This document shows positions 1-64,000 of a DNA stretch of 64,000 bases, in pieces. Each line of letters begins with the position of its first letter. Position 1 is the first letter of the stretch. The stretch is from Myxococcales bacterium SG8_38 (lineage in GTDB: Bacteria; Myxococcota_A; Polyangia; Polyangiales; Houyiibacteriaceae): contig LJTN01000006.1 of the NCBI GenBank assembly GCA_001303415.1, positions 19,759 through 83,758 of the forward strand. The letters run 5' to 3'. Below the pieces are notes generated by a model. The model was not told the origin of the DNA and did no database searches. It worked only from the letters and a program-made list of their open reading frames with translations. The translations under genes were made by a program, and so were the position numbers.

Positions 1-5
1 TGCCG

Positions 6-845
6 GTGGCGAAGTTCCTTCCGGCGTTGCTCCCTCGATCGGTCACGCATTTCAATCTTCGCAACCATTGCAAGATCTTGGTGGTGGACGGCCGCATCGG
101 TTTCACCGGGGGCATGAACGTTCGGCAGGCCTGCCTCTTGGAGTCGAACCCGAAGTACCCCACGAAGGACTTGCACTTTCGAGTCCGCGGTCCGGTGGTG
201 GCGCAGCTCCAGGAGACGTTCGCTGCGGATTGGACGTTCACCACCGGAGAGCGGCTCGAGGGGAGCCGCTGGTTTCCGGAGCTTCGTCCGGAGGGCTTGG
301 TCTTGGCCCGGGGCATTACCGATGGTCCCGACCTGAACATCGACAAGCTCCATTGGGTCTTTCTTGCGGCGATCGAAGCGGCACGCCGTTCGATACACAT
401 CGTCACGCCTTACTTCCTGCCCGACCTCGTATTGTTGAAGGCGCTCCATCTCGCCGCGCACCGTGGCGTCGAGGTGGACATCGTCGTGCCCGAGAAGGGG
501 AACCTCCCGGTGGTGCGCTGGGCAATGTGGGGTCAGTATCGCCATGTTTTGCGGGAAGGCGTTCGCCTGTGGCTCACGCCGCCACCGTTCGATCATTCCA
601 AGTTGTTCGTCATCGATGGCTACTGGTCCGCAGTCGGATCGGCCAACTGGGATCCTCGCAGCCTGCGGTTGAACTTCGAGTTCAATCTTGAATGCTATCA
701 TGAAGCGCTCGGCCGAGAGCTCTTGGATCACGCGCGAAAGAAGATGAAGAACGCCCGCTTGCTGACGATGGAAGAGCTCGACCGGCGCACGCCGTTACAG
801 CAGCTCCGCGATGGAACCGCGCGGCTGATGCAACCTTATTTGTGA
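6..845 (+). CDS. cls: Cardiolipin synthase / phospholipase D family protein, C-terminal part (5' end cut by window edge)
   Basis: ORF is open to the window start. Two HKD motifs are visible: 'HCKILVVDG' and 'HSKLFVIDG...GSANWD'. Confidence 0.8.
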   Translation: MAKFLPALLPRSVTHFNLRNHCKILVVDGRIGFTGGMNVRQACLLESNPKYPTKDLHFRVRGPVVAQLQETFAADWTFTTGERLEGSRWFPELRPEGLVLARGITDGPDLNIDKLHWVFLAAIEAARRSIHIVTPYFLPDLVLLKALHLAAHRGVEVDIVVPEKGNLPVVRWAMWGQYRHVLREGVRLWLTPPPFDHSKLFVIDGYWSAVGSANWDPRSLRLNFEFNLECYHEALGRELLDHARKKMKNARLLTMEELDRRTPLQQLRDGTARLMQPYL

Positions 846-1507
846 GAGCCGAGGAGCTGGTCCAGGCGGCGCGCCGTGGCGGGAGCAGCGGCCGGATCGG
901 CGGACAGATGCGCGCGTAGGATGGCGAGATCCGCCGGTTCGTCCACGTCGTACCAAGGAGAGAGGATCGCGGCACGCAGCGACGCGTTCGCGCGCAGCGT
1001 GTCTGCGAGCGCATGCGAGGTCGACCAGCGAACGCCGTCGAAGCGCGGACGAATCCCGTGTGATGCACCAATCGCGTAGTAGCCGCCGTCGTTGGCGGGC
1101 CCCAGCACGAGGCGCGCTCGTTCGAGAGAATCGAATGCGGCGACGATCAGCGAGAGCGGTAGCGTCGGCATGTCGCTTCCGACGATCACGACGCGCTCGT
1201 AACGCTGAAGACCCTGGTCGAACGCCGCCGAGAGCTTCACTCCCAAATCGCCCTCCGGTTGAAGATGTATCTCGGCGTCGTGCTCTCGAGCCCAACGCTC
1301 GATGGCTTCGGTGGGAGACCCAGCCGTCCACAGCGCGATGTCGACCCGGCCCACGGCACGCACTCGCGCACACAAGCCAAGCGCATCCTCTACGAATGCG
1401 TCGTACAGGTCCGAAGCGCCCTCGGTTCCGAGCAGGCTGGCGAGCCGCGTCTTGACGCCGCCCGCGGAATCCGAACGGATGAATACGGCAAGCAGGGCTA
1501 GCTCCAT
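836..1507 (-). CDS. DUF2064 / TIGR04282-like glycosyltransferase-fold protein
   Basis: Start trimmed to the ATG at 1507 ('MELALLAVFIRSDSAGGVKTRLA'). It has a 'GPANDGGYYAIG' motif typical of DUF2064 and overlaps the upstream GT2 gene by 10 nt. Confidence 0.6.
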   Translation of the reverse strand: MELALLAVFIRSDSAGGVKTRLASLLGTEGASDLYDAFVEDALGLCARVRAVGRVDIALWTAGSPTEAIERWAREHDAEIHLQPEGDLGVKLSAAFDQGLQRYERVVIVGSDMPTLPLSLIVAAFDSLERARLVLGPANDGGYYAIGASHGIRPRFDGVRWSTSHALADTLRANASLRAAILSPWYDVDEPADLAILRAHLSADPAAAPATARRLDQLLGSHK

Positions 1508-2181
1508 GCGTAGCGGCCTAGCAGCCAGAGGATCTTGACGCCCGCGCTCACCGAGCCGCGAAGCGTGCCGCTGACCTTGGAAACCCCGATCCGGGGGCGG
1601 TACGAAACCGGCACCTCGATTGCCCTCACCCCACGTTGCGCTGCCTTGATTTGCATCTCGACGGTCCAACCGAAGTTGCGATCCCTCATGTCCAGGGTCT
1701 GTAGCGTATCCCATCGAATCGCGCGAAAGGGCCCGAGGTCCGTGTAGCGCACGCCGTACAGGACGCGGAGCGCGTGGCAGGCGATCGCATTTCCAACCTG
1801 CTGCTGCGGGCTCAGCGCGCCCCGCTCGCGCCGCCCGCGCGCCCGCGAGCCGATCACGAGGTCCGCGTGACCGGACGAGATCGGACCGACCAACAACGGA
1901 AGCTCGGCCGGGTGATCGCTATAGTCGCCATCGAGAAACACGACGACATCGGGTGGATCGGCGGTGAGATGTGCGAGCGCACGCAGGCATGCCGCTCCAT
2001 AACCGCGCTCCGGCTCGACTACGACCTCCGCCCCATGCGACCGGGCGACCTCGGCGGTGGCATCCGTCGAGCCGTTGTCGGCCACGACGACCCTTCGGAC
2101 GGGAGGGCGGGGAACTTCGCGAAGAACGCGAGGGAGCGCCAGCTCCTCGTCGAGCGCCGGGATGACGACGTCGATCTGCAC
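1498..2181 (-). CDS. Family 2 glycosyltransferase (dolichyl-phosphate mannosyltransferase-like)
   Basis: GTG start at 2181 gives 'VQIDVVIPALDEE...ADNGSTD...DGDYSD' (GT2 fold with DxD). The longer ORF would overlap rpsD. Confidence 0.75.
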   Translation of the reverse strand: MQIDVVIPALDEELALPRVLREVPRPPVRRVVVADNGSTDATAEVARSHGAEVVVEPERGYGAACLRALAHLTADPPDVVVFLDGDYSDHPAELPLLVGPISSGHADLVIGSRARGRRERGALSPQQQVGNAIACHALRVLYGVRYTDLGPFRAIRWDTLQTLDMRDRNFGWTVEMQIKAAQRGVRAIEVPVSYRPRIGVSKVSGTLRGSVSAGVKILWLLGRYAWS

Positions 2182-2191
2182 GCGTCGTCGA

Positions 2192-2812
2192 TTACAGGCG
2201 CTTCGAGTAGTACTCGATGACGAGGTCGATCTCGAGCGGGAAGGGCACGGAGTCCACTTTGGGAAGGCTCTTGATCGTCGCCGTCTTCGTGGCTTCGTCG
2301 AATTCGATCCAGTCGGGGCGTGCCAGACGGACATCTTCGAGCGAGGCATCGACGGCGGACAGGTTCTGGCTGCGCTCGCGGAGGCTGATCACGTCGCCCT
2401 CGCGGACTCGGTACGACGGAATGTCGAGCCGCCGACCGTTCACCAAGAAGTGGCCATGACAGACGAGCTGGCGCGCGGCGGGGATCGTCGGCGCAAACCC
2501 TGCGCGAAAGACGGTATTGTCGAGCCGGCGCTCGAGAAGCTCGAGGAGCTTGTCGCCGGACGGCTCCTTGCTGTGCACCGCTTCGCGGTAGAGCCGCATG
2601 AACTGGCCCTCGTTGAGGCCGTAGTTGAAACGCAGCTTCTGCTTCTCGAGAAGCTGCTTTTTGAAGTCGCTCATCTTGCGGCGCCGGGCCGACTTCGGCC
2701 CATGGACGCCGGGCGGGTACGGACGATCCCACATGCTCTTGCGCGAAAGGCCGGGCAGATCGATGCCCAGAGCTCGCATGCGCTTCACCCGTGGTCCTGT
2801 ATATCGAGACAT
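2192..2812 (-). CDS. rpsD: 30S ribosomal protein S4
   Basis: 'MSRYTGPRVKRMRALGIDLPGLSRKS...' is a canonical S4 N-terminus. Length is 206 aa after trimming to the internal ATG. Confidence 0.95.
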   Translation of the reverse strand: MSRYTGPRVKRMRALGIDLPGLSRKSMWDRPYPPGVHGPKSARRRKMSDFKKQLLEKQKLRFNYGLNEGQFMRLYREAVHSKEPSGDKLLELLERRLDNTVFRAGFAPTIPAARQLVCHGHFLVNGRRLDIPSYRVREGDVISLRERSQNLSAVDASLEDVRLARPDWIEFDEATKTATIKSLPKVDSVPFPLEIDLVIEYYSKRL

Positions 2813-2969
2813 GTTCGTTAGGCTCCTGGCGCGAAATCCCTGGGCTTTCCCGGCTCGCGCGAGGCGCCCCTTATACGGCAATCCGCTCGATAGGCAAATC
2901 GAGCCGGACGGCGAGCCACCCTTCGAGGGCGTCCGGGTGGCTAAGTCGCGAATTTCCCAGTAATCATGC

Positions 2970-4379
2970 GTGATGGCGGAACCCCGGACGATTCACTTCG
3001 TGTCGCTCGGCTGCGCGAAGAATCGCGTCGACACCGAGGTCATGCTCGGTGTGAGCGACCAGTCCGGCCTGCAGATCGTCGACGATCCGACGCGCGCCGA
3101 GGTCATCGTGATCAATACCTGCGGCTTCATCGAGCCGGCCAAAGAAGAGTCCATCCAGACGATCTTGGAGATGGGCAACCTCAAGGCGAGCGGCGCCTGC
3201 AAGAAGCTGGTGGTCGCAGGGTGCCTTTCTCAGCGTTATCCCGAGGAGCTCGCCAGCGAGCTGCCCGAGGTCGATCACTTTCTCGGCTCGAGCGACATGC
3301 TGAAGCTCCGCCGAGTTCTCGCCGGCACGAACGAACGGATGCTCGTGGGCAACCCCGCCGCGTACACCATGCGCGCGGACGACCCGCGCATGTTGTCGGG
3401 GCATCGGCATCGCGCCTACGTGAAGATCGCCGAGGGCTGCAACCGGGAGTGCAGCTTCTGCGCGATTCCATCGTTCCGCGGCAAGCAACGATCCCGCCCG
3501 ATCGAGGACTTGGTGCGTGAAGCCGAGCTGCTCGCGGCCGCCGGGGTGGTCGAGCTGAACTTGATCAGCCAGGACACGATCGCCTACGGCCGTGACCTGC
3601 CCCAACGAGAGTCGCTCTCCGAGCTGCTTGCCGCGTTGGGCGATGTCGACGGCATCCGCTGGGTGCGCGCTCACTATCTCTACCCGGAAACGCTCACCGA
3701 TCCGCTGATCGAGGTTCTGTCACAGCACGACAAGGTGCTTCCATACATCGACATGCCGCTTCAGCATGCATCGGATGCCATGCTCCGCGCGATGCGCCGA
3801 GGACATGGCGGCGATCGGATGTACAAGCTCGTGGAGCGGTTGCGACGGGCGATTCCGGACCTCGTGTTTCGCACCACGTTCATCGTGGGCCACCCTGGAG
3901 AAACGGACGCAGACTTCGGGGAGCTCCGCCGTTTCGTGGAGTGGGCCGAGCTCGATCACGTGGGCGTGTTCCTCTACTCGCCGGAGGAGGGCACACGAAG
4001 CGCCGAAATGGAAGGCGCCGTCGACGGCGCGATCGCCGAGGCGCGGCGGGACGAGCTGATGAGCATCCAGCGTCCGATCAGCCGGGAGCGCCTACAGCTG
4101 CGCGTCGGCACCGAGCTCGACGTGCTGGTGGAAGGTGTCAGCGACGAAAGTGATTGGCTGCTGCAAGGACGATGGTGGGGTCAGGCGCCAGAGGTCGACG
4201 GCAGCGTGTATCTGGCCAATGGAACGGCGCGGGTCGGAGAAATCCGCCGGGTGTTGGTCACCGATGCGGCGGACTACGACCTGATGGCCGACTTCATCGA
4301 CGCGCCGGGCGGCCGAGATGCGCCGCCGGACGCAAAAGATCCCAGACCACCGAAAGTTAAGCTACGAACCTTCTCGTGA
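2970..4379 (+). CDS. rimO: Ribosomal protein S12 methylthiotransferase RimO (radical SAM)
   Basis: MTTase N-terminal domain 'IHFVSLGCAKNRVDTE', radical-SAM 'CNRECSFCAIP' and a TRAM-like C-terminus. Confidence 0.9.
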   Translation: MMAEPRTIHFVSLGCAKNRVDTEVMLGVSDQSGLQIVDDPTRAEVIVINTCGFIEPAKEESIQTILEMGNLKASGACKKLVVAGCLSQRYPEELASELPEVDHFLGSSDMLKLRRVLAGTNERMLVGNPAAYTMRADDPRMLSGHRHRAYVKIAEGCNRECSFCAIPSFRGKQRSRPIEDLVREAELLAAAGVVELNLISQDTIAYGRDLPQRESLSELLAALGDVDGIRWVRAHYLYPETLTDPLIEVLSQHDKVLPYIDMPLQHASDAMLRAMRRGHGGDRMYKLVERLRRAIPDLVFRTTFIVGHPGETDADFGELRRFVEWAELDHVGVFLYSPEEGTRSAEMEGAVDGAIAEARRDELMSIQRPISRERLQLRVGTELDVLVEGVSDESDWLLQGRWWGQAPEVDGSVYLANGTARVGEIRRVLVTDAADYDLMADFIDAPGGRDAPPDAKDPRPPKVKLRTFS

Positions 4380-5104
4380 GGTGGTGCGGGCTCGCTTTGG
4401 TGATCGCGTCGCTCGCGGCCCTCGGTGGCTGCGCGACCGCGGTGCCAGCCATGAGCGGGGGCTCGACGACACCCGCAGGCAGGACGGACTTCGCGCTCGG
4501 CGGGGCGGCTCGGATTCCGCTGGGGGATCTGAAGGATCCGGCGGTGATCGACCCCGGGCAGTCGGAGTACCGCTACGCGGCGGACGCGGGAGGCGTCGTG
4601 CCGATGGCGTACGCGCGCTATGGCATTGGACGCGCCTGGGATCTGGGCCTCATGGTGTCGGGCACCACGGTCCGAGCCGAGGCTCGCTACGAGCATCTGC
4701 TCGACGAAGGAACGGCACGCTCGAGCTTGATACTCGGGCTCGCGCCGTACGGCGGCTGGATTCCGGATCGCGATCAATCCGGAAGCGGCGGCCGCGTCGG
4801 CTTCGAGGTTCCCTTCGTCTATGGCGTCGACATCGGCGGCATCTACGAGATTTGGGTCGGCGCGCGCGTCAGCGGCGAGTACGTGTTCGGGGACTTCCAG
4901 CTCATGGGCTCCGATCAGAGAGCGAGCGGAGGCGGTGTGAGAGCAGGGCCCTTGATCGGCATGGCCCTCGGCATAAGCCGCATCCATGCGCTGATCGAGC
5001 TCACCGGCGCGTACGAGCACTGGTTCATCGACCACGCGGGCACTTCGCGCGACCGCGGCGGGTTCGTGCTGATCCCGGGATTCGGGATACGCCTTCGATT
5101 CTGA
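4376..5104 (+). CDS. Hypothetical lipoprotein / small outer-membrane beta-barrel-like protein
   Basis: GTGA overlap with the rimO stop. Lipobox 'LAALGGC', alternating Gly/aromatic-rich sequence and a C-terminal '...IRLRF'. Confidence 0.55.
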   Translation: MRWCGLALVIASLAALGGCATAVPAMSGGSTTPAGRTDFALGGAARIPLGDLKDPAVIDPGQSEYRYAADAGGVVPMAYARYGIGRAWDLGLMVSGTTVRAEARYEHLLDEGTARSSLILGLAPYGGWIPDRDQSGSGGRVGFEVPFVYGVDIGGIYEIWVGARVSGEYVFGDFQLMGSDQRASGGGVRAGPLIGMALGISRIHALIELTGAYEHWFIDHAGTSRDRGGFVLIPGFGIRLRF

Positions 5105-5112
5105 GATCTAGG

Positions 5113-5688
5113 CTACCCGGCCTGGGGCCGTTCCGATTTGCGCTTGGCCTCTTGCCGGGGAGGGCTCGGCCGATCTTCTCCGAGTAGATTGCCGACGAAC
5201 GCCCCCATCAGGGCCATCATCGTCGCCATCAAAGCGCCGAGCACGTAAGCGCCGGTCGAAAGCTGATAGACGTCTGCAATGCTCGACAAGAAGAACATCG
5301 TCGGGATGGCGGCAAGCAGCCCCCCGACCGGAGGCTCCAAGAAGTTCTTGCCCGGTGAGACGTAGTTGATCACTGCGGCGCCGACGAACCACAAGACGAT
5401 GGTGATGACGATGCCTGCGAAACCTTGGGGATCGTAGACCGGGATGATCAACGGAAGGAGCGCCAGTGCTAGCGCGGCAAGTATCAAGAACAGGCCGAAG
5501 GAGATGAACACCCACCGAAGCTCGAACGCGTCCGGTTGGTGCCTGCGCGCCTGAAGCTCCTCTGCGGTCAGCTCGGAGGCGAGCTCCGACAGGCGCGCCC
5601 CGCACGAGCGACAGCGTTCGGTTCCCTTCGGATTCCCGGCACCGCATACGTGGCATTCGATCTCTTCGGAAGCCATCCTCACCCTCAC
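5113..5688 (-). CDS. Zinc-ribbon domain membrane protein (hypothetical)
   Basis: N-terminal 'CHVCGAGNPKGTERCRSCG' zinc ribbon followed by about 4 hydrophobic helices. Confidence 0.55.
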   Translation of the reverse strand: MRVRMASEEIECHVCGAGNPKGTERCRSCGARLSELASELTAEELQARRHQPDAFELRWVFISFGLFLILAALALALLPLIIPVYDPQGFAGIVITIVLWFVGAAVINYVSPGKNFLEPPVGGLLAAIPTMFFLSSIADVYQLSTGAYVLGALMATMMALMGAFVGNLLGEDRPSPPRQEAKRKSERPQAG

Positions 5689-5837
5689 CCGATCGACGGA
5701 GCGTCCCCGAGCGCATTGTCTACGGCGGGGTGGCGGAGCGCAACCGTTCGCACCGGTGACCCGACGCGCACTTGACGCCGCAAGCGTGGGGGCTACCTTC
5801 CCGCACCGCCCGAAAACCGGGCTGAAGGAGGCCTGAA

Positions 5838-7709
5838 GTGGCCCGTTTCATCGACGAGCTCAAGCGTACGCATTCTTGTGGTGAACTGAGGGAAGAGAAC
5901 ATCGACCAGGAGACGGTGCTGTTCGGGTGGGTGCAGAACCGGCGGGATCATGGCGGCTGCATCTTCATCGACTTGCGCGACCTCGACGGGCTCACCCAGG
6001 TAGTGTTCGATCCGGAGACCACCGACGAGGCGGCGTTCGAAACGGCCGACAAGGCGCGCTCGGAGTGGGTTCTCGGGATTCGCGGCAAGGTTCGCGATCG
6101 CGGCACGAAGGACGATGGGACGAGCCTTCGCAACCCGCGGCTCGCCACCGGGGCAATCGAGGTCATCGCGTTCGAGGCCACGGTGTTCAACAAGTCCGGG
6201 ACCACGCCTTTCGAGATCGAAGACAGCATCACCACCGGCGAGGACAAGCGGCTCGAGTATCGCTATCTCGATCTTCGCCGCCCTGGGCTACAGAAAAACC
6301 TCAGGATGCGAAGCAAGCTCAACCACGAGACGCGAAACTACATGAACGAGCAGGGCTTCCTCGAGATCGAGACGCCCTTCATGGTCCGGTACACGCCGGG
6401 CGGCGCGCGAAACTTCTTGGTGCCATCGCGACTCTACGGCGGTCACTTCTACGCGCTGGCGGAAAGCCCCCAGCTCTACAAGCAGCTCTTGATGTGCGCG
6501 GGCTACGACAAGTACTACCAAATCGTCCGTTGCTTTCGCGACGAAGACCTCCGCATCGATCGGCAGCCCGAGTTCACCCAGATCGACATCGAGATGTCGT
6601 TCATCAATCAGGACGACCTGTTCAAGGTGCTCGAGGGGTTGGTGTTCCGGCTGTGGAAAGAGGTGCTCGGGGTCGACCTGAGGCAGGCGTACCCGAGCGG
6701 TGAGTTTCCTCGTCTCGGATTTGCCGATTCGATGGAACGGTTCGGCAACGACAAGCCCGACATGCGCTTTGCGATGGAGCACGTGGACCTGACCGACCTG
6801 ACGGTCGAGCACGGAGGCGGCGGAATCGGCATGCTCGAGCCGATCGCCGCGAAGTTCCGCGAGGGGATCTACCGCCGGGACCTGCCGACCGAAATCGTCA
6901 AAGCGATGGTGGTGCCCGCGGGCCACGGATTCTCTCGCAAGGATCTCGATGCGCTCGAGAAGTACGTTCACCAGATGGGAGCCAAGGGCCTCGCGCGCGC
7001 CAAGGTCGACGAAGGCGGCAACTGGCTGCAGAGCCCGCTCGCCAAGATGGTGACGTCCCGGTTCCGCGAGGCGGTGAACGAGACCATGGGCGCCAAGGAT
7101 GGCGACCTCATCCTGTTTCAGTTCGGCCCAGCCCAGAAGGTGCATACGGTGATGGCCAATCTTCGGCTGCACGTTGCGCGCAAGCTCGGCCTCATCCCCG
7201 AGACCGGCAGCGGCGGCGAATGGAACTTCTTGTGGGTCGTCGACCCCCCTTTGTTCGAGCGCAACGAAGAGAAGCGGCGTTGGGAGGCAGCGCATCACAT
7301 TTTCACCCGCCCCCACGACGAGTGCATCGGACTTCTGGAAACCGACCCGGGTAAGGTCCTTTGCTACCGCTACGACCTCGTTCTCAACGGGTTCGAGATC
7401 GCGGGCGGGTCGATTCGTCTCCATGACCCGGAGGTCCAGAGGAAGGTATTCGAGGTGGTGGGGCTGAGCGACGCAGAAGCCCGCGAGAAGTTCGGCTTTT
7501 TGCTCGACGCGCTCACCTACGGCGCCCCGCCTCACGGCGGCATCGCCTTCGGAATGGACCGAATCGCGATGTTGGCCGCGGAAACGGAGTCGATTCGGGA
7601 CGTAATTGCATTCCCGAAGACCCAGCGCGCCAACGACCTGATGACCGGCGCGCCATCGCGGGTCGACCCCGAGCAGCTGCTCGACCTGAAGATCAAGACA
7701 CTCGAGTGA
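5838..7709 (+). CDS. aspS: Aspartate--tRNA ligase (bacterial type)
   Basis: Full-length match to remembered AspS blocks: 'FRDEDLRIDRQPEFTQIDIEMSF', 'GGSIRLHD', 'FGFLLDALTYGAPPHGGIAFGMDR'. Confidence 0.95.
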   Translation: MARFIDELKRTHSCGELREENIDQETVLFGWVQNRRDHGGCIFIDLRDLDGLTQVVFDPETTDEAAFETADKARSEWVLGIRGKVRDRGTKDDGTSLRNPRLATGAIEVIAFEATVFNKSGTTPFEIEDSITTGEDKRLEYRYLDLRRPGLQKNLRMRSKLNHETRNYMNEQGFLEIETPFMVRYTPGGARNFLVPSRLYGGHFYALAESPQLYKQLLMCAGYDKYYQIVRCFRDEDLRIDRQPEFTQIDIEMSFINQDDLFKVLEGLVFRLWKEVLGVDLRQAYPSGEFPRLGFADSMERFGNDKPDMRFAMEHVDLTDLTVEHGGGGIGMLEPIAAKFREGIYRRDLPTEIVKAMVVPAGHGFSRKDLDALEKYVHQMGAKGLARAKVDEGGNWLQSPLAKMVTSRFREAVNETMGAKDGDLILFQFGPAQKVHTVMANLRLHVARKLGLIPETGSGGEWNFLWVVDPPLFERNEEKRRWEAAHHIFTRPHDECIGLLETDPGKVLCYRYDLVLNGFEIAGGSIRLHDPEVQRKVFEVVGLSDAEAREKFGFLLDALTYGAPPHGGIAFGMDRIAMLAAETESIRDVIAFPKTQRANDLMTGAPSRVDPEQLLDLKIKTLE

Positions 7710-7767
7710 CGGGCGAGTGAATAGCGAGAACTTGCCGGGCGTCTCGGTTCCCTGACAAGGTTAAACC

Positions 7768-8091
7768 ATGAAAGCCATCGGCAGAATCGCGTTTGCACTG
7801 TGGGCGCTCTCGGTCACGATTCCGACGGCCGCGGAGGCGGACGGGGGTGACGACATCAAGAACTGCTATCAGGTGCGCGGCGAGGCTCGCTATGGCGCGC
7901 TCGCCTACAAGCACATCGTGATCGTCAGCAACCGTTGCGACATCACGTTGGAGTGCGAGGTGTGGACCGATGTCGATCCCACCCCCCGCCAGCGTCTGAC
8001 GGTAGGCCCGAACAGCGAGGCAGAGGTGATCATTCGAAACAACTCGCCCGCCCGAGCGTTCAAGGCCTTCGGTGAGTGCAAGAAACAGTAG
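7768..8091 (+). CDS. Small secreted hypothetical protein (4 Cys)
   Basis: Signal peptide 'MKAIGRIAFALWALSVTIPTAAEA'. No recognisable family. Confidence 0.45.
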   Translation: MKAIGRIAFALWALSVTIPTAAEADGGDDIKNCYQVRGEARYGALAYKHIVIVSNRCDITLECEVWTDVDPTPRQRLTVGPNSEAEVIIRNNSPARAFKAFGECKKQ

Positions 8092-8109
8092 TCGCTGAGC
8101 TCACCGGCC

Positions 8110-9160
8110 TCAGTAGAACGGGCTGTTCTCTCTTCTCGTGAAGAAGCGCTCGAAAATGCCGTACCCCACGACGAGCTGATCGAGGTCGGTATACTCGTTG
8201 GGCTGATGTGCTTGCGCTGCCGTGCCCGGCCCGAGATTCACGCCCGGAACGCCGATGGCATCGAAGCGAGCCACGTCCGTCCAGGCCTGCTTGCTGCGGA
8301 CGCCGTTGACACCGCAAGTCATCAGGTGCTGAACGTATGGATCGGCGGCATGCGGACGCCCCGCCGGAGACAGATCGGTTGCTTGAATCCGGCACTCGGG
8401 CCCGGCGAGCTCCCGGAGCTCGGCAAACGCTTCCTCCGGCGTGCGCCCGGGCGCGAAACGATAGTTCACGTTGAGATCGGTTTGGTCGGGGACGACGTTT
8501 CGCGGCCCCCCGCCATGGATGACCGTCGGCGTGATCACCTCGCGGAAGACATACCCATCGAGCTCTACGTCGTGCGGGTCCCGCTGCTCGAGCAACTGAA
8601 GGAAGCGGGCCGCCTTGTATAGCGCGTTGTCACCTTGCCACGGACGTGCGCTATGCGCGGTCCGGCCGACGAACGTGACGGTCGCATGAACCGAGCCCAT
8701 GGCGCCGAGCTGCAACTGATTGTCGCTCGGCTCGAGACAGATCGCGAGGTCGAGCTCGTGGAGCGCGGGATGCGTGTCGAGGATTGGGCCGAGCCGATTC
8801 TCCTCGAAGGGACCTTCCTCTCGCTCGTAGAAGATCAAGGTCAAAGCACACGGAAGGGCAGCGAGATTTCATGTCTGCCGCTCCGGCGCCGTAGAGACGG
8901 TTTCCCTCGATGCGGGGCGGTCCGTCGTGCCTGGTGCGTACCGTATCGAGATGCCCGACCAAGGCGACGTGCGGAGCATCATACCGGGTAGCGGCATGGA
9001 CGATCAGGCTGTCGTGAAATCGGGTGATTGCACCGGCTCCGATGCTGCTCGTCAAGCGATCCTCGACGTGGTCGCAGAGCTCCGCTTCCTCGCCAATGGG
9101 GCTCGGAATGCGAGTCAGCGCCAGAAGGGTGTCGCGAAGCGCATCTTCGATGTCGGTCAT
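8110..9160 (-). pseudogene. dapE: Succinyl-diaminopimelate desuccinylase / M20 peptidase, interrupted by a 1-nt frameshift near 8862-8872
   Basis: N-terminal part ('MTDIEDAL...HLDTV...GAGAADMK') lies in the 8651-9553 ORF frame. C-terminal part ('LTLIFYEREEG...HQPNEY') lies in the 8110-8844 frame. Total span is 1051 nt (3n+1). Confidence 0.75.
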
Positions 9161-9188
9161 GGGGGCAGAGCCTAGCAGGGTTTCAGGC

Positions 9189-9776
9189 TCAGGGTTCGAT
9201 GTCCCCGGGCTCGTCCCAATCCCGAAGAGCACGCGCGACTGCCAGGCTGAGGGGCAAGCGATCGACCTCGACCATCTCGAACAACTTTTGAAACGAGCGC
9301 GCTTGCTCGACGAGCGTTTTGTCGAGGACATCGGCGAGGCGGGCCGCGTCATACCGAGCGAGCATGGGCTCCCAGGGGGCGCCGGGCCCTTGGCGCGGCG
9401 CGAGGACCGCTGCGCTGCTCGGATGCTCGCTGGCTTCCCGGAGTGCCTCGGCCGTGACGTACGGCATGTCGCAGGCCACCGCGACCAGATGCGAGTGGCC
9501 GGTGGCCAAGGCATGTCGGACGGCGGCCCGCAGACCTGCCAGCGGACCCCCATTGGGCGGGTCGTCGTCGATGCGCGCCGCCTCTGGTACGAGCTGCCAG
9601 TAGGGTCCGGCGTCGCCGATCAGCGCGCAATCGAGGCCCGCTTCGCGGCCGAGCCTGACGAGGGATTCGACAATCGTTTCGGAGCCCCCGGGTGTCGGCA
9701 GGAGGCCCTTGTGCGTGCCCATGCGGCGCGAACGGCCTCCGACGAAAATTGCGAGCAGCGGCCGCCGGTCCATCAC
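9189..9776 (-). CDS. mobA: Molybdenum cofactor guanylyltransferase
   Basis: 'LLAIFVGGRSRRMGTHKGLL' nucleotide-binding N-terminus, 195 aa. Confidence 0.75.
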   Translation of the reverse strand: MMDRRPLLAIFVGGRSRRMGTHKGLLPTPGGSETIVESLVRLGREAGLDCALIGDAGPYWQLVPEAARIDDDPPNGGPLAGLRAAVRHALATGHSHLVAVACDMPYVTAEALREASEHPSSAAVLAPRQGPGAPWEPMLARYDAARLADVLDKTLVEQARSFQKLFEMVEVDRLPLSLAVARALRDWDEPGDIEP

Positions 9777-10199
9777 TCAGGCCGGCACGCCCGCATCGCC
9801 GACCAGCCGCGTCTCCATCTTTTCGACGAGGCGGTTGAGCTGGTCTTGCTGGATGGCGCTGGTCACGAAGTTGGTGAAGAAGGCCGTCACGTAGGATGCG
9901 ACGTCGAGGATCACGGCGATGACCGAGGTGTCTTGTGCAGGCCCAAAGCCAGCCCGTTCTTCGATCTCCGCGATCTGAAGCGAGATGCGGTAATCGACCC
10001 AGATGCCGTAAATCGCGAACGTCAGGATGACGAATAAGAAGTCGAGCCAGAATCCGTGACCGGTCGGCGTGCGGCCGTCGAGCGTCTCGAGATCCCGGTA
10101 GATGCCATGATACCAAAAGGGCAGGTAAAGGCCGAACGAGATGATGCTGAAGACCAACACCAGCGCAGGCTCTCGGCGTTCTATGGGGGGAGCTGTCAT
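9777..10199 (-). CDS. Small integral membrane protein (DUF4234-like)
   Basis: Repeated 'FxxYxxxW' membrane segments ('FGLYLPFWYHGIY', 'FAIYGIWVDY'). Directly abuts the mobA start. Confidence 0.5.
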   Translation of the reverse strand: MTAPPIERREPALVLVFSIISFGLYLPFWYHGIYRDLETLDGRTPTGHGFWLDFLFVILTFAIYGIWVDYRISLQIAEIEERAGFGPAQDTSVIAVILDVASYVTAFFTNFVTSAIQQDQLNRLVEKMETRLVGDAGVPA

Positions 10200-10252
10200 C
10201 GGGTCGTCTCTTCCTGCTCGCGCGGCGTGCGACGTCCGCTAAGTTTCGTTCC

Positions 10253-11137
10253 ATGAACGAAGGCATCGCGCAAACGGCCACGATTGGCGTGATTGGAGAT
10301 GTTCATCTGTTCTGGGACGGCCAGGACGTCTCGTTCTTCAATGACGGCGGCTACGACCTGCTGCTCTTCGTGGGAGATCTCGCCGGCTACACGCAGCTAC
10401 GCGGACTGCGCGTCGCGAGGTCGCTTCAGAAGCTGCGGATTCCGGCGATGTGCATACCGGGCAATCACGACGGGTTGCACGCGTTTCAGCTGGGGGCGGA
10501 GATCACGCCCCGAGCGCATCGGCTGCGAAACGTGCTTTCCCTCGGCCAGGCCAGCCGATGCCGTAGCCTCGACCGCGCATTGGGCCATGTCGAGCTCGTC
10601 GCGTACTGCCGCCGGCGGCTGACTCTCGGAGGAGTTCCGCTCAACATCGTCGTCGGCAGGCCGCATTCGATCGGTGGGCGGCGCTTGGCGTGCATCCGGT
10701 ACTTGGCGGAGCACTACGGCATCGATTCCATGGAGGCCTCGGCGGCTCGATTGCGGTCGCTGGTCGATGCGTGTGACGCCGCTCCCATCCTGTTCTTGGC
10801 GCACAACGGACCCTCGGGGCTCGGAGAGCGGGCGAGCTCGATTTGGGGATGCGATTTTCGCAAGAAGGAGGAGGACTGGGGTGACCGCGATCTAGAGGAC
10901 GCGGTGCGACACGCCAGGGGCAACGGCCGCAGCGTGCTCGCGGCAGTCGCGGGCCACATGCACCGAAAGACCAAGTCCGGGAAGCTGCGTCCTGGTCAGA
11001 TCGAAAAAGACGGCGTGCTCTACGTGAACGCGGCCGAGGTGCCCAGGCACCGACACATCGACGGCCGCAAGAGACGCCACCACGTGAAGCTCACGGTGAC
11101 GGAGACAACGGCAAACGCCGAAGACGTGTGGGTGTAA
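10253..11137 (+). CDS. Metallophosphoesterase family protein
   Basis: 'IGVIGDVH', 'LLLFVGDL', 'PGNHD' and 'GHMH' calcineurin-like motifs. Confidence 0.75.
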   Translation: MNEGIAQTATIGVIGDVHLFWDGQDVSFFNDGGYDLLLFVGDLAGYTQLRGLRVARSLQKLRIPAMCIPGNHDGLHAFQLGAEITPRAHRLRNVLSLGQASRCRSLDRALGHVELVAYCRRRLTLGGVPLNIVVGRPHSIGGRRLACIRYLAEHYGIDSMEASAARLRSLVDACDAAPILFLAHNGPSGLGERASSIWGCDFRKKEEDWGDRDLEDAVRHARGNGRSVLAAVAGHMHRKTKSGKLRPGQIEKDGVLYVNAAEVPRHRHIDGRKRRHHVKLTVTETTANAEDVWV

Positions 11138-11141
11138 GACC

Positions 11142-11326
11142 GGGCTCGGAAAAACGCGACACGGGGTTCCACGGAACGCGGCGGCTTGCATAGGTGGGCC
11201 GATGCACTTGGGGGCTTTGCCCACGCAAGCCGCCGCTCGGGCGGCGCGCCAATCGGAGGTGGTTGCACGCATGCCGATTGGCACTTCGCACGTCCGCTCC
11301 ACCCCATGTCGCGTTTTTCCGAGCCC
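11142..11326. repeat. 185-nt structured element: 26-bp terminal inverted repeats (1 mismatch) enclosing two internal hairpins
   Basis: 11142-11167 GGGCTCGGAAAAACGCGACACGGGGT pairs with 11301-11326 ACCCCATGTCGCGTTTTTCCGAGCCC. Internal pairs are GCGGCGGCTTGC (11178-89) / GCAAGCCGCCGC (11225-36) and GCCAATCGG / CCGATTGGC. Confidence 0.7.
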
Positions 11327-11467
11327 TCCGTACGCTGCCTTGTACGGAGGAGGACGGGGCGCGACAAGCTGGCACTGTCGCCGACCCTGACACTGCCACT
11401 GATCCTGTCGCTGACCGCAGCTCAACGTGCAGGTCGGCTTGAGACCGCGGTTCGCAATCCGAGGGGG

Positions 11468-11953
11468 TCAGGGGAGCTTGGTTTTGCCCTTTGCTAGCTG
11501 CAGAACCCTCTTGAAGTGCGGCTTTTCGACGGGCTGTATGGACAGGCGGGAACCCTTTTGCGTGACTCGCATGCCTTCGAGCTTCGGATCGTCTTTCATG
11601 GCTTGGAGGGAGACCAGGTCCGGGAACTTCTCCACGAATTCGACGTCGACCATCCACCAGCGCGGAGACTCTTTGCTGGCCTTCGGATCGTAGTACTCGC
11701 TGTTCCCGTCGAACTGGGTGTGGTCGGGGTAAGCCTTCCGGCACACGCGGCACACGCCCGCCGCGCCGGGAGGCTTCGCGCTCGAGTGGTAAAAGATCGC
11801 GAGGTCGCCAACCGCCATGTCCCGCATGTGATTGCGCGCTTGGTAGTTGCGCACTCCGTCCCAAGACTGTGATCCATCTCGCTTCAAATCGTCGATCGAG
11901 TAGACATCCGGCTCGCTCTTCATGAGCCAGAGCTTGACGGCTCGCTTCGGCAT
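11468..11953 (-). CDS. EVE (PUA-like) domain protein
   Basis: 'KLWLMKSEPDVYSIDDL...WDGVRNYQARNHMRDM...GDLAIFYHS' is the EVE signature. The start could be 11953 or 11983. Confidence 0.75.
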   Translation of the reverse strand: MPKRAVKLWLMKSEPDVYSIDDLKRDGSQSWDGVRNYQARNHMRDMAVGDLAIFYHSSAKPPGAAGVCRVCRKAYPDHTQFDGNSEYYDPKASKESPRWWMVDVEFVEKFPDLVSLQAMKDDPKLEGMRVTQKGSRLSIQPVEKPHFKRVLQLAKGKTKLP

Positions 11954-13877
11954 TTGGGGACTATGGCACGAAATGAAGCTCATCTTCGACGCAGATTTGA
12001 CCGCGCTCGGGCGCTCGTTCGATCATGGCCCGGCCGTGCGTTCGAACCTCACGAAGGGAATGCTGGCGGGTGTCCCGCCCTTGCTCCTCTACGTAGGCAC
12101 GGCGTCGGGCTACGCGCATTGGTTCGATAGCGGCGAGTTCGTCGCGGTGGCTGCGGATTTCGGAGTCTCGCATCCCCCCGGCCAGCCTCTCGCCAGCATC
12201 GTGCTCGGTGCGGCGAACCTGCTCCCGGTCGGTGCGCTTTCGTTTCGTGTGGCGGTGATCTGCGCTCTGCTCGGCGCTGTCGGGGCCGTTTCCTTGTGTT
12301 TTGCGCTCGAGCACACGCTTCGGGCCGGCAATGTCGTTCGCGACAATCTCCGCTACCCCATCGCGCTCGGCGCGACGTGGTGGGTCGCGGGGAGCCAGGC
12401 GTGGTGGTTTCAAGCGGTTCGCCCCGAGGTTTACGCCCTGCAGGCCGCGCTGATGTGCCTCGCGATTGAGCGTCTGTTGCGGGCTTGCCGATCGGGGCCC
12501 GAAGAGGACGTGCGGCCGCTCTATCAATCCGCGCTCGCCCTCGGGTTGGCCTTAGCCAATCATCACTACCTCGCGGTGCTGGGCGCCTTGCCTTCCGCCT
12601 GGCTGCTCGCGGGAATCTGGCGAAAGCGGGGGTGGAGGCCCTTCGCTTGGTCGACGGGGTTCGTGGGCGCCGGTCTGTTGACCTATGCCTACCTGCCTCT
12701 TCGAGCATGGTCGGAGCCGTTCTTGAACCTGGGAGACCCTTCGACACCGGGGCGCTTCTTCTGGGTCATCACCGCGCAGGCTTTTCAGAAGAGCATCTCA
12801 CCGGATGCGCCTGCGCCTTTCGGCGAGCGGCTCGCCGACGTCCTCGTCGTGACGGCCGAGGATCTGCACGTCGCGCTGTTGGCCGTCGCATTGCTCGGTG
12901 CGTATTTCATGGTGCGGGTCCGCTCCGCCCGAAAATACGCGCTCTTTTGGATCTCGTCGTGGATCGTCTACGTCTTCGGACGCGCAGCGATCGGCTTCAT
13001 CCACGGCAACCCCGACGCGATCGCCTATTTCATGCTGTCCTATGCGTCCTTGGCCGCCTTTGCCGCCTTTGCCATGGGAGTCTTGCTCTCGGCCCTGGCC
13101 GAAGCGACCCCAAGGAGGCCCCGCCTTGCCCCGGCCCTCGCTGCAGCGCTCGCGGTCGGAGCTTCCTTCCAGGCCGTCCGTTCGTGGGATGCATCGTCGT
13201 TGGCCGGCTTCATCGACACCGACGTTTTCGATGACGGCTTGCGGCGCTCGCTTCCACCGCACGCCGTCGTCCTCGCGCACAACCCGCAGACGATCTTTCG
13301 CTACTGGGGAGGCGAGGCCGAGGAGCTCAGCCGCCCCGATGTGACCTTGATACCGCTTCCGCTCTTGACCTACCCGAAGCTGGTCGATCGCTTCGTCACT
13401 GCCGATCCCGAGCTCACGCCGCTCCTCCGGAGCTACGTTCTCGACGGAGCGCTGAGCGCGACGGAGCTGCAGAGCCTCGCCACGCTCCGCCCGGTCTACG
13501 TCGAGATGGATGTTCGCGTCGAGCCGGCGTTGATGGACTTGCTCGTCCCCGATCATTTGTACCATCGGGTCCTGACCGCAGATGCGACCGCTCTCGACGA
13601 GGTCTCTGCGATCCGCGCGCATGCCATGCTTTGGGGAGACATCTATCAGCGCATCGGCCAGCCCATCGAGACACACACCAAGACGCAACTGCTATGGCGT
13701 CACTACGTGGACTCCCTCTATTTCGCCGCCATTGGTGCCACCGACGCCGCATTGCGCACCGTCGACGCAGGGTTGGCCCTGAACCCGCACGCCCGCGAGC
13801 TCTTGATGATGCGCGACGTGCTGCGGCAAGCCGAACCCGGGGAGCGGCTCGACATCAGTCGCTTCGTCGTGCGTTGA
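11922..13877 (+). CDS. DUF2723-type polytopic membrane protein (GT-C glycosyl/mannosyltransferase-like)
   Basis: 'DSGEFVAVAADFGVSHPPGQPL' motif and about 10 TM helices followed by a soluble C-terminal domain. The start is uncertain (11922 or 11973). Confidence 0.65.
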   Translation: MSQSLTARFGIWGLWHEMKLIFDADLTALGRSFDHGPAVRSNLTKGMLAGVPPLLLYVGTASGYAHWFDSGEFVAVAADFGVSHPPGQPLASIVLGAANLLPVGALSFRVAVICALLGAVGAVSLCFALEHTLRAGNVVRDNLRYPIALGATWWVAGSQAWWFQAVRPEVYALQAALMCLAIERLLRACRSGPEEDVRPLYQSALALGLALANHHYLAVLGALPSAWLLAGIWRKRGWRPFAWSTGFVGAGLLTYAYLPLRAWSEPFLNLGDPSTPGRFFWVITAQAFQKSISPDAPAPFGERLADVLVVTAEDLHVALLAVALLGAYFMVRVRSARKYALFWISSWIVYVFGRAAIGFIHGNPDAIAYFMLSYASLAAFAAFAMGVLLSALAEATPRRPRLAPALAAALAVGASFQAVRSWDASSLAGFIDTDVFDDGLRRSLPPHAVVLAHNPQTIFRYWGGEAEELSRPDVTLIPLPLLTYPKLVDRFVTADPELTPLLRSYVLDGALSATELQSLATLRPVYVEMDVRVEPALMDLLVPDHLYHRVLTADATALDEVSAIRAHAMLWGDIYQRIGQPIETHTKTQLLWRHYVDSLYFAAIGATDAALRTVDAGLALNPHARELLMMRDVLRQAEPGERLDISRFVVR

Positions 13878-13885
13878 ATCGAGCG

Positions 13886-14371
13886 CTAGCGTGCGCGGCG
13901 CTCGGCCCGTCGCGCTCGTCGATAGACCTCGTAGAGGCTCTGGCGCACCTCTGGAGGAACGCTTTGTCGCAAGTCGATCTTCCAGGCACCATCCTGCTTC
14001 ACGAGGACGATCGGTTGGATCTCGGCAGAGCTGGGCGCCACTTGGATTCGGGCGGTTTCCTCTTCGATCTCGACCTTCAGCTCGTCCTTGGCCGCCACGA
14101 GCTGGCCGAACACGAATCCGCCGAGCGCATGATCGTGCTCGCCTTGCCACTCCAAAAAACAGCTCCGAAAAAGGTTGGCGTCGAGCAGGTCGAAACGTTC
14201 CCGTGCCTGCAAGCGACGGCGCGCCTCTTCTTGAGAGATGTCTTTGACGCCATACGCGGCAAAGAGCGAATCCACCGTGGCGCGCGGCGATTCGAAGCCC
14301 ATCGGCGCTTGCTCCGGCTTGCAGGACGCCAGAGCCAACAACACGCACAGGGCAGGGATCATGGAGCGCAC
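13886..14371 (-). CDS. Hypothetical lipoprotein
   Basis: Lipobox 'LLALASC'. No family recognised. Confidence 0.5.
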   Translation of the reverse strand: MRSMIPALCVLLALASCKPEQAPMGFESPRATVDSLFAAYGVKDISQEEARRRLQARERFDLLDANLFRSCFLEWQGEHDHALGGFVFGQLVAAKDELKVEIEEETARIQVAPSSAEIQPIVLVKQDGAWKIDLRQSVPPEVRQSLYEVYRRARRAERRAR

Positions 14372-14447
14372 GGCTCTGTTATTGCTTCGTTTTCGCGGCC
14401 TGTCGAACTATTGACGTCACCCGAGCAGTGCTTAATTTGCGCGCCAA

Positions 14448-17054
14448 ATGAGACTCGACCGACTCACCACAAAGACCCGCGAAGCTCTGGTCGCGGCGCA
14501 GCAAAACGCGAGTGATCGCGGCAATCCCGAGCTGTACCCCGAGCACCTGATGCTCGAGCTCCTCGGCCAAGCCGAAGGGCTCGCACCCGCGATCATGGAA
14601 AAGGCTGGCGCGAATCTCCAGGGTCTCATCCGGGCGATGGGCGCGGTTCTTGACCGGATGCCCAAGGTGGCCGGGGGCGCCGAGCCCGGTCTTTCGTCTC
14701 GTCTGCGCGACCTGCTCAAGAACGCCTGGAAAGAAACCGAAGCGCTGAAGGACGAGTACACGTCCGCCGAGCACGTGCTGCTCGCGGCCTACAGCGACGC
14801 GCAGCTGAAGAAGGCGATCGAAGCGCAAGGCGTCACTCGCTCGAAGCTTCTGGAAGCCGTCCAGCAGGTGCGCGGGAGCCAGCGAGTCACCGATCCGGAT
14901 CCGGAAGGGAAGTTTCAGGCCCTCGAGAAGTACACCCGCGATCTGACCGAAGCCGCGCGGCAGGGAAAGACCGACCCGGTGATCGGGCGCGACGAGGAGA
15001 TCCGGCGGGTGATGCAGGTCCTCTCGCGCCGGACGAAGAATAACCCGGTCCTCATCGGCGAGCCCGGTGTCGGAAAGACGGCGATTGCCGAGGGCATCGC
15101 TCACCGCATCGTCCAGGGAGACGTGCCCGAAGGACTGAAGAACAAGAAGCTTCTTGCGCTCGACCTCGGCGCGATGGTGGCGGGCTCGAAATACCGTGGC
15201 GAGTTCGAGGAACGCCTGAAGGCCGTTCTAAGCGAGATCGAATCCGCCAAAGGCGAGATCATTCTCTTCATCGACGAGCTGCATACCTTGGTCGGGGCCG
15301 GCGCTGCCGAGGGCTCCATGGATGCCAGCAACATGCTCAAGCCAGCCTTAGCCCGTGGGGAGCTGCGCTGCATCGGCGCGACGACGCTCGACGAATACCG
15401 CAAGCACATCGAAAAGGACGCAGCGCTCGCACGGCGTTTTCAGCCCGTATTTGCAGGAGAGCCTTCGGTGAACGACACCATCGGCATCCTGAGAGGATTG
15501 AAGGAGCGCTACGAGATCCACCATGGGATTCGCATTCAGGATTCGGCGATCGTCGCGGCGGCGACGCTGAGCCATCGCTACATCACGGACCGCTTCCTGC
15601 CCGACAAGGCAATCGACCTCGTCGACGAGGCGGCTTCGCGATTGAAAATGGAGATCGACTCGCTTCCCGCTCCGATTGACACGGTGGAACGCAAGGTGAC
15701 GCAACTCGAAATCGAGCGCGAAGCCCTGAAGAAGGAAAAGGACGAGGCGAGCAAGAAGCGCCTCGCAGATCTCGAGAAGGAGCTTTCGGACCTTCAAGAG
15801 CAGCGAGTCGCCATGCGCGCGCAGTGGCTCCGCGAGAAGGAGCTGATCACGGAGATTCGAGAGAAGAAGGAGCTGGTCGAGAGCTTGCGCCTCGACCTCG
15901 AGCGCGCGGAGCGCACCACCGACTACGAGAAGGCCGCGCGACTGCAGTACGGCGAAATTCCGGCTGCCGAGGCGGCCGTGGCCGAGGCGCAGAAGAAGCT
16001 CGCCGAGGTGCAGGCACAAGCGTCTTTCCTGAAGGAAGAAGTCACCGACGAAGACATCGCTGAGGTGGTCTCCAAGTGGACCGGCATTCCCGTCAGCAAG
16101 ATGCTCGAGGGTGAAAAGGAGAAGCTCCTTCACATGGAAGAGCGGCTTCGGGAGCGCGTCATCGGCCAAGACGAGGCGGTCGTGGCCGTATCGAACGCCG
16201 TTCGGCGCTCGCGGGCCGGACTGAGCGAGCCCAATCGTCCCATTGGATCGTTCCTTTTCCTCGGACCGACCGGCGTCGGAAAGACCGAGCTTGCTCGCGC
16301 GCTCGCCGAGTTTCTGTTCGACGACGACAAGGCGATGATCCGGCTCGACATGAGCGAGTACATGGAAAAGCACGCCGTCGCGCGGCTCATCGGCGCGCCT
16401 CCCGGATACGTCGGTTACGAGGAGGGCGGCCAGCTGACCGAGCCCATTCGGCGCCGGCCGTACTCGGTGATTCTCTTCGACGAGGTGGAAAAGGCGCATC
16501 CGGACGTGTGGAACGTCCTGCTGCAGGTTCTCGACGACGGCCGTTTGACCGACGGCCAGGGCCGCACGGTCGACTTCAAGAACGTCGTCATCATCATGAC
16601 TTCGAACGTCGGCTCCCATCACATCATGGCGCTCGACGACGACGCGATGATTCGAAAGTCCGTGATGGAGGACCTGCGCGATGCCTTCCGGCCGGAGTTC
16701 CTCAACCGGCTCGACGAAACCATCATCTTCCACCGGCTCGACCGCGCACAGCTTCGCCAGATCGTCGAGGTCCAGCTCCGCAACTTCGAGAAGCGGCTCG
16801 CAGACCGGGAGCTCAGGCTCGAGATCACCGAAGCAGCCAAGGACTTCTTGGCCAACGTGGGCTACGACCCGACGTACGGCGCACGGCCGCTCAAGCGTGC
16901 CATCCAGCGCTATCTCGAAAACGGCCTGGCCGAGGACATCCTCGCCGGCCGCTTCACCACGGGGGACACGATCCGAGTCGACGTGGGCGAGGGTGAGCTG
17001 GTGTTCGAGCCGGCGGCCGGACCGAGCGGGCAGGAAGCTCGCTTCAGCGCCTGA
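14448..17054 (+). CDS. clpB: ATP-dependent chaperone/disaggregase ClpB
   Basis: 'MRLDRLT' N-terminus, two AAA+ modules ([16 protein letters not shown]) and a long coiled-coil M-domain. Length 868 aa. Confidence 0.97.
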
Positions 17055-17170
17055 TAACCGCGTGATTGCAGTGGCTTGCCTTGGGAGCGCTCCCCCGCAT
17101 GGGATCTCCTTGCGTCCTCGGGCACACTGTGTAAGCCTCCGGCCCTTCTTGGAAGGGAGCGCAATCGTTC

Positions 17171-17398
17171 ATGGTCGAGACCGTACAGTGTAAGCCAATC
17201 GAAGTTCACGTCGGAGAGCGTGGGCTCGAGCGCGCGGTCAAGCACCTGAAGCGCAAGATGGCCACAGAGGGCATCCTTCGCGAGCTCAAGCGGCGCCGTC
17301 ATTACATGAAGCCCTCCATCAAGAAGCGAAAGAAGGCCGCCGAGGCCGCGCGGCGCCGGCGTAAGCGCGTCCGCCAGATGAACGAGCGCTCGTTCTGA
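17171..17398 (+). CDS. rpsU: 30S ribosomal protein S21
   Basis: 75 aa, highly basic. 'LERAVKHLKRKMATEGILRELKRRRHYMKPS' matches the S21 pattern. Confidence 0.85.
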   Translation: MVETVQCKPIEVHVGERGLERAVKHLKRKMATEGILRELKRRRHYMKPSIKKRKKAAEAARRRRKRVRQMNERSF

Positions 17399-17404
17399 GC
17401 CACG

Positions 17405-17431
17405 GCCTCCGAGTTACCTCGGAGGCTTTTT
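17405..17431 (+). terminator. Rho-independent terminator after rpsU (hairpin overlaps the pfp stop codon)
   Basis: GCCTCCGAG-TTAC-CTCGGAGGC followed by TTTTT. Confidence 0.7.
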
Positions 17432-18754
17432 GGTTTCTGGCTCCAACCGGAGACCGGGGCTCCACGCGAAGCGTCGCCCTGTTTGCGTCTCGAGGAATCG
17501 GGCCAGTCGGTGGAAGTCGCTTCCAGGCTCGATCAACCGCACCTCGGTTTGCAGAGTCTGAGGATTGATCAGCTTCGAGAACTCGACGTACTGCAACTGC
17601 AGTTGCCCGATGACGCTGACCATGTGGCCGTCTAACCCCTCCTCGACCAGCGCGCGAAAGGCCCCGATACCGAGCTGGCTTCCGAGCATCACGTCAAACG
17701 CGTGCGGTGGCGAGCACCGTGACTCGTATCCCAGCTGGATGTGTCGGACTTTCTTGCGCCGCCCCGTGCGTTCCTCGTACCGCGTCTGCACGCGATCCGA
17801 GACGACCTTGGCGAGGTCGAACGAGCTCAGCCGAAGATGGCCGTGCTCGTCTCGCGGCATCCCATCCACGGTGTTTTCGGGAAGAAGCTCGGCGAGCCCC
17901 TCAGCCAGGACCACCGTCCCATAGTACTGTTGGCGCTTCTCACGCTCGAGGATCAAATCGACGATGCGATCGACGAGGGCGGTCATCGAGAGCCGATACT
18001 CGACCTTCTCTTCACCGGTGACCGAATCGAGCTGTCTCTCTGTGACCGCCAGATCATCGTGTACGTCCTCGGTGGAGACGACCATGCTCGCCTCCCCGGC
18101 AATTGCAACGCCATACGAGAGCCAACCCGCCTTGCGTCCCATCGTCTCGACGATGAAGTAGCTACTCGTTGCGATGCAATCGGCGCGCAGATTCAAGAGC
18201 TCCTTGGCCATGACGTCGACCGCTGTGAAGAATCCGAACGTGAAGTCGATTCCCCGGTAATCGTTGTCGATCGTCTTCGGCAGGTGGACGATTCGGAAGC
18301 GGTTGTCCTCGGAGACGTGGTGTCTCTGGTACTCGTAGAGAAAGTTGGCCGTCTTGAGCGTGTCGTCGCCGCCGATCGAAATCAGCGCATCGACGCTCAG
18401 GTCCCGAAGAGCATGATGAATTCTGGCTAGCCGCTCCGTCCTCTGAGGATCGAGCAAGTCCGAGGGACGCTCCACGCCGGCGCCCGGGTTCACGCGCGCC
18501 GTTCCGATGATGATCCCGCGGGTGTTTCGGATTCCTCGGATATCTTCCGGCGTCAGCACACGGTAGTGCTCGGACTCGGTCATGGGATGGGCGACCGGGT
18601 CGTACTCCTGAAGATTGGTGTACCCGTGAAAGATCCCGAGCACCTCCGCACCGGCCTCCAAGAACGAGGTCGCTGCAGCCGCAATCACCGCGTTCGCCGC
18701 GGGCGCCGGACCACCCGAGAAAACGATCGCAACTCGTTTCAATGCTTTGGCCAC
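17414..18754 (-). CDS. pfp: 6-phosphofructokinase, probably pyrophosphate-dependent type
   Basis: PFK family blocks 'GGDDTLKTA', 'PKTIDND' and 'MGRKAGWL'. GGDD instead of GGDG is associated with PPi dependence. Confidence 0.8.
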   Translation of the reverse strand: MAKALKRVAIVFSGGPAPAANAVIAAAATSFLEAGAEVLGIFHGYTNLQEYDPVAHPMTESEHYRVLTPEDIRGIRNTRGIIIGTARVNPGAGVERPSDLLDPQRTERLARIHHALRDLSVDALISIGGDDTLKTANFLYEYQRHHVSEDNRFRIVHLPKTIDNDYRGIDFTFGFFTAVDVMAKELLNLRADCIATSSYFIVETMGRKAGWLSYGVAIAGEASMVVSTEDVHDDLAVTERQLDSVTGEEKVEYRLSMTALVDRIVDLILEREKRQQYYGTVVLAEGLAELLPENTVDGMPRDEHGHLRLSSFDLAKVVSDRVQTRYEERTGRRKKVRHIQLGYESRCSPPHAFDVMLGSQLGIGAFRALVEEGLDGHMVSVIGQLQLQYVEFSKLINPQTLQTEVRLIEPGSDFHRLARFLETQTGRRFAWSPGLRLEPETKKPPR

Positions 18755-18824
18755 GCCGAACTCTAAGCTTCAGCGCGCCGGATTGCCATCCGCTCCGGTA
18801 GGCGCTCTACTCGAGGCCGTCGTC

Positions 18825-19664
18825 ATGGGTATCGACCCGCACAGCTTGGGCTACGAGACCTCGCCGATCGAGTTTCGCTATACGTGGCGCGACACCGTGT
18901 TGTACGCGCTCGGGGTTGGAGCTTCTCCCGACACGGAGCTCGATTACCTCTACGAGGGTCGGGGCCCCAAAGTCCTACCGACGTTTTGCACGGTTCCAAC
19001 GTTTGCCGCATTCGACAGGCTCGTCGATCGGATCGGATGCGACCGCCTCGGAATGGTGCATCACAGCCAACGCGTAGATTTGTACAAGCCGCTTCGCCCC
19101 GACGCGCGGCTCGAGGTCGTGGGACGGGTCGCCGGCCTCTACGACTTGAAACGAATCGCGATGTCGGTGTTCGTCATCGAGGCCTACGATGAAGAGGGCG
19201 ACCGGATCATTCGGGGCGAGGTCACATTGGTCCTGCGGAACGACGGTGACTTCGGCGGTGAGCGACCGCCTCGAAGCGAACGCCTCGAGATTCCAGAGCG
19301 TGAGCCCGACTTCGAGGTGCGAGAGCGCATCCCAACTGCACAAGCCCTGCTGTATCGCCTGAGCGGCGACTACAACCCGTTGCATGCCGATCCGGAGTTC
19401 GCGGCGCGGGCTGGGTTCGACAAGCCCCTGCTCCACGGATTGTGCACCCTCGGGTACGCAGGACGTGCCGTCTTGAGAGCTCGTTGCGAGGGCGTACCTT
19501 CGGCGCTGGCCACGCTACGCGGACAGTTCAGTAGCCCGGTGTACCCGGGCGACACGTTGATTGTGCGTGGCTGGGACGAGGGCGCGCGCGTGGTATTGGC
19601 GGTGACGACCGAAGAGCGGCCCGACGAGCTATGCATGAGCAACGCCTACGCCGTGTTGCGGTGA
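18825..19664 (+). CDS. MaoC-like (R)-specific enoyl-CoA hydratase / double hot-dog dehydratase
   Basis: 'SGDYNPLHADPEFAARAGFDKPLLHGLC' is the MaoC signature. Start trimmed to 'MGIDPHS'. Confidence 0.75.
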   Translation: MGIDPHSLGYETSPIEFRYTWRDTVLYALGVGASPDTELDYLYEGRGPKVLPTFCTVPTFAAFDRLVDRIGCDRLGMVHHSQRVDLYKPLRPDARLEVVGRVAGLYDLKRIAMSVFVIEAYDEEGDRIIRGEVTLVLRNDGDFGGERPPRSERLEIPEREPDFEVRERIPTAQALLYRLSGDYNPLHADPEFAARAGFDKPLLHGLCTLGYAGRAVLRARCEGVPSALATLRGQFSSPVYPGDTLIVRGWDEGARVVLAVTTEERPDELCMSNAYAVLR

Positions 19665-19723
19665 AGCGCTCTCATGCGCGATTTCGTCTTGCAGAGACCG
19701 CGATCCCTACCCAGGGTTCTGGG

Positions 19724-20842
19724 GTGACATTTCGGTCGTTCCCCTGGCATTTGGTGCTGCTGGCCGCGGCGGCCGCGCCGGCTTGCACGACGAGGGCGCC
19801 GGCCGCAACCGAGGCGCCAACTCCTCCGGTTCACGCCGTGACGATCCAAGCCGAGACCGTGCGTCCCAACTCGACGGCGGCCGCCGAGATTCTGGCGAAT
19901 CGGGAGGCCAACCTCCGAGCCGAGACCGCGGGCCGCGTCGTCGACGTGCTCGTCGAGACGGGCGACCGGGTCGATGTCGGAGAAGTGCTCGTCCGTCTCG
20001 ACGTGGGCCGTCCTGCTTCAGCGGCGCAGGCGGCTCGCGCTGCCGTCGCGCAGAGCGAGGCGCGGCTCCATCAGGCCGAAAGGGAGCTCGCCCGAACGAA
20101 GCAGCTCGTCCGGACCGGCGGCTTGCCCGAGCAGAGGCTCGATGATGCCAGGGATGCCGTTCGGCTAGCGCAGGCCGCGAGGGACGCTGCGAAGGCCGAG
20201 GCGCAGCTCGCGCGGCATGGCCTCACCGAGGCCGTCGTGCGCGCGCCGTTCGGGGGCACGGTCGTGGAGCGAACCGTGGAGCTCGGCGAGTATCTCGCGC
20301 CCGGCAGCCCCTTGCTCACGTTGGCCGACACCAGCCTGCTCAAGGCGCGCGTATTGCTCGACCCGCGCGAGGCCATCGATGTGTCGGTCGGCGCAGATGC
20401 AGAAATCTCGGTGTACGCACGCCCGGATGAGACCTTTCGCGGCAAGGTGGTGCGGGTCGGCGAGGTCGTCGATCCACGAACACGCCGGCTGCCCGTCGAG
20501 ATCGAGATCGAGGATCCTGGAGGAAGGCTGCGTCCCGGGTTGGTAGGCAGCTTCTCCGTCGAAACGGGGGCGCCGCGGCCGGTAATCCGCGTCCCGCTGG
20601 ATGGCGTTTTCGAGCGCTTTGGCAGTCAGCACGTCTACGTGATCGAGGACGGCGTGGCGCACCGTCGGGTGATCGAGCTCGGCGCGGTTCGCGCTGGATT
20701 TGCCGAGGTCGAACGCGGTCTCTCGCCTGGCGAGACGGTCGTGTCGAAGGGCGTGACCCGCGTGGTCGACGGGTCGGAGGTGAAGGTGGTCCCCGATGAC
20801 TCGGCCACCGCCTCGTCGACCGAGCCAGGCGACGAGCCATGA
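19724..20842 (+). CDS. Efflux RND transporter periplasmic adaptor (membrane fusion protein), lipoprotein
   Basis: Lipobox 'AAAPAC', coiled-coil hairpin and a beta-barrel C-terminus. ATGA overlap with the RND pump gene. Start uncertain (GTG 19724 or upstream). Confidence 0.8.
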   Translation: MTFRSFPWHLVLLAAAAAPACTTRAPAATEAPTPPVHAVTIQAETVRPNSTAAAEILANREANLRAETAGRVVDVLVETGDRVDVGEVLVRLDVGRPASAAQAARAAVAQSEARLHQAERELARTKQLVRTGGLPEQRLDDARDAVRLAQAARDAAKAEAQLARHGLTEAVVRAPFGGTVVERTVELGEYLAPGSPLLTLADTSLLKARVLLDPREAIDVSVGADAEISVYARPDETFRGKVVRVGEVVDPRTRRLPVEIEIEDPGGRLRPGLVGSFSVETGAPRPVIRVPLDGVFERFGSQHVYVIEDGVAHRRVIELGAVRAGFAEVERGLSPGETVVSKGVTRVVDGSEVKVVPDDSATASSTEPGDEP

Positions 20843-23800
20843 GCATTCCCGAGTTTGCGGTTCGCCAGCCGGTTCTCGTCAATCTCGTCGCGATTTCGAC
20901 GGTGGTGATCGGCGCGTTGGTGATGAGCGTAATGCACCGGGAATCGCTTCCCACGATGCCTACCGGCTGGGGCACCGTGACCACGGTGTACGCCGGCGCG
21001 TCTCCCGAGGAGATCGAGCAGCTCGTCACGATTCCGGTCGAAACCGCCGTCGGCGACGTCGACAAGGTCGACGAGATATGGAGCTCCTCCAAGGAGGGTG
21101 TCTCCTACGTGACCTTCAAGTTCGACGCCGACGTCGAGGACATGACCAGCGCGATCATGGAGGTCTCGAACGAGGTCAACCGGATCGACGATCTGCCGTT
21201 CGACGCCGAGAGACCAATCGTCCGTGAGGTGAAGGTCGACTTCCCGACCATCGCCGTCTCGGTCCGGGGGGAGGTCCCCGAGGTCGTCCTGCGTCAGGTG
21301 GGCAAGGACTTGGCCGATCGGATCGAGCGCATCTCCGGGGTTTCGGGGACCTGGAGAAACGGCATCCGGGACCGCGAATTCCGGGTCGATGTCGATCCAG
21401 ATCGGCTTGCGGCCTACCAGCTTCCCCTCACCGCCGTGACCGAATCGCTCCGTCTTCGGGCGGTGAACGTGCCCGCCGGGACGACGAAGGGTGAAGGGGA
21501 TGCACGGCTGGTGCGCGGGATGACCCGTGTCGAAGACGTCGAGGAGCTCGGCGACGTCGTCATCCGTCCGAGCGCCCGTGGGGGATCGGTGCGCGTGCGC
21601 GACGTCGCGGAGGTCTACGATACGTTCGCGCCGGGCAAGTACAGCGGACGCGTCAACGGGGAGCGGGCGAGTCCGCAAGGAGGAGCAAGCCGATAGCATC
21701 GACATCAGCAAGGAGGTGCATGCGCTCGTCGAGAGACTGCGTCCGAGCCTCCCGCCGGGCGTGAAGATCGACTTGTTCGGAGACGCCGCAACCGAGGTGC
21801 GGCACTCCTTGGGCGCGCTCTACGCGAACGCCGCGGTCGGCCTCCTGCTGGTGCTGCTTCTGTTGTGGGTGGCCGTCGGTGCGCGCAATGCGACCATGGC
21901 TGCAGTGGGTGTTCCCGTCGCCATCGCAGGCGCGATCGTCGCCATGTACGTGATGGGCATCACCATCAACATGATGTCTTTGCTCGCGCTGATCCTGTGC
22001 CTGGGGGTCGTCGTCGACGACGCGATCATCATCATCGAGAACATCTACCGGCACATGGAGGAGGGCGTCCCGAGGCGAAAGGCCGCGGTCATCGGCACGA
22101 AAGAGGTCTTTTGGCCTGTGGTTGCCTCGACGCTCACCAGCTGGGCCGCATTCTTGCCCTTGCTGTTGATGGAAGGCGTCTTGGGTGATTTCTTTGCGAT
22201 CATCCCCAAGGTGGTTGTGGCTTCGTTGGCTGCATCGCTGATCGAAGCGATGTTCGTCTTGCCGAGCCACATGGCCGAGCTCGGAAAGCTCGGGCGGCTG
22301 AAGACCGCGGCGTCCGAACCTCCGAAGACTCGGCTCGAGCGTTCGGGCGCGCGTATTTTGGAGGCCTACGATCGCGTGCTCCGTTGGTCGCTTCATCATC
22401 GGGGCACCGTCGTCGCCGGAGCCTACGTGACCTGTGCGGTGATGGTGGTCGTCGCGTTCACGGTGAAGGACGTAATCCTGCTGACCGAGGGCGACCCGGA
22501 CATGTTCGACGTCCGGGTCCACATGCCGACCGATGCATCAAAGGAAGAGACCGAAGCGCTGCTCGCCAAGCTCGACCGCCGGATCATGGAGCTCGAAAAT
22601 CCCGATGTGGAGGCGACGGTTGCCGTGCGCGGCATGACGCGAACCGACATGGGCGTGAGCACGGGCGATCACTTGGGCATGGTCACCGTCTTCGTGGTCC
22701 CCGCAGCCGACCGGAGCAGCATGCACGGAGGACGCGAGCTAGTGAGCCGGGTGAGCGGGCTCTACCACGACGTTGTCGGACCGGCCCGCCTCGAGGTCGT
22801 CGAGGTGCGCCCGGGGCCCCCGCGAGGCGCGCCGGTTGCGGTTCGCATCCGGGGAGAAGACCACGAACGGCTGGTGGAGCTCGCCGAGCAGGTGCTGGCC
22901 GAGGTTCGCGTGACGCCGGGCACGCGCAACTCGAACCACGACTACGAGCTCGGCAAGCAGGAGCTGCAAATCAGAGTCGACGAGCAGCGCGCGGCCCTTC
23001 ACGGCCTGACGCCGGAGATGGTCAGCGCCTGGCTGCGAAGCGCATTTGGCGCAACCCCGGCCTCCACCCTACGCGAGGGTGACGACGAAATCGACATCGT
23101 CGTCCAGCTGCGCGAAGACGTGCAGCAGGACCCCGCCCGGATCGCCTCGCTTCAGCTGATGGCGCCCAATGGCGACCAGATCGCAATGCGTGAAATTGCG
23201 GAGGTTTCCCACGGAAGAGGCCCCGGGGTAATCCGCCGCTATCAGCAAAAGCGGGTGGTAAGCGTGTTGTCGGGCATCGACGAGGAGGTGACCAACAGCG
23301 GCGAAGTCAATGCGACGCTCCAGGAAAAGCTCGCTCCGCTCGAAGCCGCCAATCCCGACGTCGTGTTCGAGTACGGAGGTCAGTTCGAAGAAACGCAGGA
23401 GTCGGTCGACTCGCTCTTTGCGGCATTCATCGTTGCGATGCTGCTGATATACACGATCCTTGCGACCCAGTTTCAAAGCTTTTCGCAGCCGTTGGTGGTC
23501 ATGGCGGCCATTCCTTTGTCGTTCATCGGCGTAGCGGGAGGCTTTCTGCTCGACCCGAAGCCGATTGGGCTGATCGCGTTGGTGGGCGTGGTCGGTCTAA
23601 CCGGAATCGTGGTCAACGACTCGCTCGTATTGGTGGATTTCATCAACAAGAGACGCGATCGCGACATGGCGCTCGACGAAGCGATCGTCGAATCGGGTAG
23701 GCTGCGAATGCGGCCGATTTTCCTGACGAGCGTGACGACGATCGCCGGTCTCTTTCCTCTGTCGCTGGCTGGGGACAGCCTTCCCCATCTCGCACCCATG

Positions 23801-23986
23801 GCGCAGGTGATCGTCTACGGGCTGACCTTCTCCACGTTGCTGACCCTGGTGGTGGTGCCTTGCCTGTACCGGCTCAATGTCGACTGGGCTGCACGGGCTT
23901 CTGCTTGGCTCTCCCCAGTGGGACGATGGGCCACGGACCCGGGCGCGGCCGTGCCCGACGACCCGGCCGACACGACGGCCGAGTAG
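20839..23986 (+). pseudogene. RND (AcrB/CzcA-family) efflux permease, split by a 1-nt frameshift near 21668-21672
   Basis: ORF 20839-21696 carries the N-terminal TM1 and porter domain. ORF 21527-23986 carries the rest ('VVDDAIIIIENI', 12-TM architecture). The span is 3148 nt (3n+1). Confidence 0.8.
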
Positions 23987-24025
23987 CGCTTGGCAAGCGC
24001 CCCGAGTAGCTGCTACGCGCACGGC

Positions 24026-24820
24026 ATGGCGAGGCGTTTTGAAAACCAAGTGGTCTGGATCACGGGCGGAGGAAGCGGTATCGGCCGAGCGCTGGCGCTT
24101 GCGTTCGCCGGCGAGGGCGCTGCGGTGGCAGTCTCGGGCAGGCGCGAAGATCGACTGGGACAGGTGGTGGAGGAGATCGAGTCGCATGGCGGCAAGGGGC
24201 TGGCCGTTCGATGCGACGTGACCGACGAGGCGTCGGTGGCCGAGGCTGTCCAAAAGGTGGTCCGGACCTTGGGCGGGCTCGATGTGGCCGTCGCCAATGC
24301 GGGCTTTTCGGTGGCGGGCCGGATCGAAAAGCTTTCCGCCGCCGATTGGCGCCGCCAGCTCGACGTGAATGTCATCGGTGTCGCGATGACGGCGCGTTAC
24401 GCGATTCCCCACCTGCGGAAGCGAAAGGGAAGATTGGCTCTGATCGGAAGCGTGACCTCCATGCTCCCGACTCCCGGTGTGGGCGCCTACTCAGCATCGA
24501 AGTATGCGGTGCGATCCATCGGGCAGACCCTCGCCGTCGAGCTCCATGGAACCGGCGTGACCTGCACGACGATTCATCCGGGCTACATCGAAAGCGAGAT
24601 CGCCCAAGTCGACAACCAGGGACGCTTCGATGCGTCCCGCGAGGACCGGCGGCCGAAGAATCTCATATGGCCCGCTGACAAGGCTGCGAGCGTGATGCTG
24701 GACGCCATCGCCAAGCGAAAGCGCGAGTACACGTTTACCGGGCACGGCAAGGTCGGCGCGTTTGCCGGACGGCACATGCCCGGCCTCGTCCACTTCGGCC
24801 TCACGCGCTCCAAGAAGTAG
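24026..24820 (+). CDS. SDR-family oxidoreductase
   Basis: 'VWITGGGSGIGRA' Rossmann motif and the 'YSASKYA' catalytic YxxxK. Confidence 0.8.
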   Translation: MARRFENQVVWITGGGSGIGRALALAFAGEGAAVAVSGRREDRLGQVVEEIESHGGKGLAVRCDVTDEASVAEAVQKVVRTLGGLDVAVANAGFSVAGRIEKLSAADWRRQLDVNVIGVAMTARYAIPHLRKRKGRLALIGSVTSMLPTPGVGAYSASKYAVRSIGQTLAVELHGTGVTCTTIHPGYIESEIAQVDNQGRFDASREDRRPKNLIWPADKAASVMLDAIAKRKREYTFTGHGKVGAFAGRHMPGLVHFGLTRSKK

Positions 24821-24833
24821 CGCGAAGCGCTCG

Positions 24834-25784
24834 CTACTGGACGACGAACCGGAACATGAAGACCAAATAGGTCTCCTTGCGTCCGCCGAGATCCTGTCGG
24901 AGCCCCCCTTCGAAGCCGACTTTGCCCTTGTTGATGCCGATGCCGGCGGTCATCTGGTTGAGATTTCGCCCGCTATCCCGACGGTAGCCGATGCGAAGAG
25001 GCACCATCTCGCCCGCGATGTAGCTCAGGCCGCCGCCTGCGATCAGCTCGGGTTTTTCAAAGGTCGAGACGTCGACCAGGATGTCCCCGCCCAGGCTGAA
25101 GCTTTCGATCGGCGCCAGGCTGACACTGCCTCCCGCAATCTGGGGCGCGAGCGCGGAGTGTGTCCGGATCAGGTTGTACCCGAGACCCGCGATCTTGAGC
25201 CATGGGAGCGGGGTAATCGTAATCGATGCATCCATGGTGACCCGGTCGAGCGAGGGACCGAGGCGCTGCCCGTCACTCCTGTCGGGGCGGATCCTCGCCC
25301 AACGCAGGCCGAGCCCGAGCCCGAGCTGAGGGATCGCCTGAATACCGATACCCGAGCGCCAATCCCAGCCTTGGTAGCGTCGGTCGGTTCCGCTGAACAC
25401 ACCTCGAAAGCTGGTGCCGAGCGCGACGCGCTTTGCCGTGGTCGAATCCGACACCGAGCTGCCGATGGTCCAGTAGGTGCCGCCATCGCTCTTGTCGCCA
25501 GGGATCAACTGAGAAAAGGCTTCGATGTGATAGGTGGAGATGGCCGCCATGTTGGACGTGTTGTAAGCCAGCGCGGAAATCGCGGTCGCCCCCGCTCGCG
25601 CGCCCGAGCCCATGGCCAAGCCGTACGTGGTCTCGAGCGTGTCCTCCGTCGGCACCTGGGCAGGATCCCCCACGCCGCCCACGCCCGGGGGCGCCTCCGT
25701 TTGCGCCGAGGCGATCGAAAACGGGCAAAGCGCGATCCACAGACCGACGATTGCCGTCCAGCAACAAGCTTGCTTCGCCCCCAT
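24834..25784 (-). CDS. Hypothetical outer-membrane beta-barrel protein
   Basis: Signal peptide ending 'ASAQ', then Gly/Ser/aromatic alternating strands throughout. Confidence 0.5.
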   Translation of the reverse strand: MGAKQACCWTAIVGLWIALCPFSIASAQTEAPPGVGGVGDPAQVPTEDTLETTYGLAMGSGARAGATAISALAYNTSNMAAISTYHIEAFSQLIPGDKSDGGTYWTIGSSVSDSTTAKRVALGTSFRGVFSGTDRRYQGWDWRSGIGIQAIPQLGLGLGLRWARIRPDRSDGQRLGPSLDRVTMDASITITPLPWLKIAGLGYNLIRTHSALAPQIAGGSVSLAPIESFSLGGDILVDVSTFEKPELIAGGGLSYIAGEMVPLRIGYRRDSGRNLNQMTAGIGINKGKVGFEGGLRQDLGGRKETYLVFMFRFVVQ

Positions 25785-25921
25785 GGGTAACGCCCTCGGC
25801 GAAGCTATCAGCGATGGATCACCCCTCCAAATTGTCGACCTCGCAGCGATGAAGGCTGAAACGTTTCATCGCGGCTGGTTCTTCCCGGGGTCGAATTGCG
25901 GGCCCTTCAGACCGGCTCTAC

Positions 25922-26887
25922 ATGCTCGTGGTGTTGGATTCGATACTGGATGCGCTCCTAGACAAATCCGTCCTTGGTTACACGGCACTCGGCTACCAGT
26001 TGCGTCACCATCCACCCATAGAGGAAGACCTGACCGGCCGGGTTGCGCTCGTCACCGGGGCGACCTCGGGGCTGGGGCGAGAAACGGCCATCCAGCTCGG
26101 GCGTCTTGGTGCAGGCGTCATCATCGTCGGCCGCAACCGTGAAAAGACACACGCCGTGGCCGAACAAATCCGCCAGCGAACCGGCAATCCCCATGTGAAG
26201 GCGGAAATCACAGACCTCAGCTCGATGCGTGAGATCCGGGCGCTTGCGGCACGCGTCCTGGGCCCCATCCACTTGTTGGTCAACAACGCGGGCGTCCTCC
26301 TTCCGGAACGCAGCGAGACGGACGAAGGGTTCGAAACGACCTTCGCCACGAATTTGCTGGGCCACTTCCTTCTCACCAACCTTCTGATCGATGCGCTCGA
26401 GCCTCCGGCCCGCATCATCAACGTGACCTCAGGCGGCATGTATACGCAGCGAATTCGCGTCGATGATCTGCAGATGGCGCGAGGTCGATACGACGGCGCG
26501 ATCGCGTACGCGCGGACCAAGCGCGGGCAGGTCATCCTGACGGAGCTTTGGGCGCAGGCGCTTCGAGAGCGCGGCATCGTCGTGCACGCCATGCATCCGG
26601 GTTGGGCCGATACCCCTGGTGTGTCGACCTCGCTGCCGCGATTCTACAAGCTCACCAAACCCCTGCTTCGGACGCCGGCCCAGGGAGCCGACACGATCGT
26701 CTGGTTGTGCGCATCGGAGGAGGCAGCCCGCTCCACGGGCAAGCTCTGGCACGACAGGAAAGCTCGTCCCGCGCACCGGCTCCGCAGGACGAAAGAAACC
26801 GACGCAGAACGGCAGGCGCTGTGGAACGAATTGGCCTCCCTGAGCGGCTGGCCCGGGTCGCTGTCGGATCTCGCCGAATCCGGATAG
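25922..26887 (+). CDS. SDR-family oxidoreductase (DHRS12-like)
   Basis: 'ALVTGATSGLGRE', 'NNAG' and 'YARTK' motifs. Confidence 0.75.
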   Translation: MLVVLDSILDALLDKSVLGYTALGYQLRHHPPIEEDLTGRVALVTGATSGLGRETAIQLGRLGAGVIIVGRNREKTHAVAEQIRQRTGNPHVKAEITDLSSMREIRALAARVLGPIHLLVNNAGVLLPERSETDEGFETTFATNLLGHFLLTNLLIDALEPPARIINVTSGGMYTQRIRVDDLQMARGRYDGAIAYARTKRGQVILTELWAQALRERGIVVHAMHPGWADTPGVSTSLPRFYKLTKPLLRTPAQGADTIVWLCASEEAARSTGKLWHDRKARPAHRLRRTKETDAERQALWNELASLSGWPGSLSDLAESG

Positions 26888-26896
26888 CCTCCGCCC

Positions 26897-27883
26897 GTGC
26901 TCAAGCTACCCAAAGACCGTGTGATACCGCGGCGCATGATGACCATTTCGATCTACGCGCTGTCATGGCTATTGCTGACGTTGCTCACCCCCCTCTGGAT
27001 TCCGCTCGCCATCATGATTGGCGCGGCTCGAAGAAGGTCGTTCATCTTGCTCAGGCTTCTTTTCTTCGGCTGGTTCTACCTGGGGTTCGAGCTGATAGCG
27101 CTAGTGCTCATTGCGGGGGTGCTCGCATTCAACAGAGGCGCGGCCAGGGACGAGGCACTCTATGCCCTCCAGGCATGGTGGGCGAGCATCAACTTGCGGG
27201 TCGCCGCGCGCTTGTTGCGGCTCGACATCACGGTGGAAGGAGCCGAGCAGGCAACTCCCGGACCCTCGATCTTGCTGATTCGCCACGCCAGCATCTTGGA
27301 CACGCTGCTGCCCTGCGTGTTCGTTCAGCGCCCCTATCGCTTTCGCGTTCGTTACGTCCTCAAACAGGAGCTGCTCTTCGATCCTTGCATCGACGTGGTG
27401 GGCAACGCGCTACCGAACTATTTCGTCGATCGAACCGGCAACACGCCGAGGGAGCTCGCGCGGCTCCGCGATCTCGTCTCGGACCTCGGCACCGATGGCG
27501 TCCTCATCTTCCCCGAAGGAACCCGGTTTTCCCCTGGGAAGCGGAAAATTGCGCTCCAGAAGCTCGACGCCAGCGGCTCGCCGATGAGCGAAGCAGCCCA
27601 TGCGCTCACCCGGGTGCTCCCCCCGAAGCCCGGCGGGGTGCTGACACTGCTCGACGCCTTGCCCAACGTCGACTGCGTCATCTTCGCACATACGGGTCTC
27701 GAGACGTTCGCAAAGATCAAGGACCTGTTGAGCGGCGATGTAGTTGGCTCGAAGGTCCGTATTCGATTGTGGCGCGTCCCGTCACACGAGATACCGGAAG
27801 GAAACAATCGACGGTTTCGTTGGCTGTACGAACAGTGGGCGAAGGTCGATGCGTTCGTCCGAGATGCAAGCACACGATCGTGA
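26897..27883 (+). CDS. Membrane-bound lysophospholipid/1-acylglycerol-3-phosphate acyltransferase family protein
   Basis: Two N-terminal TM helices, 'HASILD' (HX4D) and 'FPEGTRF' acyltransferase motifs. Confidence 0.7.
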   Translation: MLKLPKDRVIPRRMMTISIYALSWLLLTLLTPLWIPLAIMIGAARRRSFILLRLLFFGWFYLGFELIALVLIAGVLAFNRGAARDEALYALQAWWASINLRVAARLLRLDITVEGAEQATPGPSILLIRHASILDTLLPCVFVQRPYRFRVRYVLKQELLFDPCIDVVGNALPNYFVDRTGNTPRELARLRDLVSDLGTDGVLIFPEGTRFSPGKRKIALQKLDASGSPMSEAAHALTRVLPPKPGGVLTLLDALPNVDCVIFAHTGLETFAKIKDLLSGDVVGSKVRIRLWRVPSHEIPEGNNRRFRWLYEQWAKVDAFVRDASTRS

Positions 27884-27889
27884 GCTTCC

Positions 27890-28283
27890 AGTGGAAAAGT
27901 TGTGGACGGAGTGTGTGTCGATGCGCAATCTGCTTCGGATCATGCAACACGATGCGAGGCGACGACTGTGGATGCATTGGGCAAGAAAAGACGCAGATGT
28001 TGCGCGAACGATAACGAGTCGCAAATCATAGTGATTGCAACAGCTTGTCAACAGCCAGGTAACGACAGGCAACGTCCTTCGCGCGTTCGTCAAAAAAACT
28101 GCAAGCGAATCTTTCGCGATCACGAGCGGTTAGAAATTAGCCTGTCGATCTTCGTAGACGGCTCGAAAACTCGCTGCTAGTTTCGGCGCCCTTCGGTCAG
28201 AGACACCAGCCGACGGTCGCCCAGTCGGTAGCAGTTGGTGGACGCCAACGGATCACTCGTCCCTCCGCGTGAGCTGTGGATCG
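27890..28283. promoter_or_regulatory. dnaA upstream region with degenerate DnaA boxes and locally reduced GC
   Basis: Box-like sites, read on the strand that matches the TTATCCACA consensus: AGTGGAAAA (27890-98), TGTGGACGG (27901-09), TGTGGATGC (27967-75) and TGTGGATCG (28275-83). The last two carry an exact ATCCACA core. An A/T-richer stretch lies at about 28020-28160. Confidence 0.5.
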
Positions 28284-28332
28284 TTTGGGGACGATAATGC
28301 GGAACTGCGTGCTTTTTGGGGGCAAGTAGACG

Positions 28333-29694
28333 ATGGAACAGCTGTGGGAACAAGCGCTGAATTGCCTGAAAACGCAGCTCTCCACAGAGAACTTCGAAAC
28401 CTGGTTAGAACCCGTCCAGTTTGGCGGAATCGAGGGTGATTCATTCGTTCTTCGAATCCCAAATCAGTTCTTTGCCGAGTGGATCGCTGCGCATTACCTC
28501 GACTTGATCGTCGACACGCTGCAGAGCCAAGCGGGTGATGCGCGCGTGCCATCGAAGGTTCGCTGGGAGCTCGACGAAACACTTCGCGAGAGAGCACAAG
28601 CTGCGCGCGAATCGACCCCGCCGCCACCCTCGGTCCGCGCGCCCCGCGCGACTCCCCGTGCGCCGGTGTCTGCCGACCTCAACCCGAAGTACCGATTCAA
28701 GAACTTCGTCGTCGGCCCGGCCAATCAACTCGCACATGCGGCAAGCGTCGCATGCGGCTCCGATCCGGGGCGTCGATATAATCCTCTGTTCATCTACGGA
28801 GGTGTAGGTCTCGGAAAGACACATCTGGTCAACGCCATCGGCCATGCGATCTTGCAACGCAACCCGCGTGCAAGGATCCTCTATCTTTCGGCGGAGCGTT
28901 TCACCAATGAGTTCATCTGGTCGTTGCAGAACCACCAGATCAATACATTTCGAGAACGATATCGAGCTCAGTGCGACGTGCTCCTGATGGACGACATCCA
29001 GTTTCTCGCCGGTCGCGAGCAGACGCAGGAAGAGTTTTTCCATACGTTCAACGCCCTGTATCACTCCGACAGGCAGATCGTGATGACCTCCGATGTCTAC
29101 CCTCAGCAGATTCCGGAGATGCAGGAGCGTCTGATCAGTCGTTTCCAGTCCGGGATGGTCGCGGACGTGCAGGCACCGGAGCTCGATACCCGGATCGCAA
29201 TCCTGCAGACCAAGGCCGAAAGCGAGGGCATCGAGCTTCCGAGCGAGGTGGCTTTGTTCTTGGCCCAGGCGGTGCGGAGCAACGTGCGGGAGCTCGAAGG
29301 GACGCTTCTTCGAATTGCGGTCAAGGCGGAGCTTCTGGGCCTTCCGATCGACCTCGAGCTCGCCAAGGACACGCTTCGAACCATGGTTCCGAACCAGGAC
29401 ACCGCGATGACGGTCGACGACATCCAGCGGATCGCCTGCGGCTACTTCGGGATTCGTCTCGCCGACCTCAAGTCGCGGCGCCGTCACCGCGCTGTGAGCT
29501 TTCCGCGCATGATTGCGATGTATGTCTGCCGTCAGCGGCTGGGCACGAGCTATCCCGAGCTTGGTGAGCGATTCGGCGGCAAGGACCACACCACGGTCAT
29601 CAGCGCCGTGCGGAAGATTGGGAGCCTGGTCGAGGCACAGGACGAACGCGTGCTGGGCGCCGTAGATGCCATCGAGCGCAAGCTCGGCATTTGA
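28333..29694 (+). CDS. dnaA: Chromosomal replication initiator protein DnaA
   Basis: 'MEQLWEQALNCLK...', AAA+ 'GGVGLGKTHL', and the domain IV 'DHTTVISAVRKI' block. Confidence 0.97.
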   Translation: MEQLWEQALNCLKTQLSTENFETWLEPVQFGGIEGDSFVLRIPNQFFAEWIAAHYLDLIVDTLQSQAGDARVPSKVRWELDETLRERAQAARESTPPPPSVRAPRATPRAPVSADLNPKYRFKNFVVGPANQLAHAASVACGSDPGRRYNPLFIYGGVGLGKTHLVNAIGHAILQRNPRARILYLSAERFTNEFIWSLQNHQINTFRERYRAQCDVLLMDDIQFLAGREQTQEEFFHTFNALYHSDRQIVMTSDVYPQQIPEMQERLISRFQSGMVADVQAPELDTRIAILQTKAESEGIELPSEVALFLAQAVRSNVRELEGTLLRIAVKAELLGLPIDLELAKDTLRTMVPNQDTAMTVDDIQRIACGYFGIRLADLKSRRRHRAVSFPRMIAMYVCRQRLGTSYPELGERFGGKDHTTVISAVRKIGSLVEAQDERVLGAVDAIERKLGI

Positions 29695-29704
29695 TGACAT
29701 CGAG

Positions 29705-29986
29705 TTTTCCACCGATTTGGGGGTCGTGTGGGAGGTCTGGCAAGCCGGGCCTTCCACACGCTTTTGGTGTATACAAGCGGCTGTGCTCGGGTTGGGGATC
29801 AACCTGGGGAGTGCCCCTGTGAATGGCTCTGCATGAGGGCTTTCCACAACCGAGCCAGGATCATCCACCACGCCACGATTGACTCAAAGTCTCATTCTTC
29901 CAAAGAGTTATCTTGCTTCATTCACAATCCACAGCTGTTAAGACGACGACGTATTTTAAAATTGAGAGATCTAACGCCGTGGATAA
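29705..29986. promoter_or_regulatory. Candidate oriC: DnaA-box cluster plus AT-rich stretch in the dnaA-dnaN intergenic region
   Basis: TTTTCCACC (29705-13), CCTTCCACA (29750-58), CTTTCCACA (29840-48), TCATCCACC (29861-69), CAATCCACA (29925-33) and CGTGGATAA (29978-86, which is TTATCCACG, 1 mismatch). AT-rich GTATTTTAAAATTGAGAGAT at 29951-70. Confidence 0.6.
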
Positions 29987-30019
29987 ACAGACACCTCATC
30001 GCATGGAGTGAACCGGAAC

Positions 30020-31156
30020 ATGGAGCTCTCGATCGAAAAGCAGCAGTTCCTGCGTGGCCTCGCACGAACGCACGGAGTCGCTGATCGCAAAAGCTCGATG
30101 CACATCCTATCCAACGTATTGCTCACGGCCGAGGGGCCTGACCGTCTTCGCTTGTCCGCAACCGATTTGTATCTTGGAGTGACCGCGCTCGTCCCCGCAA
30201 GCATCAAGAAGGGGGGCAGCATCGCCGTGTCGGCGCGGACGCTGTTCGACATTGCGAAGAACCTTCCGGACGGAGAGGTGAGCTGGAAGCTCACCGACAG
30301 CCATGCTGTCGAGCTTCGCTGTGGCAAGGTTCGCTATCGCATCCCGGCGATGCCAGGAGAGGATTTCCCGCCCTTGCCGAATCCGGGTGATGTCGACTTT
30401 GCGCATCTCGAGGCCGGGATTCTGTCGGAGCTGATCTCGCTCACCCAATACTCCATGTCTCACGATGATACGCGGCCCCATTTGGCGGGCACACTCTTCG
30501 AGGGCGATGGAAAGGTCGTTCGCATGGTCACGACCGACGGCCATCGCTTGTCGAAGGCCGAGCGCAAGGTGGGGGGCAAAGCCTCCATGATGAACTTCAG
30601 CATGCTCGTGCCGCACAAAGGGATCAGCGAGCTCAAACGTCTCCTCGACGACGTGAAGGCAGCGAAAGGCAAGGGCGAGGAGCCGGTGACGATCGGTATC
30701 GGAACCTCCGGGGGGCATGCGTTCTTCAGACAAGAAGACCTATGCCTCAGCGTGAAGCTCGCGGACGAAAACTTTCCGCCGTACAGCAAGGTCATCCCGA
30801 GCAAGCAGAGCCGCCGAATCATCGCGGCGCGCGGGCCATTGGTCGAAGCGCTTCGGCGAATCAGCCTGGTGGCGAACGACAAGAGCGGCGGCGTCCAGCT
30901 CATGATCGAGCCCGGAATGCTGCGAATCCAGAGCCAGAATCCCGAGGTGGGCGAGGGCAGCGAAGAGGTCGACGTCGACTACGCTGGAGACGGCCTGCGG
31001 ATCGGTTTCAACGCCAGGTACTTGCTCGATGCGTTGAGCGCGCTGCCCCATGACGAGGTGGCGATCGAGCTCAGCGGGGAGCGTGACCCTGGGGTGATCA
31101 AGCCGATCGGAGACAATGCGGAGTTCATCGGCGTCATCATGCCCATGCGCATCTAG
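30020..31156 (+). CDS. dnaN: DNA polymerase III beta sliding clamp
   Basis: Position after dnaA, three-domain clamp length (378 aa), and a C-terminal 'IGVIMPMRI'-type end. Confidence 0.93.
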   Translation: MELSIEKQQFLRGLARTHGVADRKSSMHILSNVLLTAEGPDRLRLSATDLYLGVTALVPASIKKGGSIAVSARTLFDIAKNLPDGEVSWKLTDSHAVELRCGKVRYRIPAMPGEDFPPLPNPGDVDFAHLEAGILSELISLTQYSMSHDDTRPHLAGTLFEGDGKVVRMVTTDGHRLSKAERKVGGKASMMNFSMLVPHKGISELKRLLDDVKAAKGKGEEPVTIGIGTSGGHAFFRQEDLCLSVKLADENFPPYSKVIPSKQSRRIIAARGPLVEALRRISLVANDKSGGVQLMIEPGMLRIQSQNPEVGEGSEEVDVDYAGDGLRIGFNARYLLDALSALPHDEVAIELSGERDPGVIKPIGDNAEFIGVIMPMRI

Positions 31157-31165
31157 GGCCAGGCG

Positions 31166-32275
31166 TTGACGTCGGAGAGCCCCAGCCGGGTCACCACGCT
31201 CGTCGCGCGCGGATTTCGCAATCTCGAGTCGTTGAGGTTCGCGCCGGGTCCTCACTTCAACGTGATCCACGGGGACAACGGAGCGGGCAAGTCGAGCCTG
31301 CTCGAGGCGATCTACTATCTCGGCGCGCTCAAGAGCTTTCGCGGCGCAAAGACGGACGACGTCATCGCGCTAGGGTCCGAGCAGGCCTCTCTCGAGGCGA
31401 CGCTCGGGGGAGGTCCCGCTCCCCACAAGCTGCGAATCGAAATCGGTCGCTCGCAGCGGCGGAGGCTGCAGCTCGATGGCAAGCGGCCTCGTTCGACCGG
31501 CGCCTGGTATCAAGCCGTCCGGATGGTGTTGTTCCATCCTGGAGACCTGGTGCTCGCCGCGGGCGCGGCGGACAAACGACGGGCCTTCGTCGACCGCATG
31601 CTCGAGCAGATGGACCCGATCTACGCCAATACGCTCGCGAGCTACGAGAAGGCGCTGCGAAGCCGCAACCGCTTGCTCAAGGACGGCCCGAGCGATCGGC
31701 GGTCGATCCGGGCCTACGATGCGATCCTCGCGAAGACCGGGGCGGTGGTCGGACAGGCCCGCCAGCGCTTGATCGAGGATCTCGGACCGAGGGTCGTCCG
31801 GGCGTTCTCGGACGTGTTTGGAGGCGAGACGCCGCTCGCGGTTCGGTACTTGCCGCGCGTCGAGCCCTCGGAGGCTGCAATCGTCGAAGCGCTCGAGCGT
31901 TCGTTCGAAAAAGATCGTGCCCGTGGCTTTACGGCCGATGGTCCGCACGGTGATGATGTGGAGCTGCGGCTGCATGGCGTTGGAGCGCGGCACCACGGCT
32001 CCCAGGGCCAGCACCGGACCATCGTCCTCGCCCTCAAGACAGCGGAGCTCGATTTGTTAGCGGAGAGGACGGGCCGGGTGCCCATCTTGTTGCTGGACGA
32101 CGTTTCGAGCGAGCTCGACCGAAGCCGAAACCGAAGGTTTTTCGAAGTGTTGAGCCAAGCGGGCGGCCAGGTGTTTCTGACGACGACCCACCCCGAGTTC
32201 ATACTGCTCGAGGATGATCGGGTCGACTTTCACGTCGACGGCGGGCGCGTCACTCGAGGATCTTGGCGCTCTTGA
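31166..32275 (+). CDS. recF: DNA replication/repair protein RecF
   Basis: TTG start. Walker A 'GDNGAGKSSLLEAI', signature 'GSQGQHRT' and Walker B 'ILLLDDVSSELD'. Confidence 0.92.
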   Translation: MTSESPSRVTTLVARGFRNLESLRFAPGPHFNVIHGDNGAGKSSLLEAIYYLGALKSFRGAKTDDVIALGSEQASLEATLGGGPAPHKLRIEIGRSQRRRLQLDGKRPRSTGAWYQAVRMVLFHPGDLVLAAGAADKRRAFVDRMLEQMDPIYANTLASYEKALRSRNRLLKDGPSDRRSIRAYDAILAKTGAVVGQARQRLIEDLGPRVVRAFSDVFGGETPLAVRYLPRVEPSEAAIVEALERSFEKDRARGFTADGPHGDDVELRLHGVGARHHGSQGQHRTIVLALKTAELDLLAERTGRVPILLLDDVSSELDRSRNRRFFEVLSQAGGQVFLTTTHPEFILLEDDRVDFHVDGGRVTRGSWRS

Positions 32276-32921
32276 TGTAGTCGAGCTTCGGAAAGCTCTC
32301 TCGGAGGTACGTGTTGCCTTGCGACTGAATCAGGGGCTGCGATGGACCGCGGCCACGGGGCGCCCCTTCGCCGTACCCGTCATAGAGCGCGTCGACCGGC
32401 GCCATGTCCTGAACCTTGCCAAACGGGGCAAAGCCCATGTCGTCGAGCCGCGAGTTGTCGGCGAAGTTGATGAAGAACTGCGTCGTGCGCGAGTCCGGAC
32501 CGGAGGTGGCGAACGTGACGGTGCCACGGGTATTGCTCGCCTTCACCGGATCGTCGGGGATGGTCTTTTGGCGCCACTGCGCGTTGAGCGCAGGGTCGCC
32601 GCTGATGCCTACCTGCGCCATGAAGCCGCCGATCACCCGGAAGAAGGCGACGTCGGTAAAGTAGCCGTTTTGCACCAGCTCGTAGAATCGATCGGCGCCA
32701 TGGGGCGCCCATTCACGGTGGACGTCGATCACGATCGCGCCTTTCGTGGTGTCGAGCTCGACGGTGTACCGGTCGGGCGCGCGGGTCTTGCCTTCGCTCA
32801 CCTGCTCCTCCTGCGTCGGAGCGGAGCCTTGCTCGGCTCCACTCTTGGTTTGTGCTTCTTCACTCTTGGGACATCCGACGAGGAATGCCCCGGCCAACAT
32901 GAAAACGGCTGTCGTGCGCAT
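32250..32921 (-). CDS. Cyclophilin-type peptidyl-prolyl cis-trans isomerase, lipoprotein
   Basis: Lipobox 'FLVGC'. 'FFRVIGGFMAQ' and 'GTVTFATSGPDSRTTQFFIN' cyclophilin blocks. The 3' end overlaps recF by 26 nt (convergent). Confidence 0.88.
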   Translation of the reverse strand: MRTTAVFMLAGAFLVGCPKSEEAQTKSGAEQGSAPTQEEQVSEGKTRAPDRYTVELDTTKGAIVIDVHREWAPHGADRFYELVQNGYFTDVAFFRVIGGFMAQVGISGDPALNAQWRQKTIPDDPVKASNTRGTVTFATSGPDSRTTQFFINFADNSRLDDMGFAPFGKVQDMAPVDALYDGYGEGAPRGRGPSQPLIQSQGNTYLRESFPKLDYIKSAKILE

Positions 32922-32961
32922 GGCGTACCTTGGCAAGGTGGGCCGCAGGCGCAAGCAACCG

Positions 32962-34056
32962 TCACGATTCGAAGAGACCCCGCAGCTTCTGCAGAAAGCT
33001 CGCCTGTTGGGGATGGGCATCGTCGCCGATCTCTTGTGCGAGCTCGGTGATCAATTTTCGCTGACGCCGAGTCACTTGCTGCGGTACCTCGACTACGACC
33101 GTGACCAGCTGATCGCCCTTGCCGTAGCCGCCATAGACCGGAATCCCCTTGCCGCGCAGCCGAAACATTTTTCCGGACTGGGTTCCGGGCGGCACCTTCA
33201 TGATTACCTTCCCCTCGAGCGTGGGGACGTCGATGCTGGCCCCGAGGACGGCCTGGGGATAGGAAATCGGAATCGATATCAAGATGTCGGCGCCTTCGCG
33301 CGTGAATAAGGCGTGGTCCTTGACCTTGATGTTGATGTGTAGGTCACCGTTGCCGCTCGCGCTGGCTTCTCCTGCGCCACGCACCGTACGAACCGCGCCG
33401 TCTTGCACGCCTGCAGGGATCTTCACCGTCATCGACTCTGCGCGCAGCTTGCTCCCGCTGCCATTGCAGTCGTCGCATGGCGTGGGGATCTTGGTGCCCG
33501 TGCCACGGCACGCATGGCATGGGCGCGAGGCGGCGAAGAGACCGCGCTGGTATTTTACCTGTCCCCGGCCCTGACAGACGTTGCACTTGTGGACTGGGGT
33601 GCCTGGCTTCGCACCCGTGCCACCACAGGTTGCGCATGGGGCGGGCCGATTCACGTCGATTGTCTTTTCGGTGCCGAGGGCGGCCTCTACGAACGAGATC
33701 TCCAAGTCGTAGGTGAGATCACGAGCTGCCCGGCGCTTGCGCCGGCTGCCGCTGAAGACCTCGCCAAACAATCCCTCCAGAATTTCGCTGACCGCGCCGA
33801 AGTCGCCCGGCTCGAAGCCGGTGCCTCCGCCTTGGAACGCCGCGTGCCCGTACCGATCGTACTGCGCGCGTCTGCCCGGATCGCTCAGGACCGCGTACGC
33901 TTCACTGGCCTCTTTGAACAAATCCTCGGCAGTGGGGTCGTCCGGATTCCGGTCCGGGTGGTACCTCATCGCAAGCGCACGATACGCTTGCTTGATCTCC
34001 TCGGCCGATGCGGCGCGGCTGACTTGGAGTATCACGTAGTAGTCACGCTTGCTCAC
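32962..34056 (-). CDS. dnaJ: Molecular chaperone DnaJ (type I, with CxxCxGxG zinc-finger domain)
   Basis: J domain 'DYYVILQV...HPDRNP', four CxxCxGxG repeats and a C-terminal substrate-binding domain. Confidence 0.93.
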   Translation of the reverse strand: MSKRDYYVILQVSRAASAEEIKQAYRALAMRYHPDRNPDDPTAEDLFKEASEAYAVLSDPGRRAQYDRYGHAAFQGGGTGFEPGDFGAVSEILEGLFGEVFSGSRRKRRAARDLTYDLEISFVEAALGTEKTIDVNRPAPCATCGGTGAKPGTPVHKCNVCQGRGQVKYQRGLFAASRPCHACRGTGTKIPTPCDDCNGSGSKLRAESMTVKIPAGVQDGAVRTVRGAGEASASGNGDLHINIKVKDHALFTREGADILISIPISYPQAVLGASIDVPTLEGKVIMKVPPGTQSGKMFRLRGKGIPVYGGYGKGDQLVTVVVEVPQQVTRRQRKLITELAQEIGDDAHPQQASFLQKLRGLFES

Positions 34057-34135
34057 GGATTTGCGGCAGTGTAGACGGGCCGTCTACCGGCGCAACAGCA
34101 TGGTAGAGAACCCAAGACTATGCGAGGGAACTGAG

Positions 34136-35059
34136 ATGGCAGCCTTCGAGCTCGAGGTCCAAGAGAGTGACGCCGGGCAGCGGCTCGACGTGATCCTGGC
34201 CCGTCGTGTGCCGGGGCTCAGCCGGGCGCGGGCTCGCGCGCTCATCGAGTCGGGCGGGGCTCGGGTTGAGGGGAGGCTGGTGAGGAAGAGCCACGTGTTG
34301 AGCGAGGGCGACCGGGTCACGCTCGAGACGCTGCCCGGGCCGGCCGATTTCTACGCCACGCCCGATCCCGACGTCCCGCTCGTGGTGCTGCTCGAGACCG
34401 AGACCTTCGTAGTGGTCGACAAGCCGGCAGGGGTGCCGAGCCACCCGCTCGAAGAAGGGGAGCGTGGGACGCTCGCGGGCGCGCTGGTGGCGCGCTATCC
34501 GGAGATCCGCGAGGTCGGCTACCGCAGACGCGAGCCAGGAATCGTGCACCGGCTCGACACGGGCACATCGGGCGTGATGCTCGCAGCGCGCACAGCCGAC
34601 GCGTTTCGGACATTGCGTGAGGAGCTGCGCGCAGGAAGAATCGAGAAGCGCTACCTGGCGCGTTGCATGGGCGTCGTCACCGCACCGTCGGTCATCGATG
34701 CTCCGATCGCAAACGATCCCGGTGACAGCCGCAAAGTGCGGGTGTGCACCGACGCACGGGCGGCCGAACGTCTAGGCGCGCAACCGGCGCGAACGGAAGT
34801 GATCAGCAGCAAGCCCGCGCCGCACGGCTCGCTCGTCGAAGTTCGCGCCAACTACGCGCGTCGCCACCAAATCCGCGCCCACCTCGCCTCGATCGGTCAT
34901 CCCCTGCTCGGAGACACCCTCTACGGCGGACCTCGCCTCGAGCACCCCGACCACCACCTCCTTCACGCTGTATCGTTGAGGACAGGGACACTCTCCATCA
35001 CCACAAGCACCTGGAATCACACTATTTCTGACCCAAAGATCGCAGCGCCCGATCATTGA
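34136..35059 (+). CDS. rluD: RluA-family 23S rRNA pseudouridine synthase (RluD-like, with S4 domain)
   Basis: S4-like N-terminus, catalytic '[12 protein letters not shown]', and '[17 protein letters not shown]'. Confidence 0.85.
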
Positions 35060-37074
35060 GGTTTTCTACGGCTCCGACCGCGACGCCACGCAGCATGACC
35101 AGACGAGTCGTTGCGATCTTTGCCTGGGGTCTGGCGTGATTTCGCGGAGTTGAGTCGGTGGAGAGTGTCCCGGAGCTGGGCGGCTTTTTCGAAGTCGAGT
35201 TGCTCGGCGGCGAGGAGCATCTCGCTTCGAAGCTCCTCGATGCGAGACGGGATGTCGGCGAGCTCGCTCGCCGCTTCGGACTTCTTGAGCACCGGGATCA
35301 CCACGTAGTCGCCTGCGCCGGTGGATCGATCCATTTCGAGCACGGCCTTCTTTACCGTTTGCGGCGTGATCCCGTGCGCGTCGTTGTATTGCTTCTGCCG
35401 CTCTCTGCGACGCTCGGTCTCCTCGATCGCAAAGCGCATCGCTTCGGTGATTCGATCGGCATACATGATCACCTCGCCGCCCGCGTTTCGCGCGGCGCGG
35501 CCAATCGTCTGAATGAGCGATCGGGGCGAACGAAGGAAGCCTTCTTTGTCTGCGTCGAGAATCCCCACCAGCGATACTTCGGGCAGATCGAGCCCCTCGC
35601 GCAACAGATTGATGCCGACGAGGATGTCGAACTCGCCACGCCGCAAATCCCTAAGAATTTCAACACGTTCTAGCGTGTCAACGTCGCTGTGCAGGTACCG
35701 CACGCGAACGCCGAGCTCGGCGTAATACTCCGTCAGGTCCTCCGCCATTCGCTTCGTCAGCGTGGTGATGAGCACACGCTCGTCCCGCCCCACACGCACA
35801 CGAATCTCGTTCAACAGATCATCGACCTGATGCTTGGTTGGCCGCACGTGCACTTTGGGATCGAGCAAACCGGTAGGACGGATCACCTGCTCGACGATCA
35901 CGCCGCGAGCCTGCTCGATCTCCCAATCCCCCGGGGTCGCGCTAACGTGAATGACTTGGCCGACGCGTTCCTGCCACTCGGAGAAACGCAGAGGACGATT
36001 GTCGAGCGCGCTAGGCAACCGGAACCCGTGCTCGACGAGCGTCTCCTTGCGGGCGCGATCGCCGCGATACATCGCGCCTAGCTGAGGCACCGTGATGTGC
36101 GACTCGTCCAACACCACCAAGAAGTCGTCGGGGAAGTAGTCGAGCAGAGTGGGCGGCGGCTCCCCTTCTTCTCGACCGGACAAATGCCGGCTGTAGTTTT
36201 CGATGCCGTGGCAGAAGCCCATTTGCTCGAGCATTTCGAGGTCGTACATCGTCCTTTGCTCGAGACGCTGTTTTTCCAGCAATTTTCCTTGAGATTCGAG
36301 CTTCGGCAGCCATTCACGAAGCTCCTCCCGAATCGACTCGATCGCGCGCTTTCGGTGCTCGTCCGGGGTGACGTAGTGGCTGCCTGGATAGATCCCATAC
36401 TGCTCGAGCTCTTCGAGCACCTTTCCTCTCATGGGATCGATCTCCACGATTCGCTCGATCTCGTCTCCCCAGAATTCGATCCGCACTGCGAGGTTCTCCG
36501 AGTGCGCCGGAAAGATTTCGACTACGTCGCCGCGAACGCGAAACGTGCCGCGATGAAAGTCGATGTCGTTGCGCTGGTACTGAATGTCCACGAGGCGCCG
36601 CAATAGACGATCGCGTCGGTACTCCTGCCCCACTTCGAGATTGATCAGCATCTCCTGATACCACTCCGAAGATCCGATGCCGTAGATGCACGACACGCTG
36701 GCGACGATGATCACGTCGCGTCTGGCGAGCAGCGAGCGCGTCGCGCTGTGGCGCATGCGGTCGACCTTGTCGTTGATGATGGCGTCCTTCTCGATGTACG
36801 TGTCGCTCGAGTACTCGACCGCGTTGTTCGGAAAGAGCTCGCGCATCTCTCCGTATAGCTGGGCGGCCAGCGTCTTGTTGGGTGCGATGATCAACGTGGG
36901 CCGCTTGCTGGCTGCGATGACGTGGGCCACGGTGAAAGTCTTCCCGCTTCCGGTGATGCCGAGGAGAACCTGGTGCGGGTCACCGCGCTCGAGGCCTTCC
37001 AAAAGCTCCGTAATTGCTGCGGGCTGATCGCCTTTTGGCTCCAGTTCCGTGACGAGCTCCAGCTGTCGGGCCAT
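35053..37074 (-). CDS. uvrB: Excinuclease ABC subunit B (UvrB), lacking about 15 residues of the beta-hairpin
   Basis: Collinear with remembered E. coli UvrB along its whole length ('GITGSGKTF', 'DESH', 'INLLREGLD', C-terminal UVR 'FEKAAQLRD'). The exception is '...NAVEY|[10 protein letters not shown]...', where '[15 protein letters not shown]' is expected. Confidence 0.9.
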
Positions 37075-37121
37075 CGAGCAAGGTTAGCTTGAAAAAGCAA
37101 AGAGTCCCTCTAAGGAGGGGG

Positions 37122-37835
37122 ATGGACCTCGCTCGGCTCTGGGATGTCACGACCGCGACTGCCGGCAGCGCAGCGCGCCCGAACTTCGGTAACCGCCACC
37201 ACCCGCGTCTCAAGGTCCCCGAGAGACCGCTGGAGCTCTACGAATTCGAGCTGTGCCCCTACTGCCGAATCGCCCGGGAGGCCCTTTCGGCGTTGAGCCT
37301 CGATCCCGTGATTTTCCCGTGTCCGAAGGGCGGCACCCGATTCCGGCTGCGAGTCAAAGCAGATGGCGGCCGCTTGCTGTTCCCGTTCTTGCGGGACCCC
37401 AACACGGGTATCGCGATGTACGAGTCGGCAGACATCGCGGCGTATCTGTTTCGCGAGTACGGCGACGGGCACGTTCCTTGGTTCTTGCGACGACGCGCCT
37501 TCGCCGTGTCAACGTCGATGCTCTCCTCCGCCCTGAGGCCGCATCGAGGAGGTTACGCGGTTCAGTCGCGTCTTCCCGAGCAGCTATTGGTGCTCTACTC
37601 CTACGAGGGCTCACCCTTTTGCCGAATCGCGAGAGAAGCGCTGTGCGAGCTCGAGCTTCCCTATCAGCTACGAAACGTTCCGCGAGGAAGCCCCGATCGC
37701 CCCGGTTTCGTCGCGATCTCCGGCAAGATGCAGGTCCCTTACCTGGTGGATTCGAATACCGGCGTGCAGATGTTCGAATCGGACGAGATCCGGCGCTACC
37801 TCTACGATACGTACGCAGAGGAGCGCGCACGGTAG
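37122..37835 (+). CDS. Tandem glutaredoxin/GST-N-like thioredoxin-fold protein
   Basis: ATG at 37122 is preceded by AAGGAGG. Two repeats: 'LELYEFELCPYCRIAREAL' and 'LVLYSYEGSPFCRIAREAL'. Confidence 0.65.
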   Translation: MDLARLWDVTTATAGSAARPNFGNRHHPRLKVPERPLELYEFELCPYCRIAREALSALSLDPVIFPCPKGGTRFRLRVKADGGRLLFPFLRDPNTGIAMYESADIAAYLFREYGDGHVPWFLRRRAFAVSTSMLSSALRPHRGGYAVQSRLPEQLLVLYSYEGSPFCRIAREALCELELPYQLRNVPRGSPDRPGFVAISGKMQVPYLVDSNTGVQMFESDEIRRYLYDTYAEERAR

Positions 37836-37864
37836 AGCCCCGAAGAGCACGATTCTACCGCTCC

Positions 37865-38953
37865 TCAGCCGTTCTTCTTGGCGAACGCACGGGCGAGCTC
37901 CACGAACTTTTCGACGTCGGCGGGCTCCGTGGCGTTGTAGATCGACGTGCGGATGCCGCCGACCGAACGATGTCCCTTGATGCCTACCATGCCGGCGGCA
38001 GCGGCCTCGGCGATGAGCTTCTTTTCGAGCTCCTCGGTGGGAAGCCGGAACACCGGGGTCATCATGGAGCGCGACTCCACTTCGACCGGGCATCGGAAGA
38101 AATCAGGGTTTTCGTCGATCATGCCGTAGATGGCGCCGGCCTTCTGCCGGTTGCGCTTCTCCATGGCTGCCGCACCGCCCTGCTCGCGGACCCAACGAAG
38201 CACGTTGCGAACCATGTAGACCGGAAAGGTCGGGATGGTGTTCTGCAACGAGTCGTTGTCGAGCAGCGTCTTATACCGAAAGATCTTGGGAAGTGTCTTC
38301 GGGATGCGCTCCGCCAGATCCTTGCGAAGGATCAGCACGGTAATGCCCGCAGGGCCCAGGTTCTTTTGCGCGCCCGCGTAGATGAGGCCGAACTTCGACA
38401 CGTCGATGGGACGCCACAGAATGTCGCTCGACATGTCGGCAACGAGCGGCACTTCACCGCTGTCGGGATAGTCGTGGAACTGGGTTCCCATGATCGTGTT
38501 GTTGCTTGTGAAATGCACGTATGCGGCCGTGCGATCGAGGGCGAGCTCTGACTGCCCGGGCACGCGAATGTAGTGGCCGTCGACTTTCCCGGTGCCGGCC
38601 TCGCGTGCGTCGCCCGTGATCTTCGCTTCGGAGAGCGCTTTGTCGCTCCATGCGCCGGTCATGATGTAATCCGCGGACTCGCCAGAGCCGCGGAGATTCA
38701 TTGGGACAAGCGCGAACTGCGCGGATGCGCCGCCCTGCATGAACAGCACCTCGTGCGTGTCGGGGATGTCGAGCAGCTCACGCAAGAGAGACTTGGTCTC
38801 TTCGTGGACCTTCGCGTACGTGGCACCGCGATGGCTGTGCTCGAGGAGGGACATGCCCGTGCCCTCGAAGTCGAGGAATTCTTTTTGCGCGTGCTCGAGG
38901 ACTGACAACGGAAGTGTTGCAGGCCCCGCGTTGAAATTGATTACGCGAGCCAT
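37865..38953 (-). CDS. serC: Phosphoserine aminotransferase
   Basis: 'MARVINFNAGPATLP' N-terminus, PLP-lysine block 'GAQKNLGPAG', 362 aa. Confidence 0.93.
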   Translation of the reverse strand: MARVINFNAGPATLPLSVLEHAQKEFLDFEGTGMSLLEHSHRGATYAKVHEETKSLLRELLDIPDTHEVLFMQGGASAQFALVPMNLRGSGESADYIMTGAWSDKALSEAKITGDAREAGTGKVDGHYIRVPGQSELALDRTAAYVHFTSNNTIMGTQFHDYPDSGEVPLVADMSSDILWRPIDVSKFGLIYAGAQKNLGPAGITVLILRKDLAERIPKTLPKIFRYKTLLDNDSLQNTIPTFPVYMVRNVLRWVREQGGAAAMEKRNRQKAGAIYGMIDENPDFFRCPVEVESRSMMTPVFRLPTEELEKKLIAEAAAAGMVGIKGHRSVGGIRTSIYNATEPADVEKFVELARAFAKKNG

Positions 38954-39024
38954 AGGCGCGCCAGCCTAGCCGCGCTTTGAACCCGTGCAACTCGCTGCGG
39001 CTAGGGGCGCAAACCCGAAGAAAC

Positions 39025-39100
<76 letters not shown>

Positions 39101-39230
39101 GAGGTCGGCGGTTCGTATAGCTTCGCCGCTTGCGCGTGCAACTCGAACGTACCCGAAGGGCCGCCATACCTGAAAACGCGTGCGGTGGCCTCGCTTGCCG
39201 GTAGGGCCTCCACCCCTCTACCTTGAATCC

Positions 39231-39971
39231 ATGGGACAAAGGTGGGGGATTCTGCTTTGCATCGCCGTGTGCCACGTGGCGACGCTCGGCGCGCTCCCGG
39301 TGGACGCGCAAACATCGACCGAGGACGCGGCGGCCAGGGAGTACTTCGAGCGCGGACGCACCGCATTCCAAGAGGCCGACTACGAGGGGGCGTTGGTCTA
39401 TTTCCGGCACGCGTACCGCTTGAGTCAGCGAAGCGAGCTTCAGTACAACATCGGCGTCGCAGCGGATCGACTGCAGCGAGAAGAAGAAGCGGTGGAAGCG
39501 TTCGAGCGTTACCTCGAGGAAACCGAGCAGCCGGCCCGAGAGGCGGAGGTGCGCGAGCGGATCGCCGCGCTGCGACGCTCGATCGAAGAGCGCGACGCGA
39601 CCAAACGCGCGCTCGAAGAAGCGGCCGTCCGATACGAGCCCGCAGGGCCCAAGACTGCAACTGTCGACGGCGCCCGCATCAAGACCTCGGCCATCGCAGG
39701 ATCGACCGCGCTCGCGGCGGCGGGCGCTGCGGGCGTAGCCGCTATGGGTATCGGGCTCGCGAGGGACGGATCATGCGCGCGGGAGATCGGGGGACGGTGT
39801 GTAACGGAGCATTCGTCAACGGCGTGGACATGGGTGTACGGCGGGCTCGGCGTTGCGGCTTTGGCAGGTAGCGCGGCCTGGCTATCGGTCAGCGCGAAGC
39901 GCCAAAAGAACGCGCACACGACGCGCGTCTCGATTACGCCGACCGGCGTCCGGGTCACGGGCACCTTCTGA
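39231..39971 (+). CDS. Secreted TPR-like protein with C-terminal membrane anchor (hypothetical)
   Basis: Signal peptide 'MGQRWGILLCIAVCHVATLGALPVDA', TPR-like 'AREYFERGRTAFQEADYEGALVYF', and a Gly/Ala-rich TM segment. Confidence 0.55.
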   Translation: MGQRWGILLCIAVCHVATLGALPVDAQTSTEDAAAREYFERGRTAFQEADYEGALVYFRHAYRLSQRSELQYNIGVAADRLQREEEAVEAFERYLEETEQPAREAEVRERIAALRRSIEERDATKRALEEAAVRYEPAGPKTATVDGARIKTSAIAGSTALAAAGAAGVAAMGIGLARDGSCAREIGGRCVTEHSSTAWTWVYGGLGVAALAGSAAWLSVSAKRQKNAHTTRVSITPTGVRVTGTF

Positions 39972-40012
39972 GTGAGAATCGGCGTTGATACCTTCGCAGG
40001 ATCCCAAAAGTC

Positions 40013-40687
40013 TTATATTTTCAATATGTTGAGGAGCTGCGAGGCAACGCTACCGAGCCCGGATGGGCTCTGTACCTTGGGCGCGCGGATGATCGGAATC
40101 CGGGGCAGGTAATCGGTCAGCACTTCGGCGTTGGAGCGGCGGCTCAAGTCGTCTGCGCGATCGCGCTCGACGTGATTGAGCACGATGGCGCGCACCGACA
40201 CGCTCCGTTTGCGAAGCGCCTCGACGGCGGTGAGGGTATACGAAAGCACGCCAAGCGCGTCGCGCGCCACCAAGACGGTCTGGAGATCGAGCTCCGCAGC
40301 GAGATCCGCCATCGTATGCTTGCGATCGAGCGGCACCAAGACACCGCCGGCGCCTTCGACGATGAGATAGTCCGCGCCCGCCGCGAGCTCTCGAATGCGC
40401 TTGGCAAGCGAGCGCAAGGAACCGACCGCCGGACCGCCGCGTTTCTGGATTGCGTAGGGAGCGAGAGGTTCCTTGGCCCGGTAGAGACCGGCTGCCGAGG
40501 CCAATGATTCGTCGCCGCTAGCCCGGGCCAGTGCAAGCGCATCACGGGGCTCGGGGTCTGCGCCCGTCTCGATCGGCTTGATGGCAGCCACATGCTTTCC
40601 GCGATCGAGACAAGCCGTTGCCAGCGCCGTCGCGATCCAGGTCTTGCCAACGCCCGTGCCGGTGGCAGTAACGAAAGCACCCTTCAT
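40013..40687 (-). CDS. bioD: Dethiobiotin synthase
   Basis: 'MKGAFVTATGTGVGKTW' P-loop and 'IVEGAGG'. ATGA overlap with the bioF stop. Confidence 0.88.
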   Translation of the reverse strand: MKGAFVTATGTGVGKTWIATALATACLDRGKHVAAIKPIETGADPEPRDALALARASGDESLASAAGLYRAKEPLAPYAIQKRGGPAVGSLRSLAKRIRELAAGADYLIVEGAGGVLVPLDRKHTMADLAAELDLQTVLVARDALGVLSYTLTAVEALRKRSVSVRAIVLNHVERDRADDLSRRSNAEVLTDYLPRIPIIRAPKVQSPSGLGSVASQLLNILKI

Positions 40688-41880
40688 GAGCTCGCCTCCT
40701 GTTCTTCTTTGGCGACCGCGGCGACCGCGGCGAACGCATCGATCGCTTGCTCGATATGGTCTGGCCGATGCGTGGCCATCGGCGTGACCCTGAGCCTGGC
40801 TGTTCCCGCAGGTACGGTGGGCGGGCGAATGCCTTGCACGAACACACCTCGCTCGAGCAGCTGGGCCGAGAGCAGCATGGCTCGATCGTTGTGGCCGACG
40901 AGCACGGGCACGATCTGGCTTTCGCCCCAAGGCACCTCGAAGCCGAGCGCTCGAAGCTCGGTCCTCAATCGGCCGGCGTGGGCCAGCAACGAGCGCCTCC
41001 CCTCGTCCGCCTCCCGCACCACCGTCAGCGCAGCCAGCGCCGCGCGGGCGATCATGGGCGGGGGCGCCGTCGAGAACACGAAGCTCCGGGCCCGGCTTCG
41101 AACCAGCGAAACGAGCGCCTCGCTCCCCGCAACGAATGCGCCTGCCGTTCCAAATGACTTGCCGAGGGTGCCAATGAGCGCGTCGGGTTCGACGCCGTGT
41201 GCGGCGGCGAGACCGCGTCCGGAGGGGCCCATCACACCCAGGGCGTGTGCCTCATCCACGAGCAACCCGGCTTCGAAGGACTTGGCCAGCTCGGCAATGG
41301 GCGGCAAGGGGGCAGCGACGCCATCCATGGAGAAGAGCGAGTCGGTCACGATCAGGGCCCGTTTGGCTCGGCCCCGGTGACGCCGCAGCAGCGACTCGAG
41401 GTGTCCGGGGTCTCGGTGCGCATAGACGTGAACCTCGGCCCGCGAGAGCCGGCAGCCGTCGATGAGGCTCGCGTGGTTCAAGGCATCGCTGAAGACTGCG
41501 TCGCCCGGGCCGACCAGCGCTTGGATGGTCCCGACGTTCGCGTCGTATCCGCTCGAGAATAGAATCGCGGCAGGCGCCCCGACGAAGTGAGCAAACGCGC
41601 TTTCCGCTTCTTCGTGCGCATCCATCGTGCCCGTGACGAGACGGGAGGCGGCCGATCCGATTCCTTCGGTGAGCACTGCGGCACGGGCTGCTGCGGCAAG
41701 GACCGGATGAGCTGCCAGGCCGAGGTAGTTGTTCGAGCATAGGCAGAGCACGGAGCGTCCGTCGATCAAGATCTCAGGACCCTGGGGCCCGGAAATGCGC
41801 ACCGGGCTGCGGCGCAGACCCGCGGCCTCCAATTCGTCGAGGGCCTCTCGAATCCGGCGTTGAAACCCCATGGAACGCAT
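40684..41880 (-). CDS. bioF: 8-amino-7-oxononanoate synthase
   Basis: Alpha-oxoamine synthase family with PLP-Lys block 'GTLGKSFG'. Operonic with bioD. Confidence 0.88.
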   Translation of the reverse strand: MRSMGFQRRIREALDELEAAGLRRSPVRISGPQGPEILIDGRSVLCLCSNNYLGLAAHPVLAAAARAAVLTEGIGSAASRLVTGTMDAHEEAESAFAHFVGAPAAILFSSGYDANVGTIQALVGPGDAVFSDALNHASLIDGCRLSRAEVHVYAHRDPGHLESLLRRHRGRAKRALIVTDSLFSMDGVAAPLPPIAELAKSFEAGLLVDEAHALGVMGPSGRGLAAAHGVEPDALIGTLGKSFGTAGAFVAGSEALVSLVRSRARSFVFSTAPPPMIARAALAALTVVREADEGRRSLLAHAGRLRTELRALGFEVPWGESQIVPVLVGHNDRAMLLSAQLLERGVFVQGIRPPTVPAGTARLRVTPMATHRPDHIEQAIDAFAAVAAVAKEEQEASS

Positions 41881-41916
41881 CTAAGCCTAGCGCGCGGAGG
41901 GGTCAACAGGAGCCGG

Positions 41917-41966
41917 GTGTTCCACGTGAAACACAGATCGGGAGCGATGCTGTTTCACGTGAAACG
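41917..41966. promoter_or_regulatory. Two CACGTG-centred palindromes upstream of bioFD (candidate operator pair)
   Basis: GTGTTCCACGTGAAACAC (41917-34) and TGTTTCACGTGAAACG (41951-66). Centres are 33 bp apart, 37-86 nt upstream of the bioF ATG. Confidence 0.5.
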
Positions 41967-41973
41967 GCCGAGC

Positions 41974-42936
41974 TCAGAGCTTCAGGCTTTCCCGAGGATC
42001 TCGATCGAACGCTTCCTCGACGGTCTTGAGGGCTTCTTCGACCGCCTCGGATCGACTCTTCGGCAGGACCACCTCGAGGTGCGCGATCAGATCTCCTCTC
42101 TGGCCGCCCTTCGCTGCGACGCCCTTCCCCCGGAGACGAAGCTTCGCGCCGCTCTCGGAGCCGGCAGGCACCGTCAGCTGGACGCTGCCCTCAGGCGTCG
42201 GCACGCTCACCTTGGCACCCGCATAGGCCTCAAGCGGAGTGACCGGCACCTTCACGTGGAGCTGCTTGCCCTTCATTGAGAAGTAGGGGTGCTTCCGCAC
42301 GCGGACCGTGAGCACCAGATCCCCCGGAGGCCCCCCGTGGATCCCCTCTCCGCCTTGCCCCCGCAGCCGGATCTTGCCCTCGTTGTGGACCCCGGCGGGA
42401 ATGCGTACCTTCAGCGTTCGCTCGCCCTCGGCCGACCGCAGGTTGAGCTCCTTGGTGCAGCCGAGCACGGCATCCCTGAAGTCCACCGTGATCTCGGACT
42501 CGAGGTCAGCACCCCGCCGTGGAGCGCGCGCGTAGGCGCTCGGACCGGGCCCGCCCACTCCGAACAGATCCTCCAGATTGAACTCGAACTGCGTCGCGCT
42601 CCCGCGTCGGCGTCCTCTGGCAGCCGCGCCAAAGAGATCGCCAAAATCGAATCCACCCGCCCCGCCGAAACCCTGCGTTGCCGTCCGATACGCCTCGGGA
42701 TCGAATCCTTCGCGCAAACCCATCTCGCCAAACTCGTCGTAGAGCTTGCGCTTCTCTGGAGCAGACAATACCTCGTAGGCGGTCGATACGTCCTTGAACC
42801 GCTCTTCAGCTCTCTTGTCGTCCGGGTTTCGATCCGGATGCAGCTCCCTCGCAAGACGGCGGTATGCCTTCTTGATTTCCTCCGGGCTTGCATCCCGCGA
42901 CACCCCCAGCGTTTTGTAGAAGTCGCGGTCAGCCAT
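41974..42936 (-). CDS. cbpA: J-domain co-chaperone without zinc finger (CbpA/type II DnaJ-like)
   Basis: 'DFYKTLGV...HPDRNPDD' J domain, G/F-rich linker, two DnaJ C-terminal beta domains, and no CxxCxGxG repeats. Confidence 0.8.
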
Positions 42937-43128
42937 GGCGCTGCAAGATAACCATCAGGGGCCGTGTTTCAATGCAAATTTGTTTGGGCCGCATGGCCAG
43001 TTTCGGCCTCTTCTACTCACACTAATGCCACAAATGGCAGCTCGAAGCTTCGTAACAGACAAACCTGCGTACAATACGCGAATTCACCCGTTCTTGCTGC
43101 GCTCCAAGGCGCATGATACTCGCTCGCC

Positions 43129-43905
43129 ATGGCTTTGGTCGATGTCAGTCGGCTTCCGCAGCATGTCGCGATCATCATGGACGGCAACGGTCGCTGGGCC
43201 CAATCCAGAGGCAAGCCGCGCACGGCTGGACACGAGCGAGGGGCCGACGCGGTGCGCGCCATCATGCGCGCCGCCCGACGGCTCGGAATCCCCACGCTCA
43301 CGCTCTACGCCTTCAGCGAGCAGAACTGGGATCGTCCACGAGCCGAAATCAACGCGCTGGTCGATCTCTTGTGCGACTGTCTCGTGTCCGAGCGCGACGA
43401 GCTGATCGACAACGAGATTCGATTGAATGCGATCGGTCGTCTGCACAAGTTGCCGACGCGCGCGCAGTCCAAGCTTCACGCGCTCATGGATGCGACAGCA
43501 TCCTTCGGCGGAATGACGATGACCTTGGCGCTCTCCTATGGGGGTCGCGAGGAGCTCGTCGATGCGGCGCGCGTTCTTGCACGACGCGTGCGTGAGGGTT
43601 CGTTGGAACCGGACGAGATCGATCAAGCCGCGCTCGAAGCATCATTGCCGTCGATGGATTGCGGTCCTGTCGACTTGTTGATCCGCACCGGCGGAGAGCA
43701 GCGAATCAGCAACTTCTTGCTCTGGGGATCGGCGTACGCGGAGTTCTATTTCACCGACGAGCTCTGGCCAGATTTCTCTGCAAATTCGCTATATTGCGCG
43801 ATTCGCGCCTACCAAGAGCGAGAGCGTCGTTTTGGGCTCGTTCCCGGCGCGCAGCATGCCGCCGCGACGAATGAATCACGCGACGAGTTGGAGCGTGCGA
43901 TATGA
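43129..43905 (+). CDS. uppS: Undecaprenyl-diphosphate synthase (cis-isoprenyl transferase)
   Basis: 'HVAIIMDGNGRWA', 'LTLYAFSEQNW' and 'RTGGEQRISNFLLW'. Confidence 0.93.
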   Translation: MALVDVSRLPQHVAIIMDGNGRWAQSRGKPRTAGHERGADAVRAIMRAARRLGIPTLTLYAFSEQNWDRPRAEINALVDLLCDCLVSERDELIDNEIRLNAIGRLHKLPTRAQSKLHALMDATASFGGMTMTLALSYGGREELVDAARVLARRVREGSLEPDEIDQAALEASLPSMDCGPVDLLIRTGGEQRISNFLLWGSAYAEFYFTDELWPDFSANSLYCAIRAYQERERRFGLVPGAQHAAATNESRDELERAI

Positions 43906-44747
43906 ACGATGCATCCGATCCACTCGTCGCGAAGAAGCGATTGACGGGAACTGCGCTTCGCGTCGCGACGGTCGTTCCTCTGATTCCGATCATCGTCTGG
44001 ATGATGTTTGCGGGACCTCATTGGCTTTGGCGAGTGTTCATCTTGAGCGCGATCGCGATCGGCGGCTACGAGCTCATGGCGATGAAGGTTCCATCGTCGC
44101 GCACGATGCGAGCGTGGGGCTCTGCGAGCTCCGTTCTGTTTGCATGTTCGATCCTGTTGATCCCGAGCGTGTCAGCAATGTACGGCGTCGTGCTCATCAT
44201 CGTCTTGGGCGCGATGGTATGGAGCCTTCTTCAGGAAGATCCACTTCGGGATGCGAGCGTTCGCGTCGGCTGGTTGTTGGGCACGCCGGTCTATGTCGGT
44301 GGCACGCTCTCGGCCGTTTCTCTCGTGCGTGACTTCGACCCGACGGGAGCTTGGGTTTTGCTGGCGATGACTCTTGCTTGGGGCAGCGACACGGCCGCCT
44401 ACTTCTTCGGCCGCAAGTTCGGAACGACTAAGCTATCTCCACGCATCTCGCCAAAGAAGACGTTGGAAGGCTCGGGCGCGGGTCTCGCTGCGTCGGTGAT
44501 CGGCGCGATGATCATGAGCTTTTTCCTTCCCGGCCTAGGTGTGGTCGACGGAATTGCGCTCGGCATTTTGGCAGGGGCCGCGGGTCAGGCCGGGGACTTG
44601 TTCGTGTCGGTGCTCAAGCGGAGCAGCGGCGTCAAGGACAGTGGCGGAATACTGCCAGGCCACGGCGGCATTCTGGATCGGGTCGATGCGCTGGCGTTTA
44701 CCGCGCCGGCAACCTGGGCCTACGGGCACTTCATCGCAGGGCTCTGA
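43902..44747 (+). CDS. cdsA: Phosphatidate cytidylyltransferase
   Basis: ATGA overlap with uppS. Polytopic membrane protein with signature 'SVLKRSSGVKDSGGILPGHGGILDRVD'. Confidence 0.9.
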   Translation: MNDASDPLVAKKRLTGTALRVATVVPLIPIIVWMMFAGPHWLWRVFILSAIAIGGYELMAMKVPSSRTMRAWGSASSVLFACSILLIPSVSAMYGVVLIIVLGAMVWSLLQEDPLRDASVRVGWLLGTPVYVGGTLSAVSLVRDFDPTGAWVLLAMTLAWGSDTAAYFFGRKFGTTKLSPRISPKKTLEGSGAGLAASVIGAMIMSFFLPGLGVVDGIALGILAGAAGQAGDLFVSVLKRSSGVKDSGGILPGHGGILDRVDALAFTAPATWAYGHFIAGL

Positions 44748-44795
44748 TTTCCCCGAAATGCCTCACCAGTCCACTCGTCCTCGAATCGAAAAAGA

Positions 44796-45566
44796 CTAGT
44801 GTGGCTCATGCGGATGGTCCCCTGCGTGCTCGTGGGGATGGTCGTGAGCGTGATGATGATCGTGGTGCCCCCGATGCCCGGTCCTCGGAGGACGCCGCTC
44901 TTCCAGCCATTTCAACCACGCGTCGATGCCTTCGCCGGTACGCGCGGAGACCTTGAGCATTCGAGCCTCTGGCATGACCCGCGACAACGCGTCCTCCACC
45001 GCAGCCACGTCGAAGTCGAGATGCGGAATCAGGTCGACCTTGGTGAGCAACACGAGATCGGCCTTCTGGAACATCACTGGATACTTGAGAGGCTTGTCTT
45101 CGCCTTCCGTGACGGACAGCGCAACGACGTTGGCCGCTTGACCCAGATCGTAGATCGCGGGGCAAACCAGGTTGCCGACGTTCTCGATGAAGAAGATGTC
45201 GCTCTCGTTCGAGGGGAAATGGTGAAGCGCATGATGTACGAGACGCGCGTCGAGGTGACATGCCGAGCCCGTGGTGATGGTCGACGAAACGATCCCCGAC
45301 GCATTCAAGCGGTCGGCGTCGCGCTCCGTGGCGAGATCCCCGCTCACGGCCCCCAACTTCAGCCGGCCTGCGGCCGCCTTGGCCGTCGCCTCCAAGACCG
45401 CTGTCTTCCCGGCACCGGGCGAGCCCATGAGGTTTATGGCCAACACACCTAAGTGCTCGAAATGACTTCGATTATGAGCGGCTTGTGCGTCGTTGTCCGA
45501 AAGGATTCGTGCTTGTACCTCGATCGGCACGATCTCCGGGTCGCCGCATCCGCAGGTTTCACACAT
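44796..45566 (-). CDS. hypB: Hydrogenase nickel-incorporation GTPase HypB with C-terminal His-rich tail
   Basis: 'MCETCGC' N-terminal metal site, G1 'GSPGAGKT', 'ENVGNLVCP' and a C-terminal 'HRGHHDHHHAHDHPHEHAGDHPHEPH'. Confidence 0.92.
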   Translation of the reverse strand: MCETCGCGDPEIVPIEVQARILSDNDAQAAHNRSHFEHLGVLAINLMGSPGAGKTAVLEATAKAAAGRLKLGAVSGDLATERDADRLNASGIVSSTITTGSACHLDARLVHHALHHFPSNESDIFFIENVGNLVCPAIYDLGQAANVVALSVTEGEDKPLKYPVMFQKADLVLLTKVDLIPHLDFDVAAVEDALSRVMPEARMLKVSARTGEGIDAWLKWLEERRPPRTGHRGHHDHHHAHDHPHEHAGDHPHEPH

Positions 45567-45906
45567 CGGGGGCCTCCATTTCAATCCGTTCCAAGATGAT
45601 CTCGTCTCCGCGAACCATGCAAGCCGGTTGCCCGCATGCATCGCATCGCAAGATCGCTCCCTTTGCGAAGCTGCGGTTGCACACAGGGCAAGCCCATGCC
45701 GCGGACACGGTGTCGATTGCGAGCTCTGCGCCATCACAGATCGTCTTCTCGCGAAACGTGTCGAACGCAGTCTTCAACAGATCGAGCTCGACGCCGGCGA
45801 GCTCTCCGATCTTCACGTGAAGACGATGCACGCGCGTACCGCCGTGCGCGACCGCTTCCTGCTGCACGCGGTCGATCAAAGACGCAACGATGGAGTACTC
45901 GTGCAT
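45559..45906 (-). CDS. hypA: Hydrogenase nickel metallochaperone HypA
   Basis: 'MHEYSI' N-terminus and two CxxC pairs ('CPVC', 'CDAC'). Length 115 aa. Confidence 0.92.
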   Translation of the reverse strand: MHEYSIVASLIDRVQQEAVAHGGTRVHRLHVKIGELAGVELDLLKTAFDTFREKTICDGAELAIDTVSAAWACPVCNRSFAKGAILRCDACGQPACMVRGDEIILERIEMEAPDV

Positions 45907-45911
45907 GGGTG

Positions 45912-46754
45912 TTACTCGCTTTCGAATTCCGCCTTGCGCTTGTCGAAGAACGCGGCGAGCCCTTCTGCGAAGTTGGGGCCGTCGGCGATGCGCGCGAGCT
46001 CGGTGAGCTCTGCGTCGAGATGCACGTCGAGCCGGTCCATTCCGGCGGCCTGGTTCAAGAGGCTCTTGGCCACACCGACGGCCGCAGTCGGCGCCTCGGC
46101 GAGCGCCGCGGCGATCCTCGTTGCTTCCAAGTATATGGAATCATTGGAGAAGACACGATTGATCAAGCCCCATTCCAGGGCCTCTCGCGCGCTCAGACGC
46201 GGGTTGAGCAGCATGAGCTCGAGCGCCTTCCGAAGCCCGAGCAGACGCGGCAGAAAGAAGGTCGAGCTCTCGGCGCCGGTGAGCCCCGTCTTGAAGTAAG
46301 CCCACTCGAACCACGCGCGCTCCGACGCAACCACCAGGTCGCAGCTCATCGCAATGCCGAAGCCGCCCGCGGCTGCCGGACCGTCCACCGCGGCGATGAA
46401 TGGCTTGGGCGCACGCCGGATCTCGGAAATGGTGCTGTGGATGTACTCGAGGATCTGTTTGAAAATCTCTCCGTAGCCCTCGTCCGGTTTGCGTGTTTCC
46501 GGTTGCAGATATCCGAGATCGTCACGATCTCCCCCGTCCCGGATGTACTTCAAGTCCGCGCCACTACAGAAGACGCCGTCCTCTCCGCGAATCACCACGG
46601 CGCGGACGTCGCGATCGCGTGCAAGCTGCAGGCCCGCGCGCCGAAAGTCCTGAGCCGTCTCCACGTCCAGCGAGTTGAGGCGCTCGCGCCGTGCGATGGT
46701 GAGGATGCCGACGGCTCCCTCACGCTCCACTCGAATGTGCCGCATCGCACCCAT
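45912..46754 (-). CDS. Enoyl-CoA hydratase/isomerase (crotonase) family protein embedded in the hyp cluster
   Basis: 'VVIRGEDGVFCSGADL', 'FIAAVDGPAAAGGFGIAMSCD' and 'GLINRV' crotonase blocks. Gaps of 3-5 nt to hypE and hypA. Confidence 0.85.
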   Translation of the reverse strand: MGAMRHIRVEREGAVGILTIARRERLNSLDVETAQDFRRAGLQLARDRDVRAVVIRGEDGVFCSGADLKYIRDGGDRDDLGYLQPETRKPDEGYGEIFKQILEYIHSTISEIRRAPKPFIAAVDGPAAAGGFGIAMSCDLVVASERAWFEWAYFKTGLTGAESSTFFLPRLLGLRKALELMLLNPRLSAREALEWGLINRVFSNDSIYLEATRIAAALAEAPTAAVGVAKSLLNQAAGMDRLDVHLDAELTELARIADGPNFAEGLAAFFDKRKAEFESE

Positions 46755-46757
46755 CGG

Positions 46758-47798
46758 TCAGCAAATCCTAGGCAAGAGCTCACCCTCGGCTTCCGCCAAG
46801 AGCCGACTTCCAAAGCCGGTATCCAGCACGACGAAGCCGGGTCGGTCCGTCACGCATTCGCCCACAATTGCGGCGTTTCGGCCGAGCGGATGAGATCGGA
46901 TGGCATCCAGCACGGAGGCGGCGGCGTCGGGCCGCACGCCGAACACGGCCTTTCCCTCGTTTGCCGAGACCAGCGGGTCGATTCCCAAGAGCTCGCCCAC
47001 TGCACGGACCTCGTCGCGCAGGGGGATCTCCGGCTCGTCGAGGATGATGCCCACGCCGCTCTTGTCGGCCATCTCGTGCAGTGCGCTCGACAAGCCGCCC
47101 CGGGTCGGATCCTTGAGCGCCACGACATCCTCGCCGCCCACCTCGAGCGCGCGATGCACCAAGGTGTGCAGCGGCGCAACGTCGGATTCGAGCTGCGTCT
47201 CGAGCGCCAGCTCGTTGCGAGTTGCCATGATCGCGAGCCCATGATCGCCCATCGTGCCCGTCACCAAGATCCTGTCGCCCGGTCGAAGCCCGGCATCGGA
47301 GACCACTCGTTTGGTGAGCGCAACGCCGGTGGTGTTCAACACCAATCCGTCGATCTCGCCATGACCCATCACTTTCGTATCCCCCGTAACCACTGTCGTT
47401 CCGGCCTCCTCACAGGTGGCGCGAATCGAGCTCCAGATCCGTTTCAAGTCGTCGCGCGCAAAGCCGTCCTCGATGATCGCCGCGCAGGTCAGCGCAAGCG
47501 GCTGCGTCGCTCCCATCATCGCGAGATCATTGATGGTTCCGCAAACGGCCAGCCTGCCGATGTCGCCGCCTGGGAACTCGATCGGTTGAACGACGTGCGA
47601 GTCCGTCGTGATGACCAAGTACTGGTCCCCAAGCCAGATCGCCGCGCCGTCGTCCATCGCCGAAAGCCCGATGCCCTCGCGCCCGATGTCTCCCAAGCCT
47701 TGCGCGAAGACTTGCTCGATCAGCGCGCGCATCGCGCCCCCGCCGGTACCGTACTTCAGCGTGATGCGATCCTCGACGAAGCGAACGTTGCGCGTCAT
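46758..47798 (-). CDS. hypE: Hydrogenase maturation protein HypE (carbamoyl dehydratase)
   Basis: 'ITLKYGTGGG', PurM-like fold and a C-terminal '...PRIC'. ATGA overlap with the hypD stop. Confidence 0.93.
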   Translation of the reverse strand: MTRNVRFVEDRITLKYGTGGGAMRALIEQVFAQGLGDIGREGIGLSAMDDGAAIWLGDQYLVITTDSHVVQPIEFPGGDIGRLAVCGTINDLAMMGATQPLALTCAAIIEDGFARDDLKRIWSSIRATCEEAGTTVVTGDTKVMGHGEIDGLVLNTTGVALTKRVVSDAGLRPGDRILVTGTMGDHGLAIMATRNELALETQLESDVAPLHTLVHRALEVGGEDVVALKDPTRGGLSSALHEMADKSGVGIILDEPEIPLRDEVRAVGELLGIDPLVSANEGKAVFGVRPDAAASVLDAIRSHPLGRNAAIVGECVTDRPGFVVLDTGFGSRLLAEAEGELLPRIC

Positions 47799-48943
47799 GC
47801 CGCGCCTCGCTTCATCGAACGAAGGTCGGGCCGTCCACCGTACTGATGCCAGATCTTGCAGGTGCCTTCGGCGCTCACCATGCAAGCGCCAACCGGGCTC
47901 TCCGGGGTGCATTCCTTCCCGAAGAGCTGGCAGTCGGTAGGCGATGCGATGCCGGCCATGATGTCCCCGCATTGGCACTGCTGCACGAGCTTCGGCGGCG
48001 CGTAGCTCCAGATCGCGGACAGATCGATGTTGAAGCGCTTGCGCGTGTCGTAGCGCGCAAACTCGTCACGTAACCGAAGATTGCCGTTTGGGACGTGTGC
48101 AATGCCCCGCCAGCGGCCGCCAGTGGGCCGGAACACGCGCCAAAGAAGGTTCTGCGCCTGCACGTTGCCCTCGCGCGTCACGCATCGGGGAAACGCGTTT
48201 TCCACGCGCGGAACGCCACTATTGATCACTTCAAGCAGCTTGACCAAGCCGGCCAACACGTCGAGCGGCTCGAAGCCTGCGATCACCACGGACAGCTCGT
48301 GGCGCTCCACGAACTTCTCGAACACGGCGGACCCGGTAATCGTCGCCGCATGACCCGCTGCGAGGAAGCCCTCGATCTTCGTTTCAGGCATCTCCGCCAC
48401 GATCTCCATCACGGGGGGGATGTACTTGTGCGCCGAGAGGACCGAGAAGTTGTCCGGGGGATCGTCGACCAAGACCGCTGCGGTGGCCACGGCCGTCGTC
48501 TCGAAGCCGGACGCGAAGAAGACGAACTCTTCGTCGTATTGGCGCGCGAGCTCCGCGGCTTGCGTGACGCTGTACACCACGTCCACTTTGGCGCCTTCGG
48601 CCTTGGCGTCTGCAAGAGATTGAGAGGTGCCGGGCACGCGAAGCATGTCGCCGTACGAGGCGATGCGAACGCCCTGCTTTGCAAGAGCCACCGCTTCATC
48701 CACCTCCGGGACGTCAGTCACGCAGACGGGGCACCCCGGGCCCATGATCACCTTTAATTCATCGGGGAAAGCCGCTCTGAGCCCGAACTTCGCAATCGCC
48801 TGCTCGTGGCTTCCGCAGACGTGCATGACAGACACCGGGGCATGATCCGCCCGTTGCACCAGGCGATGCAGCGCATCGCGCAGACCCCGCGCGCGCTCGG
48901 GATCTCGAAACTTCAGCTGCTCGAATGCGTCAGCGCTTTTCAT
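47795..48943 (-). CDS. hypD: Hydrogenase maturation Fe-S protein HypD
   Basis: 'CGSHEQAI' and 'GPGCPVCV' motifs, plus a C-terminal Cys cluster. The start is uncertain (48943, 48973 or 49003). Confidence 0.92.
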   Translation of the reverse strand: MKSADAFEQLKFRDPERARGLRDALHRLVQRADHAPVSVMHVCGSHEQAIAKFGLRAAFPDELKVIMGPGCPVCVTDVPEVDEAVALAKQGVRIASYGDMLRVPGTSQSLADAKAEGAKVDVVYSVTQAAELARQYDEEFVFFASGFETTAVATAAVLVDDPPDNFSVLSAHKYIPPVMEIVAEMPETKIEGFLAAGHAATITGSAVFEKFVERHELSVVIAGFEPLDVLAGLVKLLEVINSGVPRVENAFPRCVTREGNVQAQNLLWRVFRPTGGRWRGIAHVPNGNLRLRDEFARYDTRKRFNIDLSAIWSYAPPKLVQQCQCGDIMAGIASPTDCQLFGKECTPESPVGACMVSAEGTCKIWHQYGGRPDLRSMKRGAA

Positions 48944-49253
48944 CGAGCGCGTCCTTCCGCGACCGTGTCGCATCTGGCGCCGCTTGAATCTCGTCACGGA
49001 CATCGCCGGCCATCAAGTCCTGCTCGTCGGCGAGACGGAGCAGCTCGTCATACAAAGCCAAGGTCTCGGCTGCTTCCTCAGGTGGGATTCGGCGAATCGC
49101 AAACCCAACGTGGTTCAGGATGTAGTCGCCTGGATCGACCGGCGCGTCACAGACCTCGAGGCGAACTTGTTTCCTGACGCCCCAAAAATCGACGGTCGCA
49201 ATCTGCATCTCGCGGTCCACTGCGATGACCTTGCCTGGCACACCTAAACACAT
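48930..49253 (-). CDS. hypC: Hydrogenase maturation chaperone HypC/HupF family
   Basis: 'MCLGVPGKV' N-terminus with the essential Cys2. 107 aa with an acidic C-terminal extension. Confidence 0.9.
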   Translation of the reverse strand: MCLGVPGKVIAVDREMQIATVDFWGVRKQVRLEVCDAPVDPGDYILNHVGFAIRRIPPEEAAETLALYDELLRLADEQDLMAGDVRDEIQAAPDATRSRKDALDEKR

Positions 49254-49263
49254 GAGAACGCTC

Positions 49264-51549
49264 CTATGCGCATCTGCCTTTGTCTCCCAGAAATGCGTCG
49301 GCGATCAAGGCCTGACCGAGCGCGATTCCGCCGTCTCCCGGAGGGACGTCTCGATGCCGTAATACCTCGTATTCATTAGATAAATTTTCCTGGATTTCAG
49401 CGGTCAGGCGGGCGTTGTGAAAAACCCCGCCCGTCAGTACGACCGGCAAAGGCTCTCGGCGCTCCATCAGGGCGCGGACAACCGTCACCGTGGCCCGGGC
49501 CAGAGCCCCATGAAAGCGCGCAGAGATCCTTCCCGGCGGCGCTCCGCGGACGATGTCATCGACTGCCGCTCGCGTGGCAGGACGAAGATCGATCTGCATG
49601 GGCTCCCGGCTTCGATCGATCTCGAACGGATACGGCTCGTCGTCATAGCCATCGGCTGCAAAGTCCCAGGCAATCGCGATCTGCCCTTCGTAGCTCGAAC
49701 GGGGACGTCCGAGCGCAAGCGCGCCAAACGCATCGAAATAGCGGCCTACCCCGTGGGCCTTTGGTGCGTTGAGGTCGCGCGCAATCATCTGAGCCACCAC
49801 GCGAACGGACGCTTCGGGAATCGCGCCGAAAAGCCCGAGCCGGTCGATCGGCGGATCACCATCGAACGCGTCGTGAAGAAGCGCATAGCTCACACGCCAA
49901 ACCTCGCGCATCGCCACGTTTCCTCCGGGCAGAGCAATGGGCCGAAAGGTGGCGAGCCGCTCGAAATTCCCCGCAGAACAAAGGAGAAACTCACCACCCC
50001 AAGAGGTGCCGTCGTCACCCATGCCGGTGCCGTCGAAGGCTACCCCGAGCGCCGGACCCATGCGGCCGTGCTCGGCCAACACGCTCGCGACGTGCGCGTG
50101 ATGATGCTGCACGGCGACGTGCTCGGCGTCTTGACGGGCCAAGGCATAGCGCGTGGATAGATATCCCGGATGAAGATCATGCGCGATCACCTCCGGCTCA
50201 ATCGACAAGATGGTCTGCATTCGCTCGACGGCCTCTTCGAAGAACGCAAGCGCCCCCACCGTTTCCAGATCGCCGATGTGCGGACCGAAGTACGCCGTGT
50301 CTCCTGCCGCCAGGCAGAACGTGTTCTTGAGGTGGGCGCCGCATGCCAACACCGGCCGGCAGAGCGGCTGACGAAGCATGAAGGGCCGAGGCACGAAGCC
50401 TCGCGACCGCCGAATCAGGACCGGCGCGCCTGCCATGATGCGAGCGACCGAATCGTCACAGCGCATAGCGATGTCGCGATCGTGCAGCAGCAGCCCGTCC
50501 GCGATTGTCGCGAGCCGGCGGCGGGCCTCGTCGTTGTCCTTGCAGATCGGCTCGTCCGCGACGTTGGCCGACGTCATGACCAGAGGGCGCCCCACCGCTC
50601 GAAGAAGAAGATGGTGCAGCGGCGTATAGGGAAGAAAAAGCCCCAAAAGTGGCGTGTCGGGGCTCACCTCTGCGGCGATCGGGCCATTGGGCCGTCCCCT
50701 CAGGAGCACGATTGGGCGTTCCGGCGAATCGAGCAGGGCTTCTTCGTCCGCGGTCATCTCGGCTAGAACCTGGGCGGCATCGAGATCGGCGACCATGACT
50801 GCAAAAGGCTTCTCATCGCGCTGCTTGCGCTCGCGAAGCAGTCGAATCGCGTCAGGGCTCGTCGCATCGCACGCCAAGTGAAAACCCCCCAGACCCTTGA
50901 CCGCGACGATCGCACCGCGCCGGAGCAGAGCGGCCGCCCCGTCCAGCGAATCCGTATCAGGCGCCCCGTCGCTGCCGAGCATCTCCAAGCGAAGCGTCGG
51001 TCCACAGGCTGGGCACGCATTGGGCTGCGCATGAAAGCGGCGATTCTCTACGTCGTCGTATTCTCGCCGACAGGCCGGGCACATCTCGAAGCGAGCCATC
51101 GTGGTCGCTGCACGGTCGTACGGAATGCCCATCGCGATCGTGAAGCGCGGGCCACATGCCGTGCAGTTGGTGAAGGCGTAGCGATATCGACGATCGTTCG
51201 GATCGAAGACTTCCGACTCGCACGCCGGGCAAGTTGCGAGGTCAGGCGGGATCGACAGCGCCTTCGACCCGGCCGAATCGCTCGACTCGATCCCGAACTC
51301 GGTCATCCCTTCGTCCGGGATTGGAGTTACCCGCACGTCGACGACTCGTGCCGAAGCCGGCGCATCCTCTTGCAGTCGCATCAAGAATTCGTTGAGATCG
51401 GTTTCAGTCCCAAAGGCCTCGATCAACACTCCGCTCGGCGCGTTTCGGACTCTGCCGGCAACGCCGGTCCGGCGTGCGAGCCGGTAGACCCAAGGCCGGT
51501 AGCCCACGCCCTGCACCGTGCCTCGAACTTCGATCCGCCGCCCAGCCAT
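49264..51549 (-). CDS. hypF: Carbamoyltransferase HypF
   Basis: Acylphosphatase domain 'VRGTVQGVGYRPW', two CxxC-x18-CxxC zinc fingers, and YrdC and Kae1-like domains. The ATG at 51549 overlaps the upstream stop (TGATG). Confidence 0.95.
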   Translation of the reverse strand: MAGRRIEVRGTVQGVGYRPWVYRLARRTGVAGRVRNAPSGVLIEAFGTETDLNEFLMRLQEDAPASARVVDVRVTPIPDEGMTEFGIESSDSAGSKALSIPPDLATCPACESEVFDPNDRRYRYAFTNCTACGPRFTIAMGIPYDRAATTMARFEMCPACRREYDDVENRRFHAQPNACPACGPTLRLEMLGSDGAPDTDSLDGAAALLRRGAIVAVKGLGGFHLACDATSPDAIRLLRERKQRDEKPFAVMVADLDAAQVLAEMTADEEALLDSPERPIVLLRGRPNGPIAAEVSPDTPLLGLFLPYTPLHHLLLRAVGRPLVMTSANVADEPICKDNDEARRRLATIADGLLLHDRDIAMRCDDSVARIMAGAPVLIRRSRGFVPRPFMLRQPLCRPVLACGAHLKNTFCLAAGDTAYFGPHIGDLETVGALAFFEEAVERMQTILSIEPEVIAHDLHPGYLSTRYALARQDAEHVAVQHHHAHVASVLAEHGRMGPALGVAFDGTGMGDDGTSWGGEFLLCSAGNFERLATFRPIALPGGNVAMREVWRVSYALLHDAFDGDPPIDRLGLFGAIPEASVRVVAQMIARDLNAPKAHGVGRYFDAFGALALGRPRSSYEGQIAIAWDFAADGYDDEPYPFEIDRSREPMQIDLRPATRAAVDDIVRGAPPGRISARFHGALARATVTVVRALMERREPLPVVLTGGVFHNARLTAEIQENLSNEYEVLRHRDVPPGDGGIALGQALIADAFLGDKGRCA

Positions 51550-51944
51550 CAAGGTCCGTCCTCAGCCACGCTGAGGACGTAGGCCACCACGTCCCATTTC
51601 TGCTCTTCGGTCAACGTGGGCCACGCGGGCATCGAGGTGCCCTGCTTACCTTCGCTCAGGACCTGGAACACGTACTTCGGCGTTACGCTTTGTCGCCATT
51701 GCGGGCGTTGGAAGTTGGTCGGCGGGTTCGACAAACCCTTGCGTCGCACTCCGTGTCCGTCGGCTTCCCGGCCATGGCAAAGTGCGCATTTTGCCCGATA
51801 GATCTCGCGTCCTCGCGCCCGCGCCTCGTCGGACGCGATCCGGTCCATCGGGACCTGCATGTGCTCGTACTCGCTGCTGATCCGATCCTCGGTCCTACAC
51901 GCCAAGAGTGCGAGCAAGATGAGCGTAGCTGTCGTTCGCTTCAT
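51549..51944 (-). CDS. Monohaem c-type cytochrome, lipoprotein
   Basis: Lipobox 'LLALLAC', 'CALCHG' haem-binding site and a distal 'GTSMPAW' Met ligand region. Confidence 0.8.
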   Translation of the reverse strand: MKRTTATLILLALLACRTEDRISSEYEHMQVPMDRIASDEARARGREIYRAKCALCHGREADGHGVRRKGLSNPPTNFQRPQWRQSVTPKYVFQVLSEGKQGTSMPAWPTLTEEQKWDVVAYVLSVAEDGP

Positions 51945-52440
51945 CGTGGTTCTCCGATCGGACCGGCGGATACCCGAGTGAGGTCAGCTCTTGCACCACC
52001 CGCTCCACGAGCTCCGGAATGCTCGCCTCGACGGGCGGCGTTCGCTCCGTCCCGAGGTCGATCGAGTCCGGCACGACACCGAGAATCACCACGCGATCCG
52101 GGTACCGGTCCAGCAAGCTGGCGCCGGCAAGGAGGTCCGCGACGCCGATTTGATGAGGTGATAGACGCTCGTAAACCGCCGGCGCGACGTCGTCGCCCTC
52201 GATGCGAACCAGCGTACCGGGAGGGCCCTCGGCACTGACCGCGTCGACCAGGATCACTTGGTCGGCGCTGTCTACGAGCGGCAATAGCGAAAGCCCGAGG
52301 GTGCCCCCATCGACGGCCAAGACGCCCTCGGGCAAATCGTACTCCCGGATCAGCTTGTGGATTGCAGCAATACCGGCGCCATCGTCCGTGCACACCACGT
52401 TGCCGAGGCCCAAGACGAGCACCGGTATGCGATCATTCAT
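51895..52440 (-). CDS. hupD: [NiFe]-hydrogenase maturation endopeptidase (HyaD/HupD family)
   Basis: 'VLVLGLGNVVCTDDGAG', 'VILVDAV' and 'SPHQIG' motifs. The 3' end overlaps the cytochrome c start by 50 nt. Confidence 0.88.
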   Translation of the reverse strand: MNDRIPVLVLGLGNVVCTDDGAGIAAIHKLIREYDLPEGVLAVDGGTLGLSLLPLVDSADQVILVDAVSAEGPPGTLVRIEGDDVAPAVYERLSPHQIGVADLLAGASLLDRYPDRVVILGVVPDSIDLGTERTPPVEASIPELVERVVQELTSLGYPPVRSENHDEANDSYAHLARTLGV

Positions 52441-53167
52441 CGCGCTTGCGCCAACCCTTTGGCAGCCACTTGTATCCACTGAACATGGAGTCGATGAGGC
52501 CCATGCCTTCGACCCGCGACACGAGCATGGCGCTCCAGATGTGGTGAGCAAAGAACCCCAGGAGGAACCACATCGCGATGTGGTGGATCCAACGCGCAGT
52601 TTGCGGGCCGCCGAAAAGCGGCAAGAACCAACCTCCGATTTCCCGCATGTAGCCCCCGTACTCGAGCCCGGCATTCACGGAGTAGAGGGCCAGCCCCGTC
52701 AGAATCATCACGAAGTAGAGCCCGAACACGGCGATGTAGGTGAGGCCGGCGAGGGGATTGTGGCCCACGTTCATCGGCGGCTTGCTGCTCAAGAACGTGT
52801 AGAACTTCAACATTCGAAACACGTCCCTGCGACGTCGGGCTCCGATCGGGAAGAACTGGTCCCATCGCGCATAGTGCGAGCCGACGAACATCCAGGCGAC
52901 CCGGACCAAAACGGTCAGGGTGAAGATGATCGCGGCATAGAAGTGCACTATGCGCATGTTCGTCATCACGAGTTGCTCCGCTTCGGGTCCCCTCGGAATG
53001 TAGAACGGCTTCCCGATGTAGATCCCGGTGACTGCGAGCAGCAAGAGCGAGAGCATGATGATCCAGTGGCTCAAGCGCACCACCAGATCCCACACGTAGA
53101 CCCGTTCGAGCTCCGCGTGATGGGGCGGGCGTGCGCCCTCGGCAACCGAAGTGCTTGGCGGGCTCAT
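52433..53167 (-). CDS. hupC: Ni/Fe-hydrogenase b-type cytochrome subunit
   Basis: 'YVWDLVVRLSHWIIM', four TM helices with conserved His. ATGA overlap with the hupL stop. Confidence 0.9.
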   Translation of the reverse strand: MSPPSTSVAEGARPPHHAELERVYVWDLVVRLSHWIIMLSLLLLAVTGIYIGKPFYIPRGPEAEQLVMTNMRIVHFYAAIIFTLTVLVRVAWMFVGSHYARWDQFFPIGARRRRDVFRMLKFYTFLSSKPPMNVGHNPLAGLTYIAVFGLYFVMILTGLALYSVNAGLEYGGYMREIGGWFLPLFGGPQTARWIHHIAMWFLLGFFAHHIWSAMLVSRVEGMGLIDSMFSGYKWLPKGWRKRDE

Positions 53168-54870
53168 CGGACCTTCACGCGAGTCACCTCGCGCCCTCCA
53201 GTATCGACGACGTGCACGCCGCAGGCCATGCACGGGTCGAAGGAATGAACCGTCCGAAGGATCTCGATCGGTTGCTCCGGATTGGCGATTGGCGTCCCCA
53301 AGAGCGCCGCCTCGTACGGGCCGGGTGTTTCGCCCTCGTCTCGCGGCCCCGCGTTCCAGGTGCTCGGAACGACACACTGGTATCGTGCAATCTTGCCGTC
53401 TTTGACGTGCACCCAATGGCTGAGTGATCCGCGCGGCGCTTCGTGGAAGCCGGCGCCCATCGAGTCCTTCGGCCACGAGGCGGGCTCCCACTTGCTGTTG
53501 TCGTGGATCCGAAGCTCGCCCTTGCCCATGTTGGCTGCGAGCTCGTCGGTGAAGTCCCCGATCTTGTCGACAAGGATCTTCGTCTCGATGCCGCGCGCCG
53601 CAACGCGACCGAGCGTCGAGAAGAGCGCTGCAGGACCAACCTCGAGCTTCCCGAGCACGGCGTCGACCAGCCCTTTGACTTGCTCGTGGCCGCGAGCGTA
53701 CGCCACCAGCATCCGCGCCAGCGGACCGACCTCCATCGGAACGCCGTCGTATCGCGGCGACTTCAGCCAGGAGTACTTACCGTCGGTGTTGAGTCGTTCG
53801 TAGGGCGGCTCGGGTCCGGTGTACGTGGGCTTGGTCTGACCCTGCGACGGGTGCAGGGTTTGATCGTCTCCGCCGTCGTATTCATACCAGGAGTGCTTGA
53901 TCGCCTCGGTGATCTTGGACGGATCGAAGTCCTCCACCTTCGAGAGATCGCGGTTGCGAATGATTCCCGAGGGCAAGAACTTCTCGGGGTCGGCCTCGTC
54001 GCTCAGGGGATACTCCCCGAAGACCATGTAGTTGCCGGTGCCTGCGCCAATTCCAGCCCAGTCCTTGTAGAAGGATGCAACGGCCAAAAGGTCGGGGATG
54101 TACACCTTGCTCACGAACTCCTGCGCGCCGGCGATGAGCTTCTTGAACTGCGCGATCGTATGGATGTTGAGCGAAGCCTGATGGTTGGGATCGACGGGAG
54201 TCGCCATGCCACCCACCAAGAAGCTCTGTAGGTGCGGGTTCTTGCCGCCGAGAATCGCGTGCATCTTGATGAACTCTCGCTGCCAGTCGAGGGCCTCGAG
54301 ATAGTGCGCAACGGCCATGAGGTTTGCTTCCGGGGGAAGCTTGTATGCGGGATGGCCCCAGTACGCGTTCGCGAAGGGACCGAGCTGGCCCCGTTCGACC
54401 AGGCTCTTCACGCGGTCCTGGATGCCCTTGAAGTACGTCGCGCTCGACTTGCCCCAATCCGAGATCGACATGGCGAGGTCGGACGTGGCCTTCGGGTCTG
54501 CTTCGAGCGCCGACACGATGTCGACCCAATCGAGGGCATGCAAATGATAGAAATGAATGACGTGGTCCTGGATGCACTGCGCCGCAATGATCAGGTTGCG
54601 CAAGAGCCGCGCGTTGGGTGGAGGCTTTGCCCCGATCGCATCCTCGACCGCCCGGATCGACGCGATGGCATGCACCGTCGTGCAGACCCCGCAGATGCGC
54701 TGCGTGAATGCCCATGCATCTCGGGGATCTCTTCCCTGCAAAATGATCTCGATGCCGCGAAACATGGTCGAGGACGACCATGCGTTGGCGACTTTCCCTC
54801 CATCGACCTCGGCTTCGATGCGTAGGTGGCCTTCGATGCGGGTCACGGGATCGACGACGATATGGGTCAT
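53164..54870 (-). CDS. hupL: [NiFe]-hydrogenase large subunit (group 1, uptake type)
   Basis: 'DPVTRIEGHLRIE', N-terminal 'RICGVCTTVH', and C-terminal 'DPCMACGVH' followed by a 15-aa cleavable tail. Confidence 0.96.
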   Translation of the reverse strand: MTHIVVDPVTRIEGHLRIEAEVDGGKVANAWSSSTMFRGIEIILQGRDPRDAWAFTQRICGVCTTVHAIASIRAVEDAIGAKPPPNARLLRNLIIAAQCIQDHVIHFYHLHALDWVDIVSALEADPKATSDLAMSISDWGKSSATYFKGIQDRVKSLVERGQLGPFANAYWGHPAYKLPPEANLMAVAHYLEALDWQREFIKMHAILGGKNPHLQSFLVGGMATPVDPNHQASLNIHTIAQFKKLIAGAQEFVSKVYIPDLLAVASFYKDWAGIGAGTGNYMVFGEYPLSDEADPEKFLPSGIIRNRDLSKVEDFDPSKITEAIKHSWYEYDGGDDQTLHPSQGQTKPTYTGPEPPYERLNTDGKYSWLKSPRYDGVPMEVGPLARMLVAYARGHEQVKGLVDAVLGKLEVGPAALFSTLGRVAARGIETKILVDKIGDFTDELAANMGKGELRIHDNSKWEPASWPKDSMGAGFHEAPRGSLSHWVHVKDGKIARYQCVVPSTWNAGPRDEGETPGPYEAALLGTPIANPEQPIEILRTVHSFDPCMACGVHVVDTGGREVTRVKVR

Positions 54871-55991
54871 GCCTCACCTCCTTTGGGATTGACGTTGGGG
54901 TCGGCGGGCGTGTCCTTCCCCGATTGCATGCGCTTCTTCCCGAGATGCACCAGTGTGTGTCCGGCGAACGCGGTCGTAACGCCGATGGTCGCCCAAAAGC
55001 CCACCTTGTCGATGTTGGAGCCCTTGCCGAAGCCGGGGAATCCTGGAATGTGCGCGTAGAACGGAGTCATCTTGTCCCAGAAGTCAGGCTCGGCGCAGCC
55101 GATGCAGCCGTGGCCGCACGCAATGGGCCAACTCGTGTTGTCGTTCCAACCGACGTTGGGACAGTTTTGGAACGTGACCGGGCCCTTGCATCCCATCTTG
55201 TATAGGCATTGTCCCTCACGGTGCGCTTCGTCGCCCCATTGCTCCACGAACTGGCCCGAGTTGTAGTGGGAGCGGCGCTCGCACGCGTCGTGAATCGACT
55301 TGCCGTACGCAAACAGGGGCCGATTGAGCTTGTCTAGCGCAGGCCAGTCGCCGTAGGTCAAATAGTAGACCAACGTGGCGGTCATGTTCTGCGCATTCAT
55401 CGGGCAAGCAGACAGATTGATCAGCTTCTTGATTCCCGGAACCGCATCGCCGACGCCGAGCGCGCCGGTAGGATTCGGCGAGGCTGCGGGAATTCCGCCG
55501 AAAGTCGCGCAAGTGCCCGCCGCGATCGTCGCCGCCGCATTACCACATACCTCGCGCGCGATGTCGATCGCCGCTCGTCCACCGACCGTGCAATATGCGC
55601 CATTGGCGCCGGTTGGAATCGAGCCTTCGACGACCGCGATGTACTTGCCTTTTTGATTCTCGACGACCGCGCGAAGGTTTGCTTCGGCTTGATGACCAGC
55701 GGCTGCCATGATCACTTCGTGATAGTCGATCGAGATCAAGTCGAGGATCACTTCGGCAGCGGTCGGTTTGCTCGCACGCAGGAAGGACTCGGTGTTGCCC
55801 GCGCAGTCTTGATAGTTGAGCCAGACCAGCGTCGGCTTCGGATTGTTTTCGATTGCCTCGGCGATCATCGCTGTCGCGCCTTTCGGCAATCCAAACGCCA
55901 CTGCCATCGCAGAGCAAAAGCCCATGAACTCGCGACGCGAAACTCCACGAGCCGCCAGCTCCCGACGGAAGTCGCTTTGCAATTTACCCAT
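54867..55991 (-). CDS. hupS: [NiFe]-hydrogenase small subunit, Tat-exported, with C-terminal membrane anchor
   Basis: Twin-arginine 'SRREFMGF'. Fe-S ligand blocks 'GTCATFGG', 'SACP', 'HDACERRSH', 'CLYKMGCKGP' and 'CGHGCIGC'. The first proximal motif reads 'DCAGNTES'. Confidence 0.95.
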   Translation of the reverse strand: MGKLQSDFRRELAARGVSRREFMGFCSAMAVAFGLPKGATAMIAEAIENNPKPTLVWLNYQDCAGNTESFLRASKPTAAEVILDLISIDYHEVIMAAAGHQAEANLRAVVENQKGKYIAVVEGSIPTGANGAYCTVGGRAAIDIAREVCGNAAATIAAGTCATFGGIPAASPNPTGALGVGDAVPGIKKLINLSACPMNAQNMTATLVYYLTYGDWPALDKLNRPLFAYGKSIHDACERRSHYNSGQFVEQWGDEAHREGQCLYKMGCKGPVTFQNCPNVGWNDNTSWPIACGHGCIGCAEPDFWDKMTPFYAHIPGFPGFGKGSNIDKVGFWATIGVTTAFAGHTLVHLGKKRMQSGKDTPADPNVNPKGGEA

Positions 55992-56202
55992 TGCACCCTC
56001 CTTGCTGTTCAGAGCAGAGCGGCGGCAGTGGTTGCAACAGCCGCCCGGTTTTGTGCGACTCTAACGCCGCGCAATAGGAAAAAACAAGGTTCTCTCGACT
56101 GTTGAGAGCCGTTTTCCCTCCGCTGCGCGCTTCTTTCGCCTGAGGGCAGATCCGCGCAAGATTTGCGCCCGCAAACCATGTCCATTGTACCATGATTTGC
56201 CT

Positions 56203-57474
56203 ATGTCCATCGGTCCGAGAGCGCGCGGGTTCTTCGAAGTCGTCCAGGGATACATCGAGCGGGCAGCCGAGCTCACGCGCTTGCCAAGTCACATCAAGGA
56301 CATCCTGGCCCAGCCCAAGAACGAGCTGATCGTGAACTTCCCTGTGCGCATGGACGATGGATCGTTACGGGTGTTCAAGGGCTATCGCATTCAACACAAC
56401 AACATCATGGGCCCGTACAAAGGAGGCGTCCGCTACCACCACCAGGTCAGCCTCGACGAGCTCAAGGGGCTGGCGACGCAGATGACTTGGAAGTGCGCGC
56501 TGCTAGGCATTCCTTTCGGTGGCGCCAAGGGAGGAATCAAATTCAATCCTCGAGAGCATTCGGTCGACGAGCTCCGCAGGATCACCCGCCGTTTCACCCA
56601 CGCGCTAGGGAACAACATCGGCCCAGCGCATGACATTCCTGCGCCCGACGTGGGAACGAATGCCCAGACCATGGTCTGGATGATGGACACGTACATCAAT
56701 ACGGGTTCGACGTACGAGAAGAACGATCAGCGGGCCGTCGTCACGGGCAAGACGATCAACGCAGGTGGCTCCGAAGGGCGGGAGCAAGCGACGGGTCAGG
56801 GCGTCGTGTATTGCATCAAGGAGTGGGCACGCGAAGCTCGCTTGGACTTAGAAGGGTCGACCGCGATAGTCCAAGGATTCGGAAACGTCGGATCCAACAC
56901 GGCGCTGCTGCTGGCAAAGCTAGGCGTTTCGACGATCGCAACCGGAGATCACACGGGGTACCTGCGCAACGAAGAGGGTTTCAATGCCCACAAGCTGCAA
57001 GAGTACGTTCGGACGCACGGCTCGATCGAGGGATACCCTCGAGGCGAGCAGATTACGCGCGAAGAATTCTTCGAGACCAAGGCTGACCTATTCATTCCCG
57101 CAGCGCTTGAGAACCAGGTGGGCGCAAGCGAGGCGATCAAGCTCGACGTGCGTCTGATTGCCGAAGGCGCCAACGGTCCCATCAACCCCGAGGGCGAAGC
57201 CGTTCTAGCCGACCGCGGCATCCCGGTGATACCGGACATCCTGGCGAACTCTGGCGGCGTCACCGTGAGCTACTACGAGTGGGTGCAGAACCGAAACAGC
57301 GAGCACTGGGATGCTGAAGAAGTTCAACGGAAGCTGTTGCACATGATGCGCCGGGCCTATCAGCGCACCATGTTCTATGCAGCGGAAAAGAAAGTGAATC
57401 CTCGTGTCGCCGCGTACGCATTGGCGCTCGAGAGCCTCGCCACGTCGTACGACGAGCGAGGTATCTTCCCTTGA
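56203..57474 (+). CDS. gdhA: Glutamate dehydrogenase (Glu/Leu/Phe/Val dehydrogenase family)
   Basis: 'GPYKGGVRYH', catalytic 'GGAKGGI' and the Rossmann motif 'VQGFGNVGS'. The start could be 56185 or 56203. Confidence 0.92.
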   Translation: MSIGPRARGFFEVVQGYIERAAELTRLPSHIKDILAQPKNELIVNFPVRMDDGSLRVFKGYRIQHNNIMGPYKGGVRYHHQVSLDELKGLATQMTWKCALLGIPFGGAKGGIKFNPREHSVDELRRITRRFTHALGNNIGPAHDIPAPDVGTNAQTMVWMMDTYINTGSTYEKNDQRAVVTGKTINAGGSEGREQATGQGVVYCIKEWAREARLDLEGSTAIVQGFGNVGSNTALLLAKLGVSTIATGDHTGYLRNEEGFNAHKLQEYVRTHGSIEGYPRGEQITREEFFETKADLFIPAALENQVGASEAIKLDVRLIAEGANGPINPEGEAVLADRGIPVIPDILANSGGVTVSYYEWVQNRNSEHWDAEEVQRKLLHMMRRAYQRTMFYAAEKKVNPRVAAYALALESLATSYDERGIFP

Positions 57475-57564
57475 ATAGTCTGGAATTCTTGGAGGCGGCC
57501 CGTCTCTGACCGGACCTAGGGGGCGCCTTGACAACGTCGCCGTCCGGAAGCACTTCCCTGAGTC

Positions 57565-58479
57565 ATGGTGGCACAGGCAGTCTTCGAAGGCATCATTCCC
57601 GAAGAGGGAATCGGAGAGCTGCTGGGGGGTCTCGAAGAGATCGGCACGACGGGCGTCCTCGCGTTTCAGAGCACGGCCGGCTCGGGCACGATTCGTCTTT
57701 TGCACGGGCAGATCGCCGACCGCGAAGCGACCGCGGAAGAGGAGCGAGCGCTCGAGATTCTGCTGTCCTTGCGGGAAGGGCAGTTCGCCGTCTACCCCAA
57801 GCTTCCGCACCTCCCAGTCTCGCGGGGAACCGATACGACGCGTCGCGGGTCGCTCGCGGTGCACCCCCCAACCGAGCTGATGCGCTACTGCGAGAATGCG
57901 GGTCTCACCGGACGGCTGCTCCTCGAGCATCGCGGCCGGCTTGCCATCGGATACTACGAAAAGGGCGAGCTCGTGGACGTGAGCATCGACGGCGGCACCG
58001 CGGGCGATTTCGTCGCTGCGCTCGAATGGACCGAGGGCACGTTTCGGGTGGACGCCGTTCCGCCCCCGCGCGAGACGCTCCCTGCTTCGCTCCGGAACAC
58101 GACCACCGACGCGCCTCCGAAGAACCCAACGCAGCTTCCCTTGTTGCAGGCCTTCGAGGCGGGGCTCGCCGAGATGGGCCGGCGCGACGATACACCCGTC
58201 TCGGGGCTGAGCCCACGAATGGACGAGCGCGACGAGGACGCCACCATCCGCGTGATACGCAGGCCCGGAAGGGACGACTTGGACGAGCCCCGCGAGCGCT
58301 GGGACGCTCTCGACTATTCTCCCTCCTTTCCGACGGAATCTGCTACAACAGAGCCCGTGAAGCCGAAAGACGACGGAAGGCCGATTGGTTTCTGGCGAAC
58401 GCTGGGCTGGGTTGCTGCCGTCTTCGTGGTGGTATCCGGCTGCCTTTGGTTCCTCGCGTCGCTCCCGCCGCTGGAGTAG
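57565..58479 (+). CDS. DUF4388 (PATAN-like) repeat protein with C-terminal TM anchor
   Basis: Two DUF4388-like units ('GTTGVLAFQS...GTIRLLHGQI' and 'GLTGRLLLEH...AIGYYEKGELV') and a C-terminal helix 'LGWVAAVFVVVSGCLWFLA'. Confidence 0.6.
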   Translation: MVAQAVFEGIIPEEGIGELLGGLEEIGTTGVLAFQSTAGSGTIRLLHGQIADREATAEEERALEILLSLREGQFAVYPKLPHLPVSRGTDTTRRGSLAVHPPTELMRYCENAGLTGRLLLEHRGRLAIGYYEKGELVDVSIDGGTAGDFVAALEWTEGTFRVDAVPPPRETLPASLRNTTTDAPPKNPTQLPLLQAFEAGLAEMGRRDDTPVSGLSPRMDERDEDATIRVIRRPGRDDLDEPRERWDALDYSPSFPTESATTEPVKPKDDGRPIGFWRTLGWVAAVFVVVSGCLWFLASLPPLE

Positions 58480-58489
58480 TCTGGGCGGC

Positions 58490-60097
58490 GTGAGCCCGCG
58501 CTTGCGACCGAGACGCTGGCTTCTGAGCCTCATCGCCCTGCTGGGTCTCGTGTCTCCATCGAGCGCGATTGCCCAGGGTTTCGACGAGGAGCCGGAGCCC
58601 TATCGCCCCGGTGACGTGGTTCCCCTTCCCGAAGGCGAGGCGGCAGACGAGGAAGCGCAGGAGCTGCGGGACCGCTACGGAGTTGCGAGCCAAGCGGACG
58701 AGGCGGAGCGGCCTTCGTCGCAGGTCCGGTACGTGCTCGAGGGCATCGTCGTCATCGGAAACAAACGAACCAAGGCCCACGTGGTCCGGCAGTTGGTTCC
58801 ACTGAAGCAGGGGGACTTTCTCGATCCGGAGTCGCCCGAGCTGCTGGCGACCGAGTGGCGATTGATGGGAACCGGCTGGTTCGACGACGTCGACCTTCGT
58901 CTCGAGCGAGGCGCCGAACGTGGATACGTCGTGCTCGTGGTGGAAGTGAAGGAGCGGAACACGTTCATCATCGAGCAGCTGGTAGCGGGGCTTTCCGAGG
59001 GCGTCGCGAAAACCACTGACCGCGGACGGACGCTGTTTCCATGGCTCGGCTTCAAGGTCACCGAAACCAACCTCGCCGGTCTTGGCATCCGTCTTTCCGG
59101 CACGGCGCTCTTGAGCGAGTTCCAGCAGGGCGGGAGGCTGGATCTTCGATACCCGAAGTTGATCAAGGATGAATACGCGATCCGCTTTGGCACGTACTTC
59201 CTGAATGGGAGGGAGTTCTACGGGAACGGTCCCTTGGTCAGCGTACCCTGCGGGTTGCCCGAATGTCCGGGCACCTCGGTCGTCCAAAACGCCGTGGTTC
59301 GCTACCGTCGAGGCGGTTTCATGGTCGGAACCGGCAAGGATTTCACGACCAAGCTGCGCTACAGCCTCGACTGGATCGGCGACATCGTCAGCGTCCGGGA
59401 CCGTCCCGAGGCGGCCAGCGAGACGATTGGAAACGAGATCGCGCCGATCAATTTCGCCATTCAAGACGGGCGCAGCTTCGTGTCGTCGATTCGGTTCAGG
59501 CTGATTTTCGACAAGCGCGACGATCCCGGCATCACCAAAGAAGGCGTGCTCTTCGTGGGCGACGTTTTGGTAGGCACCCGGTTTTTCGGCAGCGACTACG
59601 ACTTCATCAGGCTCGAGGCGGAGGTGCGGCGCTGGTGGCGCCTGCCGTGGAACCACACCATCCGCCTCGGTGCGTACGGCGGAGCCACGTTCGGGAACAC
59701 GCCCTTCTTTTATCTCTTTCACATCTCCGACCTCACCGACCTGATCCCGTCGCGATTCCTCGAGATGCAGCTCGACGCGCGGCCTCCACCCAACCTCTTG
59801 GGCACGGCGATCGAGAACAACTATCTCGGTGAGCTCGCGTGGAGGCTCGACGTCGGCTACGACGTGCCGGTTTACGAGCGCGTTCGAGAGCGAGGCCTGC
59901 GCGAGATCAATTTGTACATGCTCGTGGGGTTGCTCTCGCTGACCGATTTGCGGGACCCGCGCAGCGGAGTGAGCGGCTACAGCGGTTTCTCGAGGTTTCC
60001 CGTCGATCTGACTTTCGATGTCGGTTTTCGATTCGACACGCGAGTGGGCGTTTTCCAAGTCGGCTTCTCCACGGTGTTGGGATTCATCAGGCTGTGA
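58490..60097 (+). CDS. Omp85/BamA-family outer-membrane protein (single POTRA plus beta-barrel)
   Basis: GTG start. Signal peptide 'LLSLIALLGLVSPSSAIAQG', POTRA 'VLEGIVVIGNKRTKAHVVRQLVPLKQGD', and a barrel ending in '...VLGFIRL'. Confidence 0.75.
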   Translation: MSPRLRPRRWLLSLIALLGLVSPSSAIAQGFDEEPEPYRPGDVVPLPEGEAADEEAQELRDRYGVASQADEAERPSSQVRYVLEGIVVIGNKRTKAHVVRQLVPLKQGDFLDPESPELLATEWRLMGTGWFDDVDLRLERGAERGYVVLVVEVKERNTFIIEQLVAGLSEGVAKTTDRGRTLFPWLGFKVTETNLAGLGIRLSGTALLSEFQQGGRLDLRYPKLIKDEYAIRFGTYFLNGREFYGNGPLVSVPCGLPECPGTSVVQNAVVRYRRGGFMVGTGKDFTTKLRYSLDWIGDIVSVRDRPEAASETIGNEIAPINFAIQDGRSFVSSIRFRLIFDKRDDPGITKEGVLFVGDVLVGTRFFGSDYDFIRLEAEVRRWWRLPWNHTIRLGAYGGATFGNTPFFYLFHISDLTDLIPSRFLEMQLDARPPPNLLGTAIENNYLGELAWRLDVGYDVPVYERVRERGLREINLYMLVGLLSLTDLRDPRSGVSGYSGFSRFPVDLTFDVGFRFDTRVGVFQVGFSTVLGFIRL

Positions 60098-60687
60098 GGT
60101 ACTGGATATCAGCTCTGATCTGGGTCGTTGCGGCGGTCGCCTATGCGCAAGCCCACTTGCCCGTGCGCGAGATGCGGGTCGACTGGGACCGCGGGTCTCC
60201 GAAAGTCTCCTTTTCGGCCAGGGATCTGGCGGACGAAAGCGTTCGCCAAGAGCTTTCGAGCGGTCTCCGCAAGCGACTCCAGGTGACCGTGAGCGCGCAC
60301 TTCAAAGGGTCGAACCGACGCATGGCCGTGCGCCAGTTCACTTGTGACGTGACGCGGGATCTCTGGGAGGACGGATACGTCGTCCGCATCGGAACGGGCA
60401 GCCTGAGCTTCAAGACGCTCGACCAGGTGCTGGACCACTGTCTCGCCGTCAAGGGCCTGTTCGTAGGAGAGCCGAAGAGCTACGCCTCGAGAGAAGGGCG
60501 TGAGATCTACTTCTACGTCAGAGCGGAGTTCAATCCGATCTCGAAGAAGCAGTGCCAAGAGCTGATTCGTCCCAGCCCGGGTGACGACCCAGTCGGTCCG
60601 ATCACCGTCAGCATCGTGAGGCGCCGAATCTGCCAAGCGGAGCGTACTTTGGAGTTCCGCAGCGATTTCTCGAGGGTGCCCGAATGA
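60094..60687 (+). CDS. Secreted hypothetical protein (possibly DUF4390-like)
   Basis: GTGA overlap with the Omp85 stop. Signal peptide 'ALIWVVAAVAYAQA'. The DUF4390 guess rests on weak similarity and on its position just upstream of an NtrY-like kinase. Confidence 0.5.
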   Translation: MRYWISALIWVVAAVAYAQAHLPVREMRVDWDRGSPKVSFSARDLADESVRQELSSGLRKRLQVTVSAHFKGSNRRMAVRQFTCDVTRDLWEDGYVVRIGTGSLSFKTLDQVLDHCLAVKGLFVGEPKSYASREGREIYFYVRAEFNPISKKQCQELIRPSPGDDPVGPITVSIVRRRICQAERTLEFRSDFSRVPE

Positions 60688-62195
60688 GCCGGTTCGAGCG
60701 GAAAATCCTGTTTGCCATCGGTCTGGCGGTGTTCCTCGCGCTCGGCGGCAGCATCTTTCTCGCGCAGGGGGCTCTGCGAGAGGTCTACCGCGTGGGAGTG
60801 AACGAGCGATTCGGAGCCGAGCTGGTTCACGGCGTCGAAGCGCGGCGCGCTCAGCTCATGGCGCTTCGCGCGAGCACCGAGCTGGCTGCGGACGCGGTTC
60901 GTTGGGCCGTGGAGGCCGGGGTCCGCAGCGAGCGCGAGACCGAAGCGCTCGGTCCGCTGCTCGAAACGCTTCTACAGCGTTACGAGGTCATCCAAGCGAT
61001 CCGCGTCACCGATTCACGTGGTCGCGAGATAGCGCGGGTCTCACGGCCCACGACGCCAGGTCAGGCGATGCGCTCGACGGTGCGAGAGCGCGAGGCGACA
61101 GTCGGCAACGCAACGCTGCTAATCGCAGTCGAAGTGGCGGTTCCCGAGATGTACTTCGCGCGGCTTCAGCAAGCAGGCGAGGCCGCCGACGTGTATTCGC
61201 GGCTGCAGCGACAGAGCGCCTCGGTCTCCGACATCTACGTCTGGGTGTTCGGTGTGCTGGTGTTCTTGGTGATCGTGGTCGCCTTCTTGCTCGGCGCGAT
61301 TCTATCTCGCCGGGTGACGAGCCGTGTGGCTGCGTTGGCTGAAGCCTCGCGCCAGGTCGGTGCCGGCGATTTCACCGTGACGCTTCCCACGGGCGCCCGA
61401 GACGAGATCAGCGAGCTAACCCAGGCCTTCAACGCCATGGTCCGGGACTTGCGCGAGTCGCGCACTCGCATCGAGTACCTGCAGCGAATCAGCGCATGGC
61501 AGGACTTCGCGAGACGGCTCGCCCACGAGATCAAGAATCCGTTGACCCCGATTCAGCTTGCCGCCCAGGAGATGGCCGAGACCTATCCGGGAGACGACGA
61601 GGCCTACCGCCACAAGCTCGAGCATGCGCGCGCGATCATCGAGGAAGAGGTGGCCACGTTGCGGCGGCTGGTGGGTGAGTTCAGCGCCTTCGCCAAGTTG
61701 CCGAGCGCCGATTTGTCCGCGTCCGACCTCTGCGAGCTGATGCAGGCTATCGAGGATTCGATTCCTGCCATGCTCGAGGACATCGGTCGGGGATCGGGCG
61801 CTCCGGTGGAAGTTCGGGTGAGTTGTGCAACGCGGCCCATTCCCGTGCGTATGGATCTGATGATGCTGAAACGCGGCCTCGACAACATCGTTCGAAACGC
61901 CATTCAGGCGGCGTATTCGACGAAGCCCTCGGGGGGCGGCCGGGTCTTGGTCCGGGCCTATGCAACCGACCACAAAGCGTTCGTGGAGGTCCGGGACAAT
62001 GGGCCCGGCATCCCGGAGGAAGACTGGGACCGCGTGTTCGATCCGTACTATACGACCAAGCCGGAAGGCACGGGGCTCGGGTTGGCGATCGTGAAGAAAG
62101 TGGTCTTGGAGCATGGCGGGGAGGTGAGGCTCGATCGTGCGCCCGAGGGCGGAGCCCGCTTCCGCATCGAGTTGCCGTTGACGGGGCCTCGATGA
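60684..62195 (+). CDS. Sensor histidine kinase, NtrY-like (2 TM, HAMP, HisKA, HATPase)
   Basis: ATGA overlap upstream. HAMP region, H-box 'LAHEIKNPLTPIQL', N-box 'NIVRNAIQA', and G-boxes 'DNGPGI' and 'GTGLGLAI'. Confidence 0.88.
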   Translation: MSRFERKILFAIGLAVFLALGGSIFLAQGALREVYRVGVNERFGAELVHGVEARRAQLMALRASTELAADAVRWAVEAGVRSERETEALGPLLETLLQRYEVIQAIRVTDSRGREIARVSRPTTPGQAMRSTVREREATVGNATLLIAVEVAVPEMYFARLQQAGEAADVYSRLQRQSASVSDIYVWVFGVLVFLVIVVAFLLGAILSRRVTSRVAALAEASRQVGAGDFTVTLPTGARDEISELTQAFNAMVRDLRESRTRIEYLQRISAWQDFARRLAHEIKNPLTPIQLAAQEMAETYPGDDEAYRHKLEHARAIIEEEVATLRRLVGEFSAFAKLPSADLSASDLCELMQAIEDSIPAMLEDIGRGSGAPVEVRVSCATRPIPVRMDLMMLKRGLDNIVRNAIQAAYSTKPSGGGRVLVRAYATDHKAFVEVRDNGPGIPEEDWDRVFDPYYTTKPEGTGLGLAIVKKVVLEHGGEVRLDRAPEGGARFRIELPLTGPR

Positions 62196-62737
62196 AGGCT
62201 CGCGATCCGCGCTCGCCCCGCCGGTGGATTCACTGGCTGATCACGGCGATGGCCTTCGTGGCGCTCTACGCATGGATGACCCGGGGCAACGCCTCCCCCC
62301 TCATGGGCGGGCAAGCCCCCGATCTGACGCTTCCGGTCGCCGCTGGAGGGCGCCCGGGGGGGCCTATGGAGCTCGACCTATCGGAGATGGCCGGACAGGT
62401 GGTCGTGCTCGATTTTTGGGCGAGCTGGTGCCAGGCCTGCCGGCGGACCACCCCGATCCTCAACGACCTTCAAGAGGAGCTTGCCGTCGAGGGGGCGGCC
62501 TTCTATGCGGTCAACGTCGAGCCGATCGATCGGCAGCGCCTGCAGGCCGCGCATGCCGCGTTTGGCACGGAATTTCCAACACTTCACGACCGGACGGGGG
62601 TGGTTCAAAGGCGCTACGCCATCAAAATGCTCCCTACCGTGATCGTGGTGGGACGGGATGGCGTGGTCCGATGGGCGTCCACGGGGGTCCCGAGCAAGAC
62701 CCGGCTTCGGGGGGCGATCTCGGACGCCCTCCGCTAG
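62192..62737 (+). CDS. TlpA/ResA-family periplasmic thiol-disulfide oxidoreductase
   Basis: ATGA overlap with the kinase stop. N-terminal TM anchor and the thioredoxin motif 'FWASWCQAC'. Confidence 0.85.
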   Translation: MKARDPRSPRRWIHWLITAMAFVALYAWMTRGNASPLMGGQAPDLTLPVAAGGRPGGPMELDLSEMAGQVVVLDFWASWCQACRRTTPILNDLQEELAVEGAAFYAVNVEPIDRQRLQAAHAAFGTEFPTLHDRTGVVQRRYAIKMLPTVIVVGRDGVVRWASTGVPSKTRLRGAISDALR

Positions 62738-62785
62738 CCGGATTCGGTCATGGTTGACGCTCCCCGCAGGCGCTGTTAGGTTCGC

Positions 62786-62810
62786 CCGCCCCGCGGCGCC
62801 GACGGGGCGG
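62786..62810 (+). terminator. GC-rich hairpin downstream of the tlpA-like gene (possible terminator, no T-tract)
   Basis: CCGCCCCG (62786-93) pairs with CGGGGCGG (62803-10) across a 9-nt loop. Confidence 0.3.
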
Positions 62811-62835
62811 ACCCGTCAGGTATTGGAGGCTGTCG

Positions 62836-63591
62836 TTGGTTCAAACCCTTCAAGGTCAGAGCTTAGAGGAGCGAGTTGCCTACCTTCAGGAGCTGATGGG
62901 TTCGGCGAGCCCCGCGGTGCGCGAAGAGTATCAAGAGCGCTTCGACATCGCCTGGATCTATCATGACAGCGCGCTCGAGGGCGTCGTGTACTCGATGGAC
63001 GAGCTCAAGGCGGCGATGCGGGAAGAGCCGGTCTCGGACCCTTCGCTGATCCCGGTCTACGACGAGATCCGAAACCACATGGGCGCGATCGCCATGATTC
63101 GGGAGATGGCGACACGCAAACGCGCCAACGTCACGCTCGACGTCATCAAGAAGCTGTTCGCGCAGCTCGCGCCCGAGGAGCTGGAGGGCAAAGGCCCCCC
63201 CACCTACCGCAAGGACATGCCGCTTCACCGGCTGTACTTTCACGAGATCTCCCAGCCGGACAAGATCAGCTACCGGATGCGTCAGCTCGTTCAGTGGCTT
63301 TCCGACCCAGAGACCAAGAAGACGATGCATCCCGTTCGGATGGCGAGCAAGGCGCATTTCCAGCTTCTGCACATCTATCCCTTTCCTAGGCATAGCGGAA
63401 AGGTGGCGCGCCTGGTCATGAATCTGCTCCTCATGCGCGCAGGCTATCCATCAGTGATCATTCATGCGACCGAGCGCCAGCGCTACTACGAGGCGCTGCG
63501 AAACGGCGAGGACGCGACGTCGAACCTCATCAATCAAGCGCTCGGAGCTGCCGTCGAGACGGCAATTCAATACTTCGAAGAAACCAAGTGA
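62836..63591 (+). CDS. Fic/DOC-fold protein with degenerate active-site motif
   Basis: TTG start 6 nt after GGAGG. 'AHFQLLHIYPFPRHSGKVARLVMNLLL' aligns with the Fic core 'HPFxDGNGRxxR', but His is replaced by Tyr and DGN by RHS. Confidence 0.7.
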   Translation: MVQTLQGQSLEERVAYLQELMGSASPAVREEYQERFDIAWIYHDSALEGVVYSMDELKAAMREEPVSDPSLIPVYDEIRNHMGAIAMIREMATRKRANVTLDVIKKLFAQLAPEELEGKGPPTYRKDMPLHRLYFHEISQPDKISYRMRQLVQWLSDPETKKTMHPVRMASKAHFQLLHIYPFPRHSGKVARLVMNLLLMRAGYPSVIIHATERQRYYEALRNGEDATSNLINQALGAAVETAIQYFEETK

Positions 63592-63597
63592 GTCCTG

Positions 63598-64000
63598 TCA
63601 ATGCTTCCCGAGGAAGCGTGGCAGCGCCGAAATCACGGCAACGAAGCGCGCGCCGGCCGCGAGCGGTGCGGCCGCATTTTCCGGGGTGATGCCCCCGATG
63701 GCGACGACCGGCGGGACGACCGTCTCACAAACCTGGCGGAGCAGCCTCGTGCCGACGACTGGATCGGGATTTTCCTTCGTCAGCGTCTCGAAGATCGGGC
63801 CGAACGCGATGAGATCCGCGCCGTCGCGCGCGGCTCGCGTCGCTTGCTCCAAGCTGTGGGTCGAGACGCCGATCTGCATGTCGCCGACGACGAGACGGGC
63901 GTCCCTCACCTCGAGGTCGTCCTGGCCGAGATGGAGGCCGTCCGCGTCCACGATGCGTGCGATGTCCGCGCGATCGTTGACCACGAATGGAACGCCGGCT
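63598..64000 (-). CDS. thiE: Thiamine-phosphate synthase, C-terminal part (5' end beyond window)
   Basis: 'VNDRADIA...DGLHLGQDDL...IGVSTHS...IAFGPIF...VAIGGI' ThiE blocks. The frame stays open to the window end. Confidence 0.85.
   Translation of the reverse strand, partial: AGVPFVVNDRADIARIVDADGLHLGQDDLEVRDARLVVGDMQIGVSTHSLEQATRAARDGADLIAFGPIFETLTKENPDPVVGTRLLRQVCETVVPPVVAIGGITPENAAAPLAAGARFVAVISALPRFLGKH

Follow-up and report, generated by a model that had tools for sequence, protein, structure and literature searches.

Engineered mutants are among the closest described counterparts of the uvrB gene considered here. A hairpin deletion of B. caldotenax UvrB, in which the tip (Q97-D112) was removed, was reportedly constructed by Skorvaga et al. 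in 2002 (PMID 11687584; taken up again in PMC3643590), and Moolenaar et al. in 2001 (EMBO J 20:6140) are said to have studied the substitutions Y92A/Y93A, Y95A/Y96A and Y101A, which led to the view that these residues verify damage and prevent the binding of undamaged DNA. It is established that the UvrB hairpin inserts between the DNA strands, that the damaged strand goes behind the hairpin, and that conserved hydrophobic residues at the hairpin base are needed for the interaction with damaged DNA (reviewed in PMC7835731, citing Skorvaga 2002 and Moolenaar 2001). The Y96A protein stalls at the UvrAB-DNA complex and cannot accept the damaged DNA from UvrA, and an engineered hairpin deletion shows an altered DNA contact, moves "unencumbered" on DNA and still forms a complex with UvrC (PMC3643590). 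A natural fold of this kind is found in Mfd, whose UvrB-like module has a short loop instead of the hairpin and has kept UvrA binding via domain 2 (PMC7835731).

The window, i.e. the whole 64-kb stretch of DNA that was analysed, carries on its minus strand a uvrB gene from which 15 codons of the hairpin region are missing. The following features are relevant for the gene and its gap:

35053..37074, minus strand: uvrB coding sequence, 673 aa, intact except for the 15-codon gap
36810..36811, minus strand: junction of the deletion, with codon 88 (Y) on one side and codon 89 (S) on the other; 45 nt = 15 codons missing
36772..36810, minus strand: residual descending hairpin strand, codons 89-101, now joined directly to Y88
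36807..36818, no strand: perfect 12-nt palindrome TCGAGTACTCGA, made by the junction

The encoded protein passes the UvrB equivalog cut-offs of NF003673 (NCBIfam; 1009.5 bits vs 743) and, when aligned to the UvrB HMM, of TIGR00631 (986.1 bits vs 750.1). Its Pfam domains are ResIII/DEAD, UvrB_inter, Helicase_C, UvrB and UVR, which include the UvrA-interaction domain 2 (PF17757 UvrB_inter, residues 144-234, 1.1e-37) and the UvrC-binding C-terminal UVR domain (PF02151, residues 611-641, 5.5e-09), and the superfamily-2 helicase/ATPase motifs are readable in the translation (Walker A GSGKT, DESH, SATP and QTIGRAAR). According to phmmer, residues 5-642 are collinear with the PDB UvrB chains 1t5l, 2fdc, 1d9z and others (E ~1e-260), bar one gap. 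Only two private substitutions, both conservative, were found at otherwise invariant columns, which is no excess, and the gene shows no decay outside the gap. Furthermore, the gene order Aminotran_5, double-GST_N_3, uvrB, rluB-like/DnaJ is that of wild-type relatives and of the wild-type twin contigs described below, which places the gene at the orthologous position. A second uvrB was not found within the 64-kb window. The window also contains a frameshifted RND transporter gene that is unrelated to uvrB, and its GC skew gives no clear replication direction.

The gap in the phmmer alignment to PDB is a single one of 15 columns between query residues 88 and 89, and it faces FVSYYDY(A/Y)QPEAYVP of B. 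caldotenax UvrB. At the DNA level, codon 88 (TAC) occupies 36813..36811 and codon 89 (TCG) 36810..36808, and the placement of the junction is ambiguous by 1 nt (T), the equivalent cuts 264/265 corresponding to 1-nt microhomology. The initial annotation, which relied on a comparison with the UvrB sequences of E. coli and B. caldotenax, had claimed such a 15-residue in-frame gap at 36810/36811 in an otherwise intact and collinear 673-aa protein. These reference sequences were correct, and the alignment to the PDB chains, the codon arithmetic (within the 1-nt ambiguity), and the equivalog scores, Pfam domains and collinearity of residues 5-642 bear out the rest of the claim. Numbered as in B. caldotenax UvrB, the missing residues are F89-P103, including Y92, Y93, Y95, Y96, E99 and Y101, and among the aromatic residues that are the hallmark of the beta-hairpin (Y92, Y93, Y95, Y96, Y101 and Y/F108) the Y108 equivalent alone remains. 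As judged from its sequence and position, the window gene is a uvrB ortholog by descent that is devoid of its functional hallmark, the aromatic beta-hairpin.

The window UvrB resembles the engineered B. caldotenax hairpin-deletion protein in that all domains and ATPase motifs are kept and the hairpin is gone. However, compared to the engineered removal of Q97-D112, the natural deletion of F89-P103 takes away the whole ascending strand, the four base tyrosines and part of the tip, whereas the descending strand is kept; moreover, the natural allele appears to have arisen spontaneously in a wild population. The residues exchanged in the Y92A/Y93A, Y95A/Y96A and Y101A mutants are the same that are lost here, but those mutants keep the hairpin scaffold with single or double substitutions, whereas the window allele lacks the residues together with their strand. 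The UvrB-like module of Mfd (D1a, D1b and D2) is likewise a natural fold without hairpin. The resemblance is superficial; the Mfd module is an ancient conserved domain of another protein and has no ATPase motifs, whereas the window uvrB keeps the motifs and has one fresh deletion. An AlphaFold2 model of the window protein contains no hairpin, with pLDDT <50 at residues 89-113, in a model that is poor as a whole (mean 55.5, shallow alignment with n=34) and therefore carries no weight here. By analogy to the engineered mutants of B. caldotenax and E. coli, which have different deletion boundaries, the window UvrB is probably repair-dead, i.e. excision-repair-null: the protein would still fold, bind UvrA and UvrC and hydrolyse ATP, and it would have lost damage verification, the pre-incision complex and UvrC incision.

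The 15 residues were put back into the window protein, and the resulting 688-aa sequence was sought by exact match. This restored protein is found exactly in the database, on three contigs, namely ENA ERZ27279932 (k141_8028038, 188.5 kb), JGI 3300027917 (Ga0209536_100000104, 118.5 kb) and ENA ERZ27275805 (6 kb). The wild-type twin contigs have the same gene order as the window and differ from it by 0-2 mismatches (99.98-100% identity), where the comparison spans 22 kb of each long contig (window 25053..47074) and ~6 kb of the third. In the wild-type loci (L094, L095 and L096) all 2022 shared uvrB bases are identical to the window gene, and the sole difference are the 45 nt TTCGTCAGCTACTACGACTACTACCAGCCCGAGGCGTACATCCCA, so that the deleted DNA itself can be read off these near-identical contigs. 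The exact 673-aa protein with the deletion is also present on a 22.5-kb Logan contig from run SRR29904085, which is 100% identical to the window over 32053..39052 (7 kb, including the junction). On the evidence of these contigs, the deletion is a private and very recent allele, and the normal uvrB of the strain is intact.

This close match bears on the idea that the window encodes a functional hairpin-less UvrB, with the true repair possibly coming from a second uvrB elsewhere in the genome. The intact frame, helicase motifs, UvrA-interaction domain and UVR domain and the absence of an excess of private substitutions are consistent with such a protein, and Mfd shows that a short-loop UvrB-like module can be useful (PMC7835731). 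However, as the window uvrB differs from the wild type by the 45 nt alone, the intactness of the rest is uninformative with regard to retained function; the rest of the protein looks perfect since the allele is extremely young, and there was no time for selection. Moreover, the conserved locus identifies the gene as the ortholog and not as a paralog, no diverged lineage retains a hairpin-less form, frameshifting deletions occur at the same spot in related species (see below), and the window is free of a second uvrB. Hence, we regard a functional hairpin-less UvrB as highly improbable.

The gap is not a normal feature of the lineage either, as the hairpin stretch is kept in 118 of the 120 closest database proteins (84-88% identity, 656-693 aa), which stem from Polyangiales, Myxococcales or "Deltaproteobacteria" MAGs. 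When 185,579 species-representative genomes, a set that does not include the source genome, were scanned with a degenerate DNA pattern of the junction (E-Y-x-x-D-T-[YF]-I-E-K-D), no UvrB matched, and the single match was a chance one, in a Clostridiales membrane protein without relation to UvrB. With a 46-aa junction-spanning peptide as query, all matches were short ORFs of 61-81 aa, every one of them with the wild-type hairpin. A further scan for shortened hairpins with the pattern GTCGARTAY N{36,66} AAYGAYAARGTNGAYCGNATG resulted in 0 matches in a collection that evidently lacks the JGI samples with deletion alleles, which should match. A lineage-specific hairpin-less UvrB was therefore rejected, given the 118 intact relatives, the otherwise identical wild-type twin and the absence of the junction from the species representatives. 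Among the three explanations put forward in the initial annotation, the damage-blind UvrB variant comes closest to these results: it holds for a private, recent allele, but not at the level of a lineage, against which the three intact twin assemblies and the relatives speak.

How the 45 nt were lost can partly be read from the junction. The perfect 12-nt palindrome TCGAGTACTCGA at 36807-36818, already pointed out from the sequence alone, is indeed there and occurs once in the window, compared to 0.01 occurrences expected by chance. In the wild-type sequence the two halves of TCGAGTACTCGA are 45 nt apart, thus the palindrome is a product of the deletion. As its cause it was rejected, because it is absent from the wild type and arises from joining GTCGAGTAC to TCGAGCGAC. 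Another candidate, a deletion between two TCGAG direct repeats, was rejected as well, because it would take out 53 nt instead of 45 and put the gene out of frame. Excision was also considered, be it of an intein, intron or mobile element, and insertion alleles amount to 0 among 131 aligned sequences; CRISPR self-targeting was likewise considered, and the window is without repeat arrays. For the hot spot as a whole (see below), both mechanisms are conceivable. A rare assembly collapse, also proposed initially, finds no support, since only 1 nt is shared at the breakpoints, tandem repeats are absent from the window and the Logan assembly agrees with the window sequence.

The window allele is not the only one of its kind. 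Six further deletion alleles of the hairpin region came to light among the relatives and their cluster mates. They belong to two related species, A and B in the following, whose uvrB genes share 91.5% DNA identity, and are 15, 18, 19, 66 (twice) and 88 nt long:

P0014, locus L005, on a 130-kb contig: 15-nt deletion, DYYQP lost
P0142, locus L091: 18-nt deletion, DYYQPE lost
locus L007: 19-nt deletion, frameshift, gene split
P0139, locus L090, on a 40-kb contig, and P0059, locus L006, JGI 3300033144: 66-nt deletion, D94-I115 lost
locus L008: 88-nt deletion, frameshift

The same 66-nt deletion is thus present on both species backgrounds within one sample, JGI 3300033144. The in-frame alleles have intact twins with 99.7-100% protein identity (P0036 for P0014, P0037 for P0139, and P0137, as a near match, for both P0142 and P0059). 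Together with the window allele, at least seven independent young deletions fall into ~100 nt of uvrB in three related species. In the alignment of 131 full-length clade members, indels of the conserved core are confined to the hairpin columns, all other indels being located in the variable linker or the C-terminal tail. The left breakpoint lies directly after AGCTACTAC in five of the seven events, and the breakpoint microhomology across the seven deletions is 0-3 nt. Outside the clade, a hairpin deletion was found in none of 80 diverse uvrB loci on metagenome contigs. The 304-nt hairpin region is present in 5,425 of 5,426 complete E. coli genomes, among which the weakest match of those listed is a single piece with 99% coverage and 96.4% identity, and the number of hairpin deletions in these 5,425 genomes is 0. 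As the diverse loci and E. coli are intact, hairpin deletions are general neither to uvrB nor to metagenome assembly. In our reading of these sequences, the hairpin segment of this clade would represent a local, clade-specific deletion hot spot.

The recurrence must also be weighed against a technical origin, in which the 45 nt were lost in vitro, for example by template-jumping across a stem-loop during whole-genome or low-input amplification, or a minor variant was chosen by the assembler; the deletions in the related species would then be the same artefact. All deletion alleles indeed stem from metagenome assemblies, the same strain has the wild-type gene in three other assemblies, and five JGI samples with nearby sample numbers have a different allele each. 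Moreover, the hairpin segment is enclosed by an inverted repeat of 8-10 bp, which closes the stem of a predicted ssDNA fold, and the frameshifted RND transporter gene of the window could be counted in the same direction. However, two assemblies agree on the window deletion, although both may rest on the same reads (SRR29904085), and the breakpoints have no repeat of near-k-mer length, which leaves a de Bruijn graph collapse without substrate. Furthermore, in an ordinary shotgun library, where the consensus is built from independent fragments, an in-vitro deletion would not easily prevail, the deletions are carried by primary contigs of considerable length (130 kb, 40 kb and at least 64 kb), and the 118 relatives and 80 diverse loci, which were similarly assembled, show none. 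We therefore consider a technical artefact unlikely.

A structural feature that may be connected with the deletions is an inverted repeat around the hairpin-coding segment. In the window its arms are:

36757..36764, no strand: inverted-repeat arm GCGGTCGA (+ strand), 8 bp perfect, in the V-D-R codons downstream of the hairpin
36815..36822, no strand: other inverted-repeat arm TCGACCGC (+ strand), in the A-V-E codons that immediately precede the deletion

The wild-type arms GCGGTCGA/TCGACCGC are separated by 95 nt, and a 10-bp version, ATGCGGTCGA/TCGACCGCAT, brackets the hairpin segment in species A and B. Accordingly, all three deletion-bearing species have a GC-rich perfect inverted repeat around this segment, whereas an equivalent repeat of at least 8 bp occurs in only 3 of ~74 other scorable metagenome loci. 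In the predicted ssDNA fold the arms form the closing stem around the whole hairpin-coding segment, with modest z-scores for the fold (-2.0 and -3.0 in species A, -2.1 and -0.6 in the window species), and the deletion breakpoints do not coincide with the stem base. Inverted-repeat stem-loops can provoke polymerase skipping, and classical deletion hot spots that are stimulated by palindromes or quasi-palindromes are known from the E. coli lacI deletion spectra. The uvrB deletions are similar to these lacI-type hot spots in being recurrent, tens of bases long, with very short terminal homology, and situated between GC-rich repeat arms. But the microhomology here is just 0-3 nt and the endpoints are off the stem base; the role of the repeat is hypothetical. 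The repeat is possibly linked to the deletions, by a correlation over two or three independent lineages.

The deletion alleles have also reached the assembled consensus on long contigs in several samples, which is more than a simple "rare deleterious mutation" would predict. One way to look at this is an adaptive loss of excision repair, in which hairpin deletions are positively selected in local sweeps and the hot spot merely supplies the mutations, for example where UvrABC incision is costly or lethal in combination with some DNA-binding compound, or useless in the dark. In at least six samples a deletion allele, different in each, forms the consensus of a long contig, one sample contains the identical 66-nt deletion in both species, and two alleles are frameshifts, so that any selection would be for loss and not for a new function. 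Nevertheless, every deletion allele is still undiverged from its wild-type counterpart and not one has become fixed in a lineage, a pattern that suggests purifying selection over the long term, and the gene is intact in 118 of the 120 relatives. Simple selection for loss of function would, moreover, spread disruptive mutations over the whole gene, while truncated genes were encountered incidentally only. An adaptive loss appears distinctly improbable to us. A related and more speculative idea is that the hairpin segment is a hypermutable, self-deleting site in vivo, by which NER is switched off in alleles that reach local dominance. This idea is doubtful; if true, wild bacteria would possess a "repair-off" switch that is thrown repeatedly and irreversibly, possibly as an adaptation.

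The explanation that we favour, and hold to be rather probable, is a spontaneous, very recent and probably repair-dead allele at a clade-specific deletion hot spot. The gene would be the normal chromosomal copy of uvrB in an uncultivated, Polyangiales-like myxobacterium, from which a recent spontaneous in-frame deletion of 45 bp in the sampled population removed the ascending strand and the tip of the hairpin. The resulting UvrB could presumably not clamp the damaged strand, hence no stable pre-incision complex and no UvrC incision would follow, and the strain would then be without nucleotide excision repair. Deletions at the hot spot may arise via replication slippage or via breakage and end-joining, possibly helped by the stem, and such hairpin-deletion alleles would arise often and be purged. 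That all seven alleles are young, that none is fixed in a diverged lineage and that two are frameshifts fits such a frequent origin with subsequent purging, which in turn argues for long-term purifying selection on the hairpin.

Taken by itself, the window allele is nothing unusual: it is a new mutation with loss of function or, with lower probability, an artefact, and it alone changes nothing about how UvrB works. It represents a natural counterpart of the engineered hairpin deletions, for which an isogenic wild-type reference exists from other samples, and with this pair of allele and twin the function of the hairpin could be tested cleanly outside the model organisms. It also calls for care in the annotation of metagenome-assembled genomes, because proteins can pass every UvrB model threshold without the key functional element. 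What is noteworthy is that, in this clade specifically, the deletions cluster in the 100 nt of uvrB that matter most for function: seven young deletions in the same 100 nt, and none in E. coli or in diverse uvrB genes, point to a sequence-specific deletion hot spot. If read data confirm these alleles, they would be a natural example of structure-prone coding DNA that generates loss-of-repair variants.

The same 66-nt deletion of the hairpin-coding segment (uvrB gene positions 278-345) was found in two metagenome loci of one sample, L090 and L006 (both JGI 3300033144), whose backgrounds represent two species with 91.5% DNA identity over the whole uvrB gene. Both contigs share an identical stretch of 137 nt that includes the deletion. 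Such an allele could have been transferred through recombination, it could represent a recurrent mutation with fixed end points, or it could result from partial assembly chimerism.

In two further metagenome loci the loss in the hairpin-coding segment splits uvrB into two ORFs, namely a 19-nt deletion in L007 (JGI 3300033143) and an 88-nt deletion in L008 (JGI 3300040954), the latter ending directly past the right arm of the GC-rich inverted repeat that brackets this segment. Separately, an unrelated, 73% identical uvrB among the metagenomic control loci (L087, contig Ga0075163_10024891) has an intact hairpin and a frameshift right after it, around ...RMRHGAT (approximately 794-840), which is probably a single-base indel. 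Moreover, the short database fragment P0143 (JGI, 73 aa) carries the hairpin segment in another frame (33 residues), and this reading implies two compensating frameshifts, one on each side of the hairpin codons.

Regarding the surroundings of uvrB in the window, the gene lies approximately 3-7 kb from a cluster of replication genes and is encoded on the opposite strand:

28333..29694, + strand, dnaA
30008..31156, + strand, dnaN
31166..32275, + strand, recF

This cluster, together with a G+C content that falls to 0.60 at 26-30 kb, makes it probable that the window contains the chromosomal replication origin. The GC skew in the window gave a signal too indistinct to assign the fork direction. 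Two other features are found close to uvrB:

34049..35059, convergent with uvrB, S4/pseudouridine-synthase gene
39025..39100, - strand, tRNA-Ala(CGC) gene

The 3' ends of uvrB and the S4/pseudouridine-synthase gene overlap by 7 nt (35053..35059), and the basic C-terminal tail of UvrB is longer in this species than in its relatives.

A split gene of the window encodes an RND transporter:

19631..20842, membrane-fusion (HlyD-type) gene, directly upstream of the transporter gene
20839..23986, + strand, AcrB-family RND transporter gene, two overlapping ORFs in different frames

The ORF 20839..21696 covers positions 2-279 of the Pfam family ACR_tran and the ORF 21527..23986 covers positions 272-1019, a split that implies a frameshift near 21635..21670, where no obvious homopolymer was seen. 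The gene may be a pseudogene or may contain an assembly indel.

Finally, the window harbors a hydrogenase cluster:

49264..54870, - strand, hydrogenase maturation and structural cluster
49264..51552, - strand, HypF carbamoyltransferase, matched over its full length
53164..54870, - strand, [NiFe] hydrogenase large subunit

A near-identical contig from another assembly, in which uvrB is wild type, also carries hypA and a cobW/hypB-like gene. Judged from its gene content, the hydrogenase cluster suggests hydrogen metabolism in this organism.

Follow-up and report, generated by a model that had tools for sequence, protein, structure and literature searches.

A free-standing crotonase encoded in a hydrogenase maturation operon as a probable counterpart of the HypX C-terminal domain

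What is a crotonase doing in the middle of a hydrogenase maturation operon? The window analysed here, a stretch of 64,000 nucleotides from Myxococcales bacterium SG8_38, carries on its minus strand an intact open reading frame (45912..46754) for a stand-alone, HypX-C-like crotonase of 280 residues. The frame matches Pfam ECH_1 from end to end (residues 11-279, E 1.6e-47), and ECH_1/ECH_2 is its only domain content in Pfam. Met4 (46745) is a second possible start and would give a 277-aa form, as in many homologues. The hypE reading frame ends at 46758, leaving a gap of 3 nt, and hypA starts at 45906, after a gap of 5 nt, both on the same strand as the crotonase gene. The first-pass annotation had described a complete 280-aa crotonase between hypA and hypE, on the same strand and with gaps of 3-5 nt, and all of these details are confirmed.

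The gene is part of a 12-gene minus-strand operon in which Pfam and NCBIfam matches give the order hupS-hupL-cytb-hupD-cytc-hypFCDE-ECH-hypAB. The structural genes, all on the minus strand, are those for the [NiFe] hydrogenase small subunit (54867..55991; TIGR00391, 415 bits), the large subunit (53164..54870; NCBIfam and PDB matches) and the hydrogenase b-type cytochrome subunit (52433..53491; PF01292, E 1.3e-27), followed by a hydrogenase maturation endopeptidase of the HupD/HycI type (51895..52674; PF01750, E 3e-26) and a monohaem cytochrome c (51549..51944; PF13442, E 9e-15). The maturation genes, on the same minus strand, are hypF (49264..51552; Acylphosphatase, zf-HYPF, Sua5 and HypF_C domains), hypC (48930..49253; PF01455, E 1.9e-23), hypD (47795..49003; PF01924, E 8e-128), hypE (46758..47978 as listed; TIGR02124, 376 bits against a cut-off of 251.6) and, beyond the crotonase gene, hypA (45559..45906; PF01155, E 2.5e-27) and hypB (44796..45737 as listed; TIGR00073, 270 bits). 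The HMM match of hypB starts at residue 73 and that of hypE at residue 71, which places the true start of hypE probably near 47770-47790. A consensus scan found no promoter- or terminator-like sites above shuffled expectation inside the operon, which is flanked by housekeeping genes of unrelated function, with cdsA/uppS at one end and the glutamate dehydrogenase gene at the other. Two side observations concern the structural part: the position of the monohaem cytochrome c is kept in most related loci, and the small subunit has a Cys-to-Asn change at a proximal-cluster ligand (motif QDCAGNTESF). The operon encodes the sole [NiFe] large subunit of the genome (a single PF00374 match), and the assembly, of 3.6 Mb and 92% complete, contains one haem-copper oxidase.

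One answer to the question is that the gene encodes an ordinary metabolic crotonase (a PaaG-like isomerase, a hydratase or an oxepin-CoA hydrolase) that merely travels in the operon as a passenger, and the database matches can be read in this way. The best NCBIfam model is that of the alternative oxepin-CoA hydrolase (NF046063), the best PDB sequence matches in phmmer are uncharacterised enoyl-CoA hydratases and PaaG (about 1e-33), HypX is absent among the best 60 of these PDB matches, and JGI labels the relatives as PaaG. The AlphaFold2 model (pLDDT 86) has a generic crotonase fold, with Foldseek TM-scores of 0.82-0.84 to ordinary crotonase structures; the best 50 Foldseek matches are all ordinary crotonases, and the HypX structure 6J0P is not among them. 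Judged by overall sequence and predicted fold, the protein is a generic crotonase that stands nearer to ordinary crotonases than to the HypX C-domain. However, the crotonase falls far below every NCBIfam equivalog cut-off (for example 183.5 against 300 for NF046063 and 151.7 against 345 for PaaG, TIGR02280), and no paa or fatty-acid genes were found near it.

The distribution of the gene weighs more heavily against a passenger. An orthologue search on one genome per species returned 80 loci at 62-95% identity, hosted by Myxococcota (including Polyangiales, Sandaracinaceae and Kofleriaceae), Acidobacteriota (including Thermoanaerobaculia and Vicinamibacteria), Rokubacteria/Methylomirabilota, Gemmatimonadota, Binatota and one Haloferacaceae MAG. 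In all 80 loci, across six phyla, hypE adjoins the crotonase gene: tblastn with the Hyp and Hup proteins of the window places hypE, usually with hypC and hypD, beside it in 79, and in the remaining locus a fragment of hypE lies immediately upstream. The family occurs in 14 of 121 genomes sampled evenly from the same order, each time within 5-20 nt of hypE; no genome has the crotonase without hypE, and 35 further genomes have hypE without the crotonase. The family is sharply bounded: in a library clustered at 50% identity its members score above 250 bits, after which the scores drop abruptly to those of ordinary crotonases, which share 36-41% identity. Across 27 orthologues from the six phyla, alignment columns are on average 74% identical, which marks the gene as real and strongly constrained by purifying selection. 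Canonical hypX likewise follows hypE in the clusters of Cupriavidus, Bradyrhizobium, Rhizobium and Sulfurovum. The linkage to hyp genes is thus conserved in relatives across phyla, and because hypE accompanies the gene in 80 of 80 loci and in all 14 carrier genomes of the order, the unrelated passenger that the first-pass annotation had left as its second reading is excluded; synteny effectively refutes a metabolic crotonase in this role, which I regard as barely credible. The same strict linkage implies a role in maturation without specifying the chemistry.

What chemistry, then, might the protein retain? True hydratases have two catalytic glutamates, Glu144 and Glu164 in rat ECH. In the alignments these positions correspond to Ile134 and Tyr153 of the crotonase, with both glutamates missing, and the protein does not cluster with the beta-oxidation hydratases, a point that the first-pass annotation had put forward as a check. 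The nearest crotonases outside the family have a P-D-G loop with the catalytic Asp of the PaaG type, whereas the family has G-A-E with Glu162, and the loss of this Asp together with both hydratase glutamates speaks further against an ordinary metabolic enzyme. Tyr153 (46296-46298) and Glu162 (46269-46271) are invariant in 27 of 27 family members and lie in the active-site segment F149-L168 (FEWAYFKTGLTGAESSTFFL; 46251..46310, minus strand), which aligns to NPHY439..LYGSE449 of HypX. Both BLASTP and, independently, MAFFT L-INS-i pair them with Tyr439 and Glu449 of HypX (FEWAY..G.LTGAE in the family against NPHY..G.LYGSE). These two HypX residues are Tyr416 and Glu426 in Aquifex; they flank the CoA thiol in 6J0P, and their mutants are HypX-minus (PMC6802093). 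The catalytic residues of HypX, whose conservation had been raised as a further check, are accordingly present as Tyr and Glu. Tyr153 by itself is shared by many neighbouring crotonases. In a survey of 150 cluster representatives and 15 paralogues encoded by the same genome, the G-[AS]-E motif is confined to this family, HypX and P0261, which together with P0392 represents a rarer sister lineage that is 40-45% identical to the family. Furthermore, Ala129-Gly-Gly of the crotonase matches Ala392-Gly-Gly of HypX, in which Ala392 lies near the CoA cysteamine, and the oxyanion-hole and CoA-binding segments FCSGADL and AAAGG are invariant in the family.

The loss of the canonical glutamates also fits a protein that has kept the crotonase fold but serves the maturation machinery as a catalytically inert structural or chaperone subunit. 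The family has a specific, highly conserved insertion of about 20 residues (residues 70-108, KYIRxGGD...GYGEIFKQILEYIHSTISEI) that could be a protein-protein interface for such a subunit. Against this, the invariant oxyanion-hole and CoA segments and the Tyr/Glu pair argue for retained chemistry, and the pairing of some relatives with an apparently active formyltransferase, described below, implies a handover of substrate. I consider an inert subunit very unlikely.

If the residues are those of HypX, how close is the rest of the protein? The comparison used HypX of C. necator pHG1, the Aquifex protein from the PDB alignment and six more from plasmid records. BLASTP aligns the crotonase to the HypX C-domain with 29% identity over 211 aa (E 1e-13). 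When 159 crotonases are scored with an HMM of the HypX C-domain, P0261 comes first and members of the family follow, with 68-86 bits; most of the others reach 55-66 bits and none more than 74. In reverse, an HMM of the family scores the HypX C-domains at 34-64 bits, under generic crotonases. Such an asymmetry is in keeping with descent of the HypX C-domain from an ancestor resembling the family, followed by rapid evolution. Of the HMM and structure comparison that the first-pass annotation had called for, the profile half points both ways, in that the HypX-C model ranks the family first and the family model ranks generic crotonases above HypX, and the structural half does not favour HypX, with ordinary crotonases filling the best 50 Foldseek matches.

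A maximum-likelihood tree that combines 13 family members and 8 HypX C-domains with 20 representatives and 15 paralogues encoded by the same genome sets the family, P0254, P0261 and the HypX C-domains apart from 33 other crotonases with support of 100/99, and places the HypX C-domains as sister to P0261 (93/75). When 21 motif columns are removed, a free search loses the grouping of HypX with the family and HypX joins long-branch paralogues (49/40); on the same motif-free alignment, the constrained grouping is 3.2 lnL better, a non-significant difference (p-AU 0.63). The signal that unites HypX with the family is, on these alignments, real but rests largely on the active-site segment, and since the grouping disappears with the motif columns, convergence on the catalytic loop may account for the likeness. 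Although the catalytic residues and the gene context of HypX are both found here, I do not count the crotonase as a strict member of the HypX family, since it lacks the fused architecture and a specific kinship with the HypX C-domain is favoured by some of these comparisons and not by others.

The genes beside the orthologues provide a different kind of evidence. In 22 of the 80 loci, about a quarter of the relatives, hypE and the crotonase gene have between them a Formyl_trans_N gene that encodes about 200 aa, the separate formyltransferase that the first-pass annotation had suggested looking for. These loci comprise 20 of the 23 from Acidobacteriota, one from Gemmatimonadaceae and that of the Haloferacaceae MAG, which has the gene in divergent orientation. 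The partner matches Pfam Formyl_trans_N (E 2e-19) and is nearer to PurU and PurN than to the HypX N-domain, with 35% identity to PurU of the present genome; the Asn-x-His and Asp of the enzyme class are intact in 21 of 21 aligned copies. In 57 loci there is no formyltransferase partner, and all of the at least 46 Myxococcota loci are without one. Some longer family representatives (P0248-P0288) looked like candidates for natural fusions of crotonase and formyltransferase, but proved to be frameshifted or mis-called fragments, one with a piece of HypA and none with a Formyl_trans domain.

The sister lineage has a partner of another kind. In three loci (L115, L116 and L117), hypCDE is followed by a Formyl_trans_N+C gene (291-303 aa) and then by the crotonase gene (278-280 aa) of P0261 or P0392, and this formyltransferase resembles the HypX N-domain, including its HP...D-x-RG segment. 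The arrangement recurs on three contigs with two distinct sequences, so that HypX is genuinely split into two genes here and a sequencing frameshift is not the explanation. The best argument for a formyl thioester as the compound handled by the crotonase is that the two HypX activities occur as adjacent genes, with two kinds of formyltransferase. The first-pass suggestion of a split or alternative version of the HypX-type route to the CO ligand is supported, at the level of sequence, by the HypX-like residues, the hyp linkage and the formyltransferase beside orthologues.

In the genome at hand the situation is simpler. The window contains no Formyl_trans_N gene, and those found in the genome are PurU, PurN and Fmt only; no formyl-CoA transferase (Frc) scores above the curated cut-off. 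Without a partner formyltransferase in the genome, the crotonase stands alone here, which matches the first-pass proposal that formyl-CoA would be drawn from another source. A purU-adjacent PRK07509 crotonase on contig C65 was considered as a hidden pair, and was judged unrelated, as it keeps the canonical Glu and has no GAE motif. Canonical HypX was not found in the genome by tblastn, a search that also missed the crotonase of the window although BLASTP aligns the two, which I take to be a seeding artefact; nor was it found in the 121 genomes of the order, in a search run without a positive control.

Taken together, these observations suggest that the crotonase is probably a free-standing counterpart of the HypX C-domain, a formyl-CoA decarbonylase that would supply CO to HypCD. 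As a CoA-thioester enzyme it would convert formyl-CoA to CO and CoA-SH, with Tyr153 and Glu162 acting as the base pair in the decarbonylation. The iron carried by the HypC-HypD scaffold, which is encoded in the same operon, would receive this CO, and the single membrane-bound uptake hydrogenase would thereby gain the carbonyl ligand of its NiFe(CN)2CO site; the route would presumably be used when O2 is present, for which the haem-copper oxidase of the genome is circumstantial evidence. Formyl-CoA as the substrate, CO as the product, delivery to HypCD and the link to O2 are each what I infer from the comparison with HypX. A plasmid of Natrarchaeobaculum, an anaerobic sulfur reducer, carries a closely similar hyp operon with hypE-hypA and no crotonase between them; this is consistent with an O2-related role, but is a single anecdote.

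Could a crotonase dedicated to the hyp system do something else? The protein might have another CoA-dependent role in maturation, such as decarboxylation or hydrolysis of oxalyl-, glyoxylyl- or formyl-CoA, scavenging of formyl-CoA, or action as a CoA-binding adaptor on HypCD that does not itself release CO. The strict hyp linkage accommodates any of these, as it gives a maturation role and not a chemistry, and the crotonase superfamily includes decarboxylases and hydrolases. The 57 partner-less loci and the lack of a formyl-CoA source found in the genome fit a substrate other than formyl-CoA derived from formyl-THF, and the overall similarity to the HypX C-domain is low. However, the invariant residues are exactly the essential pair of HypX, and formyl-THF-type transferases have become partners in two independent cases, one PurU-like and the other Fmt/HypX-N-like, which points to the formyl group. 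I therefore regard such another role as unlikely and prefer formyl-CoA decarbonylation. A broader picture can be offered only tentatively: the family may represent a widespread but so far unrecognised type of CO-ligand synthase in soil and sediment phyla (Myxococcota, Acidobacteriota, Methylomirabilota, Gemmatimonadota and Binatota) and in some haloarchaea. It may also be the nearest free-living relative of the HypX C-domain, or its ancestor, with formyltransferases of two types recruited or fused at different times and the partner-less form perhaps drawing on the cellular formyl-CoA pool or on another donor. In this picture, formyl-CoA would be a general precursor of the carbonyl ligand and not a speciality of HypX.

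To my knowledge, the supply of the CO ligand has been assigned to one enzyme only, HypX, which is known from a small number of aerobic H2 oxidisers. If the proposed role is true, a decarbonylase of 280 aa would extend the known CO route to major H2-consuming soil phyla. It would also be a minimal protein for dissecting decarbonylation without formyl transfer, and its gene would be useful for the heterologous production of O2-exposed hydrogenases. The partner-less form raises the question of which metabolite supplies formyl-CoA without a dedicated transferase, a question that bears on proposals for the anaerobic CO route. Public annotations name the members of the family enoyl-CoA hydratase or PaaG isomerase, labels that would lead metabolic reconstructions astray and conceal a gene for hydrogenase maturation. 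In the literature searched, HypX is nowhere described in a stand-alone or split form, and a 2025 review of [NiFe]-cofactor biosynthesis mentions the fused HypX only.

Three systems invite comparison. The group of PaaG isomerases and alternative oxepin-CoA hydrolases resembles the crotonase over its full length (about 30-40% identity) and in its fold, and many of its members likewise have Tyr at the position of the second hydratase Glu. Unlike the family, however, the group has the P-D-G catalytic Asp in place of G-A-E and is without the 70-108 insertion, and its genes occur in aromatic or fatty-acid catabolic clusters and never in hyp operons. The two-gene split HypX shares with the crotonase of the window a stand-alone gene after hypE and the Tyr and G-x-E motif, but its Fmt/HypX-N-like partner gene overlaps or abuts the crotonase gene, and its branch of the tree is sister to the HypX C-domains and not nested inside the main family. 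Finally, HypX/HoxX itself (Cupriavidus necator pHG1, Rhizobium leguminosarum, Aquifex aeolicus 6J0P), the N10-formyl-THF-dependent CO-ligand synthase of aerobic [NiFe] maturation, has in common with the crotonase the crotonase fold of its C-terminal part, the Tyr and the Glu in a G-[AS]-E loop, the Ala-Gly-Gly segment and the position of its gene after hypE. It differs in being one fused protein of 560-600 aa, in which a tightly bound CoA swings through an internal cavity between a formyltransferase-like N-domain and a crotonase-like C-domain, whereas the crotonase here has 280 aa. The hosts differ as well: HypX is found in the classical Knallgas Proteobacteria and in Aquificae, whereas the crotonase family is found in Myxococcota, Acidobacteriota and other soil phyla.

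A formyltransferase-like gene and a crotonase gene lie side by side at three loci (L115 1255-2968; L116 9135-10843; L117 4750-6458), each with the order hypC-hypD-hypE, then a gene with Formyl_trans_N and C domains (291-303 aa), then a crotonase (278-280 aa) that overlaps or abuts it, with hypF convergent. The crotonases carry the Tyr / G-x-E motif, and the tree places the HypX C-domains as their sister. This arrangement is a genuine split of HypX into two genes. On a Sulfurovum mangrovi plasmid (L092 3001-4618, NZ_CP087125.1), the hypE-hypA interval holds a HypX-like region annotated as a 305-aa formyltransferase and a 66-aa hypothetical protein, and three separate pieces of it match HypX; this region is a hypX in decay or else a further split version.

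The genome of Myxococcales bacterium SG8_38 itself holds a second formyltransferase-crotonase adjacency, on contig C65 (L114 3186-4843, minus strand), where a PRK07509-type crotonase (332 bits) starts 8 nt after purU, a formyl-THF deformylase gene (418 bits). I rejected this crotonase as a relative of the hyp gene because one canonical Glu is still present in it and it has no GAE motif, the G-A-E loop that aligns with LYGSE449 of HypX.

An archaeal MAG (Haloferacaceae) encodes a divergent formyltransferase/crotonase pair (L075 194-1821) about 3.7 kb from hypE-hypD-hypC, and the best plasmid match of the window HypE is haloarchaeal (54%). Together these suggest inter-domain transfer of the window-type hyp cluster, unless the L075 contig is mis-binned. 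A similar hydrogenase/hyp operon is found in an anaerobic sulfur reducer, on Natrarchaeobaculum sulfurireducens plasmid pAArc1-02 (L085); the crotonase is absent from this operon, which reads hypE-hypA-hypB, and the small subunit has a standard CTGC motif.

Within the window, hypE (46758-47978) and hypB (44796-45737), both on the minus strand, are listed as ORFs that begin some 70 codons before the HMM matches do and overlap their upstream neighbours, hypD and hypA respectively. Their true starts are probably internal, which would make the long overlaps a product of choosing the longest ORF. The operon also has content unusual for a hydrogenase operon, a monohaem cytochrome c gene of the Cytochrome_CBB3 family (131 aa; 51549-51944, minus strand), placed between the maturation protease gene and hypF, a position kept in most related loci. 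Its product may connect the oxidation of H2 with the aerobic chain through a c-type branch.

The hydrogenase small subunit gene hupS (54867-55991, minus strand) encodes QDCAGNTESF as its proximal Fe-S cluster motif (residues about 61-70), in which Asn stands where CxxC would normally have its second Cys. The change is kept in eight of the nine related loci that hold hupS, the exception being a Rokubacteria locus (L043) with standard CAGC. Since the same Cys-to-Asn/Asp change is reported in hydrogenases of groups 1f and 2a (PMC5364354), the window enzyme is probably a group-1f-like uptake hydrogenase, despite its best PDB match being the Allochromatium enzyme 3MYR.
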